The notes under the pieces were generated by a model. The model was not told the origin of the DNA. It saw only the letters and a program-made list of their open reading frames with translations, and searched no databases. From assembly GCA_964610875.1 (NCBI GenBank), contig CAZSWP010000013.1, positions 1 to 64,000 on the forward strand: a stretch of DNA of 64,000 bases, written 5' to 3'. The translations under genes and the position numbers were made by a program. The number at the start of each line of letters is the position of its first letter. Positions within the stretch are counted from its first letter, which is position 1. This stretch comes from an uncultured archaeon (GTDB taxonomy: Archaea; Asgardarchaeota; Thorarchaeia; Thorarchaeales; Thorarchaeaceae). Shown piece by piece: positions 1 through 64,000 of the stretch.

Positions 1-1255
1 CAGGTACGATATACCCAGAGTCGAGGAGCTGCCGCGATACGTCACGTGGTGCTATGCCGCTTATACCTACCCATATTTTACTAAAGCCCCAACACAGGAA
101 GATCATAAGAGACGCGTAGATAACCACATGTAATATCCAATCGGGTTGTTGTGACAGGGAGAATATTCCCTGCGGTGGCGTCACGTATTTCGAAATACCC
201 TCCACAGCCACCATACGGCCTTCTTGATTCTCATACCTTCCTGGGAACACATTCAAGAATGGGTTCGTGCCCAATGGGTTGAATGAATTGTGAATGATCT
301 GTCCAAAGAAGATGATGTTGGCATAGAGTGCTTGAGCCAGAATGACTGGAATATTTGAAGTGTAGAGTAGTTTGATGGGATACCTGGCTTTCATGCCTCT
401 ATACCGAGCGTATTGTAGTGGTATCTCCACCCGCACACTCTCCATCCAGAGTACACCGCCAAATATGACGAAGGTGACTATCAGTGCAAGGATACTGGGA
501 TCGTACCCGTTTCTAATGAAGAGCCAACCAGCATCAACAGGGGGATAGTTCACATTACCAACACCAAATACCCTGAGAACATTGGCAATCATTGCTGCGA
601 CAATCCCCTTTGGTAGCTGAGTACCCTCTTGTGGGTAAGCCTCTGGAGCAAATGTTTCATTCTCGACAATGTTCAGCATGTTGAACATGACTTGTCCAGC
701 GACATTGGTCATGATGAACAGTGAAACTCCAGAACCAAGACCCCAACCTTTCTGGATAAGCTCGTCCATCAGGATTACTATTATTCCAGAAAGGAAGAGC
801 TGGAGAAAGACAAGAACAGCCTGTTGTGGCTCAAGGGACCCATATGCATTACCAAGTATATAGGCAATCGCCTGAAAGGCAGTCATGAACATTGCCAGGA
901 CTTTCTGACCACCAGTGAAGAGCGCTCTGTCTTCTGGGTCTCCATAGTCCACGTCAATTATCTTTGAACCAGATAGGAGCTGCATGACCAAGCCTGCAGT
1001 TACGATAGGTCCTATACCAAGCTCCATCAAGGTTCCACGGGTACTGGCGAGAATGACACGCATGGCCCATAGATAGTCTGTTCCCGCCGTCTTATCAACG
1101 CCATAAAGCGGAATGTGCGACATCACAAGGAATATGATTAGTATCACGACCGTCCAGACGATCTTCTCACGGAAGGAAACCTCTCTATCAGGGGTTTTCA
1201 CTTCCGGCATGATACGAACGAATGGACTTAGTGCCTTCAGAAATGTTGATGGCAT
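1..1255 (-). CDS. secY: Preprotein translocase SecY/Sec61alpha (runs off window start)
   Basis: Hand translation from ATG 1255: MPSTFLKALSPFVRIMPEV...HIPLYG...ILASTRGTLMELGIGPIVTAGL...LMDELIQKGWGLGSGVSLFI; lies downstream of uL15. Confidence 0.97.
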   Translation of the reverse strand, partial: MPSTFLKALSPFVRIMPEVKTPDREVSFREKIVWTVVILIIFLVMSHIPLYGVDKTAGTDYLWAMRVILASTRGTLMELGIGPIVTAGLVMQLLSGSKIIDVDYGDPEDRALFTGGQKVLAMFMTAFQAIAYILGNAYGSLEPQQAVLVFLQLFLSGIIVILMDELIQKGWGLGSGVSLFIMTNVAGQVMFNMLNIVENETFAPEAYPQEGTQLPKGIVAAMIANVLRVFGVGNVNYPPVDAGWLFIRNGYDPSILALIVTFVIFGGVLWMESVRVEIPLQYARYRGMKARYPIKLLYTSNIPVILAQALYANIIFFGQIIHNSFNPLGTNPFLNVFPGRYENQEGRMVAVEGISKYVTPPQGIFSLSQQPDWILHVVIYASLMIFLCWGFSKIWVGISGIAPRDVSRQLLDSGYIVP

Positions 1256-1513
1256 AGACCTTTTGTCTCCTGCAGGTTTTTCGTGTCCTCCTTTTCAAAC
1301 TCCCTTTAAAGCTAGTGGTCTATCTAGTGATTGTACTATTGGAGATAAAATGTCCGTCTAAGAAAAGAGGTTGCTTCAGTGAGCGAAGTAGTAACAGAGT
1401 GAACATCGAGAATCGTGAGTTTCTCATGAAAATTCTAGTTGCTTTTCTAAAGGAAACTGACTGGATAATACATCATAGAACCTGTCGGCAACCCATATGT
1501 TACAATCAACAGT

Positions 1514-1924
1514 GTGAGTGAACCGACGTTAGAGGAGGCTAAGGAACTATTCATCCCCTTTTTAGAGAAGGACTGGATTGAGATTTTCAGATATTTCTTG
1601 GTTCAAGAGAAGATGCAGATAGTTGGTGGTTGTGGTCTAGCATTCAGGCAAATGATTCCTTCGCGATATTGTCCTACGGGACGGAATGGATACATCTGGA
1701 ATATGTATGTGGAACGGTCTCACCGAAAAAGAGGCATTGGTGGAAAACTTGTAAAGCATGTACTTGATTATTGTAAGAAGGAGGGCATTTTTCTTGTGGA
1801 GTTGCACACATCTGGGATGGGAAAATCAGTTTATGAAAAGCAGGGTTTCTTGCCACTTGAGAATTATTTGGCTTTGTTCCTCTTCAAACCGAGTGAAAAA
1901 AGAAGAATAGCAAATAGAGAATGA
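1514..1924 (+). CDS. GNAT family N-acetyltransferase
   Basis: Motif A NMYVERSHRKRGIGGKL; C-terminal YEKQGF. Confidence 0.85.
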   Translation: MSEPTLEEAKELFIPFLEKDWIEIFRYFLVQEKMQIVGGCGLAFRQMIPSRYCPTGRNGYIWNMYVERSHRKRGIGGKLVKHVLDYCKKEGIFLVELHTSGMGKSVYEKQGFLPLENYLALFLFKPSEKRRIANRE

Positions 1925-1937
1925 GGATTTATCAACT

Positions 1938-2156
1938 TCAGATCTCGAGCTCATCCTCTGTAAGGCCCTTATCTTTCACACACTGTGGACAGATTTGCTC
2001 GTAGTCAGATGTCATTCTGTGACAGTCTGAACATGTTTTTCGACCACACCATTCACACACAAAGAGCAGGTTTCCATCACTCGCATCACTCCCACAATTT
2101 GAACATTTTTCATCGCTGATTGGCATGATACTCACCGGATTTACATTATCTGTCAT
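1938..2156 (-). CDS. Small Cys-rich zinc-finger protein
   Basis: Four CxxC pairs in 72 aa. Confidence 0.6.
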   Translation of the reverse strand: MTDNVNPVSIMPISDEKCSNCGSDASDGNLLFVCEWCGRKTCSDCHRMTSDYEQICPQCVKDKGLTEDELEI

Positions 2157-2321
2157 CTATCTAATATGTCGGTAGAGAGAAACAGATTGTATTCATAGTT
2201 GCATAAATAGATTCTCTGAGGGATAGAAATCAACACTTCAAGCATATACTCAACAGAAGAAAAGAACCTGTTTTATTTATGCAAACCTCAAAATTTCAGA
2301 GTCACGGGGAAAAACAAAGTG

Positions 2322-2349
2322 AAAAATGACTGACCAGTCTGGCCAGTCA
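2322..2349 (-). terminator. Hairpin plus T-tract after the r-protein operon
   Basis: Imperfect inverted repeat TGACTGACCAG-T-CTGGCCAGTCA followed by T5 on the minus strand, just after the uL15 stop. Confidence 0.55.
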
Positions 2350-2359
2350 AAGTAATGTT

Positions 2360-2809
2360 CTATTCTTCAGGTAGGTCGATAGTGCCACCGGCTTCAGTGA
2401 CTTTCTTACGGGCACTTGCGGTGATAGCTTTGACACCAGTGAGGTCCAGCTTTCTCTCAACTCGACCGCCACCAAGAAGCTTGTCAACCTCAAGTTTTGA
2501 GACATCAATAACATAGCGCTTTCCCTTGGCGGTTGCAAGACCCTTCTCAACGAGTTTGTCAGCATCCATGTCCAATTCACTGACATTTATTGCAATCATC
2601 TCTTCTACTAGTTGTTGAGGTCTCTTGAATCCATGTTTTCCAAAATAGCGTGGATTCTCAATCATAGTCTTGATGTAATGATGCTTCTTTGTGCCAGCTT
2701 TTCCAACACCGCCTCTCTGTCCAGAGGCACGATGTCCTGCACTGAACCCATAGCCTGCGGCTCTGCGACCTCTCATTTTATGGATCTTCTTTGATTTTCT
2801 CTTTTGCAT
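2360..2809 (-). CDS. rpl15: 50S ribosomal protein uL15
   Basis: RGRRAAGYG...GQRGGVGKAGTKKH...FGKHGF; operon position. Confidence 0.95.
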   Translation of the reverse strand: MQKRKSKKIHKMRGRRAAGYGFSAGHRASGQRGGVGKAGTKKHHYIKTMIENPRYFGKHGFKRPQQLVEEMIAINVSELDMDADKLVEKGLATAKGKRYVIDVSKLEVDKLLGGGRVERKLDLTGVKAITASARKKVTEAGGTIDLPEE

Positions 2810-2826
2810 AATTGGTCACTCCAAAT

Positions 2827-3366
2827 TCACGCTTTTTTCAGACGTATCTCTAATACTCCATTTCTAATTGCTGAAGTAGCTTGGTCTTTCTTCACTTTAC
2901 CTGGGAGTTCCAAGATTTTATGATAAGGTCGTTGTGGGTTGTCCACCTTGATTATGAGAGTACTGCCCTTTATTCTGACATTAATCTCGTCTTTACTCAC
3001 GCCAGGGAGCTCTGCTACTACAATTATCTCATCATCTTCTTCAATCACATCAACAAGTGGTTCTAGATGGGGAGTCATCTTGAACTCCTCTTCTCCTGAC
3101 ACATTGCCGAATCGTTGAATGATCGGTTTGCCATCAGGACCTACTCTCATCGAGAACCCAAACACAAAGGGATTCGTGCTCTGTGGGTCCCTCATGAATT
3201 CCTCCATTTTGCTGGGATCGAGCAGTCTACCATCTCGCATCTGCTTCATCATTCGATCCATCATCTCTTCAATGTCTTTGAACATTGATTCAGGAAGGAA
3301 TTCACCAAGCCATTTTCTCAATGCTCGTTCTGCATCATTATCAAACGGGTCTTCGTCCCACGACAC
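2827..3366 (-). CDS. Small heat shock protein Hsp20 (archaeal type)
   Basis: GFSMRVGPDGKPIIQRFGN, EPLVDVIE, AELPGVSK, NGVLEI; GTG start 6 nt after GAGGTG. Confidence 0.92.
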   Translation of the reverse strand: MSWDEDPFDNDAERALRKWLGEFLPESMFKDIEEMMDRMMKQMRDGRLLDPSKMEEFMRDPQSTNPFVFGFSMRVGPDGKPIIQRFGNVSGEEEFKMTPHLEPLVDVIEEDDEIIVVAELPGVSKDEINVRIKGSTLIIKVDNPQRPYHKILELPGKVKKDQATSAIRNGVLEIRLKKA

Positions 3367-3382
3367 GATTTTCACCTCTGGT

Positions 3383-3865
3383 CTATATCATCCTCATAGC
3401 TAGTCCATTGATCTCAGGACCACGGTAGCCCGTAATGCCACCCATGCCAACCGAGTAGTATTTCTTACCTCTGTATCCCTTTTTTGGCGGTGTGAGTCTA
3501 AAGATGGGTTTTAGGCCTTCCACATCTGTTAGATTTCCTTCGCCAGAGTGTACAGCTTTTGCTAATGCCTTGATTGATTTGTATGAGGAGATGCCCTTAA
3601 CATAGCTATCATCCAGTCTTTTGTTGCCGGGTAGACGACCACGTTTCTCTAACAGTTTTAGTACTGTTTCCTCATCTACTTCACCCCAAGTTATGTAATC
3701 CTTTACTTTCTCGATCATGCCTTGAATACTAGGTGTAACCTTGAACACTCTGGCATGATGAAGACGAACCAGTTTCAATTTCTGTAGAGTATCCTCAATC
3801 TGAGGCTTCACTCTAACCCTTCCTCTCACACGGATGGCAAGAATCACTTTCTCATCCTCACTCAT
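3383..3865 (-). CDS. rpl30: 50S ribosomal protein uL30
   Basis: AIRVRG...GMIEKVKDYITWGE...FRLTPPKKG. Confidence 0.95.
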   Translation of the reverse strand: MSEDEKVILAIRVRGRVRVKPQIEDTLQKLKLVRLHHARVFKVTPSIQGMIEKVKDYITWGEVDEETVLKLLEKRGRLPGNKRLDDSYVKGISSYKSIKALAKAVHSGEGNLTDVEGLKPIFRLTPPKKGYRGKKYYSVGMGGITGYRGPEINGLAMRMI

Positions 3866-4533
3866 TCTTCAGGACCTCCCATAATAGCCCATTCATGTGG
3901 TGGAAGCATCCTGTATGTATTGGACAAAGCATCAATGAATGCCTTTGCGAAGTTGGATGATGTTCGAGACCTACCCTTAGTGATTGACCAGACATCATGA
4001 AGTCCTGCAATTCTAAGGACAATCTTTCCAACATCAGCTGTGACCAACCCAGTTCCCTTAGGAGCTGGTTTGAGTGTTACAGATACACTTCCAGCATGAC
4101 CTTTTGTTTGAAATGGAATGCTGTGGGGATCTTGACATCTACACTCCCATGACCCACATCCTCTTCGAAACACTGTGAGATTCATTTTTGCACGTGTTTC
4201 TGCAGACCTTACTGCGGGGACAAACTCAGGAGCTTTTCCAATACCAATTCCGATTATTCCCTCACCATTTCCAACAACAACTGTAATTCTAAAGCTCTTT
4301 TGCTGCCCACTGTCTGATTGACGCTGAACCAGGGTCACATCCACAACCTCTTGTCGGAGATCTGGAAATAGCATGTCGATGATTTCGGGTTCGCGAATCA
4401 CATAGTTGTTCTCAAAGATCTCATTAATACTATTGATGTGACCTTCTTTGACCAGTCGACCAAGGTGTGTCTTGGGAACCCAATCCTGTAGAGGATCGGT
4501 TTCAGTACGGGGTTGCCTTCTTCTTCTACTCAT
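3862..4533 (-). CDS. rps5: 30S ribosomal protein uS5
   Basis: WVPKTHLGRLV, RRGCGSWEC, PAPKGTGLV. Confidence 0.96.
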   Translation of the reverse strand: MSRRRRQPRTETDPLQDWVPKTHLGRLVKEGHINSINEIFENNYVIREPEIIDMLFPDLRQEVVDVTLVQRQSDSGQQKSFRITVVVGNGEGIIGIGIGKAPEFVPAVRSAETRAKMNLTVFRRGCGSWECRCQDPHSIPFQTKGHAGSVSVTLKPAPKGTGLVTADVGKIVLRIAGLHDVWSITKGRSRTSSNFAKAFIDALSNTYRMLPPHEWAIMGGPEE

Positions 4534-4543
4534 CCTGATTCAC

Positions 4544-5293
4544 CTACTTTTTCTTCTTCTTTCCTTTTCCTCGAGCTATCAGCTTCTTCGGCTTTGGCTT
4601 TCCAGGTTTTGCGCGAGGCGGCTTTTGCTTAGGCTTATCCTTCTTGGGTTTCTTTTCCTTCTTAGGAGTAGCCTTTGGTTTAGTCTTAGTCGACTTCTTC
4701 TTCAACTCAGTAGCAGGGATAGCTTCGATTGCCTTCTTAACAGTAGCAAATTTCTTTGGAATTCCTGTCAGAGTCGTTTTCTTCTTCCCAAGCTCAGAGA
4801 ACATAATTTTTTCATCTTTCTTGGATTCGACATATTCATAGCTCTTCATTATATGATTGCCAGTAATTCGCTCCTCTTCTGGCAGTACTTCTGGACCGTG
4901 TGGTACTTCAATCCCAGCATCTAGAACTCCCTTGAGGGTAGAGTAGATTCTGGAGCCAGGAATAGGAGGATGCAGTCCAATATCTAGCACGGCATTCTTA
5001 ATACCTCGTGCTTTTGCTCTCGAGCCAGCTAACAATCCAGTGAGATAAGCTGCGGGTATATTGTTTTTCCCTGCAACCCATCCATGAGTAGCAAGCTCAC
5101 TAGATATTGCAGAGGCAACTGTTTCATCGCCTTCGACTTTTGCTTTGATGACCTGTACAATGATCTGAGTGTTGGTCTTTCTGACCACCAGACGCGGACG
5201 TCTGGAGAGTAGCAATCGGCGACGTCTATAGTAGTTTGTTTTTCCTTCTCGACGTCTTCTGAATTTAACACGGTATGTTGGGCCTTGTGCCAT
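4544..5293 (-). CDS. rpl18: 50S ribosomal protein uL18 with Lys/Pro-rich C-terminal tail
   Basis: [27 protein letters not shown]. Confidence 0.96.
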
Positions 5294-5296
5294 TAT

Positions 5297-5746
5297 TTAC
5301 ACTCTCCCTAGTTTGTGTTCTTTAATGAAGGTCCGCAAGTGTGCTGTATTTCTAAATGCATTGCCTTTGGCTTTCAGGTATAGCTCACGATAGACCTTTG
5401 TTGATATTTTTTCCTCATTACGGAGTCGACGGAGCTCTTGGCGCAACGGGCGTATCTTGTACATCCATCTCTCCTTCTTAGAAAGCTTTGATGTCGCTTT
5501 ACCCTTTTTATGTCCAGGACCTTGTCGTCGTCCCTTCCTTTTTTGTTTCTGTATGTATCTAGCACGGCCTCTGCTGACTCCTTTCTCAGGCTTCCTTTGG
5601 ATAGCTTGCTCATCAATCAGACGGCGAATATCATTCTTTGTGATTGCTAGAGATACTTCATCTTGAAAATCGGGGTCAATCCATACTCGGGATGTCCCAA
5701 CTTTCAGTATTTCAGCTGCGAGTCGTTTCTGAGATGAGAGTTTCAT
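5297..5746 (-). CDS. rpl19e: 50S ribosomal protein eL19
   Basis: QKRLAAEILKVGTSRVWIDP, YRELYLKAKGNAF. Confidence 0.96.
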   Translation of the reverse strand: MKLSSQKRLAAEILKVGTSRVWIDPDFQDEVSLAITKNDIRRLIDEQAIQRKPEKGVSRGRARYIQKQKRKGRRQGPGHKKGKATSKLSKKERWMYKIRPLRQELRRLRNEEKISTKVYRELYLKAKGNAFRNTAHLRTFIKEHKLGRV

Positions 5747-6633
5747 TCAAAGTCAACCTCCTCTAAATCTTCAAGGCCATCCAATTCTGCAAACAAATCT
5801 TCTTCCTCGATACCTTCAGGAACACCTGCATTAAGTACTCGAAGCATCATTGATTCTGCTTTGTTAATAATATCCTGACGTTTTCTTAGTCCAACAGTTC
5901 CACCAATTCTGACTGCATGGACATCAGGATCCAAACCTTCTAAATCATCAGGTCTGAAAACATGTACTTCTTCATAGCCAGATGGATGAAGACCTCTTAC
6001 AGACTTCGGAGTGCGATAGCCAGCACTGACCATAGCAATACGGCCGCGACGCTTCTCGCGTGTGGCACTGTCAATGCCTCTGACCTTTCGCCATGAATCA
6101 CTGACACGTTTCCATCGATGTGCTTGTTCATGACGAAACTTTGGTTTCCGTTTTCTTTTTGCTGCTGCAATTCTGAGAAGTCTCTTGTCATATAGAGTGT
6201 CTTTAGTGACAAACTCGGGTTCAGGTTTCTTCTCTTTCTCAGGAGCAGCTTTCTTCTCAGTCTTTGGCTTCGCAGGCTTTGCCTCTTCCTTTTTAGGCTC
6301 TTTCTTGACCTTTTTCCTCTTAGGTGCTTCTTTCTTTTTCTCTGCCTCTGGTTTTTCAGACTCTGCTTTCTTTTTCTTAGCAGTCTTCTTGGGCTTTTCT
6401 TCTGTCTTTGTCTTCTTTGTTTCCTTACTTTTCGTATAATCAGACAATAGTTTCTTAGCTTGTGCAATGAAATCCGTTGCACTTGCTATCCCAAGACCGC
6501 TTACTTCTTCAGCGAGTTTTTCAGGGTCTGCTTTCGATAGACTAACAGGACTCTTAATGCCTGCTTCTCGTAACTTCTCTTCCATCGCTGGGCCTATGCC
6601 ATCGATGTCGGATAATTTTGGTTTCCTTGCCAA
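5743..6633 (-). CDS. rpl32e: 50S ribosomal protein eL32 with N-terminal helix-hairpin-helix domain and Lys-rich linker
   Basis: eL32 core KPKFRH...WRKVRGIDS...VRGLHPSG; N-terminal LSDIDGIGP HhH. Confidence 0.93.
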   Translation of the reverse strand: MARKPKLSDIDGIGPAMEEKLREAGIKSPVSLSKADPEKLAEEVSGLGIASATDFIAQAKKLLSDYTKSKETKKTKTEEKPKKTAKKKKAESEKPEAEKKKEAPKRKKVKKEPKKEEAKPAKPKTEKKAAPEKEKKPEPEFVTKDTLYDKRLLRIAAAKRKRKPKFRHEQAHRWKRVSDSWRKVRGIDSATREKRRGRIAMVSAGYRTPKSVRGLHPSGYEEVHVFRPDDLEGLDPDVHAVRIGGTVGLRKRQDIINKAESMMLRVLNAGVPEGIEEEDLFAELDGLEDLEEVDFE

Positions 6634-6645
6634 TCATTTCGCCTC

Positions 6646-7209
6646 CTATACTATCGATTTTACTTCCTCGCCTTTTCGTTTCTTGATTACATAGATACCA
6701 TCCATGAACACACGACGGTCTTTGTCACGGATATTTGTGGCAAGTTGAATATTAGCCGCACTTTGTGATACATGTTCTATGTCTATTCCACTGATGATTA
6801 CTTCATCTTCAGTGGTCTTTACATCAACATCTCCAATCAGACGAGCGGTCCGTATTCCTCGTTCTCCGATGAAGTTCCTAATGTGTACTTTATCATCATG
6901 GATATCTACAGTAATTGGAAAGTGACTGAATACTATCTTCATCGTATATTCGTATCCATGAGTCACTCCAACAATCATATTCCGTACATGAGCAATAATG
7001 GTTCCAACTAATGCACGTGTTTTCTTTCTTGCAATCCAAGTTGATGCAACAACCTCATTACCCTCTAAAGCAAATGTAACTATTGGTTCATCGAAAGTCC
7101 GCTCAAGTGAACCCTTTGGTCCACTGACTTTGATGGTCTTGCCATCTATAGTCACCTGAACTTCTTCCGGTATCTCGATGCGCTTTTCGTATAGCGATTC
7201 TTTAGACAT
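6646..7209 (-). CDS. rpl6: 50S ribosomal protein uL6
   Basis: VSGPKGSL, HFPI, KDRRVFMDGIYV. Confidence 0.96.
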   Translation of the reverse strand: MSKESLYEKRIEIPEEVQVTIDGKTIKVSGPKGSLERTFDEPIVTFALEGNEVVASTWIARKKTRALVGTIIAHVRNMIVGVTHGYEYTMKIVFSHFPITVDIHDDKVHIRNFIGERGIRTARLIGDVDVKTTEDEVIISGIDIEHVSQSAANIQLATNIRDKDRRVFMDGIYVIKKRKGEEVKSIV

Positions 7210-7222
7210 TCGTTACATCTCC

Positions 7223-7615
7223 TTAATACACGTATGCGAGTAATCTTCCACCAATGCTGCGGCGCTTGGCTTCATCATGAGTCATGACTCCTTCAGGAGT
7301 GGTGACGATGAGGATGCCATAATCATAAGCTGGGAGGAAACGCTTCTCAAATACTTCAAATCCATCTCTTCGTACTGGAAATCTGGGTTTTATCACACCA
7401 CAACGATTAGTGCGACCCATGAGTTGGATTCTGAATCTTCCTGCTTTTCCATCATCAATACGTTCGAACTCACCTATGTATCCTCGTGACTGCATAACCC
7501 TGAGCACACGCTCAATGAGGCTAGATGCAGGAGCGATAACTACCTCTGATTTACCGACAATCTCGCTATTGTATATGCTTGACATTGCATCGGCCAATGG
7601 ATCTAGTAGTGTCAT
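7223..7615 (-). CDS. rps8: 30S ribosomal protein uS8
   Basis: [10 protein letters not shown]...GYIGEFE...GGRLLAYVY; the ORF-track start at 7744 is over-extended. Confidence 0.96.
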
Positions 7616-7632
7616 GTTTTCAAATACCTCCT

Positions 7633-7806
7633 CTAGCTCATCTTCTTGAAGCCTAACTTCTCTGCTGTCTCTCTGAAACAGCGTCGGCACATGTTCAATC
7701 CATATGAGCGGATAATTGCTTGATGAGTGCCACAACGGACACACCTTCGGCTTCCCTTACCCATCTTTCGTTTTCTTTTTGGTTTCTCTTTCTTTGTACT
7801 CATCAT
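7633..7806 (-). CDS. rps14: 30S ribosomal protein uS14 (zinc type; below ORF-track cutoff)
   Basis: Hand translation [57 protein letters not shown]. Confidence 0.95.
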
Positions 7807-7814
7807 TAATCACC

Positions 7815-8402
7815 TCAGAACAGATAGGTCCGCTCACGCATTTTCTCTAGAATCTCAATACCAAACTCATCTTTCACGAAGACCATGCTCTCTTCGGGGG
7901 TGAGTCTGTGTTTATGTGGCACCTTAGCCCTTCTACGTCTTCTTCGCTTTATCCGAAATCCGGGACGTTCAATACAGACAGTGATATTCATACCCTGGAT
8001 TCCAAGTTGGGGATCATATTTTACATCAGGTATGTCAATATGTTCTGAAATTCCAAAGGCAAAGTTACCATCATCATCCCAATTTTTAATCAGCAATATG
8101 TCATCTTTAGCCTTTAATGCACGTTCAAGGAAAACCTTTGCTTTATCCTCCCTCAGAGTGACACGTACTGCTATCGCTTCTTTTCGTCTGATTCCAAAGT
8201 CACGAATGGTCTGACGTGCTCTTGATTGCACAGGATTTTGTCCAGTGAGTTCCTCTAAGATGTCACTTGCACGGTTTAGTACTTCCCCACCGCCAGTGCA
8301 CATGTCAACAATAACCTTTGAAATGAATGGCTTTCGCATAGGATAAGCTTCCCAGTCCTGTTTGAATATCTTTTCATGTTCAAGGACTACTTCGTCACTC
8401 AT
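7815..8402 (-). CDS. rpl5: 50S ribosomal protein uL5
   Basis: TIRDFGIRR, GNFAFGISEHID, YDPQLGIQGM. Confidence 0.96.
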   Translation of the reverse strand: MSDEVVLEHEKIFKQDWEAYPMRKPFISKVIVDMCTGGGEVLNRASDILEELTGQNPVQSRARQTIRDFGIRRKEAIAVRVTLREDKAKVFLERALKAKDDILLIKNWDDDGNFAFGISEHIDIPDVKYDPQLGIQGMNITVCIERPGFRIKRRRRRRAKVPHKHRLTPEESMVFVKDEFGIEILEKMRERTYLF

Positions 8403-9154
8403 TCAATCAGTCCTCCTGTTTCCCCAAGACTAATTTTGGATTGTTTCTTCCCTACAACTAACACATAATCTAGAGCAGTCTGGAAACGAGTTCCTTCCTT
8501 GTCTTCAAGAGTAACGGTACTGGCATGAGTACCAATTCTTTTCTCGATCTCCAGAATCTTCCCTTCATTTCCAACGTTACGACCTTGAGTCACAACTGCG
8601 TATGAGCCCACCTCAAGAGGGAATGACTCAAGCAGTTTCTGTTCAGGAACAGATATAACAAGTGTATCAAGTGTGTTGAAATCCGATGGTCTTGTACCTT
8701 CATCGAGAAGGATATTTCGACCATCATGAAGACTCAGCTGTACTCTTCCACCAGAAATCATTTGCTTCTTCTCAATTCTACCTAGTTTAAATCCGATCTC
8801 ATCATCATCAATGGATACAAGACGGAGTCCACCTTTTCGTTTTGGAAGTAATCGGTATTTCTCATCAGAGGAACGTATCTCAATGACATCCATCATTCCA
8901 ACCGGATAACGTGAATCTTTTCTACAGCGACCATCAACAAACACTTGACCGGATGAGAGTATGTGTTTTACTTCACGCATATTCTCAGCATGACCTAACA
9001 CTTCTCTAAGGAGAAGAGCTAGAGTCAAGCACTGATCCTTTGAATGGGGACCTGGAATAACACGTGTCACGAATTTACCATGTTTTCGCTTAATTGGCCA
9101 ATGTCTTGGTGCTGGTAGACGCTTCTGGTGCTTTTTCTGACCTCGTCTCGCCAT
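8399..9154 (-). CDS. rps4e: 30S ribosomal protein eS4
   Basis: KHQKRLPAPRHW, PVGMMDVI, LSLHDGRN. Confidence 0.96.
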   Translation of the reverse strand: MARRGQKKHQKRLPAPRHWPIKRKHGKFVTRVIPGPHSKDQCLTLALLLREVLGHAENMREVKHILSSGQVFVDGRCRKDSRYPVGMMDVIEIRSSDEKYRLLPKRKGGLRLVSIDDDEIGFKLGRIEKKQMISGGRVQLSLHDGRNILLDEGTRPSDFNTLDTLVISVPEQKLLESFPLEVGSYAVVTQGRNVGNEGKILEIEKRIGTHASTVTLEDKEGTRFQTALDYVLVVGKKQSKISLGETGGLIE

Positions 9155-9541
9155 TTACTCACTCTCCGCAATCTGTAATGTTTTTCGTTGTATCATCTCT
9201 CGTCGTTCGTCATCCAGTTCGAGTTTGGTTAATATCAGGTTTGAGGGGTGAATCGGAATCTGAGCTTCTTTGCCATCAGCTTTTGTAGTAGTTGCACTTT
9301 CCAAGTAGATACGAACATTACGATAGTCTACTCTCGCAACCTTTCCTTCTGTATCTCGAAATTGACCCCTCATCACTCGACATAGATCACCTCTCTTAGG
9401 GACAAGAGAACGCATTGCGTATTCTTCCCTAAGGAATTCATCTAATCGACACTTGAGCATATTCTTATGACTGTGCAGAGGCGTCTTGTAGATACGTCTT
9501 CTCTGTTTCCGGGGGGATTTAGTACTTGGTTTCTTTGTCAT
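9155..9541 (-). CDS. rpl24: 50S ribosomal protein uL24
   Basis: SPRKQRR, GDLCRVMRG, IHPSNL. Confidence 0.95.
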   Translation of the reverse strand: MTKKPSTKSPRKQRRRIYKTPLHSHKNMLKCRLDEFLREEYAMRSLVPKRGDLCRVMRGQFRDTEGKVARVDYRNVRIYLESATTTKADGKEAQIPIHPSNLILTKLELDDERREMIQRKTLQIAESE

Positions 9542-9551
9542 TTTAAATACC

Positions 9552-9974
9552 TCACACAATCTTTGATGCAATAGCTGCTACTCTTGGCCACATTTGTGTG
9601 ACCTCTCTAGCCATTGGCCCTCTTAGTTCAGAACCCTGTGGTTCACCACCGGGCTTGATCAGCACTGCAGCATTATCTTCGAATGCCATCCAAGTGCCAT
9701 CATGCCGTCGAAATGGTTTTCTCTGTCTAACTATAACCGCCTGGAGGACTTGCTTACGCAGTTCCTGTTTTCCTTTGATAACTGCAACATTGACTCTATC
9801 GCCAACGCCAGCTTTTCCAAGCTTTCGTAATCTTCCTTTGTAGCCAAGTACTGTGAGAATTTCCAGTTCTTTTGCACCAGAATTATCAGCACACAGTATC
9901 TTCGCACCAATGGGCAACCCTCGGGCTACTCTTGGTACGAATTTTCGAATGCCTCTTCCAACCTTCCTTGACAT
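9552..9974 (-). CDS. rpl14: 50S ribosomal protein uL14
   Basis: CADNSGAK, FEDNAAV. Confidence 0.97.
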   Translation of the reverse strand: MSRKVGRGIRKFVPRVARGLPIGAKILCADNSGAKELEILTVLGYKGRLRKLGKAGVGDRVNVAVIKGKQELRKQVLQAVIVRQRKPFRRHDGTWMAFEDNAAVLIKPGGEPQGSELRGPMAREVTQMWPRVAAIASKIV

Positions 9975-9977
9975 CTA

Positions 9978-10343
9978 TTATTCCTCCGTTGCGACTTCAC
10001 TAGGTGTCACAGAAACAACTACTGAACTCACATTCTTACTCAATGGCCTGCATTCAACCACTTTGACTGTGTCCCCAATCTTCGCATCAAGACATGGGGG
10101 TAGATGTGCATGTTTCTTTGATCTGCGACGTTCATATCGCATGTATTTCTTCACCAAGCTAAGATAGTCCATCTGGAAGGTGATGGTCTTGTACATCTTA
10201 GTGCTTTTCACAATCCCTTCCATCACTCGCCCTCTTACCGAGAGATTACCATGGAATGGACAGTTTATATCATCACAGGTCTTTTCTGGGGGTTCAACAC
10301 CTGGGATACCGATGTTTCGAACTTTTCCTTCGCTCTTTGACAT
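9978..10343 (-). CDS. rps17: 30S ribosomal protein uS17
   Basis: [23 protein letters not shown]. Confidence 0.96.
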
Positions 10344-10345
10344 CT

Positions 10346-10630
10346 TCACCATCTCCTGCTCTGACGCTTCTTCAAACGGTCTTCTGAACGACCTCGTAAG
10401 AGATCTCCATCAACACGTACAACTGTACCGTCAGGTAGCGTGAAATCGAAGACACAGAGATCTTTTGCAATGAGAATGTCCCCCAATGGTGTGTCAATTT
10501 GGAGCATATCTCTTGTTTCTGCAACAACTGTACCTTCTCGTGAAATATGACTAGGGTCTCTAGACCTAACAATATGAGTAGGAAGACCCACAAGTTCATG
10601 TTTGAGTAGATTCACAGGACTGATGCTCAT
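10346..10630 (-). CDS. rnp1: RNase P protein Rpp29/Pop4
   Basis: [22 protein letters not shown]; conserved position between uL29 and uS17. Confidence 0.92.
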
Positions 10631-10839
10631 TCTAGTGCCTCCATCTCCTGTTCTCGCTCAACTGTATGGATTCTAGCAATGGCCCTCTTTACAGCACGTA
10701 GTTTGTATGGGTTTTCCGTGCCTCCACCAGTAGCAAGCTCAATCCTGATAGATGACAACTCATCATAGAGCTCCGCCAATTTCTTCTTGCGTTCTGTTGG
10801 ATTCAGTTCTCTGATGTCCTTAGCTGTAAGTCGCGCCAT
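10627..10839 (-). CDS. rpl29: 50S ribosomal protein uL29
   Basis: AKDIREL, ENPYKLRAVKRAIARIHT. Confidence 0.95.
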   Translation of the reverse strand: MARLTAKDIRELNPTERKKKLAELYDELSSIRIELATGGGTENPYKLRAVKRAIARIHTVEREQEMEALE

Positions 10840-11769
10840 TTACTCTTCGCCTCCTTCATCAGATGATTCAAGTTCCTCCAAAGCATCTAGTTCCTCTAGT
10901 TCTTTCAAATCCTCAGCAGTGGTCTCTTCTAAAGTCGCTGAGTCAACTTTCTCATCTTTCTCTTCAGGTTCAGGAGTGCTCTCCTCTTCGGGAGTTTCAT
11001 CATCTGCTTCTTCTACATCTTCTATCAATTCTAAACCGTCAAGTTCTTCCAGCTCTTTGAGTTCTTCAATGTCAGTGATGCCTTCAAGACTCTCATCGAC
11101 TACTTCTTCATCTTCTTCATCTTCTTTTTCAGGAGCTTCAGTAAGAACTACTGGTTCTTTTACTTTCTTTACCTTGGGTTGTTTCACATGAACAACGCCA
11201 GGTAGTTTTGCATCCGGAGCCATAATTCGGACTTTTACTCCAATTACTCCCGGTTTTAGTACTGCCTTATCATCAGCTTCATCAACAAATAATTTTGCAG
11301 GCTCACCAGTCTTGGCGATTGTGCCTTGTCTAAACTTCTGATATCGAGCTCTTCTGCTTGACAGCTTTCCTTTTACAATAATTTCACAACCGATTGCACC
11401 AGCACGCATAATCCGCCTGAGAATCCAATAAGCCATTCTTCTGAATCGAACACCTCGCTCCAGCTGTCTTGCAAGACGAGATGCCATGACTTGTGCATTA
11501 AGCCAAGGATTTTCAATCTCAGCAACTTCAACTTGGACATTATCTATTTGAAATTCATTTTCTAAGATATAGGTGAGCTCGCGTATTTTTGATCCGCGAC
11601 GACCAATAACGACACCAGGTCTTGATGCATGAATAACGACTTCCGTGCGCATTGGCATTTTTCGGATCTCAACACCACCATAACCCGCTGAGTTGAGTTC
11701 CTTAGCTAAGAACTCGTCAATTGTGAGCTTTCGTGTGTTTTGCTCAATAAAATACTTGATTGCAGACAT
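10840..11769 (-). CDS. rps3: 30S ribosomal protein uS3 with long acidic tail
   Basis: RPGVVIGRRGSKIREL, GCEIIVKGKL, GVIGVKVRI. Confidence 0.96.
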   Translation of the reverse strand: MSAIKYFIEQNTRKLTIDEFLAKELNSAGYGGVEIRKMPMRTEVVIHASRPGVVIGRRGSKIRELTYILENEFQIDNVQVEVAEIENPWLNAQVMASRLARQLERGVRFRRMAYWILRRIMRAGAIGCEIIVKGKLSSRRARYQKFRQGTIAKTGEPAKLFVDEADDKAVLKPGVIGVKVRIMAPDAKLPGVVHVKQPKVKKVKEPVVLTEAPEKEDEEDEEVVDESLEGITDIEELKELEELDGLELIEDVEEADDETPEEESTPEPEEKDEKVDSATLEETTAEDLKELEELDALEELESSDEGGEE

Positions 11770-12233
11770 TATGCCACCTCTTCTAGTACTATCTCAACAT
11801 GGGATGTATTCTCAAAGTAGGGCGAGCTTCTTCCAAAAGCTCGTTCAATGAACTTCTTGTAAGTACGTCCTCTCTGGGCTGCTGCATGAACAACTCTTAA
11901 CCTGTCGATGTCCAAACCCTTGTTGTCAGCATTCGCTTCTGCATTTCGAAGTATCTGCAGGATGTGCTTTGAAGCTTTAACAGGGTGACCACCTGATGGG
12001 AACTTCTTCATTCCAGGATGATGGCCTCGTTTCTTCTTATGCCGACGATAAGGAATCCAAGCCTTCTTCTCAACAACTGCTTCGAGTAGGTCAATGGCCT
12101 TGTCTAGCATCATGCCTCGAATCTCATTACAGACCTCACGGCAGTGCTTAGGGGAACAGCGCATATTTCTCCCACTAGCAATAGATGTCCTGTCCGGGTC
12201 AAGTCCTATTATGCTGTATCTATATGATGGCAT
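11769..12233 (-). CDS. rpl22: 50S ribosomal protein uL22
   Basis: SPKHCREVC, NAEANADNKGLD, RAFGRSSP. Confidence 0.96.
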   Translation of the reverse strand: MPSYRYSIIGLDPDRTSIASGRNMRCSPKHCREVCNEIRGMMLDKAIDLLEAVVEKKAWIPYRRHKKKRGHHPGMKKFPSGGHPVKASKHILQILRNAEANADNKGLDIDRLRVVHAAAQRGRTYKKFIERAFGRSSPYFENTSHVEIVLEEVA

Positions 12234-12457
12234 ATTGCCTCACTTCCGACTCTGTCTTTGAAACAGACTTCGTTTCACCACTGTCATGGTGAGTAATCTA
12301 GTGATACACCCTCGACAATCACTCCAGAGATCTCCGGCATACGTTTACAAGCGGTTCTCGCGAGCAGAACTAGGATGCCTGTACTGCTTCCTTCGTTTCT
12401 GAAACAATCATCTTTCAGAGAGCGACATCCGACTGCCCGAGAGAGTTTACATTTAAA
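12234..12457 (-). promoter_or_regulatory. TATA box and structured ~190-nt 5' leader of the r-protein operon
   Basis: TTTAAATG at 12457-12450; several stems and two GAAACGAAG copies before the uL22 ATG. Confidence 0.55.
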
Positions 12458-12483
12458 CATTGTGAAAGACCAAAAATGAGGAA

Positions 12484-12873
12484 TCATGGATTATTTCCAA
12501 ATTCAGCCGTAATGCGTTTGAGAGCAGGTGTACTCACTGCTTTCTCAATAAAAGTAACTCCTTTCTCTGTGAGAGTCCCCTTGAGGTAATGAACTCCTGC
12601 AGACTGGAGATAGAGGAACTTCTGTTTCTGTAATTTCCGCAGACTCCCAAGTACAATTTGAGTCAGTTCGTCATCTGTAATGGCAACTGTTGCACCAGCT
12701 GTCTGCATCAGATGACTCATTTTCAAGATGTTCTTGATTGAACTCAATTGACGCCGATTACTATCATACGGATTCGAATAGAGCCAAAGGAGAATTATCA
12801 TATCGACTAGTTCTAATTCGGTATCTGGATGCCTCTCAAGTGCTTTCTGTGCAACTAGCTCTACGATTGGCAT
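12484..12873 (-). CDS. Hypothetical protein (possible winged helix)
   Basis: 129-aa ORF with LTEKG motif. Confidence 0.7.
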   Translation of the reverse strand: MPIVELVAQKALERHPDTELELVDMIILLWLYSNPYDSNRRQLSSIKNILKMSHLMQTAGATVAITDDELTQIVLGSLRKLQKQKFLYLQSAGVHYLKGTLTEKGVTFIEKAVSTPALKRITAEFGNNP

Positions 12874-12922
12874 CTTTCTTCATTATCCTATCTGTCTGAT
12901 TGCTATTGAATGAATCGAAATC

Positions 12923-13636
12923 TCATATTAGTTCAATTCTGCCATGACATGGTTCATATACATCTCCTTTCCGTAAGAGTTTCTCAAGAGTACTCTCAAC
13001 AGAAATTCTATTTACCCCCTCAGAGGAAAAATAAGCAATCATGTCTTTCAACTCGGCTCCACCACCACATTGGCGTAGATATCTAAGAAGGACATCTGAC
13101 ACATCCTGCTTGTTACCTGACTCTTTCTTTTTCTTGATTGTGACAGGAACAAGCCGAACCGTCCATGGACGAGGGAAGATAATGGTACCAACATTTGCTA
13201 ATCCAGTGAGCTGCTTTTCAACCCATGCCCAATCGAGCCCATATTTTTTACTTAATGTTTCAAGTCTATCAAGAGTGCAGGGTTTAGTTTTTGCTTCCTT
13301 TTCAAGGAGCGCCATCAGTCGGTTTATCTTACCTGACGGAAGACCATCTAAATCACTGTCAACGATATCCTTGGATGCAATGCGATCATCGGGCATCAGA
13401 GATAGAATCCTATCTTTCGACCTCTTGACAGCCTCATCGAATTCATCCCCTCCCCGAGCTGCATTGAACTGCTTCACTGCAGCAGAAGCTTGTTCAGGGG
13501 AGTCATACAATGCTGATGCGGCTTTTGTGATGTCTATGATTGTTCCACAATAACTACACTTTCGTCTTTTTTGACCTGCTGGAGCATTAGTGAAGTTTCT
13601 ACACTGCGAACACATGAAAACTAAATACGGCTTCAA
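12923..13636 (-). CDS. DUF1922-like zinc-ribbon protein with C-terminal winged-helix-like region
   Basis: YLVFMCSQC...KCSYCG; C-terminal LEKLLRKGDVYEP; start placed at TTG after an SD-like GCAGGTGG. Confidence 0.65.
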   Translation of the reverse strand: MKPYLVFMCSQCRNFTNAPAGQKRRKCSYCGTIIDITKAASALYDSPEQASAAVKQFNAARGGDEFDEAVKRSKDRILSLMPDDRIASKDIVDSDLDGLPSGKINRLMALLEKEAKTKPCTLDRLETLSKKYGLDWAWVEKQLTGLANVGTIIFPRPWTVRLVPVTIKKKKESGNKQDVSDVLLRYLRQCGGGAELKDMIAYFSSEGVNRISVESTLEKLLRKGDVYEPCHGRIELI

Positions 13637-13763
13637 TGAACCACCTGCTTCTATATTTGAATCATTCATTATCCTATATAACTTACAACTTTGTCTGTGA
13701 AACAGTGACAAATGAATATCGTTATATCTTGTTTCCAAAAAGCGCAGAATGGTGATGGCAGGA

Positions 13764-13985
13764 ATGCCAAAGAAAGCCAAAGCAATAGTCATTGATTCAA
13801 AGCTATGCAAAGGGTGCCACATCTGTATCTCTGTATGTCCACATAATGCCATCGAGAAATCAGAAGAGGTTGATAACAGGGGATTCTATTTGCCTACCGT
13901 GAGAAACCTGGAAGCATGCAGAGTCTGTCGTTTATGTGAAATGCATTGTCCCGATTTTGCCATTGTGATTGTGGAAGAAGAATAA
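13764..13985 (+). CDS. 2x[4Fe-4S] ferredoxin (2-oxoacid oxidoreductase delta-like)
   Basis: CKGCHICISVCP and CRVCRLCEMHCPDFAI. Confidence 0.9.
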   Translation: MPKKAKAIVIDSKLCKGCHICISVCPHNAIEKSEEVDNRGFYLPTVRNLEACRVCRLCEMHCPDFAIVIVEEE

Positions 13986-14065
13986 ACCTATGATATTTTA
14001 TAACACAAGCACCGATATACTTTGAAGAACTTAATCTAATGCTAGTTTAGAATAGGTGTCAAGAG

Positions 14066-14632
14066 ATGGCGAATCCAAAAATCCCAATCTTATTAGAATT
14101 GAGGGAGGAAATCGAAAACGAGATCACTCAACTCAAGACAAGAATTCAGAAACTTGAGGAGTTTATTGATGCCCTAAATTCAGTTATCACTCAGGGTAGT
14201 TTTGCTACTGCAGATTCTGCCCTAGCTGCCTCAAGAGCTGAAGAAACTATAGAACCAACTGTAGAGGAAGAACCAGATGAGCTGCGTAGTGTTGTTCTCA
14301 TGAACAAAGCACGCGATCTTGAATTAGCCACACTTGAGATTACTCAACAAGAGATTAGAGCAATCCCCGCCCCACATTCCATCTATGATATCAAACGGGG
14401 TGCTTTCGCAAGATTCTTCGTAGAACGTATTTTAGGTAAATTCCAAGAAGAGGACCGTCATAGCGTAGAAAATGATGAACTCACATGGGATGATGCCTTT
14501 GACTTCGAAGTTCGTTCTGAGGATGGGATTTTGGAAGAGATTGTAATCAAGAACTACCGTACGGATGACCGACTTGGAGAGATCGAACGAGCCTTAAGAT
14601 GGGCCTTAGAGAAGACATATAGGGCAAGATAG
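14066..14632 (+). CDS. Hypothetical protein with N-terminal coiled coil
   Basis: 188-aa ORF with SD-like AGGTG and heptad pattern. Confidence 0.75.
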   Translation: MANPKIPILLELREEIENEITQLKTRIQKLEEFIDALNSVITQGSFATADSALAASRAEETIEPTVEEEPDELRSVVLMNKARDLELATLEITQQEIRAIPAPHSIYDIKRGAFARFFVERILGKFQEEDRHSVENDELTWDDAFDFEVRSEDGILEEIVIKNYRTDDRLGEIERALRWALEKTYRAR

Positions 14633-14733
14633 ACTACGCGCGAATCAGAGTAGGTACTCACCCTTGTTTCCTATGCAGATATAAGGAAAGAATTTTCCTT
14701 AGGATATACCTGTTGTTCGGTGGAGAATAATTC

Positions 14734-15348
14734 ATGGAGTTTGTTGAAGATCACAGGAGAATGGCTGTTAGCTCACAGGTCTTGGTCGATACTGTAAGAG
14801 ATGCTCATGAGTTCTTCAAAGAGAACAGGATTGATGAGAGCTTTGAGCATATCGCTCTTGATCTTATCAGAAGATACGTTTCTCAAGAAGGAGAACCAAG
14901 AGAAGTAGAATCGCTATTTGGTGCAGCTTTGTTCATTGTGAGCCGGCATCCTTGGAGCCACCCAAACCCGTTAACAAAGAATGAATTTGCATCAAGACTC
15001 AGAATGAAAGAATCCAGTCTCGAATGGTACACTGATAGTATCGCTGAAAAGCTGGGCTTTCTTGTCTTGCACGACCGAACCCAACTACCATTCTATGTTG
15101 ATCCTCAAGGAACTATCGCTAGTGTTGTGATATCAGTAGTCAGAGGATCGGTCGGTGAAGAAGTAGTGAAGAGCATTGTTACTGGAAGTATGATTCCAAC
15201 CAATATACTATGTGATAGAATAGTAGATAGGTTATGCAATGTTGTGAAGATTGTACCTACTGCTTTCGAACAGGAACTCTACTCAATCATTGAAAAGAAG
15301 ATAGAGGAGGAGAGTTCACGTCTCCTAAACCAAATAGATGCTAGATGA
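14734..15348 (+). CDS. Hypothetical protein, possible cyclin/TFIIB-like fold
   Basis: GAALFIVSR...PLTKNEFASRLRMKESSL resembles a TFB repeat. Confidence 0.6.
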   Translation: MEFVEDHRRMAVSSQVLVDTVRDAHEFFKENRIDESFEHIALDLIRRYVSQEGEPREVESLFGAALFIVSRHPWSHPNPLTKNEFASRLRMKESSLEWYTDSIAEKLGFLVLHDRTQLPFYVDPQGTIASVVISVVRGSVGEEVVKSIVTGSMIPTNILCDRIVDRLCNVVKIVPTAFEQELYSIIEKKIEEESSRLLNQIDAR

Positions 15349-15355
15349 GGATGTA

Positions 15356-15664
15356 CTAGGAGTTCTCTGGTTGAAGTATTACTTCTTCAATCAACTCTTT
15401 TCCTGCAACTACTTGGTCGATGGAATGGACAACCGCCCCAGCCTGCTCCAATACAGCCTTAATAGAGTCATAAGACATGTTATCACCCTCCAGAGTAATT
15501 GTGATTGATTCAGTATTAGCATCTACCTCTTTAACGGAGATATTCACACTGTCAACTTTAGTATCACGAGCAATCATTATTGCAAGGTCTGGTATTCTTG
15601 GAGTGTGAGGTTTCAAAACGTCTAGCACTAATCTTCGAATGCCATTAGGCAACTTACTTACCAT
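15356..15664 (-). CDS. DUF211 family protein
   Basis: IRRLVLDVLKPH...GAVVHSIDQVVAG. Confidence 0.9.
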   Translation of the reverse strand: MVSKLPNGIRRLVLDVLKPHTPRIPDLAIMIARDTKVDSVNISVKEVDANTESITITLEGDNMSYDSIKAVLEQAGAVVHSIDQVVAGKELIEEVILQPENS

Positions 15665-15891
15665 ACTCCATATAGGCTGAACGCCATATTATTTCTTGGG
15701 GTTTGAAAGGACATTATATTGTTAAAGCTTCCTGAATGGACTTTGAGAGAATATTATTGCCCGAAGCCTTATAATAAAAGAAACCTTTCGGAAGTATAAT
15801 ACTCTGTTGCACAGAGATTGTTGCCGGGAAAAAAAAGGACGGGACGCTAGAGTTGAAACAAGACAGACTTACCCGCCATACAAAAGACGGT

Positions 15892-16167
15892 ATGGCAAAT
15901 CCATCATTTTCTGAGGTTTCAATAGATAAGGAGAGAGAGAGCTTATCCACTTTGACTATCGATATCGATCTTGCGGATTTTAAGACGCATCCATTATGGA
16001 GTATTCTAGTTGAAACTACTCGAAGAAGCCCTCTATACCCAGGGCTTGTAGGATATATCCGAGAGAATATTATGCCAAATAATCCTAATATATCGCCCAG
16101 AGAATTAGCCAGCAAATTGTCTATTTCAATAGGAGAAGCCCTTGTCATACTAGACTCTCTAAAATAG
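15892..16167 (+). CDS. Hypothetical protein with C-terminal HTH-like segment
   Basis: ISPRELASKLSISIGEA. Confidence 0.6.
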   Translation: MANPSFSEVSIDKERESLSTLTIDIDLADFKTHPLWSILVETTRRSPLYPGLVGYIRENIMPNNPNISPRELASKLSISIGEALVILDSLK

Positions 16168-16227
16168 CTCACTCATGAGTAGCTTTATCCCTCTTCTATC
16201 AATTGTTGTTCTCAGTTGGGATGTGCC

Positions 16228-17310
16228 ATGGGTAACCGACAGAAGAGCTTCAGGTCAGCTAAACTTGCTAAGGGCATAATCAAAGAAATACGCGATTTAG
16301 TCCAAGATAAGAACATGAGAATAGTTCATGTTTGTGGAACTCATGAAGACACCATTACTACTCATGGACTTCGCACATTATTACCTTCAGAGATAGAACT
16401 TGTTGCAGGACCAGGATGTCCAGTATGTGTCTGTGCAGCAGAAGATGTTGATATGGCAATCGAACTGGCAAAACAAGGTTATATCATCACAACATTTGGA
16501 GATATGGTACGAGTCCCATCAACTTCATCTTCCCTTATTAAAGAGAGAGGAAATGGTGCAGATGTAAGAGTGGTCTATGGTGTAAATGATGCGATAGAAA
16601 TTGCAAAAGAAAACCCAGACAAAGAAGTTGTGTTCATTGGAGTTGGTTTTGAAACAACAGCACCAACCATGGCCGTAGAAATTTCAAAGGAGCCTCCTGA
16701 TAATTTTTCAATCCTGACCTCTTTGAAGGTGATTCCCCCTGCTATGGAGCTACTTGTAAATATTGATGGTTTTGCGGTGGATGGGTTCATTACACCAGGA
16801 CATGTAAGCGCGATTATTGGTACCAAGGTCTACAATCCAATTGCAGAAAAACACAAAGTACCTTGTGTAGCAGCAGGCTTTGAGCCACTAGATGTGCTTG
16901 AAGCCATTAGGATGATATTATTGCAACGAAAAGAGGGGCGTGTGGAATCCGAAAATGAGTACACAAGAGTAGTGAAACCGGATGGGAATCCTGCAGCTCA
17001 GAGGATAATCGACCAGGTTTTTGAGATTGCGGATGCTCCATGGAGAGGCCTTGGAATCATCCCAAAATCTGGCCTCTATATTCGAGAGAAATATGCTAGC
17101 CATGATGCAAGAAAACGATTTACTTTCCCACCTATTGAATCTGTAGATATACTTCCAGGTTGTAAGTGTCATGAAGTCATCTTAGGTATATCAAATCCAC
17201 GTGACTGTGCACTATTTGGAAAAAGATGTACTCCAGAAGATCCATATGGGCCTTGTATGGTTGGACACGAAGGCACGTGCAGAATCAGACATGAAAATGT
17301 AGAACTATAG
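16228..17310 (+). CDS. hypD: Hydrogenase maturation protein HypD
   Basis: VCGTH, GPGCPVCV, GFETTAP, PGHVS, GPCMVGHEGTC. Confidence 0.96.
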   Translation: MGNRQKSFRSAKLAKGIIKEIRDLVQDKNMRIVHVCGTHEDTITTHGLRTLLPSEIELVAGPGCPVCVCAAEDVDMAIELAKQGYIITTFGDMVRVPSTSSSLIKERGNGADVRVVYGVNDAIEIAKENPDKEVVFIGVGFETTAPTMAVEISKEPPDNFSILTSLKVIPPAMELLVNIDGFAVDGFITPGHVSAIIGTKVYNPIAEKHKVPCVAAGFEPLDVLEAIRMILLQRKEGRVESENEYTRVVKPDGNPAAQRIIDQVFEIADAPWRGLGIIPKSGLYIREKYASHDARKRFTFPPIESVDILPGCKCHEVILGISNPRDCALFGKRCTPEDPYGPCMVGHEGTCRIRHENVEL

Positions 17311-17316
17311 TTCAGA

Positions 17317-17949
17317 CTACCTATTATTACGAGTATTTTGCTCTATTCTTCTCATGTCTTCTGGTGTATTCAAATTCGTAAATGATTCTAGATTTTCATC
17401 AAACTGTTTCAAGACTTCAGTGGAAATGTATAGAACATTAGGTAGAAACTCAAGTAAATCACGCATTCTTCGCTTCCCGGATTCAAGACACTGTAGTCCT
17501 TTGGAATACGCTAGCTCGGTTCGATATACTGAATGCAGTGGTTCAATGTATCCGTTTGGCCAAGAGGGTACGATTGCAGAATGACCGGGAGATAACTCGA
17601 TGAGTGTTCTGAACAAATCATACTTTGCTAAAGGAGAATCAACAGGAAGCAGAAGTGTATATTCACGGTCAGTAAATTCGAATGCGGTAACTGCTCCATT
17701 CAGAGCGCTTCTTTCTGATTCATCTGGGTCAACAACAATTTCCATATTTTCAGCATAGGGTTTCAAAATGTCAATCTGTTCATCTCTTCCCACAGCTATA
17801 ATGACACGATCTGATAATCTGCGTGCAAACTCAATCATATGTGTGACAAGGAGTTTCCCATGAAATTCAACCAATGCCTTGTCCATACCGTATCGAGATG
17901 AATTACCCCCGGCAAGAATGGCAATGGCAATATCTTTTGTTTTCATCAT
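17317..17949 (-). CDS. mobA: Molybdenum cofactor guanylyltransferase
   Basis: ILAGGNSSRYGMDKAL, EPLHSVY, NLNTPED. Confidence 0.92.
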   Translation of the reverse strand: MMKTKDIAIAILAGGNSSRYGMDKALVEFHGKLLVTHMIEFARRLSDRVIIAVGRDEQIDILKPYAENMEIVVDPDESERSALNGAVTAFEFTDREYTLLLPVDSPLAKYDLFRTLIELSPGHSAIVPSWPNGYIEPLHSVYRTELAYSKGLQCLESGKRRMRDLLEFLPNVLYISTEVLKQFDENLESFTNLNTPEDMRRIEQNTRNNR

Positions 17950-18188
17950 TCAACACTCGGTAATAAGTGACTAACTGATTTTTCCTAATTGCGATGTTGT
18001 TCCAAGTACTATTACTCGGAGCTGATGGATTATATTATACATTCTATGATGCGTGTGTATATCTCTTATTGTAAAACATGTCATTATATGTTTCAACATC
18101 TTCATTCTGATAATTTTAATTGCCACGAGTATTGAGCAAGGTGTAGCAGTCGAAGAATTAGAAGTAGAACAGTTCTAACTCAATCATA

Positions 18189-18851
18189 TTACTTGGAGAG
18201 AACAAATCGTTCTTCATCTTGGGAACTAAGATATTCATTGCATATCTTCCAAAGTGTTGACGCGAGTTCTTCTGCAGATGGACTTGCATCTATGATATGG
18301 GTATTCTTTAGAACATCTTTCAATCTATGAAAAATGGTGCGTACTTTTCGTTGATAATCCAGAATCTCGAAGAAATTAGGTGCCCCATGTTCTCTGTTAT
18401 TTATCCTACTCAGTCCTACTTCAGCAGGTAGATCGAGAATCAAAACTAAATCGGGTTCAGGAGCAAAGGAATTCATCTTAATGATTTTTGTTGGTTCAAT
18501 TCCCAATGCACCTTGATATGCGGCATTAGAGATATAATATCGGTCAAGTACAACTACTTGACCACGGTTAAGCGCAGGAAGAATGTTTTCCTTTACGTCT
18601 AATTTACGATCCTCTATGAAATAATGTAATTCTTCTTCTGGGGAAACGGATCTTCCCTTAGCAAAGAGCTCACGAATTTTCATGCCCCAAACACTTCGTG
18701 TGGGTTCGTGTAGATGAACAGGGTCATAGCCACTCTCACGTAGTTTTGTAACAAGCATCTGAGCCTGTGTTGTTTTTCCAGTGCCATCAATACCCTCTAA
18801 CACAATCAGGACGCCCTTGTTATCGATACGTTCAATTCCCAAATCGACCAT
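18189..18851 (-). CDS. tmk: Thymidylate kinase
   Basis: EGIDGTGKTTQ, HEPT, LDRYYISNAAYQG. Confidence 0.95.
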   Translation of the reverse strand: MVDLGIERIDNKGVLIVLEGIDGTGKTTQAQMLVTKLRESGYDPVHLHEPTRSVWGMKIRELFAKGRSVSPEEELHYFIEDRKLDVKENILPALNRGQVVVLDRYYISNAAYQGALGIEPTKIIKMNSFAPEPDLVLILDLPAEVGLSRINNREHGAPNFFEILDYQRKVRTIFHRLKDVLKNTHIIDASPSAEELASTLWKICNEYLSSQDEERFVLSK

Positions 18852-19030
18852 TCGTATACCTTCTACTCTTTGTCCAGAATTGTGTCAAGCTCAAGCATTG
18901 AGGTGTCCATATTAAGAATTCTGTGAATTGTATTTAGTATCCACATAGAAAACCAACGAAGACAAATATTCACTCGAAATGCTTTTGAAGAAACCGCTAA
19001 ATGGCGTAAAAAACCTCAGAGAGAGTAGAG

Positions 19031-19378
19031 ATGACAAAGATATCGGTAGTACTGAAAGCTGAACCATATAGTGATGAAACTGCATACACTGGATTGAAAT
19101 TTGCTAAGACAGCACTTGCAGAAGGACATGAAGTGGACATGTTCCTTTTACAAGGTGCTATATTCGTAGCACTGAAAAAACAAGACCCGAGCCATCTAGT
19201 GAATCACTACAAGCTTCTTGGTGAGATTATTGATGGTGGAGGGAGGGTTTTATGCTGTGGAAGCTGTACAAAAGCTCGTGGTGTTACTAAAGAGATGCTT
19301 CATGAGGAAGTGGGAATAGGAACCATGCCAATGCTTGTAGAAATAGTGACAAATTCAGAAAGAGTGGTAAACTTTTGA
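19031..19378 (+). CDS. DsrE/DsrF-like sulfur relay protein
   Basis: PYSDETAYTGL, CCGSCTKARG. Confidence 0.85.
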   Translation: MTKISVVLKAEPYSDETAYTGLKFAKTALAEGHEVDMFLLQGAIFVALKKQDPSHLVNHYKLLGEIIDGGGRVLCCGSCTKARGVTKEMLHEEVGIGTMPMLVEIVTNSERVVNF

Positions 19379-19434
19379 GATGGGAGACTTTCTTAATATG
19401 AGACTTATACCCATACCTAGATGAGGTCAGTAAT

Positions 19435-20100
19435 TTGGTAGTATCAATTCGTTGGTTAGGTCATGCAAGTTTTCAGATAAAGAGTAGCTCCGAAAATATC
19501 TACATAGATCCATATAGAACAAAGGAGCTTGTCAAACGAGTCCCAGATGTGTCAGAAGAAGGAACGATTATTCTAACATCACACGGTCATAATGATCATT
19601 GTCATCCATCCTCAATAGAAGAGCTAAAGGGACCAGATACAGTTCTTGTAGGTCCGAAGGTCTGTGCTGAAAAGCTCGGTGATGAATTACGAGAACTTAA
19701 TCCAGGAGATGAAACCAAGATACGAGATGTTGTCATTAAAGCGGTATATGCATACAATGTGAAGCGATTTAGGTCTCCGGAAAATCCATTCCATCCAAAA
19801 GGAGAAGGTGTCGGGTTCATCATCAAGGTCGATGGAAAGACAATCTATCATGCAGGAGATACTGATGTAATTCCCGAGATGAATGAATTAGAGGGGATTG
19901 ATGTTGCACTCCTGCCATGTGGTGACACCTATACCATGGATAACAAAGACGCAGTGGAAGCAGCTAGCATCTTCAAACCAAATATAGTAATCCCAATGCA
20001 TACCTGGGATAAAGGTGTAGATGAAATGGCAAAGGGCATCAATAATCTTGAGGGCGTAAAGTTCGTGGCACTCAAAGAAGGGGAACATTACGAACTCTAA
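19435..20100 (+). CDS. MBL-fold metallohydrolase
   Basis: WLGHASF, SHGHNDH, YHAGDTD, IPMH. Confidence 0.9.
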   Translation: MVVSIRWLGHASFQIKSSSENIYIDPYRTKELVKRVPDVSEEGTIILTSHGHNDHCHPSSIEELKGPDTVLVGPKVCAEKLGDELRELNPGDETKIRDVVIKAVYAYNVKRFRSPENPFHPKGEGVGFIIKVDGKTIYHAGDTDVIPEMNELEGIDVALLPCGDTYTMDNKDAVEAASIFKPNIVIPMHTWDKGVDEMAKGINNLEGVKFVALKEGEHYEL

Positions 20101-20136
20101 TGTGATTACCAATAGGCAGGTTTTGAAAATAGATTC

Positions 20137-20496
20137 CTACTGAGGCCATTTGATATATTCAGTCCCTGACTCATTGCCGGAGAATATGTATGTTATATTG
20201 TAGATTGTATGACCACAATCCTCACATTCGTAGGTGTTCATAGTTATGCCCATACCTTTTGCACCCATGAATCCATGAGTCTGAGCGAATTCTTCAGGAT
20301 TATCAATCTTGATCTCATTGACACCTTTCCATCTGAGGGTACCCTCGCATTTTGGGCATAATGCTGGTTCATCAGCACGAGGATTCAACTCGAGAATGCA
20401 GGTTCTTTCATCGTTGGCTGGGAGAATCTTAGTACCTCTTGCCCTTGGCATAAGTTCTCTTCGGATATAATCATAGGTGATACGTTTTGCCATCAT
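20137..20496 (-). CDS. Hypothetical zinc-ribbon protein
   Basis: CPKC...CEDC. Confidence 0.65.
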   Translation of the reverse strand: MMAKRITYDYIRRELMPRARGTKILPANDERTCILELNPRADEPALCPKCEGTLRWKGVNEIKIDNPEEFAQTHGFMGAKGMGITMNTYECEDCGHTIYNITYIFSGNESGTEYIKWPQ

Positions 20497-20771
20497 TAGG
20501 TCTCCAAGTGAAGCTAGAAGCAGGATGGATAGCTCACATACCCTTGTCCATCTGCAATCTATTAAAATTCGTCGATTTGTGAGTTTAAGACCATCGAATA
20601 ATTAGAACACGTGTTCTAAATTTTTGCTCGACCTGAAACAAAATTTGTCCTATAAATGTCAAATCAACAGAATTGAGAGAAATCCGATTTGAATCATCAT
20701 GAAATTATAGAAAGAACCGTTATTATTACGTGTGAAAACGATAATATCACATAGTGCATTCCAATTCTTTT

Positions 20772-21755
20772 ATGGCAGGATTCCCGAAACCCATTATATA
20801 TTCCAGCAAATGTCTTGGATTTTGTAATTGTTGGTGGAATGGTACGATTATTTTTTCGGAGTTTATAGAGAAAATCAAACCATTTGTAGAATTCGTCACT
20901 CATTGTCCTGAGGTAGAACTAGGACTGGGTTCACCTCGTGACTTTGTTAGGATTGTTTGGATTGATGACCGGAAACATTTCGTACAACCAGCAAATGAAC
21001 GCGATTTAACTAATGAAATGAATGAATATACCAAAAAAACGGTTGGAGGACTTGGGCGAATAGATGGTTTTGTGTTGAGAGAAGGTTCTCCATCATGCAG
21101 CATAAAGGGAGTAAAGTACTACAAAGGAGTAAAACCGGGTTCCCCATACAAAGGCACGGGCCCAGGCATATTTGGAGCAGAGGTTCTGAGTAAATTCGAG
21201 TATCATCCAATTGAAACTGATGGAAGATTAAAGAATGCAAAAATCCGTGATGATTTCTTAACAAAGATGTTTCTACTTGCAGGATTCCGAGAGTTACTTG
21301 ATTCAAAAAAGATTGGTGGATTGATTGATTTCCATGCAAGAAACAAGTATCTCTTAATGGCCTTTGGTCAAAAATATGTAAGGTCGTTAGGTAAGATAGT
21401 AGGAGAACAAAAGAAAAACAGCGATGAACAAACATTCACAGAATATCATGATACATTACTTCAAACCATAACAGCAAATCCACAAAGAAAATCGATTATT
21501 AACACGTTTATGAAGATGTTCGGTTACTTCTCGAAGCAGTTGACAAAACCAGAACGTCAACATTTTCTTGAAAGACTAGAACAATATAGAATTGGTAAAA
21601 CAACACTTGCAACATTAAGAGAAATTCTACGTCTCTGGATACTTCGATTTGATGATGATTACATTAAACAACAAACAATATTCGAGCCTTATCCAAATGA
21701 GCTGAAGATTATATGTGGGTATGAAGAGTATGAAAAAGAAATGAAAAGGGAATGA
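20772..21755 (+). CDS. DUF523/DUF1722 (YbbK-YbgA) family protein
   Basis: SKCLG, CPEVELGLGSPR, SPSC, FHARNKYLLMA, QTIFEPYP. Confidence 0.88.
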   Translation: MAGFPKPIIYSSKCLGFCNCWWNGTIIFSEFIEKIKPFVEFVTHCPEVELGLGSPRDFVRIVWIDDRKHFVQPANERDLTNEMNEYTKKTVGGLGRIDGFVLREGSPSCSIKGVKYYKGVKPGSPYKGTGPGIFGAEVLSKFEYHPIETDGRLKNAKIRDDFLTKMFLLAGFRELLDSKKIGGLIDFHARNKYLLMAFGQKYVRSLGKIVGEQKKNSDEQTFTEYHDTLLQTITANPQRKSIINTFMKMFGYFSKQLTKPERQHFLERLEQYRIGKTTLATLREILRLWILRFDDDYIKQQTIFEPYPNELKIICGYEEYEKEMKRE

Positions 21756-21780
21756 ATCCCTCTTCATGGCTATGTGATTT

Positions 21781-22269
21781 CTATTCCTTTTCTGGTATTT
21801 TCTTTCTCAACTCTAAATCCATAACAGAGGGAGTATTGGTTTTCACACACAGTTCTGAAGTTCTAATGAGAAATGGTGCAGGAATGTCATACAGAGCATA
21901 GACTAGCGTATGTCCTAAATTTCGTTCAAGATAGTCTTGGATTATTCCGAGCCATTTGGGGGATAATTCATACTCCAAGTCCGGATGTTGGAGCAGAGTG
22001 ATTTCCTTCATCTCGCCTTTTGTGTCAGTTTGCTCTCTTCTTGACAAGCTGAACTCATCAGATGTCATATGAGCTTGGCCTTCAAATTCGTTTGTATGAG
22101 TATCGAGAAGCAGACCGATTATTTGTTCCTCATTCATTATCATTTTGGATCCATGAAAGTTTCTTACTTCTCTATCCATTTTGATACCAGTTTCCTCTTC
22201 GAATTGTTCTGCGTAATTTAGTACTGTCATATTTTCATCATTCATCATTAAAATAGCGACTTGAATCAA
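21781..22269 (-). CDS. Hypothetical protein (5' end possibly frameshifted)
   Basis: 162-aa ORF; an out-of-frame signal-like start MNKSGSSAIGGVFIL lies just upstream. Confidence 0.45.
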   Translation of the reverse strand: MIQVAILMMNDENMTVLNYAEQFEEETGIKMDREVRNFHGSKMIMNEEQIIGLLLDTHTNEFEGQAHMTSDEFSLSRREQTDTKGEMKEITLLQHPDLEYELSPKWLGIIQDYLERNLGHTLVYALYDIPAPFLIRTSELCVKTNTPSVMDLELRKKIPEKE

Positions 22270-22405
22270 AAATAATGCTCAAGAATGAAGACTCCTCCAA
22301 TAGCAGAAGATCCACTCTTATTCATCTACTTGTTCTTTATTGATATAGTGAATTGAAATCTTATTTCCTTTAGTACAGTAATATTCCAATTGAATGAAAT
22401 ATAGG

Positions 22406-23656
22406 TCAATACATAAGCAGAAAGACACTATATACTAGAATTTGGCATATAGTCAAAGGAATACCAATCTTTGCGAATTCTGTGAAAGAAATTGTTTCAT
22501 CAAATTTTTCTGCGTTCTGAATTATGATTACATTACTCGCTGCTCCTAGTATCAGTAAATTTCCAGCAATAGTACTTCCTGCAGCTAGAGTGACTAGTTG
22601 TATTGTAGATGCACTCGTACTGGTAAAGATAGGGAGGTAGAGAGCCACTAAAGGTACGTTTGATATGAACTGACTAAGAACTACGCTTAGGACCATTATT
22701 GCTGGGATTGATGTCAAATCAAGTGGAACCAAACTAATCATATCTTGAAACACGCCACTGTTCCATACGCTAGCCATAAGAACGAACATAGCTACAAAAA
22801 ACACAAGCGTCTTCCAATCGATATTGCGGAGAATTTCAGTTCTACGACTACTTAGAAGTACTACAGGTGCAGCCCCAACTACAGCTATGTAGGTCATTCT
22901 GAAATCAAATCGAGGGAAGAAGAACAACAAAAGAATCTTCAGAATAATCATAATTAGAACCAGAAGCAATGCTAGCTGAACAATTTTCATTAGTTTCCGA
23001 TCATATCCATCATTTGCAGTATCAGGTTGAATAGATTTTTTGAATTCGGATTTATATAATAAACGCAAGAAGAGAAAGGAAAGGCCCATGCATAGAAGTG
23101 TAGGAATAAAGAGGAATTGGATGAAGATAAGGAATGGATTCTCAATATTTCCTTCAGTGACAATAAGTAAGTTCTGAGGGTTTCCTATCGGACTGAGCAC
23201 GCTTCCAGTAGTTACACCGATGGCTAGTGTCAGTAGTAGCATTCGAGGGGAAATATCGTGTGTCTTTGCAAGGCGTATAACCACGGGAGTACCAATTATT
23301 GCAATTGTATCATTCATTAGAATTGCTGACATAAACCCAGAAACTAAAAGAACTAGCAAAACAAGTTGATCTACACCTCTTGCTTTTCCAAAAATATTCC
23401 TGGAGAGTGATTGCAAATAACCACTTCTCACTGCTGCTTCCCCGATAATGAACATACCAAAGAGAAATATTATGACATCCAAGTTTACAGAAATTACCGC
23501 ATCAATGACGTTGATTTGACCTGTGATGAGAACAATCAGAGCTCCTATTACCATTGCTTGCCATATCTCAACTCTGAAACGTCCAATCTTTCTGACTGCG
23601 ATTAAAACAAAGACAAGGCTTAATACTAATAACGAAATAACTCCGATAGTCTGCAT
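22406..23656 (-). CDS. ArsB/NhaD/SLC13-type anion permease
   Basis: SAILMNDT, SPIGNPQNL, QFISNVP, AGNLLILGAASNVII. Confidence 0.9.
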   Translation of the reverse strand: MQTIGVISLLVLSLVFVLIAVRKIGRFRVEIWQAMVIGALIVLITGQINVIDAVISVNLDVIIFLFGMFIIGEAAVRSGYLQSLSRNIFGKARGVDQLVLLVLLVSGFMSAILMNDTIAIIGTPVVIRLAKTHDISPRMLLLTLAIGVTTGSVLSPIGNPQNLLIVTEGNIENPFLIFIQFLFIPTLLCMGLSFLFLRLLYKSEFKKSIQPDTANDGYDRKLMKIVQLALLLVLIMIILKILLLFFFPRFDFRMTYIAVVGAAPVVLLSSRRTEILRNIDWKTLVFFVAMFVLMASVWNSGVFQDMISLVPLDLTSIPAIMVLSVVLSQFISNVPLVALYLPIFTSTSASTIQLVTLAAGSTIAGNLLILGAASNVIIIQNAEKFDETISFTEFAKIGIPLTICQILVYSVFLLMY

Positions 23657-23698
23657 CTAAACTATGTGACCTCAATACATTTTGATATTCGATGACTT

Positions 23699-23950
23699 TT
23701 ATCTTGCATCATATGACTTCATTAGGTAGATAACGATAGCAAATGTTTTCGTGTTTTGAAGACTATCGAAATATCTTGACAAAACCCAAGGTATCTTTAG
23801 AACTGCAATAGTTGCAATCATCAGCAAACCTATTCCAAATAGCAACCCACCAAACAAGTACACAAAGAAACCTATGAAAATTAAAACAATGCTGATGATC
23901 AATAAAACAAAGAGTGGATCCCTCTTCAATTCTTCAAATGAAGACTCCAT
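23699..23950 (-). CDS. Small membrane protein
   Basis: Two hydrophobic segments; SD-like GTGA. Confidence 0.5.
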   Translation of the reverse strand: MESSFEELKRDPLFVLLIISIVLIFIGFFVYLFGGLLFGIGLLMIATIAVLKIPWVLSRYFDSLQNTKTFAIVIYLMKSYDAR

Positions 23951-24047
23951 AAATCATCACAACCATATAGCACTCTTCACTGGATTCTTAAAATTGTTCT
24001 CTTGAAAAGAGTTGAAGTGAACAAAATTTGGATTGTGTAGGTCCTGT

Positions 24048-24542
24048 TCATTGTGTACCAATTTTCTTCATTAGGTCCAGAACATCTTCATCTACTACCT
24101 TCAGCTCAATCATTTTGTTTGATTCAATATCAAAGACTCTAATATTGTATTGAATTCCAGCGTCCTGATGGTCTTCTTTTATCTGGAGAAACTCAGTATG
24201 AGGTTTACCTTTGAATAATTCAAGAGAAATCTCTTCTTGGATTTCGCCGCTACGGACCTCTAAAAGTCGAGATGTTGTGAGATAGTATTTTGTTCTTCTG
24301 ATTTTAATGAAACTGTATACTGTGTATAGAATACCAATTAGCACAAAGAATACTAATCCAAATACGATAGATGCACCATAAATACTCCCTGTAAAAATGA
24401 TCACAAAAACAGATAGAAGGGGAAAGCATACTCCACAGAAAATGAACAAAAAGGGAGTACCGGCCCTTTGATGCCAAACAATCTCTTCACCTGGTTTTAG
24501 TCCATACTCTGGTGGTTCAAATCGCTCCTTTTCCACATACAT
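24048..24542 (-). CDS. Membrane protein with bacterial PH-like domain
   Basis: LKPGEEIVW, two TM helices, YYLTTSRLL. Confidence 0.65.
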   Translation of the reverse strand: MYVEKERFEPPEYGLKPGEEIVWHQRAGTPFLFIFCGVCFPLLSVFVIIFTGSIYGASIVFGLVFFVLIGILYTVYSFIKIRRTKYYLTTSRLLEVRSGEIQEEISLELFKGKPHTEFLQIKEDHQDAGIQYNIRVFDIESNKMIELKVVDEDVLDLMKKIGTQ

Positions 24543-24686
24543 AATAGTGATACCTCCACTATGGGGAGTTAAATGAGGATTTGAATCTTCTTAACAACAA
24601 AACTCCTTCGGAAAATCGAGAACCCGTTGCTTTCATTGGAAAGCTTATTTTTCTTTCATAATACATGATGGTGGAGTTTCATATAG

Positions 24687-25154
24687 TTGTCAAAATTCAA
24701 AGACCTATCAAGACCAGTTATTGCATCTTTCATAACACTACTTGGAGTTATTTTTCTCCCATATGCCTATCAACAAACATGGGGACTGGGTTCTGCGAAC
24801 CACATAATTCGATGGCCACTTTGGATTTTCCTCGATTCGTTCTATTTCTCAGGTTTCACACTAATTGAATTACAAGAGTTTCTGAGTTTTACACCAGCGT
24901 GGATCATGAGGTTTTTACTTGTCTTTTGGGTCAGCAGATATTATTCTGGTAGATCCTCACGAAGACAGACATTTGCAATAGGAATGATATCCGAGTTACC
25001 ACCTCTGTTACTTTCGCTATCTGAAATCATTGCAAACAGCATGCAGCCCCCAACATTTTCTTCTGTACTATTACCTATACCTGTACTTCTTGGCTTTGTG
25101 GTTCTACTTATCTTTCTCCTACCGTACGACCCATCCAAAGAACCTTGGAAGTGA
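24687..25154 (+). CDS. Hypothetical membrane protein
   Basis: About four hydrophobic segments. Confidence 0.6.
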   Translation: MSKFKDLSRPVIASFITLLGVIFLPYAYQQTWGLGSANHIIRWPLWIFLDSFYFSGFTLIELQEFLSFTPAWIMRFLLVFWVSRYYSGRSSRRQTFAIGMISELPPLLLSLSEIIANSMQPPTFSSVLLPIPVLLGFVVLLIFLLPYDPSKEPWK

Positions 25155-25290
25155 ATATTCATCCTAGATTATTTACTCTCATTTTAGTGGTAAACTGTTC
25201 AATATCATTAAAACGAATTATTGCACGAAGGTGTGGTCCAAAGTAACGAGTATTGGTAGAAAATCAAGACAAGTGAGAATATCGGTTTGA

Positions 25291-25407
25291 GAAAATGAGA
25301 GTTAGAAGGAAGGGTTTGCACCCATCCTTCTGAAACTATAGGTATACACTCTAGATACAGCGATGGATTACTTCCGGTCCCGCTTCTTCGAACTCCTTGC
25401 GTGAAAC
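25291..25407 (-). repeat. Copy 1 of actin 3' end plus 3'-UTR hairpin
   Basis: Minus strand 25407-25351 reads [18 protein letters not shown], followed by a GCAA-loop hairpin and T-rich tail. Confidence 0.93.
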
Positions 25408-25537
25408 CTGAATCCTTCCAAAAAAGTGCGAAAGATGAAGAGAGAAATACCTAATTTCGAGTCACTCGAATAATCTCAAGAGAATTATAAGCGGATGGTG
25501 CATTAACACAGTTAGTATATTCTGAGAGGGATATGAT

Positions 25538-25957
25538 ATGGATGTTGATGATGTTATCTCAAAGGTTCGTAGTTTCGTCAAGAAACAAGATAGTGTCATT
25601 GCAGCATATCTTTTTGGCTCACTTGCAAGAGGTACAGATAATCCAATGAGTGATATCGATATTGCATTACTACTTACAGAAACAGAAAATGTTATTCCCA
25701 GAATTAAGGAGTTCACTGTCACACTCGCAAATATCATAGACACTTCAAATTTGGACCTCATCAGCCTCAAACATGCAGACCTGGCTTTGAAATACAATGT
25801 CATTCGAGAGGGGATTCTTATCTATGAGAGTGATCCAGTTGAGAGGATTGCTTTTGAACGAAGGACAACCACAGAGTATCTGGATATGCTTCCAGTATGG
25901 AGAGAGTATGATGAACATATGAAATCCAGACTTCAGGAGTATGCAGCAAGTGATTGA
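25538..25957 (+). CDS. MNT (minimal nucleotidyltransferase) antitoxin
   Basis: YLFGSLARG, SDIDIA. Confidence 0.92.
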   Translation: MDVDDVISKVRSFVKKQDSVIAAYLFGSLARGTDNPMSDIDIALLLTETENVIPRIKEFTVTLANIIDTSNLDLISLKHADLALKYNVIREGILIYESDPVERIAFERRTTTEYLDMLPVWREYDEHMKSRLQEYAASD

Positions 25958-26363
25958 TAGTGATACAATATATTCTAGACTCTCTACTATTGAACAATGT
26001 ATGAGAGTGATTGAAAGAACAAAGGAAAAGGGACTTCAACACTACCTCAAAGACTTGGACACCAGATTTCTGACTGAAAGAGCACTACACTTAGCCATTG
26101 AAGCGAGTATAGACATTGCTAATCATATCATTTCAAATCATGGGTTTCGCAGACCAAAAGACTATGCAGATATTTTTCAGATCCTTGGTGAGGAAAAAAT
26201 CATTACTGAAGACTTAAGCGAGCGCCTAATTCATATGACAAGGTTTCGAACCAGATTAGTACATCTTTATTCAACGCTGGACAATGAGATTGTGTTCAGC
26301 ATCTTAGAGAACGAAATATCTGATATTCTTGAATTTACAGCTGTTGTTTCAGAGATGTTGTGA
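25941..26363 (+). CDS. HEPN/DUF86 RNase toxin
   Basis: ERALHLAIEASIDIANHII, FRTRLVHLY (Rx4H); overlaps the MNT gene. Confidence 0.92.
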   Translation: MQQVIDSDTIYSRLSTIEQCMRVIERTKEKGLQHYLKDLDTRFLTERALHLAIEASIDIANHIISNHGFRRPKDYADIFQILGEEKIITEDLSERLIHMTRFRTRLVHLYSTLDNEIVFSILENEISDILEFTAVVSEML

Positions 26364-26409
26364 CTACACAGATTTCTGGGTTTCTATTGTTTCCAATCAA
26401 AGTTAAAAT

Positions 26410-26534
26410 AAAATGAGATTTAGAAGGAAGGGCTTGCACCCATCCTTCTGAAACTATAGGTATACGCTCTAGATACACCGGTGGATGACCTCGGGGCCAG
26501 CCTCTTCGAACTCCTTGCGTGAAACCCACATCTT
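26410..26534 (-). repeat. Copy 2 of actin 3' end plus 3'-UTR hairpin
   Basis: Minus strand 26534-26469 reads [21 protein letters not shown]. Confidence 0.94.
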
Positions 26535-27444
26535 ATCCTTTCTTCTTCAATATCACAAACCCAATGATTACTATAGCTACTATTACTATACCGATGCCAA
26601 GGATTACAATAGTATTGTCCACGAGTGGATATGCAGGGGGAACTGCAGATAGTAATTGTATCAGTTCTCCAGTCTGGGATATTGAAGCTACAAGGGTCGA
26701 TTGTATTTTGACATATTCCCAATCATTTGGATTTGCTGTTGATGACACTCTTACAGTTAGATTCGCATAAGTAAGGAACTCCCAATGCGGTTCAATCAAC
26801 ATTGAATCTGCTTGTTGATTTGTGAAAATCGAATGAACAGGACTATTCCCATAATAGAACGAATAGCCAGTTTCGTCATATGACCATAGCACGAACTTCA
26901 GAGCTGAATAGCCTTCTGAAATTGGAACTTGGAGATTAGCTAATTCCAAATCACGTTCTTCGGTTTCATTACACAGAGTGGAGATTGCATTCTTCAATGA
27001 GGCTACATAAGAATATTCAGTGATATTATCAATTGAAGTGATTGAAATAATGTTCATAATATTCGTTGAATCATATGTTAAATTATATGTACATCGAATT
27101 GTGGAGTGCATATAGTGACTTTCATTCAAAGCCATAACTATGACTTGATCACCATAAGCAGTTCGATCAATAAAAAGTAATGAATCATTATACCGACTCA
27201 TCAGATTCCTTACAGTTGTATTTGATAATAGACCTGAGTGAAACTCTAACGCTTGATTCCAAACATCTTCACCAAGAAGTAGCACTTCCTGGTCTCCAAC
27301 ATCTAGTATGAAATCGTTTGTACCGTCAGAAAGTATTGTACTTCCCCTGACCATAGTAAAACCTTCAAACGATATACATCTAGGTATTGAGTAGCCAGAT
27401 ATCATTAGAAGTAATAGAATTCCAATAATGTATGATTTCTTCAT
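26533..27444 (-). CDS. Secreted protein with C-terminal TM anchor
   Basis: Signal peptide; C-terminal hydrophobic helix followed by KKKG. Confidence 0.75.
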   Translation of the reverse strand: MKKSYIIGILLLLMISGYSIPRCISFEGFTMVRGSTILSDGTNDFILDVGDQEVLLLGEDVWNQALEFHSGLLSNTTVRNLMSRYNDSLLFIDRTAYGDQVIVMALNESHYMHSTIRCTYNLTYDSTNIMNIISITSIDNITEYSYVASLKNAISTLCNETEERDLELANLQVPISEGYSALKFVLWSYDETGYSFYYGNSPVHSIFTNQQADSMLIEPHWEFLTYANLTVRVSSTANPNDWEYVKIQSTLVASISQTGELIQLLSAVPPAYPLVDNTIVILGIGIVIVAIVIIGFVILKKKG

Positions 27445-27456
27445 ATAATCATCTCC

Positions 27457-28779
27457 TCAGTAATTGTTAGGACCATCATAGTCTGCAAAGTAATACCAAT
27501 CCAAATGATAATGCAATTTTCCATTTACAGTGTTACCATCGTAAGGTCCCCAATCCCCTTTTCCATCGTCGCCACAAGAATATATTCTCAACCAATCGAA
27601 TGTGACTAAATAATTGGCGGAATAGTACCATGGTGCATTGAATAAATCCATTGTTGCATCACAGTGAATCCAAGTTCCACTTACATAGGTTTCACACCAA
27701 GCGTGACTGAAAGTACCACCCAACCAATTCCCATCATATCCTATCATAAACCTACAAGGAATATTCAGAACTCTGAGAAATGAACACATAACAACAGCAA
27801 ACTCGTCACATACACCCCTCCAATTGTAGTTGTACGTAAACATATCAGCATTAGTGGTTTCATGCGTATCACTGTTCATATAATATGTAATCAGACTATT
27901 AACAGCAGACGTTAGTACCTCACTAGAATATTCAGGATAGCTAATACAGTTATCTACTAAATACGCTGCTTGGTATATAATAGGCCATTCTGTAGGCCTA
28001 AATAATGCACGTGTGATTGGAATACCAAATCCATCTCCTGAATTACCCTCCCAATAGTAATTAGGATTTTGTGAAAGAGAACTCATATCGTCATTTGGGG
28101 GCAGTCCACCATATGTCTGAAGGTCTGATAAACCATATCGAGAAATGAATTCGTATCCCCATGTTTGACTTCTGTATACACTATCATAGCGTAGAGTTCC
28201 CGGAGCTGTTCTTAGACCATCTGGTTCAATAGAATCTGGAGTAACCCCATCATAATAATATGCTTTTCCAGACACTGATACTTGAGCCCTTTTTAAACCG
28301 ACAGTCGCGGTTGAGGGCAAATAGCAAGAGAGTGTATTTACACTACTGTAGCCAGATGCTCTTACTGACTTGGTTTTATAGACTTCTCGAATTTCCGAAG
28401 GGCCAGGACAATTGTCATAGCCTTCGAATACTAGGGTCACATCTGCGTAAATGTATCCTGAAAGATATACCGTAAATTGGACATTGAAATTCTCAGTTCT
28501 TGTCCATAAGCTGGGAATGGACGCGGATATTTGGAAACTACGTCCAAAGCTGTTAATAGCATCCCCTTCACTATGTTGATTACTTGTTTTTTCCGAGTAG
28601 AAAAAACCATTCTGATCCTGCTTAACTTTAGGTATATGTTTAATCGAAGGAATTGATTTTCCCAACTCATTTGATTCAACAAGTGATTTAGGATTTTTCG
28701 GAGGCATAGTGATTGGTGATAATAGCAACGTACCACCTATCAACATGAAAATCAATATTGACTTAGCTCTATTTTCCAT
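27457..28779 (-). CDS. Secreted transglutaminase-like (Cys-His-Asp) protein
   Basis: GVCDEFA...LRVLNIPCRFMIG, HAWCETY, WIHCDAT; signal peptide. Confidence 0.85.
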   Translation of the reverse strand: MENRAKSILIFMLIGGTLLLSPITMPPKNPKSLVESNELGKSIPSIKHIPKVKQDQNGFFYSEKTSNQHSEGDAINSFGRSFQISASIPSLWTRTENFNVQFTVYLSGYIYADVTLVFEGYDNCPGPSEIREVYKTKSVRASGYSSVNTLSCYLPSTATVGLKRAQVSVSGKAYYYDGVTPDSIEPDGLRTAPGTLRYDSVYRSQTWGYEFISRYGLSDLQTYGGLPPNDDMSSLSQNPNYYWEGNSGDGFGIPITRALFRPTEWPIIYQAAYLVDNCISYPEYSSEVLTSAVNSLITYYMNSDTHETTNADMFTYNYNWRGVCDEFAVVMCSFLRVLNIPCRFMIGYDGNWLGGTFSHAWCETYVSGTWIHCDATMDLFNAPWYYSANYLVTFDWLRIYSCGDDGKGDWGPYDGNTVNGKLHYHLDWYYFADYDGPNNY

Positions 28780-29072
28780 TTGTTTTTTCCCACTACTACA
28801 ATTCTAGACATTGTGTAGTAAGGAAAAAACTCGATTTTGGCTATTAAAGAGTTCACTCTTTCAAAATAGTCTTTTGAATGCAAATCTGTCATTCTTACGA
28901 CTTACTTTTTATTCAGATTCTATTTTCTCTTATAATGTTACATCAGGAATATATGTTACTAAACATTTGGCCAGATGCTTTGTTTTACTCAGGTATGGCA
29001 ATTTGAAAATCTTGCAATATATTGATTCAAGATGAATGTATGAAAAGGAAGGATTACTATTTTTTCTTAGAA

Positions 29073-29180
29073 GAAAATGAGAGTTAGAAGGAAGGGTTTG
29101 CACCCATCCTTCTGAAACTATAGGTATACGCTCTAGATACAGCGATGGATTACTTCCGGTCCCGCTTCTTCGAACTCCTT
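29073..29180 (-). repeat. Copy 3 of actin 3' end plus 3'-UTR hairpin
   Basis: Minus strand 29180-29133 reads [15 protein letters not shown]. Confidence 0.92.
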
Positions 29181-29225
29181 TGATAAAATCCATTAGAAGA
29201 GATTGAATATTTCGGAAATACAATT

Positions 29226-31976
29226 TCAGTAGTATTCTTCATTTTTGATTTCCAGATATTCTCTAGTAGAAGTTGGTAGCTGAACAATATAACTGGATGG
29301 CATGTGTTCTTTTATGATTCTCATCAATTGTGAGAATTCTAAAGGATCCATTTCTTCATCAACTTTCATTTTCAAAAACTGCAATAAAGAATCCAATAAC
29401 TGATCATCTATAAAAAAGGGTTCAATAGATAACATAATTTCGATTTCTTCATTTTTTGTTTTTGATGACTGTAGTTTTGAAATATATTCATCTCTTTTTG
29501 AAAGGATGGCATCTCGTACTTTTCGTGATTGATAGAGATGGGGAAAAGATACCAATTGCTTTATTGGGTTGGTATGCTTTATTGGTTTGAGAATCAAACT
29601 CTCAACATTGTCGATTACCCTCTTATCTCTACTAGCATGTTTTAAGGAACATTCAAAGGATTTGTGAATAATCCAATCAGTGGCATCAACAACGACATTT
29701 TCAAATACGATTTTCTTGAATATTTCTCTAGAATGTCCCGAGAAATGAAATCTATGGTCTATTGTCCCTATTACATCCAATGGGTTTTCTGAGAGTATTA
29801 TTTTTTCAAAGAGTGCCTTCAGGATGGAGGGATGTTCAGTAAGAATTCTAAATTTCGAGATTGTTTCTACCACTCGCCAAAAGTTATCCTCATCTGTAAA
29901 CATAGCAATGATATCTTCTATTCTTTCTACAATAATCTCTATAAGCTCGTATTTTCTCTGAAATTTGGGAATAAACGATATTGCATTTAAAATGGATAAA
30001 TCAATATGACTGTTTTTCAAATACTTAATGAAAACCATATTTAGAAGGTTAACTGTTGTGTTATCTTTTGTTCTAACAAGATTCTCTATTTCATATGTCT
30101 TGATTCGTTCCGAATTATCTCGAAGTGAAAGAGAAATTTCAAGTAGTCTTTTGCTAATGGTAGGTTCATTTTGAGTAGTAATCAATCTTTCTGGACGGTG
30201 AGATGTATTTTTAGTTATTTCTTCCAATTGTTTAGCTATAACTTTACCAGCTTGAAGATGGTCTTTCAAATAGTCACACGCCCTAATTTGCCGCTCAATT
30301 GAATCAAGCGTATACCTCTCTCGAATTAATTTAATTTTAGATGGGAATTGCTCAATGAAGCCATCAATGCGATTCATTAGCCATTGGTTATCATAGAAGT
30401 CTGGTACAGAAACTACTTCTCTGATAAATGAGATGAACTCAACAATATTATCTTTATATACAACTTGCTCTTTTTTTAGTTTCAGTTTGAGAACCAATTC
30501 TCTACGAAAACATACATGGCGCATTACCTGACATATTTTGGATAATGTCCAGTACATCGGATATTTCCTGAAGGAATTAACAACCAAACTGACTACATCC
30601 TCCTTTTTTTCATTGGGAGCAACAGAATAGAGAATATTCGCATATTTTGCTAGGCCCCTCCCTTCATGATACCTATCAATCTGGCACTTGAGTTTTTCAT
30701 AACTTTTTTTTGATTCAGAAAGTATTCCTATATAATATGGGCAAGCATTTACATATTCAAGTAAAGCCTCAGGGTTGACAGAAGTTGTTATGGCTTTAAG
30801 TAACTCATCTTGAGTCAATGTTGCGGATGTGTTTCCTGGAATCAAATGAAGAGCAGTTTCAACAATCATTTGCTCGAAGCTGCTACTAGGAAGATGTCTC
30901 CTATTAGGAGAGGCTTTCGAATCTCTTTTTGTAGCATAAAAAAAGCCATCTAGGAAATTAGATAATCCAGCTGCTGTAATAACATCAGGTCCTTCGGACT
31001 GTTCTGCAACTTTCCATAGAAGCAGAATAGATGCGGCACGTCTTTGCCAGATTTTACTTTTCAGTCCATTTCTAATTCTTTGTATCATAGACGGATTCTC
31101 TATGACCATCTGAACAATCTCATGTATAGCTTCATCTGTAGGCTCATATTTTTCACTATTATCTGTAAGATCAAATCCATACAATGTAAATTTCTTTGCA
31201 ATCCATCTGAGAATTCGCCACACTGGAATGTCTATTTTATGTTTGATTGCATAGAGAATTAGTTCTGCGTGAATCTTATTCGAATTGACTATCTCGATTA
31301 CTGCATTTCTGATTTTGGGACTAACATAATACTGGGCTAGATAACAAGCGCCAGCTGATATTTCTGTATCAGAGTGTTTTATGCAGCGAAGCAATTCATC
31401 TGGACTAATTGGTATCGACAGATTGTCAACCCATTTTTTCATAGCCACATTATTTCCATGGAACGGGTCTCTACAACCATATCTCATTATTTCTTCTATA
31501 GCTTTGCTAGTATTACGTTTTGATTTTAGTAAGATCACCTCTGAACACAAATCATAGTCATCACCCATATTTGACACTGAGTAGTAATCACCTGGATCCT
31601 CACCTAAGCCTTCTAAAACTGCAATGGTTCCTTCGTTCAGTCCACCCCATTCTTTGTATAGATAGTTTTGTAATTTAGGAATCACTTCTTTACCCATAGA
31701 TATTATTCCATTTACAATTCTATCATCAACACAGCTGCCACAATCCCACTTTCTATGAATCCAGTACAACTCTTTCACAAGTTTGTCAAAGGCATCTAAT
31801 CCTTGAAGTTGAACAATAGCTTCTATAGCAAGTTCTACCAAGTCACTATCTCCTGCCCATGGACTAACCCAATCCAGAAGAGATAGAAAACTCTCCATTT
31901 TCGAAACGATTTCAGTTCTATTATATCTGATTGCTATTCTGACAGCAGACTCCAAAGCTTCATAGCTTGTATCCAC
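29226..31976 (-). CDS. Large alpha-helical (HEAT/ARM-like) hypothetical protein
   Basis: 916-aa AT-rich ORF; HEAT-like segments GLKSKIWQRRAASILLL and CIKHSDTEISAGACYL. Confidence 0.6.
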   Translation of the reverse strand: MDTSYEALESAVRIAIRYNRTEIVSKMESFLSLLDWVSPWAGDSDLVELAIEAIVQLQGLDAFDKLVKELYWIHRKWDCGSCVDDRIVNGIISMGKEVIPKLQNYLYKEWGGLNEGTIAVLEGLGEDPGDYYSVSNMGDDYDLCSEVILLKSKRNTSKAIEEIMRYGCRDPFHGNNVAMKKWVDNLSIPISPDELLRCIKHSDTEISAGACYLAQYYVSPKIRNAVIEIVNSNKIHAELILYAIKHKIDIPVWRILRWIAKKFTLYGFDLTDNSEKYEPTDEAIHEIVQMVIENPSMIQRIRNGLKSKIWQRRAASILLLWKVAEQSEGPDVITAAGLSNFLDGFFYATKRDSKASPNRRHLPSSSFEQMIVETALHLIPGNTSATLTQDELLKAITTSVNPEALLEYVNACPYYIGILSESKKSYEKLKCQIDRYHEGRGLAKYANILYSVAPNEKKEDVVSLVVNSFRKYPMYWTLSKICQVMRHVCFRRELVLKLKLKKEQVVYKDNIVEFISFIREVVSVPDFYDNQWLMNRIDGFIEQFPSKIKLIRERYTLDSIERQIRACDYLKDHLQAGKVIAKQLEEITKNTSHRPERLITTQNEPTISKRLLEISLSLRDNSERIKTYEIENLVRTKDNTTVNLLNMVFIKYLKNSHIDLSILNAISFIPKFQRKYELIEIIVERIEDIIAMFTDEDNFWRVVETISKFRILTEHPSILKALFEKIILSENPLDVIGTIDHRFHFSGHSREIFKKIVFENVVVDATDWIIHKSFECSLKHASRDKRVIDNVESLILKPIKHTNPIKQLVSFPHLYQSRKVRDAILSKRDEYISKLQSSKTKNEEIEIMLSIEPFFIDDQLLDSLLQFLKMKVDEEMDPLEFSQLMRIIKEHMPSSYIVQLPTSTREYLEIKNEEYY

Positions 31977-32421
31977 TGTTTATAGAAGTGGAATAATGTT
32001 CAAATCTGATTCAATTGTCAATTATCCAAGAAGAGAGAGTCTTGTCTTGCACCACTGAACCTACACCTTTTCTTATGGTGTGAAAAATAAAATAGAAATA
32101 ATCTGAGCGATGGTTGTAGACATCACCCAGTGACCAAATATTCTGATTGCTTTTCTCTTGCTACCCCTAACCCGTATCTGTCCTATTCCAAACACCTAAC
32201 TCCATTCCACTCCCATGAGAATGGAAGACATAATCTCATATGAAATGATTGATTTCTTTGAATACAGAAACCAGAACTCTTTTCTACTACCACTTAGCTA
32301 AACATTATTGGTTAGGAGTAAGATTCTGGTGTTCCTGGCGTAACAGGGCCACACCTTTAGTCCTTGGTAGGAGATTGCATCCCTTGCTTACTCCCAACAA
32401 TAGCACAAGTGGGTGAGGTCT

Positions 32422-32943
32422 ATGTCCATTGAAGGAATTGATGATAGAGGTTTACTGGTCGAGCCATTAGAGCAGAGCTGGTTCAAGAAATTCATTACAG
32501 TCTGGTCAAATCCGAGCTTTGGACAGGTCTATGTTAACAAGAATAGCATGACTGTAAACATCTATCTCGGATTCAGGATGCTTCAGGGAAAGGTTCTCAT
32601 CTGGTCCGCAAAGCGAAATATCAGATGGGTAACAAAGAAATGGTTCAAGCAAGGACATCAAATGCTTCTTTACAAAAACAAGTCCGTTGTAAAAGCCAAT
32701 CTGATAGTTGAAACTCCAGCAGGAGAGATCATTCCAGATGAGGAGTTCTACAAGATAAGTGATAGAGATTATAGCATCCTTCGTGAGTATTTCAATAGGA
32801 AAGAGGTCAGAGATGAACTGAAAAGATTGGCTGAACAGATTGAGAGTAAGATATACCTGTTCAGGGTTGGAATGCCAGTCGAGTTCATTCTTCCCATTAT
32901 CATTCCAATCATTGTAGTGCTACTGATTATTTTATTTTATTAG
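32422..32943 (+). CDS. Hypothetical protein with C-terminal TM helix
   Basis: SD GGTGAGG before ATG 32422; hydrophobic tail. Confidence 0.6.
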   Translation: MSIEGIDDRGLLVEPLEQSWFKKFITVWSNPSFGQVYVNKNSMTVNIYLGFRMLQGKVLIWSAKRNIRWVTKKWFKQGHQMLLYKNKSVVKANLIVETPAGEIIPDEEFYKISDRDYSILREYFNRKEVRDELKRLAEQIESKIYLFRVGMPVEFILPIIIPIIVVLLIILFY

Positions 32944-33159
32944 TGATACACTAATATCCTGAATGCATCAATTTGTACAAAAAGATACAAGACATTATAT
33001 TGTTTCCGAGTTAATCAATGGTGAGAGGGCAATCTCGTTGGTCTTTCCATATTTTGAAACAAACCTTCCTATGTGTTTCATCAAGGCAATATTAATTGAA
33101 CATCTAGGAGTCTGGGATGGTATAGTAGAATCGAAAAAAGAGTCCATCTGACCTTTTTG

Positions 33160-33348
33160 CTACTCCACCGTAATCTGCACCGTCACACTCCCATCCTTCG
33201 ACGGAATCAACACCATCCGCGTTTCAATGACCGCCCCAGTCCTCACCGCTCGCTCATGCAACGGCTTCGGCACGGTCAGGACTTCCTGATTACCGAGCGT
33301 GAACACGCTCATCACAAAGCTCTTCGTGTTCTCCTTGTGTCGTCCCAT
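33160..33348 (-). CDS. Small protein, possible AbrB/SpoVT-like DNA-binding fold
   Basis: GC-rich 62-aa ORF with GNQEVLTVPKPL. Confidence 0.4.
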   Translation of the reverse strand: MGRHKENTKSFVMSVFTLGNQEVLTVPKPLHERAVRTGAVIETRMVLIPSKDGSVTVQITVE

Positions 33349-33721
33349 GTTCGTCGATAGCTCCTAGACTATACAGGAATCTCCCAGTCAGCAGTGAACC
33401 GATGTCCCTGTGCAATCAGGTTCCGTAACCACTCTAATAAGAACCGATTAAGTGTAGACTTGTTCTTGATGTCAACTGTGTCGGGCGTAGGATAGGAATC
33501 GCCAAGCTGGAGTGCCTTGGCAGACTATTTAAGCCCCACACGAATTACTAAGTAATAAAGAGGTCTCACTGCACGGTCATGTGAATCGCCAAGTTCTATG
33601 CGCTGTGTGGTGGGGCCACCTTCCAGCTATCCATAGAATACTCTTTCTTTTCAAAAAGGCAATGAGAAAAATAGATTGTGAAGGTGAGCCTTGCAGCTCT
33701 ACCTTCTAAACTAACAACCCG

Positions 33722-34891
33722 TTAGATACATCGGTGAATTACTTCAGGTCCAGCTTCCTCAAACTCTTTCCGAGATACCCACATTTACCACGCAGCAACG
33801 GAAATCGGTGCCGCTTTTTGGAACGTTTTCAGCGAAGCTAGAATGCTTCCGCCAATCCAGACAGAGTATTGTCTCTCGGGTGGAGCGATGATGCGTACCT
33901 CGATGTTCTCTGGGACTAGTTCGGTGATCTCCTTATGGAGTCGTTCCTTGAGTCCTGGGAACATGGTTGAACCGCCTGATAGTACAATGTTGGCGTACAG
34001 GTCACGTCGCAAGTCTACATCGCAAGCCTTGATCGACTCGACAATGTGTTCATCCAGTGGGATTGAGTCTAGACCTATTGCGCTTGGGTTGAAGAACAGC
34101 TCGGGTGCTTGGAACCTCTCTGCACCAACAGTGATTACTTCACCGTCTGGTAGCATGTAGGGTTTGTCAACACCAGCCTTGTCGGCCACTGTCCTCTCGC
34201 GCTCTGGGTCAAGAGCAACGTAACAGAGTTTCTCTTTTACATCACGGACAATCTCTTTCTCTGCACCGCTCACGAATGAGTAACCTCTCTGTCTGAGAAG
34301 TCTGCGCAGGTACTCGGTGATGTCACGACCAGCAAGGTCGATTCGTTTGATTGCGTGGTTGATTGAGAAACCTTCGTACACAGGTACAATGTGTGTGACA
34401 CCGTCACCAGAGTCGATGACGAGACCTGTGGTTCTTCCGGATGCGTATAGTGATAGCACAGCCTGTGTTGCGACATAGACGGCAGGTATGCCGAAGTTGT
34501 CGAACATGACAGATGCCATGCGTTCACGATTCTCTCTTGGGTTGTATGGTGCTTCAGTGAGAAGCACGGGGTTCTCGCTGGGATCAACTTTCAAGTCGTT
34601 GTAGAAAGTGTAACTCCAGATTTTTTCGATTGCGTCCCAGTCGTCAATTACACCGTGTGTAATTGGGTAGACGAGTCTGAGCACACCACGGAGGTTGATT
34701 GCCTCTTCACCAATGTAGTAATCCCTTGTGTAGTGATCGACGTCCGTCATAATGGACTCGTATCGTGGATATCCAATTAGTGTAGGCCATACACTTCGTG
34801 GCTGATCTTCACCAGCGTAACCGTTCTTACTCAGGCCAGTACCATTGTCAATGACAATTGGTTTACTGCCCATGTAATCTTCCTCAGCCAT
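33722..34891 (-). CDS. Actin (lokiactin-like), two exons 34891-33816 and 33785-33722; 379 aa spliced
   Basis: [62 protein letters not shown]; C-terminus [20 protein letters not shown] resumes in frame after a 30-nt insert. Confidence 0.96.
33786..33815 (-). other. Putative 30-nt BHB intron in actin mRNA
   Basis: Intron AGCGGCACCGAUUUCCGUUGCUGCGUGGUA; bulges AA|A and UA|A, central helix CCAA/GUGG, inner stem GCGGCA/UGCUGC; removal gives TTC CAA AAA ATG TGG. Confidence 0.82.
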
Positions 34892-35395
34892 GGTTTATCG
34901 GTCCTCGTTTTTTTTTTCTCGTTGTGCGCACTTTAGAAGAGTTCAGACTCTTAGTATAAAGCTTCCAAAACTCTGTGCTACGTCATTCGAGAGCTGCTTC
35001 CTTAATAACTATTATCAGGTTGTCAAACACATATTTGATATATATATATTATGTATTTTGGGTGGAAGAGGGCGTTAGAGTGCAGAGTGGGCGGAAAATG
35101 GCGTTTCGGGCAGCTTAGCTGCCTTTCCGTATTATGTGTATACATACTCAGACAATAGCTGGTCAGCTTTGTTATTTTGACTACAAAATATATATATGTC
35201 ATATAGTTCTTAGCAAGCAGCAAGAGGTAATATTTCCCATATGAGTAAAACCCCGTACTGCACAGAAATTCTAGAGATAGTGGTATGATGCAAAATCTGC
35301 CACTTCCAGTCCCTAAACGATAGATAATTCAAGTTGAAAAATGGGTTTTGTACATAGAAATTCATCTTCGGGAAAGAAAAAACAGGTGAAACAGA

Positions 35396-36205
35396 ATGTT
35401 CAGACTAAGTACAGACGACGTGGTACGCAGAGAGATAGAGAGTGTACGAGCCCGACAGGTCATACTGGACCAATTAGAGGGAGGTCCAAAGACAGGGACT
35501 GAACTGCGAGAAGCCATTCGCAAAGATATGACGGGACAGGTCATTGAGAAGAAAGGTAGACGAGTCAAGGATGAGAAGATTGTTGTTTCAGACCCGAAAC
35601 TCTATCACAACACAAGCCATCTTGAGAAGATGGGTATCATAAAGAGTAGGAGGCAGTCAAGAGAACGCGTCTTCGAACTCACACTTCATTCATACCATCC
35701 TGTGAGACGAGCATTACGCGAGTTGGGAGTGGTTGAAGTAGAAACCCCGGTGGCTTTTGTTGTCAACATGAAGATGCCAGACGACCAGAGACCTTTCGCA
35801 CTCTGGTTGAACAAGACAAAGGCTTTCAAGCCACACAGTCTGATGTTCTTCACCGAGGAACGGGGATGGAAAGGCCAGGTACTGAAGGCCTTTGACAGAT
35901 ATGCCACACGGCCATGGGACATTCACTGGCACAGTATACCCTTGGAGATCACTGGTGCCTATGAGGATGCACAACATGGAAACATCCGAGCAGTCTACGA
36001 ATTCATCCAGGACAGGATAGTAGAGTTGATACCTACACACGATGTGGTCATCGACCTCTCAATGGGTACACCCTTGACCTTGCTGGCAATGGCACGTATT
36101 GCTGAAGAGTACTCACTCAGAGCAGTTCACGTAGAGAACTATGAGGTGGACAAAACCCGCATCATACAGTACTATCCTAGAACCAGCGATACCAATGCGT
36201 GGTAA
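35396..36205 (+). CDS. Winged-HTH plus CARF-like domain protein
   Basis: N-terminal wHTH (ILDQLEGGPKTGTEL...LYHNTSHLEKMGII); C-terminal VVIDLSMGTPLTLLAM resembles CARF motif II. Confidence 0.6.
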   Translation: MFRLSTDDVVRREIESVRARQVILDQLEGGPKTGTELREAIRKDMTGQVIEKKGRRVKDEKIVVSDPKLYHNTSHLEKMGIIKSRRQSRERVFELTLHSYHPVRRALRELGVVEVETPVAFVVNMKMPDDQRPFALWLNKTKAFKPHSLMFFTEERGWKGQVLKAFDRYATRPWDIHWHSIPLEITGAYEDAQHGNIRAVYEFIQDRIVELIPTHDVVIDLSMGTPLTLLAMARIAEEYSLRAVHVENYEVDKTRIIQYYPRTSDTNAW

Positions 36206-36217
36206 GAGGAATAGACC

Positions 36218-36907
36218 ATGAGCCCTGATAGCATCCCCACACTAAAATGGGAGAGTATCGATATCAAAAAAGAACTAGAAGTGATCGTGTCTATCATAGA
36301 AGATGAGGTACAGAAGACACCAAGGCGTAACACACGAACTCTTGGTAAACTGAGAAGGTGGAAGACCGAGTGTAAACAGATTCAAGTAGGACTGCAAAAA
36401 ATCAAGAAACATATCAAACCACATCTTCAGGGTCTCTTCGGACTCGACTTGGACAGGAATGGATTACTCACTGCTGCAATGTTCCAACCTAGTACTAGGA
36501 ACTTATTCCTCGAGATGCGAATCCATTACGTTGTATCAAAAGAGCGCCTCTTGGATCTTCATACAGTAGATGAACTGGCATCATTGAGCGACTTTGCAAA
36601 AGTACTTGCACTCTTGGGAGATGCAGCAATAGACATGGCAATCTTACACCATCTCTGGCAACCAAGAGCTGTGGATGTTGGTCAACTGACCCAAGAACGT
36701 GCTCGAATCGTCAGTAATGAACATCTCGCAGAAAAATGCGACGAATGGAAACTCTATGAGAATAGAATTCATTTCGACCCTGCTACACCATCAAAGTCAG
36801 AGATAGAACATATCAAGGGTACACTGGTGGAGGCAATCTTTGGAGTCATGTATTTAGAAGCAGGGTATAGAGAGGCACTAGAGAGTGTTGTGTATCTACT
36901 TGATTGA
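36218..36907 (+). CDS. RNase III-domain protein (Mini-III-like, no dsRBD)
   Basis: LALLGDAAID, RARIVSNEHLA, GTLVEAIFGVMYLEAG. Confidence 0.8.
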   Translation: MSPDSIPTLKWESIDIKKELEVIVSIIEDEVQKTPRRNTRTLGKLRRWKTECKQIQVGLQKIKKHIKPHLQGLFGLDLDRNGLLTAAMFQPSTRNLFLEMRIHYVVSKERLLDLHTVDELASLSDFAKVLALLGDAAIDMAILHHLWQPRAVDVGQLTQERARIVSNEHLAEKCDEWKLYENRIHFDPATPSKSEIEHIKGTLVEAIFGVMYLEAGYREALESVVYLLD

Positions 36908-36908
36908 C

Positions 36909-38417
36909 TCAGTATTCAGAGAATCCATATTCATCTTCACGATGAGAAGTATTTCTTACTACAGGAAACATCCTCTCAAATTTCGACCTCACTCTAGATG
37001 CTGTACTCGGGTCAGAATACACACGAATTGATGGAATGGTCCTTTGTTGCTGACTAAGTACCTCTAAGAGAGGACGACCCTCTTCGGTATCACTCAATCT
37101 TACAAGATCAAAGCCATCATCACCACCAACAAGGACATCTATTTGACTCAGAAAATTCTCTCCAAGAACGGGATTGACTACATCGATAATGACTTTCCCC
37201 TCATCTTCCTCCAATTCCAATTCAGCCTCTATGAGAGCATCAATATCACTGTTCATATTTAGAATGCGTCTCTGAACATCAATGTCAAATGATGAAATAG
37301 GTCTTGAAGTTATAACTTTGAACAATCGTCGATATCGGATACGAGCCACATACTCCCTGACAAAATCAATATCGGATTCTTCTAACCACCGATACAAATC
37401 TGCGTCAGTCATTCTCGTGAAAAAGCCGATACATTCGTTCTTTGAGAGGTCCTCTTCTCGCATCCTGAAGTAGGTCGCCTTTGAAATGAGAGCTTCAGCG
37501 ACTCGTACAGCATGATGGAAATAGAGATCAGATAACATCCAACTCCTACTAAGTATCAATGCTTCAAGTGAGTGTAAAGCTTTTAGCATGAATGCACGTT
37601 TGAACATGCCATCATCATCCCTCACAACACGGTTTGTTAGAAGTACTCTCTCTGCAGGAAATACGCCAAGTTCAACCCCACTGAAATGAGCATCACGAAT
37701 CAGATAGTCAGTCTTGTCAATGTCCAATGGGCTGTCAACAAATTCAGAGAGTAATCTAAGTAGAGGCTCCGAGGACCTTCGTTTCAGGATGGATACAACT
37801 GATTGGGGATCTATATTATTTCTTGAGAGGGTATCAGCCACATCACTATGTAGAATTAGAAATTCACCCAAATCAGTATGACTGAGACCGGACCAACTAT
37901 GTAGTGAGAACTCGATTGTGTGAGAAGTAGGAGGGTGTCCAATATCATGAAGAAGTGCAGCGGCACGAAAGAGTTTCTGGTGATGTTCATCCAAGAGCTG
38001 GGAAAGAGGTTTGAAACGTGCACTATCCATATCGTCACAATAATTCACAACGCGGATACTCTTCTGAGCCAAGAAATTAGTGCCTATGCAATGTTCGAAT
38101 CTTGTATGAGTTGCTCCAGGATACACAATATGAGCAGGACCAAGCTGTTTTACATAACGTAGTCGAAGGAACTCCCATCCCGAAATTAAATCCAACTCCC
38201 ACGGTTCCAACATAATAGCCCCATGTATTGGGTCTTGGATTGCTTTCTGTCGAGTATGGGGTTCACCAAGTGCCAATATTCGTTTGTGTTCTATTATCCG
38301 TTCAGTTATTTTCGACCAATCAGCACCACCCTGCGCCTTTGCATCCTTTATCCGGTGTTCGCACAATCCAGTTAGTCGTATCAGATTCACAAGATCTGTA
38401 TCAAACCCTTCCAGCAT
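36909..38417 (-). CDS. HD-domain phosphohydrolase (dNTP triphosphohydrolase/SAMHD1-like)
   Basis: DPIHG, RLRYVKQLG, YPGATHTRFEH, LLHDIGH, DIDKTDYLIRD. Confidence 0.9.
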   Translation of the reverse strand: MLEGFDTDLVNLIRLTGLCEHRIKDAKAQGGADWSKITERIIEHKRILALGEPHTRQKAIQDPIHGAIMLEPWELDLISGWEFLRLRYVKQLGPAHIVYPGATHTRFEHCIGTNFLAQKSIRVVNYCDDMDSARFKPLSQLLDEHHQKLFRAAALLHDIGHPPTSHTIEFSLHSWSGLSHTDLGEFLILHSDVADTLSRNNIDPQSVVSILKRRSSEPLLRLLSEFVDSPLDIDKTDYLIRDAHFSGVELGVFPAERVLLTNRVVRDDDGMFKRAFMLKALHSLEALILSRSWMLSDLYFHHAVRVAEALISKATYFRMREEDLSKNECIGFFTRMTDADLYRWLEESDIDFVREYVARIRYRRLFKVITSRPISSFDIDVQRRILNMNSDIDALIEAELELEEDEGKVIIDVVNPVLGENFLSQIDVLVGGDDGFDLVRLSDTEEGRPLLEVLSQQQRTIPSIRVYSDPSTASRVRSKFERMFPVVRNTSHREDEYGFSEY

Positions 38418-38477
38418 GGAAAACAGCTCGAGTCCTCCATAGCTGGAACCAAGATATAAAGTGTGTAGAAAACCAAG

Positions 38478-39011
38478 TTATCTCTGTTTATCTTGTTCGC
38501 GAGCGATACGATAGGAAGATAGTCTATCATTCTGCATATTCTTGCAATGTCGGTCAGGTTCACAAAGACCCCATTCGTTCATCCTCTTGCATCGAGGAGG
38601 TAATTTTGCTTTATAGAATAGCGGAGAGACCAGATTCACTTTTGTCAGATAATCAGTAACTGTTCGAATTTGATGCTCTTTGAATGCATTCCTGATGCAT
38701 GGAGGGGCTCGTCGCACGAGTTTCCAAGTAACAAGATCAAAGAGTTTGTACCACAGCAAGCATTTTTTTGTAACATAAAGTTGGTCACATTTTCCGCATA
38801 ACTTGTTCTCAATAGCAACTGTACAAATCTCGTTATTACTCTCCTGAGAGAGACCTGCATGCTTCAGAAGATGAAACTTGACTTCTGCAAACCAAGGGGG
38901 AGTAAAAGAACCAAACTCATCAACAAACGAAGCCAATTCCTTTGCGAGAATTGAACGTGTACAATTCCAGCTCTCTTGACTGAGTTCTTTGTGGCCTTGT
39001 TCTTTGACCAT
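38478..39011 (-). CDS. Protein resembling the Fe-S domain of primase large subunit
   Basis: PPCI...PPRC...GLC...C Cys spacing. Confidence 0.5.
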   Translation of the reverse strand: MVKEQGHKELSQESWNCTRSILAKELASFVDEFGSFTPPWFAEVKFHLLKHAGLSQESNNEICTVAIENKLCGKCDQLYVTKKCLLWYKLFDLVTWKLVRRAPPCIRNAFKEHQIRTVTDYLTKVNLVSPLFYKAKLPPRCKRMNEWGLCEPDRHCKNMQNDRLSSYRIAREQDKQR

Positions 39012-39158
39012 TCTACCTCATCTTCCGTTGTGTCGAATAGCACTTAAGCACATCAGTATTGCATCCATGATGCGCGAGTCAGAACCGATAAATCTTAAAT
39101 CCAGCAGGCGGTTCAACGAACAATAGAGCATTCTTCAAGTGAAAGAGGTCTTATCCCT

Positions 39159-40169
39159 ATGCCAGGTCTGGAATCTGTGACAGAGTATTCGTTCAAGGAA
39201 GCTGTAACAGGGATAGAGCTTCGTGACATAACAAAAGATGGACGAGACAATCTTATTGCTACAACAATGGCAGGAGATATTCGACTTTTTGATTTTTCTG
39301 ACGATCCAGTACCAAAACTAGAGGAGATTGTACGAACTGAAGAGATGCCTCCCGTTGCATCATTTGCAATGGGAGATGTAACAGGGAATGGAATAGAAGA
39401 CTTTGTTGTTGGCGGAATGGACTTCGTTCTTCGTATTCTTTCATTTGAAGAAGGGAAGATTGTAGAGAAGACCAGTACACCCCTAGGATCCTTACCGACT
39501 TCCCTCATCAGTGCAAATGTACTGGGTAAGGATAATTGTGAGATTATTGTTGCAACAAATGACAAAGCATTACGATGTTATGGTTGGTATGATTCGTTTC
39601 TTGACAAACTGGCCCACAAGGTTGTGGAACAACCTGTTTTTACAATGAAGACGCTCCTTAGTGACGGTATGCCCTTTCATAGATTCATATTTGGTGATGA
39701 TTCAAACCTGATCTATCTGTATCAATATGCCGATGACAGACTACACGAACGTGATAGGGTTGAAACGAATGGCTCAGTCAGCCTCGTCACATCGGGACAT
39801 ATTACTGAGTCTCGACATGAAGAGGTCATTTCAGTAAGCGATTTTCGCCATATCTCACTCTTCGCTTTTTCCAAAAAACCAAAGCAACTACTTGCACGGA
39901 TACATGCTCCCGGTGATATAACCTCAATTCGTGTCGCAAAATTATTACAGGATGCCAGATCACCCGGACAAATATTATCATGCCAAGGAAATTCAGTCAT
40001 AGCGATTTTATCCTTTGAAGGTAGACAACTGTTCCAAGAAGCCACTCTACGAGTAGCTCCTAAAGCCATCGAGTCATTAGTCTGTTGTGGGGACATTAAT
40101 GGTGATGGAGCCTTAGAAATCATACAGTCTACTGGGAATACGGTACATCTTATTGCTGTAGATGAATAG
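39159..40169 (+). CDS. FG-GAP/VCBS-repeat beta-propeller protein
   Basis: DITKDGRDNL, GDVTGNGIEDFVVG, GDINGDGALEII. Confidence 0.75.
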   Translation: MPGLESVTEYSFKEAVTGIELRDITKDGRDNLIATTMAGDIRLFDFSDDPVPKLEEIVRTEEMPPVASFAMGDVTGNGIEDFVVGGMDFVLRILSFEEGKIVEKTSTPLGSLPTSLISANVLGKDNCEIIVATNDKALRCYGWYDSFLDKLAHKVVEQPVFTMKTLLSDGMPFHRFIFGDDSNLIYLYQYADDRLHERDRVETNGSVSLVTSGHITESRHEEVISVSDFRHISLFAFSKKPKQLLARIHAPGDITSIRVAKLLQDARSPGQILSCQGNSVIAILSFEGRQLFQEATLRVAPKAIESLVCCGDINGDGALEIIQSTGNTVHLIAVDE

Positions 40170-40177
40170 TAGATAGA

Positions 40178-40597
40178 TTAGTCTAGGTTGGGCATATACA
40201 ATTCATTAGGTTGAAGAACCTTGATGGTTTTTACAGCTGTCTTCTCCTTAATTTTAGGAACGACTTCGTTTTCAGCCCATGCTTTGACTTTGGAACGGGC
40301 TTCCTCAATGGTTTCGCCTTCTGCATTGCGATCTAACCTGATGAATAGATGATAAGGTTCTCTCTCAGTCAAGTCCTTCTTGACCATTGCCCAGAACGCC
40401 TTGGAGCCCTCAGGAATGTCGATTCGGCCTACAATCTCGGACCATACTTTTCCTTCCATTCTTTTTGATACGATTGCCAAATCTTGGAAGACAGATACTT
40501 CTTTCAATGCTGAAAGGACAAGTTCGCCGATTTTCATTACATCTGAAATCTCTTCGAACTCTGCAGTTAGATAGTGGTCCGCTCTGAAGATAGCCAT
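40178..40597 (-). CDS. Hypothetical protein
   Basis: 139-aa ORF with SD GGAG. Confidence 0.7.
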   Translation of the reverse strand: MAIFRADHYLTAEFEEISDVMKIGELVLSALKEVSVFQDLAIVSKRMEGKVWSEIVGRIDIPEGSKAFWAMVKKDLTEREPYHLFIRLDRNAEGETIEEARSKVKAWAENEVVPKIKEKTAVKTIKVLQPNELYMPNLD

Positions 40598-40662
40598 TTT
40601 TCTTACTCCATAGAATGATTGAGGGCGGCCAGATTGATTTGCCTCTTAAGTATAATGGTGTA

Positions 40663-41304
40663 TCAAGGTTCCTCATCTTGTATTGTAACATTGGTTTCAA
40701 TCTCTTTGCAGTAATGCCAGAATCTGTAACCAGCAGTGAGAACACCAATAATTGTCACAACAACAAGTCCCCACAGTGTCCACCAAAAAAGAGAGAACAC
40801 AACTAAGATGAAAAGACGTTCAGACCTTGCTCCAAGCCCTATATCCAAATCTTGCACATTTTGATTGGCCGCAATTGCACGTGTATAACTTGTTAAAATC
40901 CATCCAGTGTAACAAATCAAAGACCATATTGGAACAGGTAATGTGAGTAATGAGATTGAAGAATAAGCTACCGCTATAGAGAGTAGGAGTAGTGCTTCTG
41001 ATACTTTGTCTACAAACGAGTCGGTGAACGCTCCTTGGAGAGTCTGTTTCCCACTCAATCTAGCAACTGCACCATCAACACCATCAAACAGACCGACTAA
41101 GAATACAAAGAAACCAAATACTGGTTCAATTCCACTTATAGTCAGAGAAAGGAATGCGATAAGTGCGAATAAGAGTGTAGTATATGTGACTGTGTTTGGG
41201 GAAATTCCCATTTTACTCAGGGGACGGGCAATTGTAAGTACTATTCCCTTGAATATCCTGCGCAATCTAAACCTACTTGGAGACACTATCATCACTGCTC
41301 CCAT
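40663..41304 (-). CDS. CDP-alcohol phosphatidyltransferase
   Basis: SPNTVT, DGVDGAVAR...GAFTDSFVDK. Confidence 0.92.
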   Translation of the reverse strand: MGAVMIVSPSRFRLRRIFKGIVLTIARPLSKMGISPNTVTYTTLLFALIAFLSLTISGIEPVFGFFVFLVGLFDGVDGAVARLSGKQTLQGAFTDSFVDKVSEALLLLSIAVAYSSISLLTLPVPIWSLICYTGWILTSYTRAIAANQNVQDLDIGLGARSERLFILVVFSLFWWTLWGLVVVTIIGVLTAGYRFWHYCKEIETNVTIQDEEP

Positions 41305-42301
41305 ATACTATTCCATCATATACAACCACATTAGATAGGCTAACACCTTTAGCTAACCTTGTTTCTCCAACGACTATTGCTTCGCTTATTTTACATTGTT
41401 CAGAAATAATACTCCCTGATAAAACTGATACATTTGGACCTAGGCATGCTTCCTGATGTATTTTGACACCCTTTTTCACTAGTACAGGCCCTATGAGGTT
41501 GACACCAGACTGGATAATTGTGCCGCCCTCAAAGACAATTGTTTCTCCAAATTCTATTTGATCTCCTTCTGGTATCAATAGACTCCAGTCACGTGCATAT
41601 CTAGTGTCAATTAGATAGCGATTTGCTTCTATCAAATCATGTAACGAATCGATATCAGTCCAATAGTCATTGATGATGATGGGTTTCACCCTTTCACCTT
41701 GTAGGATGACATCATTCAATACATCCACAATACGACTGATTCCTTTACGCAAAGCAATTTTGCATTCTTCTAAGAAAGAGTTGTTTATCACCAATACCAT
41801 TGCTGATGATCCATGTGGATTCGTTACATCTTGACCTTTACCTATAGATTCGATGCATCCTTGATCATCTATGACCACTGGTGCACCAACATTGGGTCTT
41901 GAGTCTACAGCGAGATATGCTATTGCATCATCCAGATGAATTGCTTCTACTAGTGAATTGATGATATTGATGTCAATAAGGTTGTCAACTGGGCATATTA
42001 TGAACCAGTTGTTATCTAGACACTCTGCTGTACTGACAAGTGTCTGTAACGGGCCGATATTGTAATTTTCTACGTACACGGTTCTGATGGCTTTCTCATC
42101 CCATTCCCTCAGGTGGTTCTCAAGCTTATTTCCTAACCATCCGAGTCCAACAGATACCTCCAAGAACCCATTATCGGTCAATGTTCTCAATAGATGGATA
42201 ATAAGACTTGAATCACCGCACGGCAGCATTCCTTTTGGTAATAATTGATTTATATGACCCAACCGATTACCTTTTCCGGCGGCAAGGATTATAGTATGGA
42301 T
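41273..42301 (-). CDS. Sugar-phosphate nucleotidyltransferase with C-terminal left-handed beta-helix; probable ATC start
   Basis: Conserved IILAAGKGNRL...PK lies in frame upstream of the ORF-track start; WTDID. Confidence 0.85.
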   Translation of the reverse strand: MHTIILAAGKGNRLGHINQLLPKGMLPCGDSSLIIHLLRTLTDNGFLEVSVGLGWLGNKLENHLREWDEKAIRTVYVENYNIGPLQTLVSTAECLDNNWFIICPVDNLIDINIINSLVEAIHLDDAIAYLAVDSRPNVGAPVVIDDQGCIESIGKGQDVTNPHGSSAMVLVINNSFLEECKIALRKGISRIVDVLNDVILQGERVKPIIINDYWTDIDSLHDLIEANRYLIDTRYARDWSLLIPEGDQIEFGETIVFEGGTIIQSGVNLIGPVLVKKGVKIHQEACLGPNVSVLSGSIISEQCKISEAIVVGETRLAKGVSLSNVVVYDGIVYGSSDDSVSK

Positions 42302-42378
42302 GTGAACACCTCAATAGTACATCTATCTAAAAGGTTCATATGTCTGTTTGCAAGGATAACAATTGTGGTTGTGGTTAA

Positions 42379-43080
42379 GTGACAACTAGAACGATTAGGT
42401 TTGAGGAGCCAGAGGACCTTGATTCACTAGTCAAGGAAACAGTGGATTTACTCCGTGAAGGAGGGCTTGTCGTTTATCCAACTGATACCAGCTATGGTTT
42501 AGCGTGTGACCCAATGCAGGAACACGCATTGGAGCGACTTTTCGAAGCAAAGAAACGTAGTAAAGATCTGGGTGTGCCATTAATATTTTCAGATCTTGCA
42601 CAATGTGAGGCGTTTCACGAGTTTAGTGAACTTGAAAAAATACTCGCACGTCTCTTCTGGCCGGGGGCGTTGACTCTTGTTGTCACTGCTCGTGAATCAG
42701 TAGCCGTTCATCTAACTGGAGGCAGAAACTCAATTGCTATACGTGTTCCAGACCATCCCATTCCTAGAAATATTGCAAAAGAACTGGGTACTCCTATAGT
42801 TGGGACAAGTGCAAACATAACAGGAGGACCAAGTCCTTTTGATATTTCCACTGCGATGGCACAACTATCTGATGATGTTGATCTATACATAGATGCAGGA
42901 CCTTCAAATATTACAAATAATTCAACTATTATAGGCGTAGAAGAGGAAAATGGTGAAACATCTAACATCAAAGTGTATCGAGAAGGAGCATTATCTATTA
43001 ACCGACTCACAGAAAGTCTAAGAGTAGATTCAGATGCACTCAGATTCTGGACGAATCGTGTCGTATACGCAGATATGTGA
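42379..43080 (+). CDS. sua5: Threonylcarbamoyl-AMP synthase Sua5/TsaC
   Basis: VYPTDTSYGL, FWPGALT, TSANITG. Confidence 0.93.
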   Translation: MTTRTIRFEEPEDLDSLVKETVDLLREGGLVVYPTDTSYGLACDPMQEHALERLFEAKKRSKDLGVPLIFSDLAQCEAFHEFSELEKILARLFWPGALTLVVTARESVAVHLTGGRNSIAIRVPDHPIPRNIAKELGTPIVGTSANITGGPSPFDISTAMAQLSDDVDLYIDAGPSNITNNSTIIGVEEENGETSNIKVYREGALSINRLTESLRVDSDALRFWTNRVVYADM

Positions 43081-43625
43081 GGCGATTATTTCTGAAGGAT
43101 TTTAATTTGATAGTTTCATGCCCAAGAGAGCGTGAGCGAGGAGCCCTTTCAGAGATTAGATACTTTATCGGCGATCTCTTAGAAGACCAAGACCTGAGAA
43201 TCATGATGACACACGTTTCTGGATTGATAGTCTGTAAGACGAGTCTAGATCCATTTGATGTAGTAGAAAAATTGAGAGAGTTTGCTATTGAAAACCCATA
43301 TCAATTCAGATTTGCAATTAAATTCACTCCAATAATACAATCAGTTAGGTCATCTATTGATGAGATAGCCAAAGTTGCCTTAGAGATTGCAAAGAGAATT
43401 GATGACAAGGAAACGTTCCGTGTTACGGTACGACGGCGACACACCGACTTGGATCATATGGATATTATTAGTGCGGTGGCAAAAGATATCGATAACGAGG
43501 TGAACTTAGACAATCCTGATAAGACCATATTGATTGAAGTGATAGGGGAGAGCACAGGAGTCACATTGCTTGACTCAGATGATGATATACTTTCCATAAT
43601 GTCTATGAGAGATGATATGTACTAG
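43077..43625 (+). CDS. THUMP-domain protein
   Basis: ETFRVTVRRR, VNLDNPDKTILIEV. Confidence 0.85.
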   Translation: MRRLFLKDFNLIVSCPRERERGALSEIRYFIGDLLEDQDLRIMMTHVSGLIVCKTSLDPFDVVEKLREFAIENPYQFRFAIKFTPIIQSVRSSIDEIAKVALEIAKRIDDKETFRVTVRRRHTDLDHMDIISAVAKDIDNEVNLDNPDKTILIEVIGESTGVTLLDSDDDILSIMSMRDDMY

Positions 43626-44203
43626 GTTTCTAAAGCAACCAAGGATACTCTTTCAGCAACACACTTTGATAGAGCTGCCTGAATTGACTCAATATCCTTT
43701 GATTTTGTCATTGTTTCAATTTCAAGATTATTGATAACGAAGTGTTGTTTTATTGCCTCTATTCGTTCTTTTGATGGATGAATGAATTCACTTGATTCCG
43801 TACCGATTAATCTAGACATTGATTTGATACATTCTTTGACTGTTTTCTTATGCTTGTCAATCACTACAATAGCAACACGTTCGTTATCATCCGTTACACC
43901 AATGCTATCAAGAGCTTTCGCAATCTGACGCTGACCTGACGCATAGAGACCTATCTCTAAGCTCAAGGACCTAGATATTGCATACCCTCCAAGCCATGCA
44001 TTCAGAGCGTTTTGAGCAGCACAGATTAAGTGATGAGTATCAACGATTAAGATAGGGTTCATTAGTTGAATTGCAGATACCTGTTCTTCAAAAGAAGCAA
44101 CTGCCGACAATAATTCGTCTTTGGTCAATCTCATCTCATTCGATAGAAGAGATACACCTGTAAAGTATGCCACATCTTTGTAGGAGATACTCTCCAATCT
44201 CAC
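43622..44203 (-). CDS. cgi121: KEOPS subunit Cgi121
   Basis: SRSLSLEIGLYASGQRQIAKALDSIGV. Confidence 0.88.
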   Translation of the reverse strand: MRLESISYKDVAYFTGVSLLSNEMRLTKDELLSAVASFEEQVSAIQLMNPILIVDTHHLICAAQNALNAWLGGYAISRSLSLEIGLYASGQRQIAKALDSIGVTDDNERVAIVVIDKHKKTVKECIKSMSRLIGTESSEFIHPSKERIEAIKQHFVINNLEIETMTKSKDIESIQAALSKCVAERVSLVALET

Positions 44204-44227
44204 TTCTTCACCACATCCAGTTTTGAT

Positions 44228-44809
44228 TCATAGTCGTTTTAAGAAATAATCTGCAACGGTGGGATCAAATCCGACTTCGAAGACCAATTTCTTTCTCAAA
44301 CTCTTGATATCCATACAGGGATCTTCTTCTTTGAATTTCTTCACTAGAGCAATTATGGACTCCCTATTTTCCCATGGGTATACAGTCCAGCTGTCAACTA
44401 ATTTCATGTAGAAATCGGGAACTATTTTCGAAGATGGCTTTAGATGGAGTACTGCGCTTTTAACATTGGTTGCCCCAAGCCTCTTTATGTAGTCTAATGC
44501 ATGACAGAGACTCTCTCCCGTGTCAGCAACTTCATCAACCAATAGAATGTTTTTCTCTTCGATTGGAATGGCAAGCGGTTGTGTAATCTTTGGCTCTCTA
44601 CCATGAGTGCCAAGATCTGTGTAGTATTCTATCCTGACATTGAACATAGCATTTGCATAGAGAACATCGGATAGAATTCGTGCAGGAATCCACCCCCCTC
44701 GAGCTATTCCTACAATTAAATCAGGTTTGAAACCACTATCCACAATACGTTCGGATAGACGTAATGTAAGATTGTATACATCCTGCCAACTTAGAATCAA
44801 ATACTTCAT
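44228..44809 (-). CDS. Type I phosphoribosyltransferase (purine PRTase-like)
   Basis: IVGIARGGWIPA, LLVDEVADTGES. Confidence 0.9.
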   Translation of the reverse strand: MKYLILSWQDVYNLTLRLSERIVDSGFKPDLIVGIARGGWIPARILSDVLYANAMFNVRIEYYTDLGTHGREPKITQPLAIPIEEKNILLVDEVADTGESLCHALDYIKRLGATNVKSAVLHLKPSSKIVPDFYMKLVDSWTVYPWENRESIIALVKKFKEEDPCMDIKSLRKKLVFEVGFDPTVADYFLKRL

Positions 44810-44920
44810 GTAATGATACGACCCGTCCGCTTTGATATTTAAGAAAATCACTTCTTAATTAATGCCTCTACTCAACACAAGCTTAATTGGAGGAATGGTA
44901 TCAGAACTGCTGTGGTCAAC

Positions 44921-46186
44921 ATGAAACCCGATATTCTTCTTACCAATATTGGCCAATTAGCAACACTTGAAGGAAATAGATCTCAGCCAAAGAGAGGTAG
45001 TGATATGATGGAGCTGTCCATTATTAAAAATGGTGCTATTGCAATTAAGGATGGGCTCATCAAAGCAGTAGGGACGGCTGAAGAGGTTAAGGCTGAAATC
45101 ACTGCTGAACCAGGTTTTCCAGAGATTGAATTACAAGGAATGCTGACATTACCAGGTTTTATAGACAGTCATACCCATCTTGTCTTTGCGGGTTCTCGTG
45201 AGAATGATTTCTCAATGAAATTAGCAGGTAAGAGCTATTTGGAGATACTTGAATCGGGTGGCGGAATTCTGAATACACTACGAGCAACACGTGCAGCTTC
45301 GCGAGAAGAGCTATACAGGAATGCTTTCTCATTCGCTGAGAGAATGATAGCTGAAGGGACAACAACAATTGAAGTAAAGAGTGGATATGGACTAAATACT
45401 GAAACAGAAATGAAGATGTTGCAAGCTGCTGATGACCTTAGAGAGAAGGTCCCAGCCAATATCACATCCACATTTCTTGGTGCACATGCAGTTCCACCTG
45501 AATACAAGGGACGTACTGACGACTATGTTGAGATTGTAGTGAATGAAATGATCCCTGCAATCGCTGAATCGCAGTTAGCTATCTTCTGTGATGTGTTTTG
45601 CGAGGAAGGTGTTTTTGATGTTGAGCAATCTCGAAGAATTCTAAAAGCTGCCGGAGAACATGGAATGAAGCTGAAGGTTCACGCAGATGAGATTGTACAA
45701 CTAGGAGGAGCTGAACTAGCAGCAGAATTGGAAGCGGTTTCAGCTGACCACTTGCTCATGGCTTCAGATGATGGTTTAGAAGCAATGAATAAATCAGGTA
45801 CAATTGCGACCCTTCTTCCAGCAACAGCATTCAGCCTCAATACAGATTATGCAAGGGCTCGTGATATGATCGAGATGGGGCTTCCCGTTGCATTAGCAAC
45901 AGATTTCAATCCAAATTGTGCAAATGAGTCGATGTTCTTCACATTTGCTCTATCCTGCTACAAAATGAAAATGCACCCCCGAGAGGTGATTTCAGCGGCA
46001 ACCATTAATGCAGCACATGCATTGGAATTGAGCGATGTAATTGGCTCAATAGAGGTTGGAAAAAGAGCAGATATTGTTGTACTGGAGTGTCCAAACCCAG
46101 AATTTCTAGCATATCGATTTGGAATGAATTTGATTCATACTGTAATTGCAAATGGAGAAGTAGTACATACACGTCTAGGTCCTTGA
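44921..46186 (+). CDS. hutI: Imidazolonepropionase
   Basis: PGFIDSHTHLVFAG, EVKSGYGL, FLGAH, SADHL, ATDFNP. Confidence 0.95.
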   Translation: MKPDILLTNIGQLATLEGNRSQPKRGSDMMELSIIKNGAIAIKDGLIKAVGTAEEVKAEITAEPGFPEIELQGMLTLPGFIDSHTHLVFAGSRENDFSMKLAGKSYLEILESGGGILNTLRATRAASREELYRNAFSFAERMIAEGTTTIEVKSGYGLNTETEMKMLQAADDLREKVPANITSTFLGAHAVPPEYKGRTDDYVEIVVNEMIPAIAESQLAIFCDVFCEEGVFDVEQSRRILKAAGEHGMKLKVHADEIVQLGGAELAAELEAVSADHLLMASDDGLEAMNKSGTIATLLPATAFSLNTDYARARDMIEMGLPVALATDFNPNCANESMFFTFALSCYKMKMHPREVISAATINAAHALELSDVIGSIEVGKRADIVVLECPNPEFLAYRFGMNLIHTVIANGEVVHTRLGP

Positions 46187-46195
46187 TAGTGGAGA

Positions 46196-46624
46196 TTAAT
46201 TGGACTTTTGATACTTGTGAAACTGTTCTAACCACTTTGGGTCTTCAGGATATTGTTTTACCCAATTTACAAACTCAGTTATCTTCTCCACGGTTTCAGG
46301 TCTTATTATATGTTCAATCTCGCAAGCATCCTCATCAGCTATCACAGAATCAACACCAATCATCACTAGGAACCATCTAAGAGATTCATGCGTCCTTTCC
46401 AAATTCTCAGCCATTTTCATCCCTTTTGGAGTAAGACTCACACTGCGATATCTCTTGTAATTGATCAAATCTAGAGCTTTGAGTTTTCTGAGGACATATG
46501 TGACACTTGGTGATTTCACTCCTCTTTCTTCAGCAATATCAGTGACACTGGCTGCACCCCATTTTTGCTGAAGCATGTAGATAATCTCAAGATATTGCTC
46601 CATTGATTTTGTTAGTTCTACCAT
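46196..46624 (-). CDS. DtxR/MntR metal-dependent regulator
   Basis: EQYLEIIY, LTPKG, DACEIEH. Confidence 0.9.
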   Translation of the reverse strand: MVELTKSMEQYLEIIYMLQQKWGAASVTDIAEERGVKSPSVTYVLRKLKALDLINYKRYRSVSLTPKGMKMAENLERTHESLRWFLVMIGVDSVIADEDACEIEHIIRPETVEKITEFVNWVKQYPEDPKWLEQFHKYQKSN

Positions 46625-46715
46625 AGAATCAAGACCTGAATCTATAATTCTTAGACGCCTCTAAGATATATAGAATTGATGTGGTTTCTACATAAAGTTT
46701 CAGTAGTAGCAAGAA

Positions 46716-48245
46716 TCATTCTTCTATCAAAGAAATGGTGGCATTTTCTATAGAACCAACAATTTCACCAGCATCCATTAGTGAAACCACGGAAATGATG
46801 TCATCATGTAAGATTCTATCTCTCTCAAGCTTGGGTACCTCAAGTCGGATTTCTTTCAAGGCATCTGCGATGGCCAATGAGGGCTTCAGTGGTGCTAATA
46901 GATCAATCCCCTGTGCAGCACACAAGTATTCTATTGCAATGACATGTTGTACATTCTTGAAAATTGTTCTTGCTTTTCTTGCAGCAATAGTTCCCATACT
47001 TACGTGGTCTTCTTGATCTGCGCTAGTGGGAATTGAATCAACACTTGCAGGATGTGCGAGAATTTTATTCTCCGAAACAAGAGCTGCAGCAGTATACTGG
47101 GCAATCATCATTCCGGATTCCAGACCACTATTCTGAGTCAGAAATGCTGGAAGACCACTCAGATGAGGATTGACTAGGCGATTTATTCTTCTCTCCGAGA
47201 TATTAGCAATCTCACATAGTGCAATTCCTAAGAAATCCATCACTAGAGCGACGGGTTGACCATGAAAATTGCCGCCGGATATAATATCACCGTTATCAAA
47301 CACCAAAGGATTGTCTGTTGCAGAATTTATCTCTGTTTCAAGAACACTTCGAATATAGCGTATAGTATCAAGTGATGCACCTAACACTTGCGGAATACAA
47401 CGTACTGAATATGCATCCTGAACTTTCCCACAGTCAGCATGACTCCTGTTAATCTCGCTGTCTGAGAGTATCTCCCTTAATGCTTCGGCAACATGAATCT
47501 GTCCTTCATGTGGACGGACATCATGGATACGAAAATCATACGCAGTTCGTGTCCCACGTAGGGCTTCAACACTCATTGAACTAGCGATTATTGCATCACG
47601 TATGAGTTGTAATGAATCATAAACTAAAAGGCAACCGATGGCAGTCATTGGTTGTGTGCCATTAATTAGAGCAACACCTTCTTTTGCCTTTAATTTTACT
47701 GGTTTCACTCCTGCTTCCTTTAGAGCATCAATGCCTTTCAGGCTTTGATTATTATAGAAAGCTTCTCCTTCTCCAATCAAAACCAGTACCATATGAGCTA
47801 ATGGAGCTAGGTCGCCACTTGAACCAACAGACCCTTGTTCAGGAACTAAAGGTATGATGCCCGCATTAAGCATGTCTAATAGGGTTTCTACAGTACTGAT
47901 GCGAATACCAGAGAAACCTTTTGCTAATGCATTTGCTCTAAGTAGCATCATCGTTCGAACAACATCAGAGGGTAATGGATTGCCAACACCTACACTATGA
48001 CTGCGAATCAGGTTTAATTGCAAAGTTGCTAGGTCTTTGTTACTAATAGTAGTGCTTGCCAGCTCTCCAAATCCAGTATTCACCCCATAAACCACGCGAC
48101 CTGCCTCTAGAGCATTCTCAACCACCATGCGACTAGCACGCATATTTGACTTAGCTTCATCAGATAGTTGTACTTCCTCATGATTTCGTGCCACTGTAAC
48201 TATCTCTTCAATTGTGAGAGAATTGCCATCTATTTCAACAACCAT
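46716..48245 (-). CDS. hutH: Histidine ammonia-lyase
   Basis: YGVNTGFG, GSVGSSGDLAPL, QDAYSVRC, SGGNFHGQP, QEDHVSMG. Confidence 0.95.
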   Translation of the reverse strand: MVVEIDGNSLTIEEIVTVARNHEEVQLSDEAKSNMRASRMVVENALEAGRVVYGVNTGFGELASTTISNKDLATLQLNLIRSHSVGVGNPLPSDVVRTMMLLRANALAKGFSGIRISTVETLLDMLNAGIIPLVPEQGSVGSSGDLAPLAHMVLVLIGEGEAFYNNQSLKGIDALKEAGVKPVKLKAKEGVALINGTQPMTAIGCLLVYDSLQLIRDAIIASSMSVEALRGTRTAYDFRIHDVRPHEGQIHVAEALREILSDSEINRSHADCGKVQDAYSVRCIPQVLGASLDTIRYIRSVLETEINSATDNPLVFDNGDIISGGNFHGQPVALVMDFLGIALCEIANISERRINRLVNPHLSGLPAFLTQNSGLESGMMIAQYTAAALVSENKILAHPASVDSIPTSADQEDHVSMGTIAARKARTIFKNVQHVIAIEYLCAAQGIDLLAPLKPSLAIADALKEIRLEVPKLERDRILHDDIISVVSLMDAGEIVGSIENATISLIEE

Positions 48246-48403
48246 GGATTAAACCTCGTGTCTAGGGATGTACAGAATAACCACACATCTCACAACAAAC
48301 TGCATTTACAATAAGCATGCTTTAGAAACTATCGTTACAAGTCACTATGTGAAAAAGAGTGTAAATAGAAAAATGAAAAGAGCTCCTGAAATAGTTAAAC
48401 TTT

Positions 48404-48805
48404 CTAGCAAGGAGGTACTAGACATTCAAAGAGCTCATCTGAAGGATCTTTATCTATGTCGTGATATGCAGCCCAAAGGCCATCTTGACCCACTAATTCG
48501 AGCTTGAATCCTTTATCATTTAGTGTCCTTAGATATTCAAGGTGGACAATTATACCATCAAGAATTGATCTGGAAGTAACTCCATTGAATCTCTTCTCAT
48601 AATCAGTATCTAATTCAAGAATGGGAGGTGTTATTTCCACGACACGTCGTTTGGGTTCATCTCTGCTTCTAGAGAGAAGTATTTGAACTCAGTCAGTCTG
48701 ATGGAATATTTCGATGGACTCACCAGTTTCATCATATTCAAGCTCATCAGGCGGTTGGTTGAAGATATCTAACAATTTCATTTTCAACAGAGATGAGCTC
48801 GTCAT
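48404..48805 (-). pseudogene. Hypothetical gene interrupted by a single in-frame TGA (48691-48689)
   Basis: ATG 48805 is in frame with ORF 48404-48640: ...IFHQTD*VQILLSR... Confidence 0.6.
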
Positions 48806-48837
48806 TATAGCACTTTCCAATTTCTAATCTTTCCCAA

Positions 48838-58832: not shown

Positions 58833-59658
58833 TCTTAGCACCTCCAAGTATCTCAACGATAGCGTCTTCAAGCTCGGATAACAATGTCAGGTTCTTTGAT
58901 AATTGTGGGAACACTTGGTGTAAAGCTCTTGCAGCCTGAGAGAGTTCGGGCTCAGTCAAGGAACAACGTTCTATTACATCCTCATTTGTGAGTACTGATG
59001 ATGTGTTCCCATCCGCTACTAGTTTCCCATCGGACATAGCAATTGTTCGAGGAAAGTATTCAATCACAAATTCGATGTCATGCGTTATGCAAATGACTGT
59101 ACAACCACTAGCATTTAGTTCCATCAAGAGCTCAGCCAGTGCTCTCTTCTGGCGTGCATCTTGACCAATTGTGGGTTCATCAAGGGCCAATATCCTAGGT
59201 TCTGAAGCTAATACAGAAGCCAAGGCAACTCGTTTTCGTTCGCCACCAGATAATGAGAATGGAGATCTTTCCGCTAAGTCACAAAGCCCTAAACGACCAA
59301 GAGTTCGTTCACATCTTATATTTGCCTCTTCCTCTGTGAATCTCATGTTTTTTAATCCAAAAGTGACTTCTTTCCGGACTGTATCGAGAAAGAGTTGATG
59401 ATCCGGATTCTGCCAGACCAGACCTACATTTCTAGCAATCTCAGCAACCGACATCTTTCTAGTATTCTTGCCATCTAAAAATACATGACCACGCTGTGGG
59501 CGTATGAGACCATTCATGTGCTTGACCAAGGTTGTTTTACCAGCACCATTTGATCCAACGATTGCTACACTTTCGCCATCATCAATTTCGAGAGAAACAC
59601 CATTCAATGCAGTATAGACACCATCGTAGGCATAGTACACATTATCCAGAAGTATCAT
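58819..59658 (-). CDS. ecfA2: ECF transporter ATPase
   Basis: GSNGAGKTT, QNPDHQL, LSGGE, DEPT. Confidence 0.9.
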   Translation of the reverse strand: MILLDNVYYAYDGVYTALNGVSLEIDDGESVAIVGSNGAGKTTLVKHMNGLIRPQRGHVFLDGKNTRKMSVAEIARNVGLVWQNPDHQLFLDTVRKEVTFGLKNMRFTEEEANIRCERTLGRLGLCDLAERSPFSLSGGERKRVALASVLASEPRILALDEPTIGQDARQKRALAELLMELNASGCTVICITHDIEFVIEYFPRTIAMSDGKLVADGNTSSVLTNEDVIERCSLTEPELSQAARALHQVFPQLSKNLTLLSELEDAIVEILGGAKSVIS

Positions 59659-60497
59659 TGTGTACAAACTCCTTTTACTGCGATTGCCAGTTCCTCTCCG
59701 GTTAGAGGGACTGTTTTCAAATCTAGTCCTTTTTCAAGTAACCTCTTGTAAATTTGTGTTGCTTTGGGAATACCAACTCCAATATCCTGACACATATCCA
59801 TTGAGAGAACTTCCCTGGGTGGGCCATCAGCAACAATCTTTCCCTTATCCATTAATATAACACGGGATGCGTCTCTGGCCACCAAATCAAGTCGATGTTC
59901 CACAACGACGATAGTCATCCCTTGTTTGTTCAATTGCGTCAGAATGCTTAGAATGGTTTCAGCGCTCTTAGGATCAAGATTTGAGGTAGGTTCATCAGCA
60001 ACAAGAATCTTTGGTTGCATAGCTAAAGTGGCAGCAATTGCCAATCTCTGTTGTTCCCCACCACTCATCTCATGAGGGTGTTTTTCCTTCAAATGTTCCA
60101 GGTCTAAAGCATCGATGAGAAAATCAATACGTTTGATAATCTCCTCAGGAGCTACACCTAGATTTTCGGGACCAAAAGCGAGCTCTTTCATTACATTAAG
60201 AGTAACCAATTGATTTGAAGGATTCTGAAAGACAAGGCCTACGACTCTTGCCAGCTCAGCAACTTTATTCTCACGAGTATCTTTGTCATCAACAAAGACA
60301 TGACCTGCAATATATCCTCTATGAAACTGCGGTACAAGCCCGTTTAGTGTCCTACATAGAGTGGTCTTGCCACAACCAGACGGTCCTGTGATGACTATGA
60401 ATTCACCTTCTTCTATTGTGAGATTGACTCGCTTAAGAGCAAGAGAGTCAGCTCCAAGGTATTTGAAGCTGAAATTTTCAATTCTCACAATTGGCAG
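59655..60497 (-). CDS. ecfA1: ECF transporter ATPase (probable CTG start)
   Basis: GPSGCGKTT, FQNP, MSGGEQQR, DEPT. Confidence 0.9.
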   Translation of the reverse strand: MPIVRIENFSFKYLGADSLALKRVNLTIEEGEFIVITGPSGCGKTTLCRTLNGLVPQFHRGYIAGHVFVDDKDTRENKVAELARVVGLVFQNPSNQLVTLNVMKELAFGPENLGVAPEEIIKRIDFLIDALDLEHLKEKHPHEMSGGEQQRLAIAATLAMQPKILVADEPTSNLDPKSAETILSILTQLNKQGMTIVVVEHRLDLVARDASRVILMDKGKIVADGPPREVLSMDMCQDIGVGIPKATQIYKRLLEKGLDLKTVPLTGEELAIAVKGVCTQ

Positions 60498-60506
60498 ATA
60501 ATCACC

Positions 60507-61517
60507 TCATTGTCCAGTATCTTCCAAATTAGGAGACTCGCTATTACTTAGCAATGTGCGTATAAGTGCAATAGCTTCTTTCAGAGCCTTTTTTCGTTTC
60601 ATCGTTCCATTTGCTCCAGCAGCATTCGCATGCCCACCTCCAACGCCACCAATCAATTCACCCAAAGGTTCCATTATGTCGAGGCCCAGATTAATTTCGG
60701 TCTTTTGATGAAACTCCCGTGTACTACGTGCACTCAAACGTACTTTGTTTTTTGCAGGTTTGCCGCCTACGATAGCCACATCAGCCCCTAGTTCGATTAG
60801 ACCCCTGCAAGCACTTGCTTCAAATGCACCAATTCTAGCTGTTGCTATTACCCATTCATTGATAGTATGAACCTTTGATCTAGATGCAGCTTTCAGTCTG
60901 GCAATTCGCTCAGACCGGTCTTGTCTGATGATTAGAGCATTGAGACATGCCTCATAGTCAGCTCCTGATTCCATTAGGAGTGTTGCTGTTGATAGTGTGT
61001 CTTTGTCTGCGTAGTAGAATCTACGAGTATCAAATAGTATCCCACAGAGAAGAAGATTAGCAACCATAGGGGATGTGCTAATGTCATTTTCTTTGAATAA
61101 GTCCACAAGCATTTCACATGTTGAGAAGCGGTCACTTCGTATGATTCTATGGTCAGCAATTTTCACTGATTCTGGGTTTTCTTCGTGATGGTCAATTATC
61201 AGAACCTTGCTTTTGTCATGGAGTAGGTCAGAAAAATCATCTCCAAGTTGAACTTGAGAATTAGTGTCTAATACCACATAGAAATCAAATTCTTCTTCAA
61301 TATTTTCATGAATTATTGTATTAGGAGCAAGTGCATCCAAGACTTTCATAGATAAACGACTGACATCATCACATGCAAGGACAGTATTTCCATCAGGATT
61401 CAACTTGTAATATAGTTCAGCAAAAGCCCGCATTGAGCAGACAGCATCAGGATCTGCGTTATGATGGCCCAATATCAGTATGTTCTTTACATCTGAAAGA
61501 AGGGCCTTCAAATTCAA
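60507..61517 (-). CDS. DHH/DHHA1 phosphoesterase
   Basis: HHNADPDA, IIDHH, GGGHANAAG. Confidence 0.92.
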   Translation of the reverse strand: MNLKALLSDVKNILILGHHNADPDAVCSMRAFAELYYKLNPDGNTVLACDDVSRLSMKVLDALAPNTIIHENIEEEFDFYVVLDTNSQVQLGDDFSDLLHDKSKVLIIDHHEENPESVKIADHRIIRSDRFSTCEMLVDLFKENDISTSPMVANLLLCGILFDTRRFYYADKDTLSTATLLMESGADYEACLNALIIRQDRSERIARLKAASRSKVHTINEWVIATARIGAFEASACRGLIELGADVAIVGGKPAKNKVRLSARSTREFHQKTEINLGLDIMEPLGELIGGVGGGHANAAGANGTMKRKKALKEAIALIRTLLSNSESPNLEDTGQ

Positions 61518-61822
61518 TCAGATTTCATCTCCGCTAACTTGTCTTCTAACCAAGCTGAACAATATTCTACAGCATCCTCAGTAATTTGCTCCAAATCGTG
61601 TTCGGTTTCATATTTTTGGATGACTTCCACATCAATGGACACTTCTAACACTTTATCAAATTCCAAGGTACAGACCACAGATAACTCCTCAATACTCTTG
61701 ACTGGAAGGGTTTTCAGGATGTACTCTGTAACTTGTTCCTCACATGCTTCTGCAAGATTTTCAATATCTTCCTCAGACAGGTGGGGAAGACCAATATCCA
61801 TCGGAGAGGTCATGTCCTTCAC
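61514..61822 (-). CDS. DUF3194-like protein
   Basis: IGLPHLSEEDIE; conserved position after prefoldin beta. Confidence 0.7.
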   Translation of the reverse strand: MKDMTSPMDIGLPHLSEEDIENLAEACEEQVTEYILKTLPVKSIEELSVVCTLEFDKVLEVSIDVEVIQKYETEHDLEQITEDAVEYCSAWLEDKLAEMKSD

Positions 61823-62181
61823 GAGAGCCGAAGGTTATGTTTGCTAAGTTCGACTTGCAGTTTATTTTGAAGTTCTTGTAGTTTTTCTGTCAATGTTTCT
61901 ATCTGTTTCTTGGTTGAAGCAAGACGCATTTCCAGAGTCTTTTTGCGATCTTCGAGTTCATCGGTAAGAGCTGGTTTTTCCACACGGAACATTACTTGAC
62001 CTACAGATTTGTATGTCACAACATCATCAGGTTGTTTAGTTAGTTCTTCGAGGGTGGCTTTAATCTCGCTAAGGTCTTGTTGTATCGTTTGATTCATCAT
62101 TTGTAGCGTTTCATGATTTCTTCGCATTGTGTCAAATTTTTGTAGTTCCTGCTCCAATGCCGGAGGTATTGATTGAGCCAT
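61819..62181 (-). CDS. pfdB: Prefoldin beta subunit
   Basis: Coiled coils around YKSVGQVM. Confidence 0.93.
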   Translation of the reverse strand: MAQSIPPALEQELQKFDTMRRNHETLQMMNQTIQQDLSEIKATLEELTKQPDDVVTYKSVGQVMFRVEKPALTDELEDRKKTLEMRLASTKKQIETLTEKLQELQNKLQVELSKHNLRLS

Positions 62182-62317
62182 ATTAATATTCACCACAGTA
62201 TTCGATAAGGTGTATTCAGAGTCCGCCGCTTCAGATGTGACTTAAGACTTTTGGCTTGGATGAAAAAGATAATCAGATTATTACATCTTAAGACAAGATT
62301 TGAAAAATCATGTTGGA

Positions 62318-62596
62318 CTAAAGAAACTTACTTGGTTGTATCGAGTCTACAGCTCTTTTACTTCCTGATATCCAAGAGAGAAAAGAATTTGCCGCTGCAC
62401 GAAGCGCAGTCAAATCGTCTGCTTGTATCTCAAGTATCAAGATGTTTTCTTTTGTATGGACTTGTGTGATTGCTCTATCAGAGGGTACATCGAGAGTTTC
62501 AGGTCTTAATGCACGACAGAGAATTTCAGCCATCTCTGAAGATTCAATCTCAATCGCTATTTGTGCAGTCCCTCTTATGTTCTGAACTTCATTCAT
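62318..62596 (-). CDS. pcc1: KEOPS subunit Pcc1
   Basis: ALRPE, IQADDLTALRAAANSFLSW. Confidence 0.9.
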   Translation of the reverse strand: MNEVQNIRGTAQIAIEIESSEMAEILCRALRPETLDVPSDRAITQVHTKENILILEIQADDLTALRAAANSFLSWISGSKRAVDSIQPSKFL

Positions 62597-62597
62597 T

Positions 62598-63149
62598 CTA
62601 TTGCCCCTTTAATTCATACATTCTCAATCTTGGACCGAATTCTCTTCCTGAGGAAATGGCATAGGTTGTCCATAGAGTTCTGCCTTTCGTTACATCTTCA
62701 AACCAATGCAGAACCTTGTCTTCAGTCTTTAGTTCTGATGGGTTTTCCAAATATTTGAGGTCAGACTCCATAATAGAAGTTATTAGTTCTGCAAGTTTCA
62801 CTGTTCCAACTGAGCTCTCTTTCTTCACTGCAAATAAGATGGAACTATTAATCCGTGACGGTGAGCCATTTTGTATCTCTCGTCGAAGCAATACACTCTC
62901 TAAGCGTATTTCACAATGTGTATTCCCGTCCTTATTGATTACCTCGATACCGCCAGGATTTCCTTGATAAAGTGATACTATAAAAGCTGCATTTGCACCT
63001 GTCTGATTTATTCTCGAAACTATCTCAGCTCTACTCAAGCTTCCTCGATTAAACCGATCCGAATCCGGGAGAATATAGTGTAAATCTTTGATGAATGTTC
63101 TAACTCGATTTGATGTCCTACGAGAAGTTGTAATTAGGACGGATGCCAA
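62598..63149 (-). CDS. Brix/Imp4-domain ribosome biogenesis protein
   Basis: LITTSRRTSNRVRTFIKDL, NRGSLS, GPRL. Confidence 0.88.
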   Translation of the reverse strand: MASVLITTSRRTSNRVRTFIKDLHYILPDSDRFNRGSLSRAEIVSRINQTGANAAFIVSLYQGNPGGIEVINKDGNTHCEIRLESVLLRREIQNGSPSRINSSILFAVKKESSVGTVKLAELITSIMESDLKYLENPSELKTEDKVLHWFEDVTKGRTLWTTYAISSGREFGPRLRMYELKGQ

Positions 63150-63166
63150 AATGCTTCGCCTAAAAT

Positions 63167-63598
63167 CTAATCTTCATCGAGTTCTTCGTCATCGAGTCCT
63201 ATCTCTTCCTCACCAAATTCCTCTGAATCGGGTACATCGATAGCTTCAATGACAGGTTCATCAACATTGGGCAAGAAGTCCAATGATTCAATGATTTCCT
63301 CGGCTTCATCCTCATCTCTAAGGGCAAGGAAATCGCCAGCTATTCTCTGGGCGATTGCACGTCTTGCAGCTTTACCTGCATCAGTGTATGGAACGTAAGC
63401 ACCACCAGCAAAGAGAATATCACATTTCTTGCATCTCCAGAGACCAGCTGCTTCTCTCTTCAAAGCTCTTGTCGCACATGCGGGGCATCTATGGGGTTCT
63501 TTTCTCCGTCTTTCAATGTCAAGCACTCTACGACGTAGCTTGGCACCATATCTAGAACCGAATCTTCCGGTGCTGCCGACTTTTTTCGTTCTTCCCAA
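63167..63598 (-). CDS. rpl37ae: 50S ribosomal protein eL43 (L37Ae) with acidic tail
   Basis: GRFGSRYGAKLRR, CPAC, WRCKKC, FAGGAY. Confidence 0.95.
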   Translation of the reverse strand: MGRTKKVGSTGRFGSRYGAKLRRRVLDIERRRKEPHRCPACATRALKREAAGLWRCKKCDILFAGGAYVPYTDAGKAARRAIAQRIAGDFLALRDEDEAEEIIESLDFLPNVDEPVIEAIDVPDSEEFGEEEIGLDDEELDED

Positions 63599-63747
63599 TT
63601 TTCTGGTCTCCTTCTTGTTGTTTTGTCACTCCAATTGTTACATTAGAAGGGTACTGCTGGAGTGTGACAGTCGCCCTGTAATTTCCTTTATTAGCGTATC
63701 TATTTGGCGAGACTGCATGGAAGGGGCAAATGTGCCCCTTACAGTGT

Positions 63748-64000
63748 CTAATTGATTTTCGCGGCTGCCTCTTTGATGAGTGCGCGAACTTCTTTTGTTC
63801 GATCAAGTGCAATACCCATTGCACGGTCGACTTCATCAAGGGTTATTGGACCGATTCCACCGCCTTTTTGCATAGCTGTCATGTTGTCTTCTTCATCAAC
63901 AGCTATAGTCAGACGAGTGTCCTGGACCATTTCTTCCTTAATGTGTGGATCAACGAGCAAATGCTTTCCAATCTTAGAAATTGTGCATTCTATCGCCATG
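63748..64000 (-). CDS. rrp42: Exosome subunit Rrp42, C-terminal part
   Basis: LLVDPHIKEE, AMQKGG; upstream of eL43. Confidence 0.85.
   Translation of the reverse strand, partial: MAIECTISKIGKHLLVDPHIKEEMVQDTRLTIAVDEEDNMTAMQKGGGIGPITLDEVDRAMGIALDRTKEVRALIKEAAAKIN

Follow-up and report, generated by a model that had tools for sequence, protein, structure and literature searches.

Displaced actin 3′ ends bracket accessory-gene cassettes downstream of an actin gene with a predicted intron in Thorarchaeota

The actin locus and the island downstream of it

The features of the actin locus in the window (the whole stretch of 64,000 nt that was analyzed) are shown in Table 1. Actin is single-copy in the 3.75-Mb genome (Pfam Actin, 1.4e-122), and it shares 91–96% amino-acid identity with the single actin of 24 genomes of the family. 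The first-pass annotation of this DNA, made from the letters alone, is corrected in one respect: the frame ending at 33785 stops within a 30-nt in-frame insert, and the true tail, exon 2, comes after it. Excision of the 30 nt in silico restored the frame (...TFQK/MWVSRKEF...), identical to the intronless orthologues. The intron boundaries may slide by 1–2 nt inside an A run.

Table 1. Features of the actin locus, in positions of the window
Feature	Position	Strand	Remarks
Native downstream flank	22406–25154	.	155-aa ORF (+), 164-aa membrane protein (−), CitMHS transporter (−)
Displaced actin tail, copy 1	25284–25408	−	18 codons; most distal; adjoins native flank
Cassette A	25409–26401	.	MNT + HepT/HEPN toxin–antitoxin pair
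MNT nucleotidyltransferase (cassette A)	25538–25957	+	Pfam 1.5e-19
HepT/HEPN RNase (cassette A)	25941–26363	+	Pfam 1.9e-30
Displaced actin tail, copy 2	26402–26534	−	21 codons; first is the Lys codon at the intron site
Cassette B	26535–29067	.	Transglutaminase-core protein + 303-aa protein
303-aa protein (cassette B)	26533–27444	−	Stop codon abuts copy 2
Transglutaminase-core protein (cassette B)	27457–28779	−	
Displaced actin tail, copy 3	29068–29181	−	15 codons, stop, hairpin, T tract
Cassette C	29182–33655	.	916-aa protein, 176-aa ORF, small ORFs, 125-nt dispersed repeat
916-aa HEAT-like helical protein (cassette C)	29226–31976	−	
125-nt dispersed repeat (cassette C)	32270–32394		
176-aa ORF (cassette C)	32413–32943	+	
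Resident tail unit	33656–33786	−	Repeat finder, self-BLAST, profile
Resident 3′ UTR	33656–33721	−	Spacer with TAGTTT, hairpin 33680–33706, T tract
Actin exon 2	33722–33785	−	Last Lys-codon base, 20 residues, stop; resident coding tail
BHB intron	33786–33815	−	30 nt, in-frame stop
Actin exon 1	33816–34891	−	Residues 1 to ~359; ends ...LKTFQ + two bases of Lys codon

An insert was present at the identical actin site in five genera. Its fold has a central helix of 4 bp between two 3-nt bulges. In three genomes the helix is CCAG:CUGG, with bulges AAU and UGA/UAA; it is UCAA:UUGA in a fourth genome and CCAA:GUGG (one mismatch) here. Among these five sequences, 94% of the cells pair versus 31–48% with the partners slid, four pairs have changed on both sides and are compensatory, and the covariation score was reached by none of 500 shuffles; all three results come from five sequences only. 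The genome encodes two EndA-domain genes and one RtcB gene. Judged from sequence, the insert is a predicted BHB intron of actin, common to the five genera. Neither an actin intron nor an actin-linked island was described for Asgard archaea in any paper retrieved by full-text searching.

GC3 is 0.33 in exon 2 and 0.51 in exon 1; the codons TTT and CGG occur in exon 2 but never in exon 1. A homologous 3′-UTR hairpin is found in relatives of the family, with stems that vary.

The actin tail is repeated downstream. A repeat finder, a whole-genome self-BLAST and a tail profile (built from 100 resident actin tails) congruently revealed three extra units besides the resident one; the next best profile match within the window had an E of 0.75. 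The four units lie on the minus strand, co-oriented with actin, and are made up of the last 15–21 actin codons, a stop, the 3′-UTR hairpin, and a T tract, the displaced units being truncated at the 5′ end. Self-BLAST and profile confined them to the actin locus within the 3.75-Mb genome, rather than to many unlinked loci, the pattern that the first-pass annotation had named as contrary to its reading. That annotation had described three additional actin 3′ ends in the same orientation, encoding the last 18, 21, and 15 residues and each followed by a hairpin and a T-rich tail, and the translations and the features after each copy agree with it. Of the four versions that it counted, the three displaced copies are real, and the fourth is exon 2 behind an intron that it had missed.

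Over 14 shared codons, copies 1, 2, and 3 differ from the resident tail at 7, 9, and 7 codons, respectively. All of these 23 changes are silent and the three copies are intact, so the identical peptide with silent differences reported earlier was recovered. Copies 1 and 3 are 99% identical across 109 nt, and copy 2 is ~90% identical to each of them (self-BLAST); copy 2 is set apart from copies 1 and 3 by differences at 8 of 42 positions.

From actin outwards, the order is actin, cassette C, copy 3, cassette B, copy 2, cassette A, copy 1, and the native flank. The island thus bracketed occupies 8.4 kb between actin and the genes that lie directly downstream of actin in a related genus, where homologues of the 155-aa and 164-aa proteins directly follow actin in the same relative orientation. 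CitMHS is found 0.6–6.5 kb from actin at 13 related loci, versus 10 kb here. The accessory cassettes proposed to lie between the repeats (MNT–HEPN; transglutaminase; 916-aa helical protein with small ORFs) were found as three bracketed cassettes. Homologous MNT and HepT/HEPN pairs occur in the actin arrays of two other genomes. The 916-aa protein, with homologues in just 2 of 85 family genomes, matched no Pfam family, and its HEAT-like signal is weak. Between 22 and 37 kb there was no tRNA gene and no Rfam family, and PADLOC gave only weak candidate-system matches, for MNT and for some of the relatives' cargo.

Actin-tail arrays among Thorarchaeota

At least 21 of 86 Thorarchaeota species genomes, in seven genera, had two to five co-oriented tail copies on the actin contig, and such arrays were also present on metagenome contigs. 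The collected set comprised 60 non-redundant displaced copies and 49 cassettes; all data are metagenome assemblies, in which contigs often break at the tail repeats. In the species-representative genomes, 76 of 76 matching stretches were from Thorarchaeota-type MAGs, and none of the 76 was on a plasmid or in another lineage. Gene content downstream of actin is highly variable among relatives, the actin–CitMHS interval ranging from 0.6 to 10 kb, while the upstream neighbour (wHTH) is conserved. The comparison of downstream loci that the first-pass annotation had suggested therefore returned variable cassettes with tail repeats, and not the invariant gene content that it had set against its own reading.

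The displaced copies have one sharp end and one staggered end. The 3′ boundary is constant and falls at the T tract. The staggering of the 5′ ends remarked upon earlier amounts, in the 60 copies, to a spread of 0–22 nt upstream of the EFEE codons, a hard limit beyond which none starts. Four of the 60 begin at −21/−22, that is, in the Lys codon split by the intron, and the longest ones begin 2 nt upstream of exon 2 and have the AAG Lys codon of intronless alleles. The intron is located at the 5′ limit of these starts. Arrays occur both with intron-bearing and with intronless actin.

Seven displaced copies run for at least ~200 nt into sequence that is resident actin flank in another genome, and one pair of occupied and empty alleles was found between related genomes. 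A cassette encoding a 183-aa protein has an identical right junction in three genomes; it is the first cassette in two of them and the second in the third, where a different cassette lies nearer actin.

Displaced copies differ from the resident tail at 104 synonymous versus 62 non-synonymous codons. Non-synonymous or stop changes damaged 27 of 43 displaced copies, and distal copies are often decayed. In neighbouring copies the coding and UTR parts are decoupled, in both directions, which indicates exchange within the tail unit.

Cassette length has a median of 913 nt (n = 49); the cassettes are 80% coding, mostly single-gene, and varied in content. Gaps of 49 and 79 nt at the cassette ends show that the breakpoints spare genes. 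Fifty ORFs are antisense to actin versus 21 sense (~70% antisense), and some cassettes hold genes on both strands. Where a cassette gene is co-oriented with actin, the hairpin and T tract of the unit follow its stop codon by 2–44 nt.

Origin of the arrays

The search for a recombinase revealed none at the arrays. Among the 28 larger cassette ORFs of this island and of nine relatives' arrays, no recombinase domain was found against Pfam, which confirmed the absence of an integrase from the island noted at first and extended it to the relatives. When 86 genomes were scanned for PF00589, no match lay beside any array (the nearest was 14 kb away, in one genome), and no integrase or transposase occurred in or beside any array examined. 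Upstream of actin, which forms the array head, there is no integrase, and the conserved wHTH neighbour sits there. This MAG, 95% complete, has a single tyrosine recombinase gene, on contig C52. It was rejected as a candidate: it is only weakly Xer-like, and the adjoining MNT shares just 29% identity with the MNT of the cassette. As a classical counterpart of the actin arrays in the same genome, a 96-nt repeat of the 3′ part of a tRNA gene flanks a 4-kb insert that also has no integrase.

Mobile forms of the cassettes were likewise sought. IMG/VR viral contigs scanned for the tail-coding pattern gave no match, no viral or free element carrying the tail unit was found, and the contigs of three DNA runs had no excision or deletion joint and no excision circle. 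A joint from 25408 to 33819 (depth 185) came from an abundant intronless relative and is not a variant of this genome. Contig G003:C43, of 17.9 kb, ends in a displaced copy and encodes a deaminase, BNR and NosD-like proteins, and unknowns; it was discarded as a mobile element, as it carries nothing that marks one.

In our view these data are best read, with moderate probability, as the serial insertion, by recombination, of cassettes without an integrase at the 3′ end of actin. The actin 3′ end of Thorarchaeota would be a recurrent target for small, discrete cassettes of accessory genes, each bearing at its far end a partial actin tail (up to 21 codons, stop, 3′-UTR hairpin, and T tract). A Campbell-type reaction between the incoming unit and the resident tail would keep actin intact, place the newcomer beside actin, and displace the previous tail downstream as a 5′-truncated relic. 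Repeated rounds would build an array of cassettes and relics, and the relics, no longer expressed as parts of actin, would decay over time. The recombinase would be located outside the island and act in trans, or host homologous recombination might use the ~105–125 nt of shared sequence. The successive insertions proposed by the first-pass annotation are supported by the distal copies collinear with flanks and by the order of the 183-aa cassette. Its suggestion that each displaced terminus had once been functional fits the data too: silent-only differences here, together with the decay of many distal copies elsewhere, are consistent with termini that were functional before their displacement.

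Three elements of this model are our inference: that the cassettes pass through a circular intermediate, that recombination takes place inside the repeat, and which enzyme is responsible. The staggered relic 5′ ends, spread over 0–22 nt, are unlike the fixed identity block expected from a single site-specific integrase, and the insertion model leaves the origin of new cassette-plus-tail modules unaccounted for. A more specific version seems rather unlikely to us: an actin-anchored platform for cassette capture, with promoter-bearing cassettes and a trans-acting enzyme, either a recombinase or a site-specific nuclease. The enzyme would recognize the Lys-Met-Trp junction and/or the actin 3′-UTR hairpin, cassettes would stack as in an integron with the host gene's own tail as recombination site, and the 30-nt BHB intron might persist because it splits the recognition site.

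Break repair could give a similar arrangement, and we regard it as possible but doubtful. A site-specific double-strand break at or near the intron site, ~20 nt upstream of the EFEE codons, would be repaired with foreign Thorarchaeota DNA as the template. Homology in actin would anchor the left end, synthesis would copy the donor tail with its downstream genes, and the right end would be joined without homology after trimming of 0–22 nt, the interval in which all 60 relics start. Such repair needs no recombinase, matching the lack of one, and the atypical codon usage of exon 2 and a resident UTR unlike that of the three relics look as if the resident tail had been replaced last. Actin DNA is 89–97% identical within a genus and the flanks ~80%, which would make actin a good homology anchor. 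However, random donor ends should often cut genes, and the cassettes end in spacers of 50–80 nt beside complete ORFs. There is no known candidate for the nuclease, and the intron, at 30 nt, contains no ORF. The intron would also destroy the cleavage site and confer a homing-type immunity, yet arrays accompany both kinds of actin allele. Nearest-neighbour comparison in sliding windows along the actin body detected no recombination breakpoint because the genus has no close relative.

The sharp common boundary at the T tract, where transcription is expected to end, combined with staggered 5′ ends, is also what would be left by 5′-truncated cDNA of the 3′ end of an abundant actin mRNA, joined to other sequences through template switching by a reverse transcriptase. 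This is very unlikely. Cassette genes are mostly antisense, are separated by spacers, and sometimes lie on both strands, so the cassettes are not copies of one mRNA, and the inserts are not colinear with a single transcript ending at its 3′ end, as a processed retrocopy would be. The start of the longest relics, 2 nt upstream of exon 2 and with the AAG Lys codon, excludes a cleaved 3′ exon as their template, and the seven distal relics that continue into native genomic flank do not fit either. It is just as improbable that selection keeps the copies as alternative 3′ exons, small-peptide genes, or reused terminators. The identical peptide of the three copies here, despite 7–9 silent differences in each, the ATG with which copy 2 opens immediately 3′ of a stop, and the hairpins behind co-oriented cassette genes would suit such functions; but most copies examined in relatives are damaged, neither the ATG nor any 3′ half of the BHB motif is present in two of the three copies in this genome, and the 5′ ends vary between copies. 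A terminator role for neighbouring genes is possible, although it does not explain the conserved coding part. Least probable of all, to a degree that we consider slight, is a false array chained by the assembler from co-occurring strains that share actin-tail k-mers. The source mat does contain other Thorarchaeota with similar actin tails, one of them at ~185× depth, and many relatives' contigs break at the repeats. Nevertheless, the joins of non-actin sequence to truncated tails must each be present in actual DNA. A second, independent assembly made from these runs connects copy 1 through cassette A to copy 2, with the remaining cassettes represented at equal depth. Over 20 MAGs and contigs, drawn from many studies, show the architecture again, among them the three genomes with identical junctions.

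Relation to known systems and significance

Serial cassette insertion at actin resembles the additive islands of tRNA genes (archaeal SSV/pTN3-type elements and tycheposons), in which the 3′ part of the target is restored and serial relics are left. In the tycheposons of Prochlorococcus, the target regains its 3′ part from the incoming DNA, the old part is shifted downstream, and partial target copies are scattered through the islands with newer elements nearest the target (bioRxiv 10.1101/2020.12.28.424599). Direct repeats of the target 3′ part flank each insert at actin, as in a site-specific element. In contrast to the tRNA islands, the target is protein-coding, no integrase gene or fragment was found in or next to the ~50 actin cassettes, which at a median of 0.9 kb are also much smaller, and the relics have staggered 5′ ends where tRNA-island copies have one identity-block boundary.

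Integrons and CALINs, which have been reported also in Archaea, carry compact, mostly single-gene cassettes with units of ~60–140 nt that contain an imperfect hairpin. The actin arrays share with them the compact, usually one-ORF, co-linear cassettes (all 49 considered), the toxin–antitoxin content, a hairpin unit with variable stem, apparent insertion at the platform-proximal end, and the lack of an integrase within the array. They differ in that actin, and not intI with attI, forms the head; the bounding unit is the coding tail and terminator of the platform gene; and 70% of the ORFs are antisense to it. Sites of the attC type carry R″/R′ boxes (RYYYAAC ... GTTRRRY); the actin-tail copies read by eye had a spacer of TAGTTTC or TAGTTTA followed by GAAGG...CCTTC, with no GTTRRRY box seen. 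Xer-dependent modules (IMEX; pdif of Acinetobacter plasmids) have no integrase, often carry toxin–antitoxin genes, and use the host recombinase in trans. Like them, the actin cassettes are integrase-less and bounded by short conserved sites; dif-like sites, however, have conserved arm sequences, whereas in the actin unit the hairpin pairing is kept and the sequence varies, and a Xer-type gene was present in just 29 of the 86 family genomes.

A short BHB intron in a protein-coding gene is known from the cbf5 pre-mRNA of Crenarchaeota (PMC2738675). The cbf5 and actin introns are both short, BHB-folded, patchy among relatives, and presumably cut and joined by the tRNA splicing endonuclease and ligase; the actin intron differs in its Asgard host, its length of only 30 nt, its place at the edge of a recombination hotspot, and in that its splicing is predicted. 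Randau and Soll are said to have put forward in 2008 the hypothesis that tRNA introns and split tRNA genes guard against integrating elements. The actin intron would resemble such a guard in its position, at the 5′ edge of the segment duplicated by integrating DNA; protection by the intron is not evident, given that the largest intact array recovered belongs to a genome with the intron. The guard hypothesis could be tested here on a protein gene. For annotation, the BHB intron means that automated pipelines truncate actin in intron-bearing genomes.

If serial insertion is correct, the integrate-and-replace rule for 3′ ends extends from tRNA genes to a protein-coding gene, apparently with no resident integrase. 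The site is defined, conserved, and addressable by PCR, and it may serve recombination studies and possibly gene delivery in organisms that have no genetic tools. Among the genes of Asgard archaea, actin is the signature eukaryote-like one, and this genome has a single copy of it. Its last 20 codons, as a preferred landing site for accessory genes across the family, show a channelled gene flow that concerns the closest known archaeal relatives of eukaryotes.

Actin and its tail units in the window

The genome of the window has a single actin gene, of the eukaryote type. Downstream of it, a repeat finder returned three co-oriented tail repeats (25285-25410, 26403-26528 and 29067-29192). A profile of 100 resident actin tails of the family, run against the 64-kb window, matched exactly four sites with an E value of 1e-25 or better each; the next match had E = 0.75. 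In whole-genome self-BLAST, copies 1 and 3 were 99.1% identical over 109 nt, copies 1 and 2 90.6% over 117 nt, and copies 2 and 3 89.5% over 114 nt. In every copy the stop codon is followed by a TAGTTT spacer, then a hairpin, then a T tract. Neither BLAST with this unit nor a hairpin-motif search found a copy outside the actin locus in the whole 3.75-Mb genome.

The first-pass annotation had described three extra copies of the actin tail, each with coding end, stop, hairpin and T-rich tail, and this was confirmed as written. What it called a fourth version is indeed the resident tail but forms a separate exon 2, because the called ORF stops inside a 30-nt in-frame insert.

Coordinates of actin, its tail units and the EndA-domain genes (G000, the window's own genome; C, contig; other positions in the window)
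Feature	Position	Strand	Details
Copy 1	25284-25408	minus	tail profile; last 18 residues + stop
Copy 2	26402-26534	minus	tail profile; last 21 residues + stop
Copy 3	29068-29181	minus	tail profile; last 15 residues + stop
Resident tail unit	33656-33786	minus	tail profile
Exon 2	33722-33785	minus	20 residues
In-frame insert	33786-33815	minus	30 nt
Actin ORF as called	33785..34891	minus	Pfam Actin, 1.4e-122
EndA-domain gene	G000:C12:30518-30772		193 aa
EndA-domain gene	G000:C3:125936-126193		210 aa

In another genome of the family, locus L078 (G045:C366) carries at 2832-3953 a second full-length actin-like gene, diverged, of 373 aa. Lying ~1 kb downstream of the first, it has a tail, hairpin and T tract of its own.

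Displaced tails and cassettes in the family

A degenerate pattern for 14 protein letters of the tail was present in 76 of the 86 species-level genomes. In at least 21 genomes, from 7 of the 16 genera, the actin contig carried two to five copies, all pointing the same way and spaced by 0.3-5 kb. Metagenome contigs showed the same arrangement of tail copies, and it is unlikely that the array is an assembly artefact; contig ends are frequent at the tail repeats, as expected of a strain-variable site. The collection pooled from all sources held 103 resident and 60 non-redundant displaced copies. The source mat also holds an abundant Thorarchaeota relative (contig depth ~185 vs ~5 for the window's genome). 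The intronless actin tail of this relative (runs X1 and X3; 25351-25408 / 33819) shares at least 90% identity with copy 1, which it resembles in the coding part, while the 3' UTRs differ.

Cassette content varied between genomes. MNT-HepT pairs occurred in the arrays of three genomes, including that of the window, and other cargo comprised TPR, serine beta-lactamase-fold, cytidine deaminase, radical-SAM/HD, LRR, methyltransferase and DUF433 proteins; many array ORFs had no known family. Only 2 of 85 family genomes had homologues of the 916-aa protein of cassette C, the cassette nearest actin. Among 49 non-redundant cassettes the median length was 913 nt (range 240-4485) and the median coding fraction 0.80; their ORFs were antisense to actin in 50 cases and sense in 21. 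The gaps from cassette end to complete ORF were short (median 49 nt at the left end, 79 nt at the right), and therefore breakpoints avoid genes, which argues for discrete modules, not arbitrary pieces of a donor chromosome. Three genomes share a cassette encoding a 183-aa protein, with an unchanged right junction (...tcaaaagaaa|GAGTTC). In two of them it lies next to actin and in the third it is second, behind a different cassette, and thus newcomers enter at the actin side.

Cassette C also contains a dispersed repeat of ~125 nt (32270-32394) with copies on contigs C46 (100% identical), C69 (93%), C102 and C84. A second piece of 79 nt (32176-32254) lies 16 nt from it in the window and ~950 nt from it on C46. 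The dispersed repeat, possibly a miniature mobile element, had no Rfam match and a fold z-score of only -1.7.

We compared 43 displaced copies with the resident copy of their own locus over 14 shared codons, and found 104 synonymous and 62 non-synonymous codon differences. At least one amino-acid or stop change was present in 27 of the 43, so displaced copies decay; that the tail units are functional alternative exons is unlikely. All three copies of the window are intact: they differ from the resident tail at 7, 9 and 7 codons, always silently. Silent-only divergence of such size cannot come from neutral decay in place, and for this reason these tails diverged as working actin ends, in their own or other lineages, and were displaced recently. 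GC3 is 0.33 in the resident exon 2 vs 0.51 in exon 1, TTT and CGG are used in exon 2 and never in exon 1, and the resident UTR is 37% different from the UTRs of the three relics, themselves nearly identical. The codon use of exon 2 and the divergent UTR are a weak sign that the last event may have replaced the whole resident tail.

Some neighbouring copies had identical coding parts and UTRs 20-38% different, and others had coding parts 19-21% different and UTRs only 0-5% different. This decoupling in both directions indicates exchange within the unit. In arrays such as locus L073 of G047 (copies at 3442, 5338 and 5880), the outer stem GAAGG/CCTTC and both hairpin flanks are conserved, and the inner stem and loop are wholly different with pairing kept, forming a hypervariable core.

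Counted from the GAG of EFEE, homology of the displaced copies to any resident actin started 0-22 nt upstream; four of the 60 began at -21/-22 and none further upstream. Position -21 belongs to the Lys codon that the putative intron splits (-20/-19). The longest displaced copies begin 2 nt before exon 2 and read AAG, as in intronless alleles, and therefore do not derive from a cleaved 3' exon; retrocopying is an unlikely origin for the tail units. At the other end, a T run (the first stretch of four or more T) was detectable in 40 copies; in 27 of these, similarity to all resident tails ended 0-9 nt past the run.

Seven displaced copies aligned for ~200 nt or more past the T tract with the resident-tail flank of another genome. 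In a pair of occupied and empty loci whose actins are 97% identical, the occupied one has a 0.9-kb cassette, a decayed relic and then the native flank. The distal-most copy is thus the old chromosomal end. The genes of 155 and 164 aa beyond copy 1 come directly after actin, with unchanged orientation, in a genome from a different genus. The distance from CitMHS to actin was 0.6-6.5 kb in 13 related loci and 10 kb in the window. The downstream side of actin is variable, while its upstream wHTH neighbour was conserved throughout the loci compared. Together, these flanks show that the 8.4-kb island is an insertion between conserved neighbours. The wHTH gene (35396-36205, plus; 269 aa) is transcribed divergently from actin and is conserved across the family, with 24-64% identity among ~90 related loci.

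Possible mechanism and comparison with known systems

Recombinase or transposase domains were found in none of the 28 larger cassette ORFs scanned. A Phage_integrase scan of the 86 genomes gave no match beside any array, the nearest lying 14 kb away in one genome; the sole such gene of the window's genome is on a different contig and weakly Xer-like. The island contains no tRNA or Rfam family, and none of the viral contigs searched had the unit.

These results support the earlier proposal of successive insertions at the actin 3' end. We consider it fairly probable that small modules bearing a partial actin tail would recombine with the resident tail in a Campbell-type insertion, either by a recombinase acting in trans or by host homologous recombination over the ~105-125 shared nt. 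Such insertion explains why actin stays preserved and direct repeats flank the inserts, why entry is actin-proximal, why a given cassette keeps its junctions, and why modules are compact and units mosaic. It gives no account of the origin of new modules or of the 5' limit of relics at -22. The main alternative is repair, with foreign DNA, of a site-specific break near the intron site, anchored by actin homology on one side and end-joined after trimming. It explains why relic 5' ends are staggered within bounds and why no integrase is present, and would also give the intron a homing-type role. However, break repair predicts cut genes at cassette ends and none was seen, and we regard it as rather doubtful.

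Serial integration at tRNA 3' ends by archaeal integrated elements follows the same logic as the proposed Campbell-type insertion at actin. In tycheposons, newcomers push older elements into the island and partial tRNAs are left (bioRxiv 10.1101/2020.12.28.424599). The window's genome has a tRNA case at locus L227 (G000:C3:138300-143900). Here an intron-bearing tRNA gene (~699-838; ~60 nt of intron sequence) that neither ARAGORN nor Rfam detected precedes a 4-kb insert that lacks an integrase and carries a flavodiiron-like gene and unknowns. A 96-nt repeat, 97% identical (806-901 / 4850-4945) and starting in the T loop, flanks this insert, and the whole corresponds to the actin arrangement in its classical tRNA form. 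Integrase-less integron arrays share with the actin arrays compact cassettes, hairpin-bearing boundary units and toxin-antitoxin cargo. Unlike in integrons, the cassettes here are bounded by the tail of the platform gene itself, and no GTTRRRY box is present in the actin-tail copies read. We filed the locus under neither type because neither defining enzyme is present. Full-text searches of the literature found no description of an actin-linked island in Asgard archaea.

A structured repeat family with the core GGTTGCGTGAAGGACCTTACCC... occurs in the same genome at L226 (G000:C44:1-6000), at L225 (G000:C63) and on C111, C68 and C78. It has at least 10 copies, many at contig ends, with compensatory changes in the upstream hairpins and no Rfam match. 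The repeats bound small cassettes with Fic/DOC and PIN genes, and may represent a second cassette array of a different kind.

The 30-nt insert in actin

The called actin ORF terminates at a TAA within the insert; translation across it gives ...LKTFQK, then AAPISVAAW and the stop, then exon 2. A homologous 30-nt insert was present at the same point in four other family genomes, each of another genus, and the 16 other family actin loci whose 3' ends were read have an unbroken ...TFQK-MWVS.... The insert pattern matched 5 of 400 Asgard genomes, all in the Thorarchaeota family.

The predicted fold is a bulge-helix-bulge (BHB) with a 4-bp central helix, 3-nt bulges on opposite strands and an 8-bp intron stem. 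The central helix is CCAG:CUGG, with UCAA:UUGA in one genome and CCAA:GUGG, with one mismatch, in that of the window. Cuts after the second base of each bulge would excise exactly 30 nt and restore Lys-Met. In the alignment of the five inserts 94% of cells pair (31-48% in slid controls), four pairs show changes on both sides (n = 5 sequences), and 0 of 500 shuffles reached the covariation score. On this comparative evidence, the reading of the insert as a putative BHB-type intron splitting actin, common to five genera, holds. No actin intron in Asgard archaea was described in the literature found by full-text searches, and the sole archaeal mRNA BHB intron returned was that of cbf5 (PMC2738675).

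A second 30-nt insert lies at 53723-53752 (plus) in a hutU-like frame (TAC GGA CAG, insert, ATG ACA GCT GG). Its stem, GGUAUUA...UAAUACC, bears no sequence relation to the actin intron.

The genome encodes splicing proteins, two with EndA domains and RtcB. Two separate EndA genes suggest a heteromeric splicing endonuclease of broad specificity, which, if true, would fit the imperfect BHB of the window genome's actin intron. Annotation pipelines would truncate actin by 20 residues at this intron.

What the first reader, a model, noticed from the sequence alone, without database searches (positions are those of the whole stretch)
33786..33815. Actin gene interrupted by a stop-containing 30-nt BHB-like intron
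The ORF ends aberrantly in ...[17 protein letters not shown]. The next codons in the same frame read [20 protein letters not shown], matching the actin C-terminus (compare [25 protein letters not shown]). The mRNA reads CCAA-AA|A-GCGGCA-CCGAUUUCCGU-UGCUGC-GUGG-UA|A-AUGU. The BHB-predicted cut falls in one of only three registers that give a clean F-Q-K-M-W junction. The rest of the gene is intact, so decay is unlikely. Caveat: the central helix has an A-G mismatch and the exon-exon helix is imperfect. If real, full-length actin, a eukaryotic signature protein, depends on splicing.
Basis: partly seen in the sequence, partly recalled or inferred. Interest (0 to 1): 0.92.

Follow-up and report, generated by a model that had tools for sequence, protein, structure and literature searches.

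The report
tRNA-type mini-intron in Asgard actin
The only actin gene of this Thor-group Asgard archaeon is broken 20 codons before its end by a 30-base hairpin insert of the kind archaea cut out of tRNAs; relatives indicate the message must be cut and rejoined to make full-length actin, a process published for only one other archaeal protein gene (cbf5).

Summary
The actin ORF (minus strand, 34891..33785) ends in a stop. The next 20 in-frame codons encode the conserved actin C-terminus, so a 30-nt insert (33786-33815) separates them.

The intron reading is supported by comparison, not by RNA data:
- Six of 75 actin-bearing genomes of the same family (Thorarchaeota by record titles) carry a 30-nt, stop-containing insert at the same site. 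All other family copies read FQKMW without interruption.
- The 4-bp central helix and the intron hairpin keep pairing through compensatory changes.
- Exon 2 varies at 16 of 20 codons, 15 of them only synonymously.
- The genome encodes two EndA paralogues and RtcB, and a tRNA-Pro intron has the same 30-nt layout.

Other sites show the same architecture: hutU in this window, a second hutU site in relatives, and actin in another Asgard family.

The window's own motif is the weakest of the six (A.G mismatch, no fold signal). The available RNA contigs came from intronless relatives. This scan has noted such introns before on other DNA. I class it as a new member of the cbf5-type mRNA intron kind.

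The parts
33816..34891 (-). Actin exon 1 (start codon 34891..34889; ends with the first two bases of the Lys codon)
   Evidence: Pfam Actin profile 5-390, E 1.4e-122. It is the only actin match in the genome.
33786..33815 (-). 30-nt BHB-type intron: 1 nt + 23-nt hairpin + 4-nt strand of the central helix + 2 nt. It carries an in-frame TAA.
   Evidence: A homologous 30-nt insert sits at the same site in 5 other family genomes, while the other family copies are intronless (junctions read in the sampled loci).
33722..33785 (-). Actin exon 2: third base of the Lys codon, 20 codons (MWVS...HRCI) and the stop codon 33724..33722
   Evidence: Among the six intron-bearing alleles 16 of 20 codons vary, 15 only synonymously.
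33818..33821 (-). 5' strand of the central 4-bp helix H (CCAA, in exon 1). It pairs with 33788..33791 (GUGG), with an A.G mismatch at 33818/33791.
   Evidence: Relatives have CCAG/CUGG or UCAA/UUGA, all fully paired.
33815..33817 (-). 5' bulge AA|A (predicted cut between 33816 and 33815)
   Evidence: The cut rule was checked on tRNA introns of the same genome.
33792..33814 (-). Intron hairpin h' (6-bp closing stem GCGGCA/UGCUGC)
   Evidence: Four of nine pairs show changes on both sides across alleles.
33785..33787 (-). 3' bulge UA|A (predicted cut between 33786 and 33785). It doubles as the TAA that ends the unspliced ORF.
33781..33826 (-). Span holding the whole motif; its outer exon-exon helix is ACGUU (33826..33822) paired with AAUGU (33785..33781)
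   Evidence: RNAfold minimum-free-energy structure of the own allele. It is weak and not beyond shuffles.
53723..53752 (+). Second mRNA intron of the same 30-nt layout, in hutU (urocanase), between YGQ and MTAG
   Evidence: Seven relatives carry an insert at the same site; in five of them the helix reads ACGG/CCGU or AUGG/CCAU, following the Tyr codon UAC/UAU.

Best explanation
The 30 nt at 33786-33815 are a bulge-helix-bulge (tRNA-type) intron in the actin pre-mRNA. Exon 1 supplies one strand of a 4-bp helix (CCAA) that pairs with the 3' end of the intron. A 23-nt intron hairpin stacks on this helix, and the two splice sites lie in short bulges on opposite strands. The heteromeric splicing endonuclease EndA cuts after the second base of each bulge (AA|A and UA|A). 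RtcB then joins the halves, recreating the Lys codon and giving a 379-aa actin that ends ...TFQKMWVS...HRCI. Unspliced mRNA would yield a 368-aa actin lacking the conserved C-terminus.

Shown: the insert, its conservation at this site, covariation, the unique register, selection on exon 2, and presence of the enzymes.

Inferred: that cleavage and ligation actually occur, and that they still occur efficiently on this genome's somewhat degraded motif.
For: 1. Recurrence: 6 of 75 family genomes with actin carry a 30-nt insert with an in-frame stop at the same site. All other family copies match across the junction without it, and every sampled one reads FQKMW. One allele is identical in three independent records.
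2. Structure: RNAalifold and RNAfold both give outer helix, 4-bp helix, 3-nt bulge and 9-bp hairpin. In this structure 88.7% of cells pair, against 36-49% when the partners are slid. Six pairs have changes on both sides, and 0 of 500 shuffles reach this. The central helix switches CCAG/CUGG to UCAA/UUGA by two double changes, one side being synonymous exon positions.
3. Register: in five alleles exon 1 ends CA(G/A)AA followed by U. Only the cut AA|U...NN|A gives Lys; other registers give Arg, Asn or a stop.
4. Exon 2: 16 of 20 codons vary among the six alleles, 15 only synonymously.
5. It is the only actin gene in the genome.
6. Machinery: there are two EndA-domain genes, one with and one without the catalytic His context, plus RtcB. 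Asgard EndA is reported as the (alpha-beta)2 type with the L1 loop, which tolerates relaxed motifs (PMC5829648). ARAGORN calls introns in 20 of 35 tRNAs.
7. Internal calibration: cutting after the 2nd bulge base turns this genome's intron-bearing tRNA-Pro, Gln, Met and Asp genes into intact tRNAs. The tRNA-Pro intron has the same 1+23+4+2 layout.
8. Other sites share the architecture: hutU in this window and 7 relatives, a second hutU site with 31-32-nt frameshifting inserts, and a 34-nt canonical BHB in actin of another family.
Against: There is no RNA evidence. The RNA contigs that could be laid on the region are 5-15% diverged and show the AAG-ATG junction typical of intronless relatives.

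The own allele is the poorest of the six. It has an A.G mismatch in the central helix, so the 5' bulge is effectively 4 nt, and its fold is no better than shuffles (z +0.5).

In the other five alleles the 3' splice site lies in a 7-nt loop opposite 1 nt, not in a strict 3-nt bulge. The motif is therefore relaxed.

The outer exon-exon helix is only modestly better paired in intron-bearing alleles than in intronless ones (9.7 against 7.2 of 12 pairs), and part of it is fixed by coding. Six related sequences are a small sample.
Confidence: 0.85

Rival explanations
1. The insert is not removed. The gene makes a 368-aa actin truncated at the insert's stop, or it is decaying, and the downstream 20 codons are a relic.
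For: The own motif is degraded (A.G mismatch, z +0.5). No spliced transcript of this organism was seen.
Against: Exon 2 is intact in all six species. Changes are synonymous at 15 of the 16 variable codons, and the own allele has about 10 synonymous and no replacement differences from its nearest intron-bearing relative. It is the only actin gene in the genome. The same insert has persisted across six genera.
Confidence: 0.07
2. Stop-codon readthrough or recoding: the ribosome reads through the stop and makes an actin with a 10-residue insertion.
For: The insert is 30 nt, so it is in frame. Its peptide looks similar across alleles ([18 protein letters not shown]).
Against: The stops are UAA in four alleles and UGA in two, and sit one codon earlier in G022. 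Peptide similarity follows from the conserved RNA helices, which covary. The sister cases cannot be read through: the actin insert in G026 is 34 nt and the hutU site-2 inserts are 31-32 nt, all shifting the frame.
Confidence: 0.03
3. Translational bypassing (phage T4 gene 60 type): the ribosome hops over the 30 nt.
For: There is a hairpin inside the gap and a stop codon at its end.
Against: No matching take-off and landing codons exist. In five alleles the codon before the gap is AAU (Asn), not Lys, and landing on the only downstream AAU or AAA would put MWVS out of frame (read). The stop is at the far end of the gap rather than next to the take-off codon.
Confidence: 0.02
4. About origin rather than mechanism: the 30 nt are a footprint of recombination at a mobile-element attachment site at the actin 3' end, which survives only because it can be spliced out.
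For: The actin 3' end (exon 2 plus a 3'UTR hairpin) recurs as direct repeats bounding about 8.4 kb of variable cassettes inserted between actin and its conserved neighbours. The repeats begin 0-21 nt downstream of the intron site.
Against: Cassette arrays also occur behind intronless actins (G008, G020, G017). No integrase or endonuclease was found in the cassettes. The flanks of the repeat copies do not resemble the intron. The intron hairpin sequence was searched across the family with up to 3 mismatches and found outside actin only once, as a chance match inside an unrelated ORF on the other strand.
Confidence: 0.15

Closest known systems
BHB intron in the cbf5 (pseudouridine synthase) pre-mRNA of Crenarchaeota (Watanabe 2002; Yoshinari 2006; Yokobori 2009, PMC2738675)
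   Same: Both are short, protein-free introns inside a protein-coding gene. Both have a bulge-helix-bulge motif at the exon-intron junctions and a link to hetero-oligomeric EndA. Both show lineage-specific presence and absence among close relatives.
   Different: The host gene is different (actin, a eukaryotic signature protein) and so is the phylum (Asgard, Thor group). The insert here is a uniform 30 nt with an in-frame stop. It is polymorphic within genera. The same genomes carry further mRNA introns (hutU). Splicing of cbf5 was shown by experiment; this case rests on comparison only.
Archaeal tRNA introns, including this genome's own 30-nt tRNA-Pro(GGG) intron
   Same: The layout is identical (1 nt + 23-nt hairpin + 4-nt helix strand + 2 nt), with cuts after the second base of each bulge. 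The presumed enzymes are the same (EndA, RtcB).
   Different: Here the exon part of the motif is coding sequence rather than a tRNA stem, so the helices must coexist with codon constraints. The 3' site is relaxed.
HAC1/XBP1 unconventional mRNA splicing in eukaryotes (Ire1 plus tRNA ligase/RtcB)
   Same: Both are spliceosome-independent. A short intron (26 nt in XBP1) is removed by an endonuclease and a tRNA-type ligase, and its removal changes the C-terminus of the protein.
   Different: Ire1 recognises paired stem-loops rather than a BHB, and that splicing is a regulated stress switch. There is no evidence of regulation here. This comparison rests on general knowledge, not on a test made here.

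Membership tests
Archaeal BHB (EndA-dependent) intron | 4-bp central helix flanked by two 3-nt bulges on opposite strands | tested here: inconclusive
   The helix and the 5' bulge are canonical in five alleles. The own allele has 3 of 4 pairs (A.G). The 3' site is a 2-3-nt bulge in the own fold but a 7x1 loop in the others. This makes it a relaxed (HBh'-like) motif.
Archaeal BHB (EndA-dependent) intron | Cuts inside the bulges give an exact, functional exon junction | tested here: met
   Cutting after the 2nd bulge base restores FQK|MW. In five alleles it is the only register that gives Lys. The same rule restores intact tRNA-Pro, Gln, Met and Asp in this genome.
Archaeal BHB (EndA-dependent) intron | Helices maintained by compensatory change | tested here: met
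   H has 2 of 4 pairs with changes on both sides, and the hairpin 4 of 9. Pairing is 88.7%, against 36-49% when slid, and 0 of 500 shuffles reach it. Only six sequences were available.
Archaeal BHB (EndA-dependent) intron | Splicing endonuclease able to cut relaxed motifs, and RtcB ligase, encoded in the genome | tested here: met
   There are two PF01974 genes (102.8 and 70.8 bits) and one PF01139 gene (588 bits). One paralogue keeps the Tyr/His/Lys context and the other does not (my reading). The (alpha-beta)2 type with L1 loop is reported for Asgard in PMC5829648.
Archaeal BHB (EndA-dependent) intron | Excision seen in RNA (spliced junction, circular intron) | not testable with these tools
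   The laid RNA contigs are from intronless relatives.
Programmed translational bypass (T4 gene 60 type) | Matching take-off and landing codons that keep the downstream frame | tested here: not met
   No such codon pair exists in any of the six alleles (read).
Group I / group II self-splicing intron | Ribozyme core of hundreds of nucleotides | tested here: not met
   The insert is 30 nt.

The most novel reading that the evidence does not exclude
tRNA-type splicing of messenger RNAs is a regular part of gene expression in Asgard archaea. Uniform micro-introns of about 30 nt sit in several conserved genes: actin at two independent sites in two families, and hutU at two sites. They are gained and lost between species of one genus. 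Because the actin intron carries a stop, the supply of full-length actin depends on EndA/RtcB activity and could be tuned by it.
Probability: 0.3. Interest if true: 0.9.

Novelty: new member of a known kind. Interest (0 to 1): 0.74.

Why it matters
In the papers I could search, only cbf5 has an experimentally shown BHB intron in an archaeal protein-coding mRNA (PMC2738675). Recent work on Asgard introns deals with tRNAs only.

Here the interrupted gene is actin, the hallmark cytoskeletal protein shared with eukaryotes, in the closest archaeal relatives of eukaryotes. The same genomes carry further mRNA introns.

This has three consequences:
- Automatic annotation truncates or splits such genes. 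As the ORF stands, this actin would be called as 368 aa, without its C-terminus.
- Expression of an important gene would depend on the tRNA-splicing machinery.
- Intron-bearing and intronless species within one genus give a natural system for studying how protein-spliced introns are gained and lost in coding sequence.

It does not bear directly on spliceosomal introns, which have a different mechanism.

Tried and rejected
- RNA evidence. Four runs were laid. The DNA run X1 confirms the insert. The RNA contigs of X7, X9 and X14 are 5-15% diverged and carry an AAG-ATG junction, so they come from intronless relatives and say nothing on splicing.
- Genome-wide search for more mRNA introns. I used a BHB descriptor plus ORF-joining and codon-usage filters. 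Candidates were no more numerous than in shifted-register controls (for example 56 against 52 and 64). hutU was recovered, but the method cannot give a count.
- Mobile intron family. The own intron has no other copy in the genome. The relatives' hairpin sequence occurs only in actin across 86 genomes, plus one chance match inside an unrelated ORF on the other strand.
Pfam found none in the own cassettes. The first downstream ORFs of the other five intron-bearing genomes share no common gene on inspection of their translations; they were not scanned against Pfam.
- Wider pattern scans for any 16-46-nt insert at this site. They returned only alleles already known.
- The search for homologous proteins. 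The list was swamped by eukaryotic tandem actins. It only confirmed Thorarchaeota as the nearest named source.
- The look-up of encoding contigs for the G026 actin ORF.
- tRNA introns with a one-mismatch central helix. The output was not clean enough to use.

Full report
**What is there.** On the minus strand an ORF from 34891 to 33785 encodes 368 aa. It matches the Pfam Actin profile from position 5 to 390 (E 1.4e-122). It ends ...[13 protein letters not shown]-stop. The next codons in the same frame read [20 protein letters not shown]-stop (33784..33722) and match profile positions 390-407. Thirty nucleotides therefore separate two contiguous parts of actin. The coordinates 33786-33815 are the register AA|A...UA|A. 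A DNA contig of the likely source run covers 33500-33818 without a difference, so the insert is not an error of the assembled window. This is the only actin match in the 3.75-Mb genome.

**Comparison with relatives.**
- Of 86 genomes of the same family, 75 have the actin gene and six carry an insert at this codon: G000, G012, G014, G019, G022 and G023. All other copies match across the junction without it, and every intronless copy whose junction I read has FQKMW.
- Record titles name two of the carriers as Candidatus Thorarchaeota and Promethearchaeota MAGs. One allele is identical in three independent records, including a JGI metagenome contig.
- All six inserts are 30 nt and all hold an in-frame stop: UAA four times and UGA twice, one codon earlier in G022.
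- In five alleles exon 1 ends ...CA(G/A)AA followed by U. Removing 30 nt restores Lys only if the cut is AA|U...NN|A. The neighbouring registers give Arg, Asn or a stop.

**Structure.**
- RNAfold on five alleles and RNAalifold on the alignment give the same picture. From the outside in: an exon-exon helix, one unpaired U, a 4-bp helix between the end of exon 1 and the 3' end of the insert, a 3-nt bulge, and a 9-bp hairpin with a 5-nt loop. The fold z-scores are -1.4 to -5.5.
- On this structure 88.7% of cells pair, against 36-49% when the partners are slid. Six pairs change on both sides, and none of 500 shuffles reaches these values.
- The central helix is CCAG/CUGG in four alleles and UCAA/UUGA in G022. 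These are two double changes, of which the exon side is synonymous.
- The G019 hairpin differs in sequence but still pairs.
- The 3' splice site sits in a 7-nt loop opposite one base in these five alleles, so the motif is relaxed rather than strict.
- The window's own allele is the weakest. Its central helix CCAA/GUGG has an A.G mismatch and its fold is no better than shuffles (z +0.5). Its 3' side is closer to canonical, with ACGUU/AAUGU next to a 2-3-nt bulge.

**Is exon 2 used?** Among the six alleles 16 of 20 exon-2 codons vary. Fifteen vary only synonymously, and the one replacement (A/Q) also occurs in intronless actins. Exon 2 is therefore translated in the actin frame in these lineages. 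Given the stop, this requires removal of the insert. Readthrough does not fit the varied stops or the frameshifting sister cases. Bypassing lacks take-off and landing codons.

**Machinery and calibration.**
- The genome has two EndA-domain genes and RtcB. One EndA paralogue keeps the catalytic Tyr/His/Lys context and the other does not (my reading). This fits the (alpha-beta)2 enzyme with the L1 loop reported for Asgard archaea, which cuts relaxed motifs (PMC5829648).
- ARAGORN finds 35 tRNAs, 20 with introns.
- Cutting after the second base of both bulges turns the intron-bearing tRNA-Pro, Gln, Met and Asp genes into intact tRNAs.
- The tRNA-Pro intron has the same 1+23+4+2 = 30-nt layout as the actin insert.

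**More cases.**
Thirty nucleotides with a stop (53723-53752) split YGQ|MTAG, and the layout is the same.
- Seven relatives carry an insert at that site. In five of them the central helix reads ACGG/CCGU or AUGG/CCAU, following the Tyr codon UAC or UAU.
- At least five other genomes have 31-32-nt, frame-shifting inserts at a second hutU site (YGE|SGQ). I hand-fitted a BHB that restores the frame to two of them.
- In another family of the phylum (G026, a 1.4-Mb single contig) actin has a 34-nt insert at YS|VWIGG with a canonical motif: GUAC, UC|A, a 27-nt hairpin, GUAC, AA|A. A species of the same genus, G037, lacks it.

**Distribution.** The actin nucleotide tree follows the genera. Intron-bearing alleles are sisters of intronless ones in three genera, at 84-94% identity. 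Either many precise losses or several gains are needed, and I cannot tell which. The hairpin sequence has no genuine copy outside actin in the family, so the insert is not a multi-copy element.

**Context.** The actin 3' end (exon 2 plus a 3'UTR hairpin) recurs three more times downstream as direct repeats. These bound about 8.4 kb of cassettes, beyond which lie genes that sit directly next to actin in a relative. Such repeats also follow intronless actins. They start 0-21 nt after the intron site. A causal link is speculative.

**What is missing.** There is no RNA of this organism. The RNA contigs laid come from intronless relatives.

**Literature.** Only cbf5 is documented (PMC2738675). The papers I found on Asgard introns treat tRNAs only.

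**Verdict.** This is a BHB-type mRNA intron in actin, with confidence 0.85. It is a new member of a known kind, and of high biological interest.

Noticed in passing
window 25295-25408, 26410-26535, 29085-29181 (minus strand), with 33600-33785: The actin exon 2 plus a 3'UTR tail of about 60 nt recurs three more times as direct repeats. Each copy sits just behind another gene. Together with actin's own 3' end they bound about 8.4 kb of inserted cassettes. The genes beyond them (24048-25154) lie directly next to actin in relative G001. This looks like an integration hot spot at the actin 3' end, but no integrase was found.
   Followed up: partly
window 53723-53752 (+): hutU (urocanase) is split at YGQ|MTAG by a 30-nt, stop-containing BHB insert with the same layout as the actin one. 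Seven relatives carry an insert at the same site; in five of them the central helix follows the Tyr codon.
   Followed up: yes
L083, L085, L086, L088, L089 (relatives G068, G018, G101, G002, G053): A second hutU intron site (YGE|SGQ) holds 31-32-nt inserts that shift the frame. BHB motifs that restore the frame were hand-fitted for two of them.
   Followed up: partly
L090/L092 (G026:C1:535450-535850): Actin of a 1.4-Mb single-contig genome of another family has a 34-nt canonical BHB insert at YS|VWIGG. A species of the same genus, G037, lacks it.
   Followed up: yes
window 33640-33720 (minus), and the tails of the three repeat copies: A hairpin of about 11 bp (GAAGG...GCAA...CCTTC type) follows the actin stop. 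It is conserved in the actin 3'UTRs of relatives and in all repeat copies. It could be a terminator, or a recombination or protein-binding site.
   Followed up: no
window 25538-26363 (+): A nucleotidyltransferase (PF18765) and HepT-like RNase (PF01934) toxin-antitoxin pair forms a 1.1-kb cassette between two of the repeats. In G023 the cassette behind actin looks, from its translated ORFs alone, like a different small two-gene toxin-antitoxin pair (not scanned against Pfam).
   Followed up: partly
window 29226-31976 (minus): A 916-aa ORF with no Pfam match lies inside the largest cassette.
   Followed up: no
G027:C7:4011-5174 and G038:C97:532-1704: Actin-like paralogues of other families match the query in two pieces in permuted order within long open frames. 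They were not examined.
   Followed up: no
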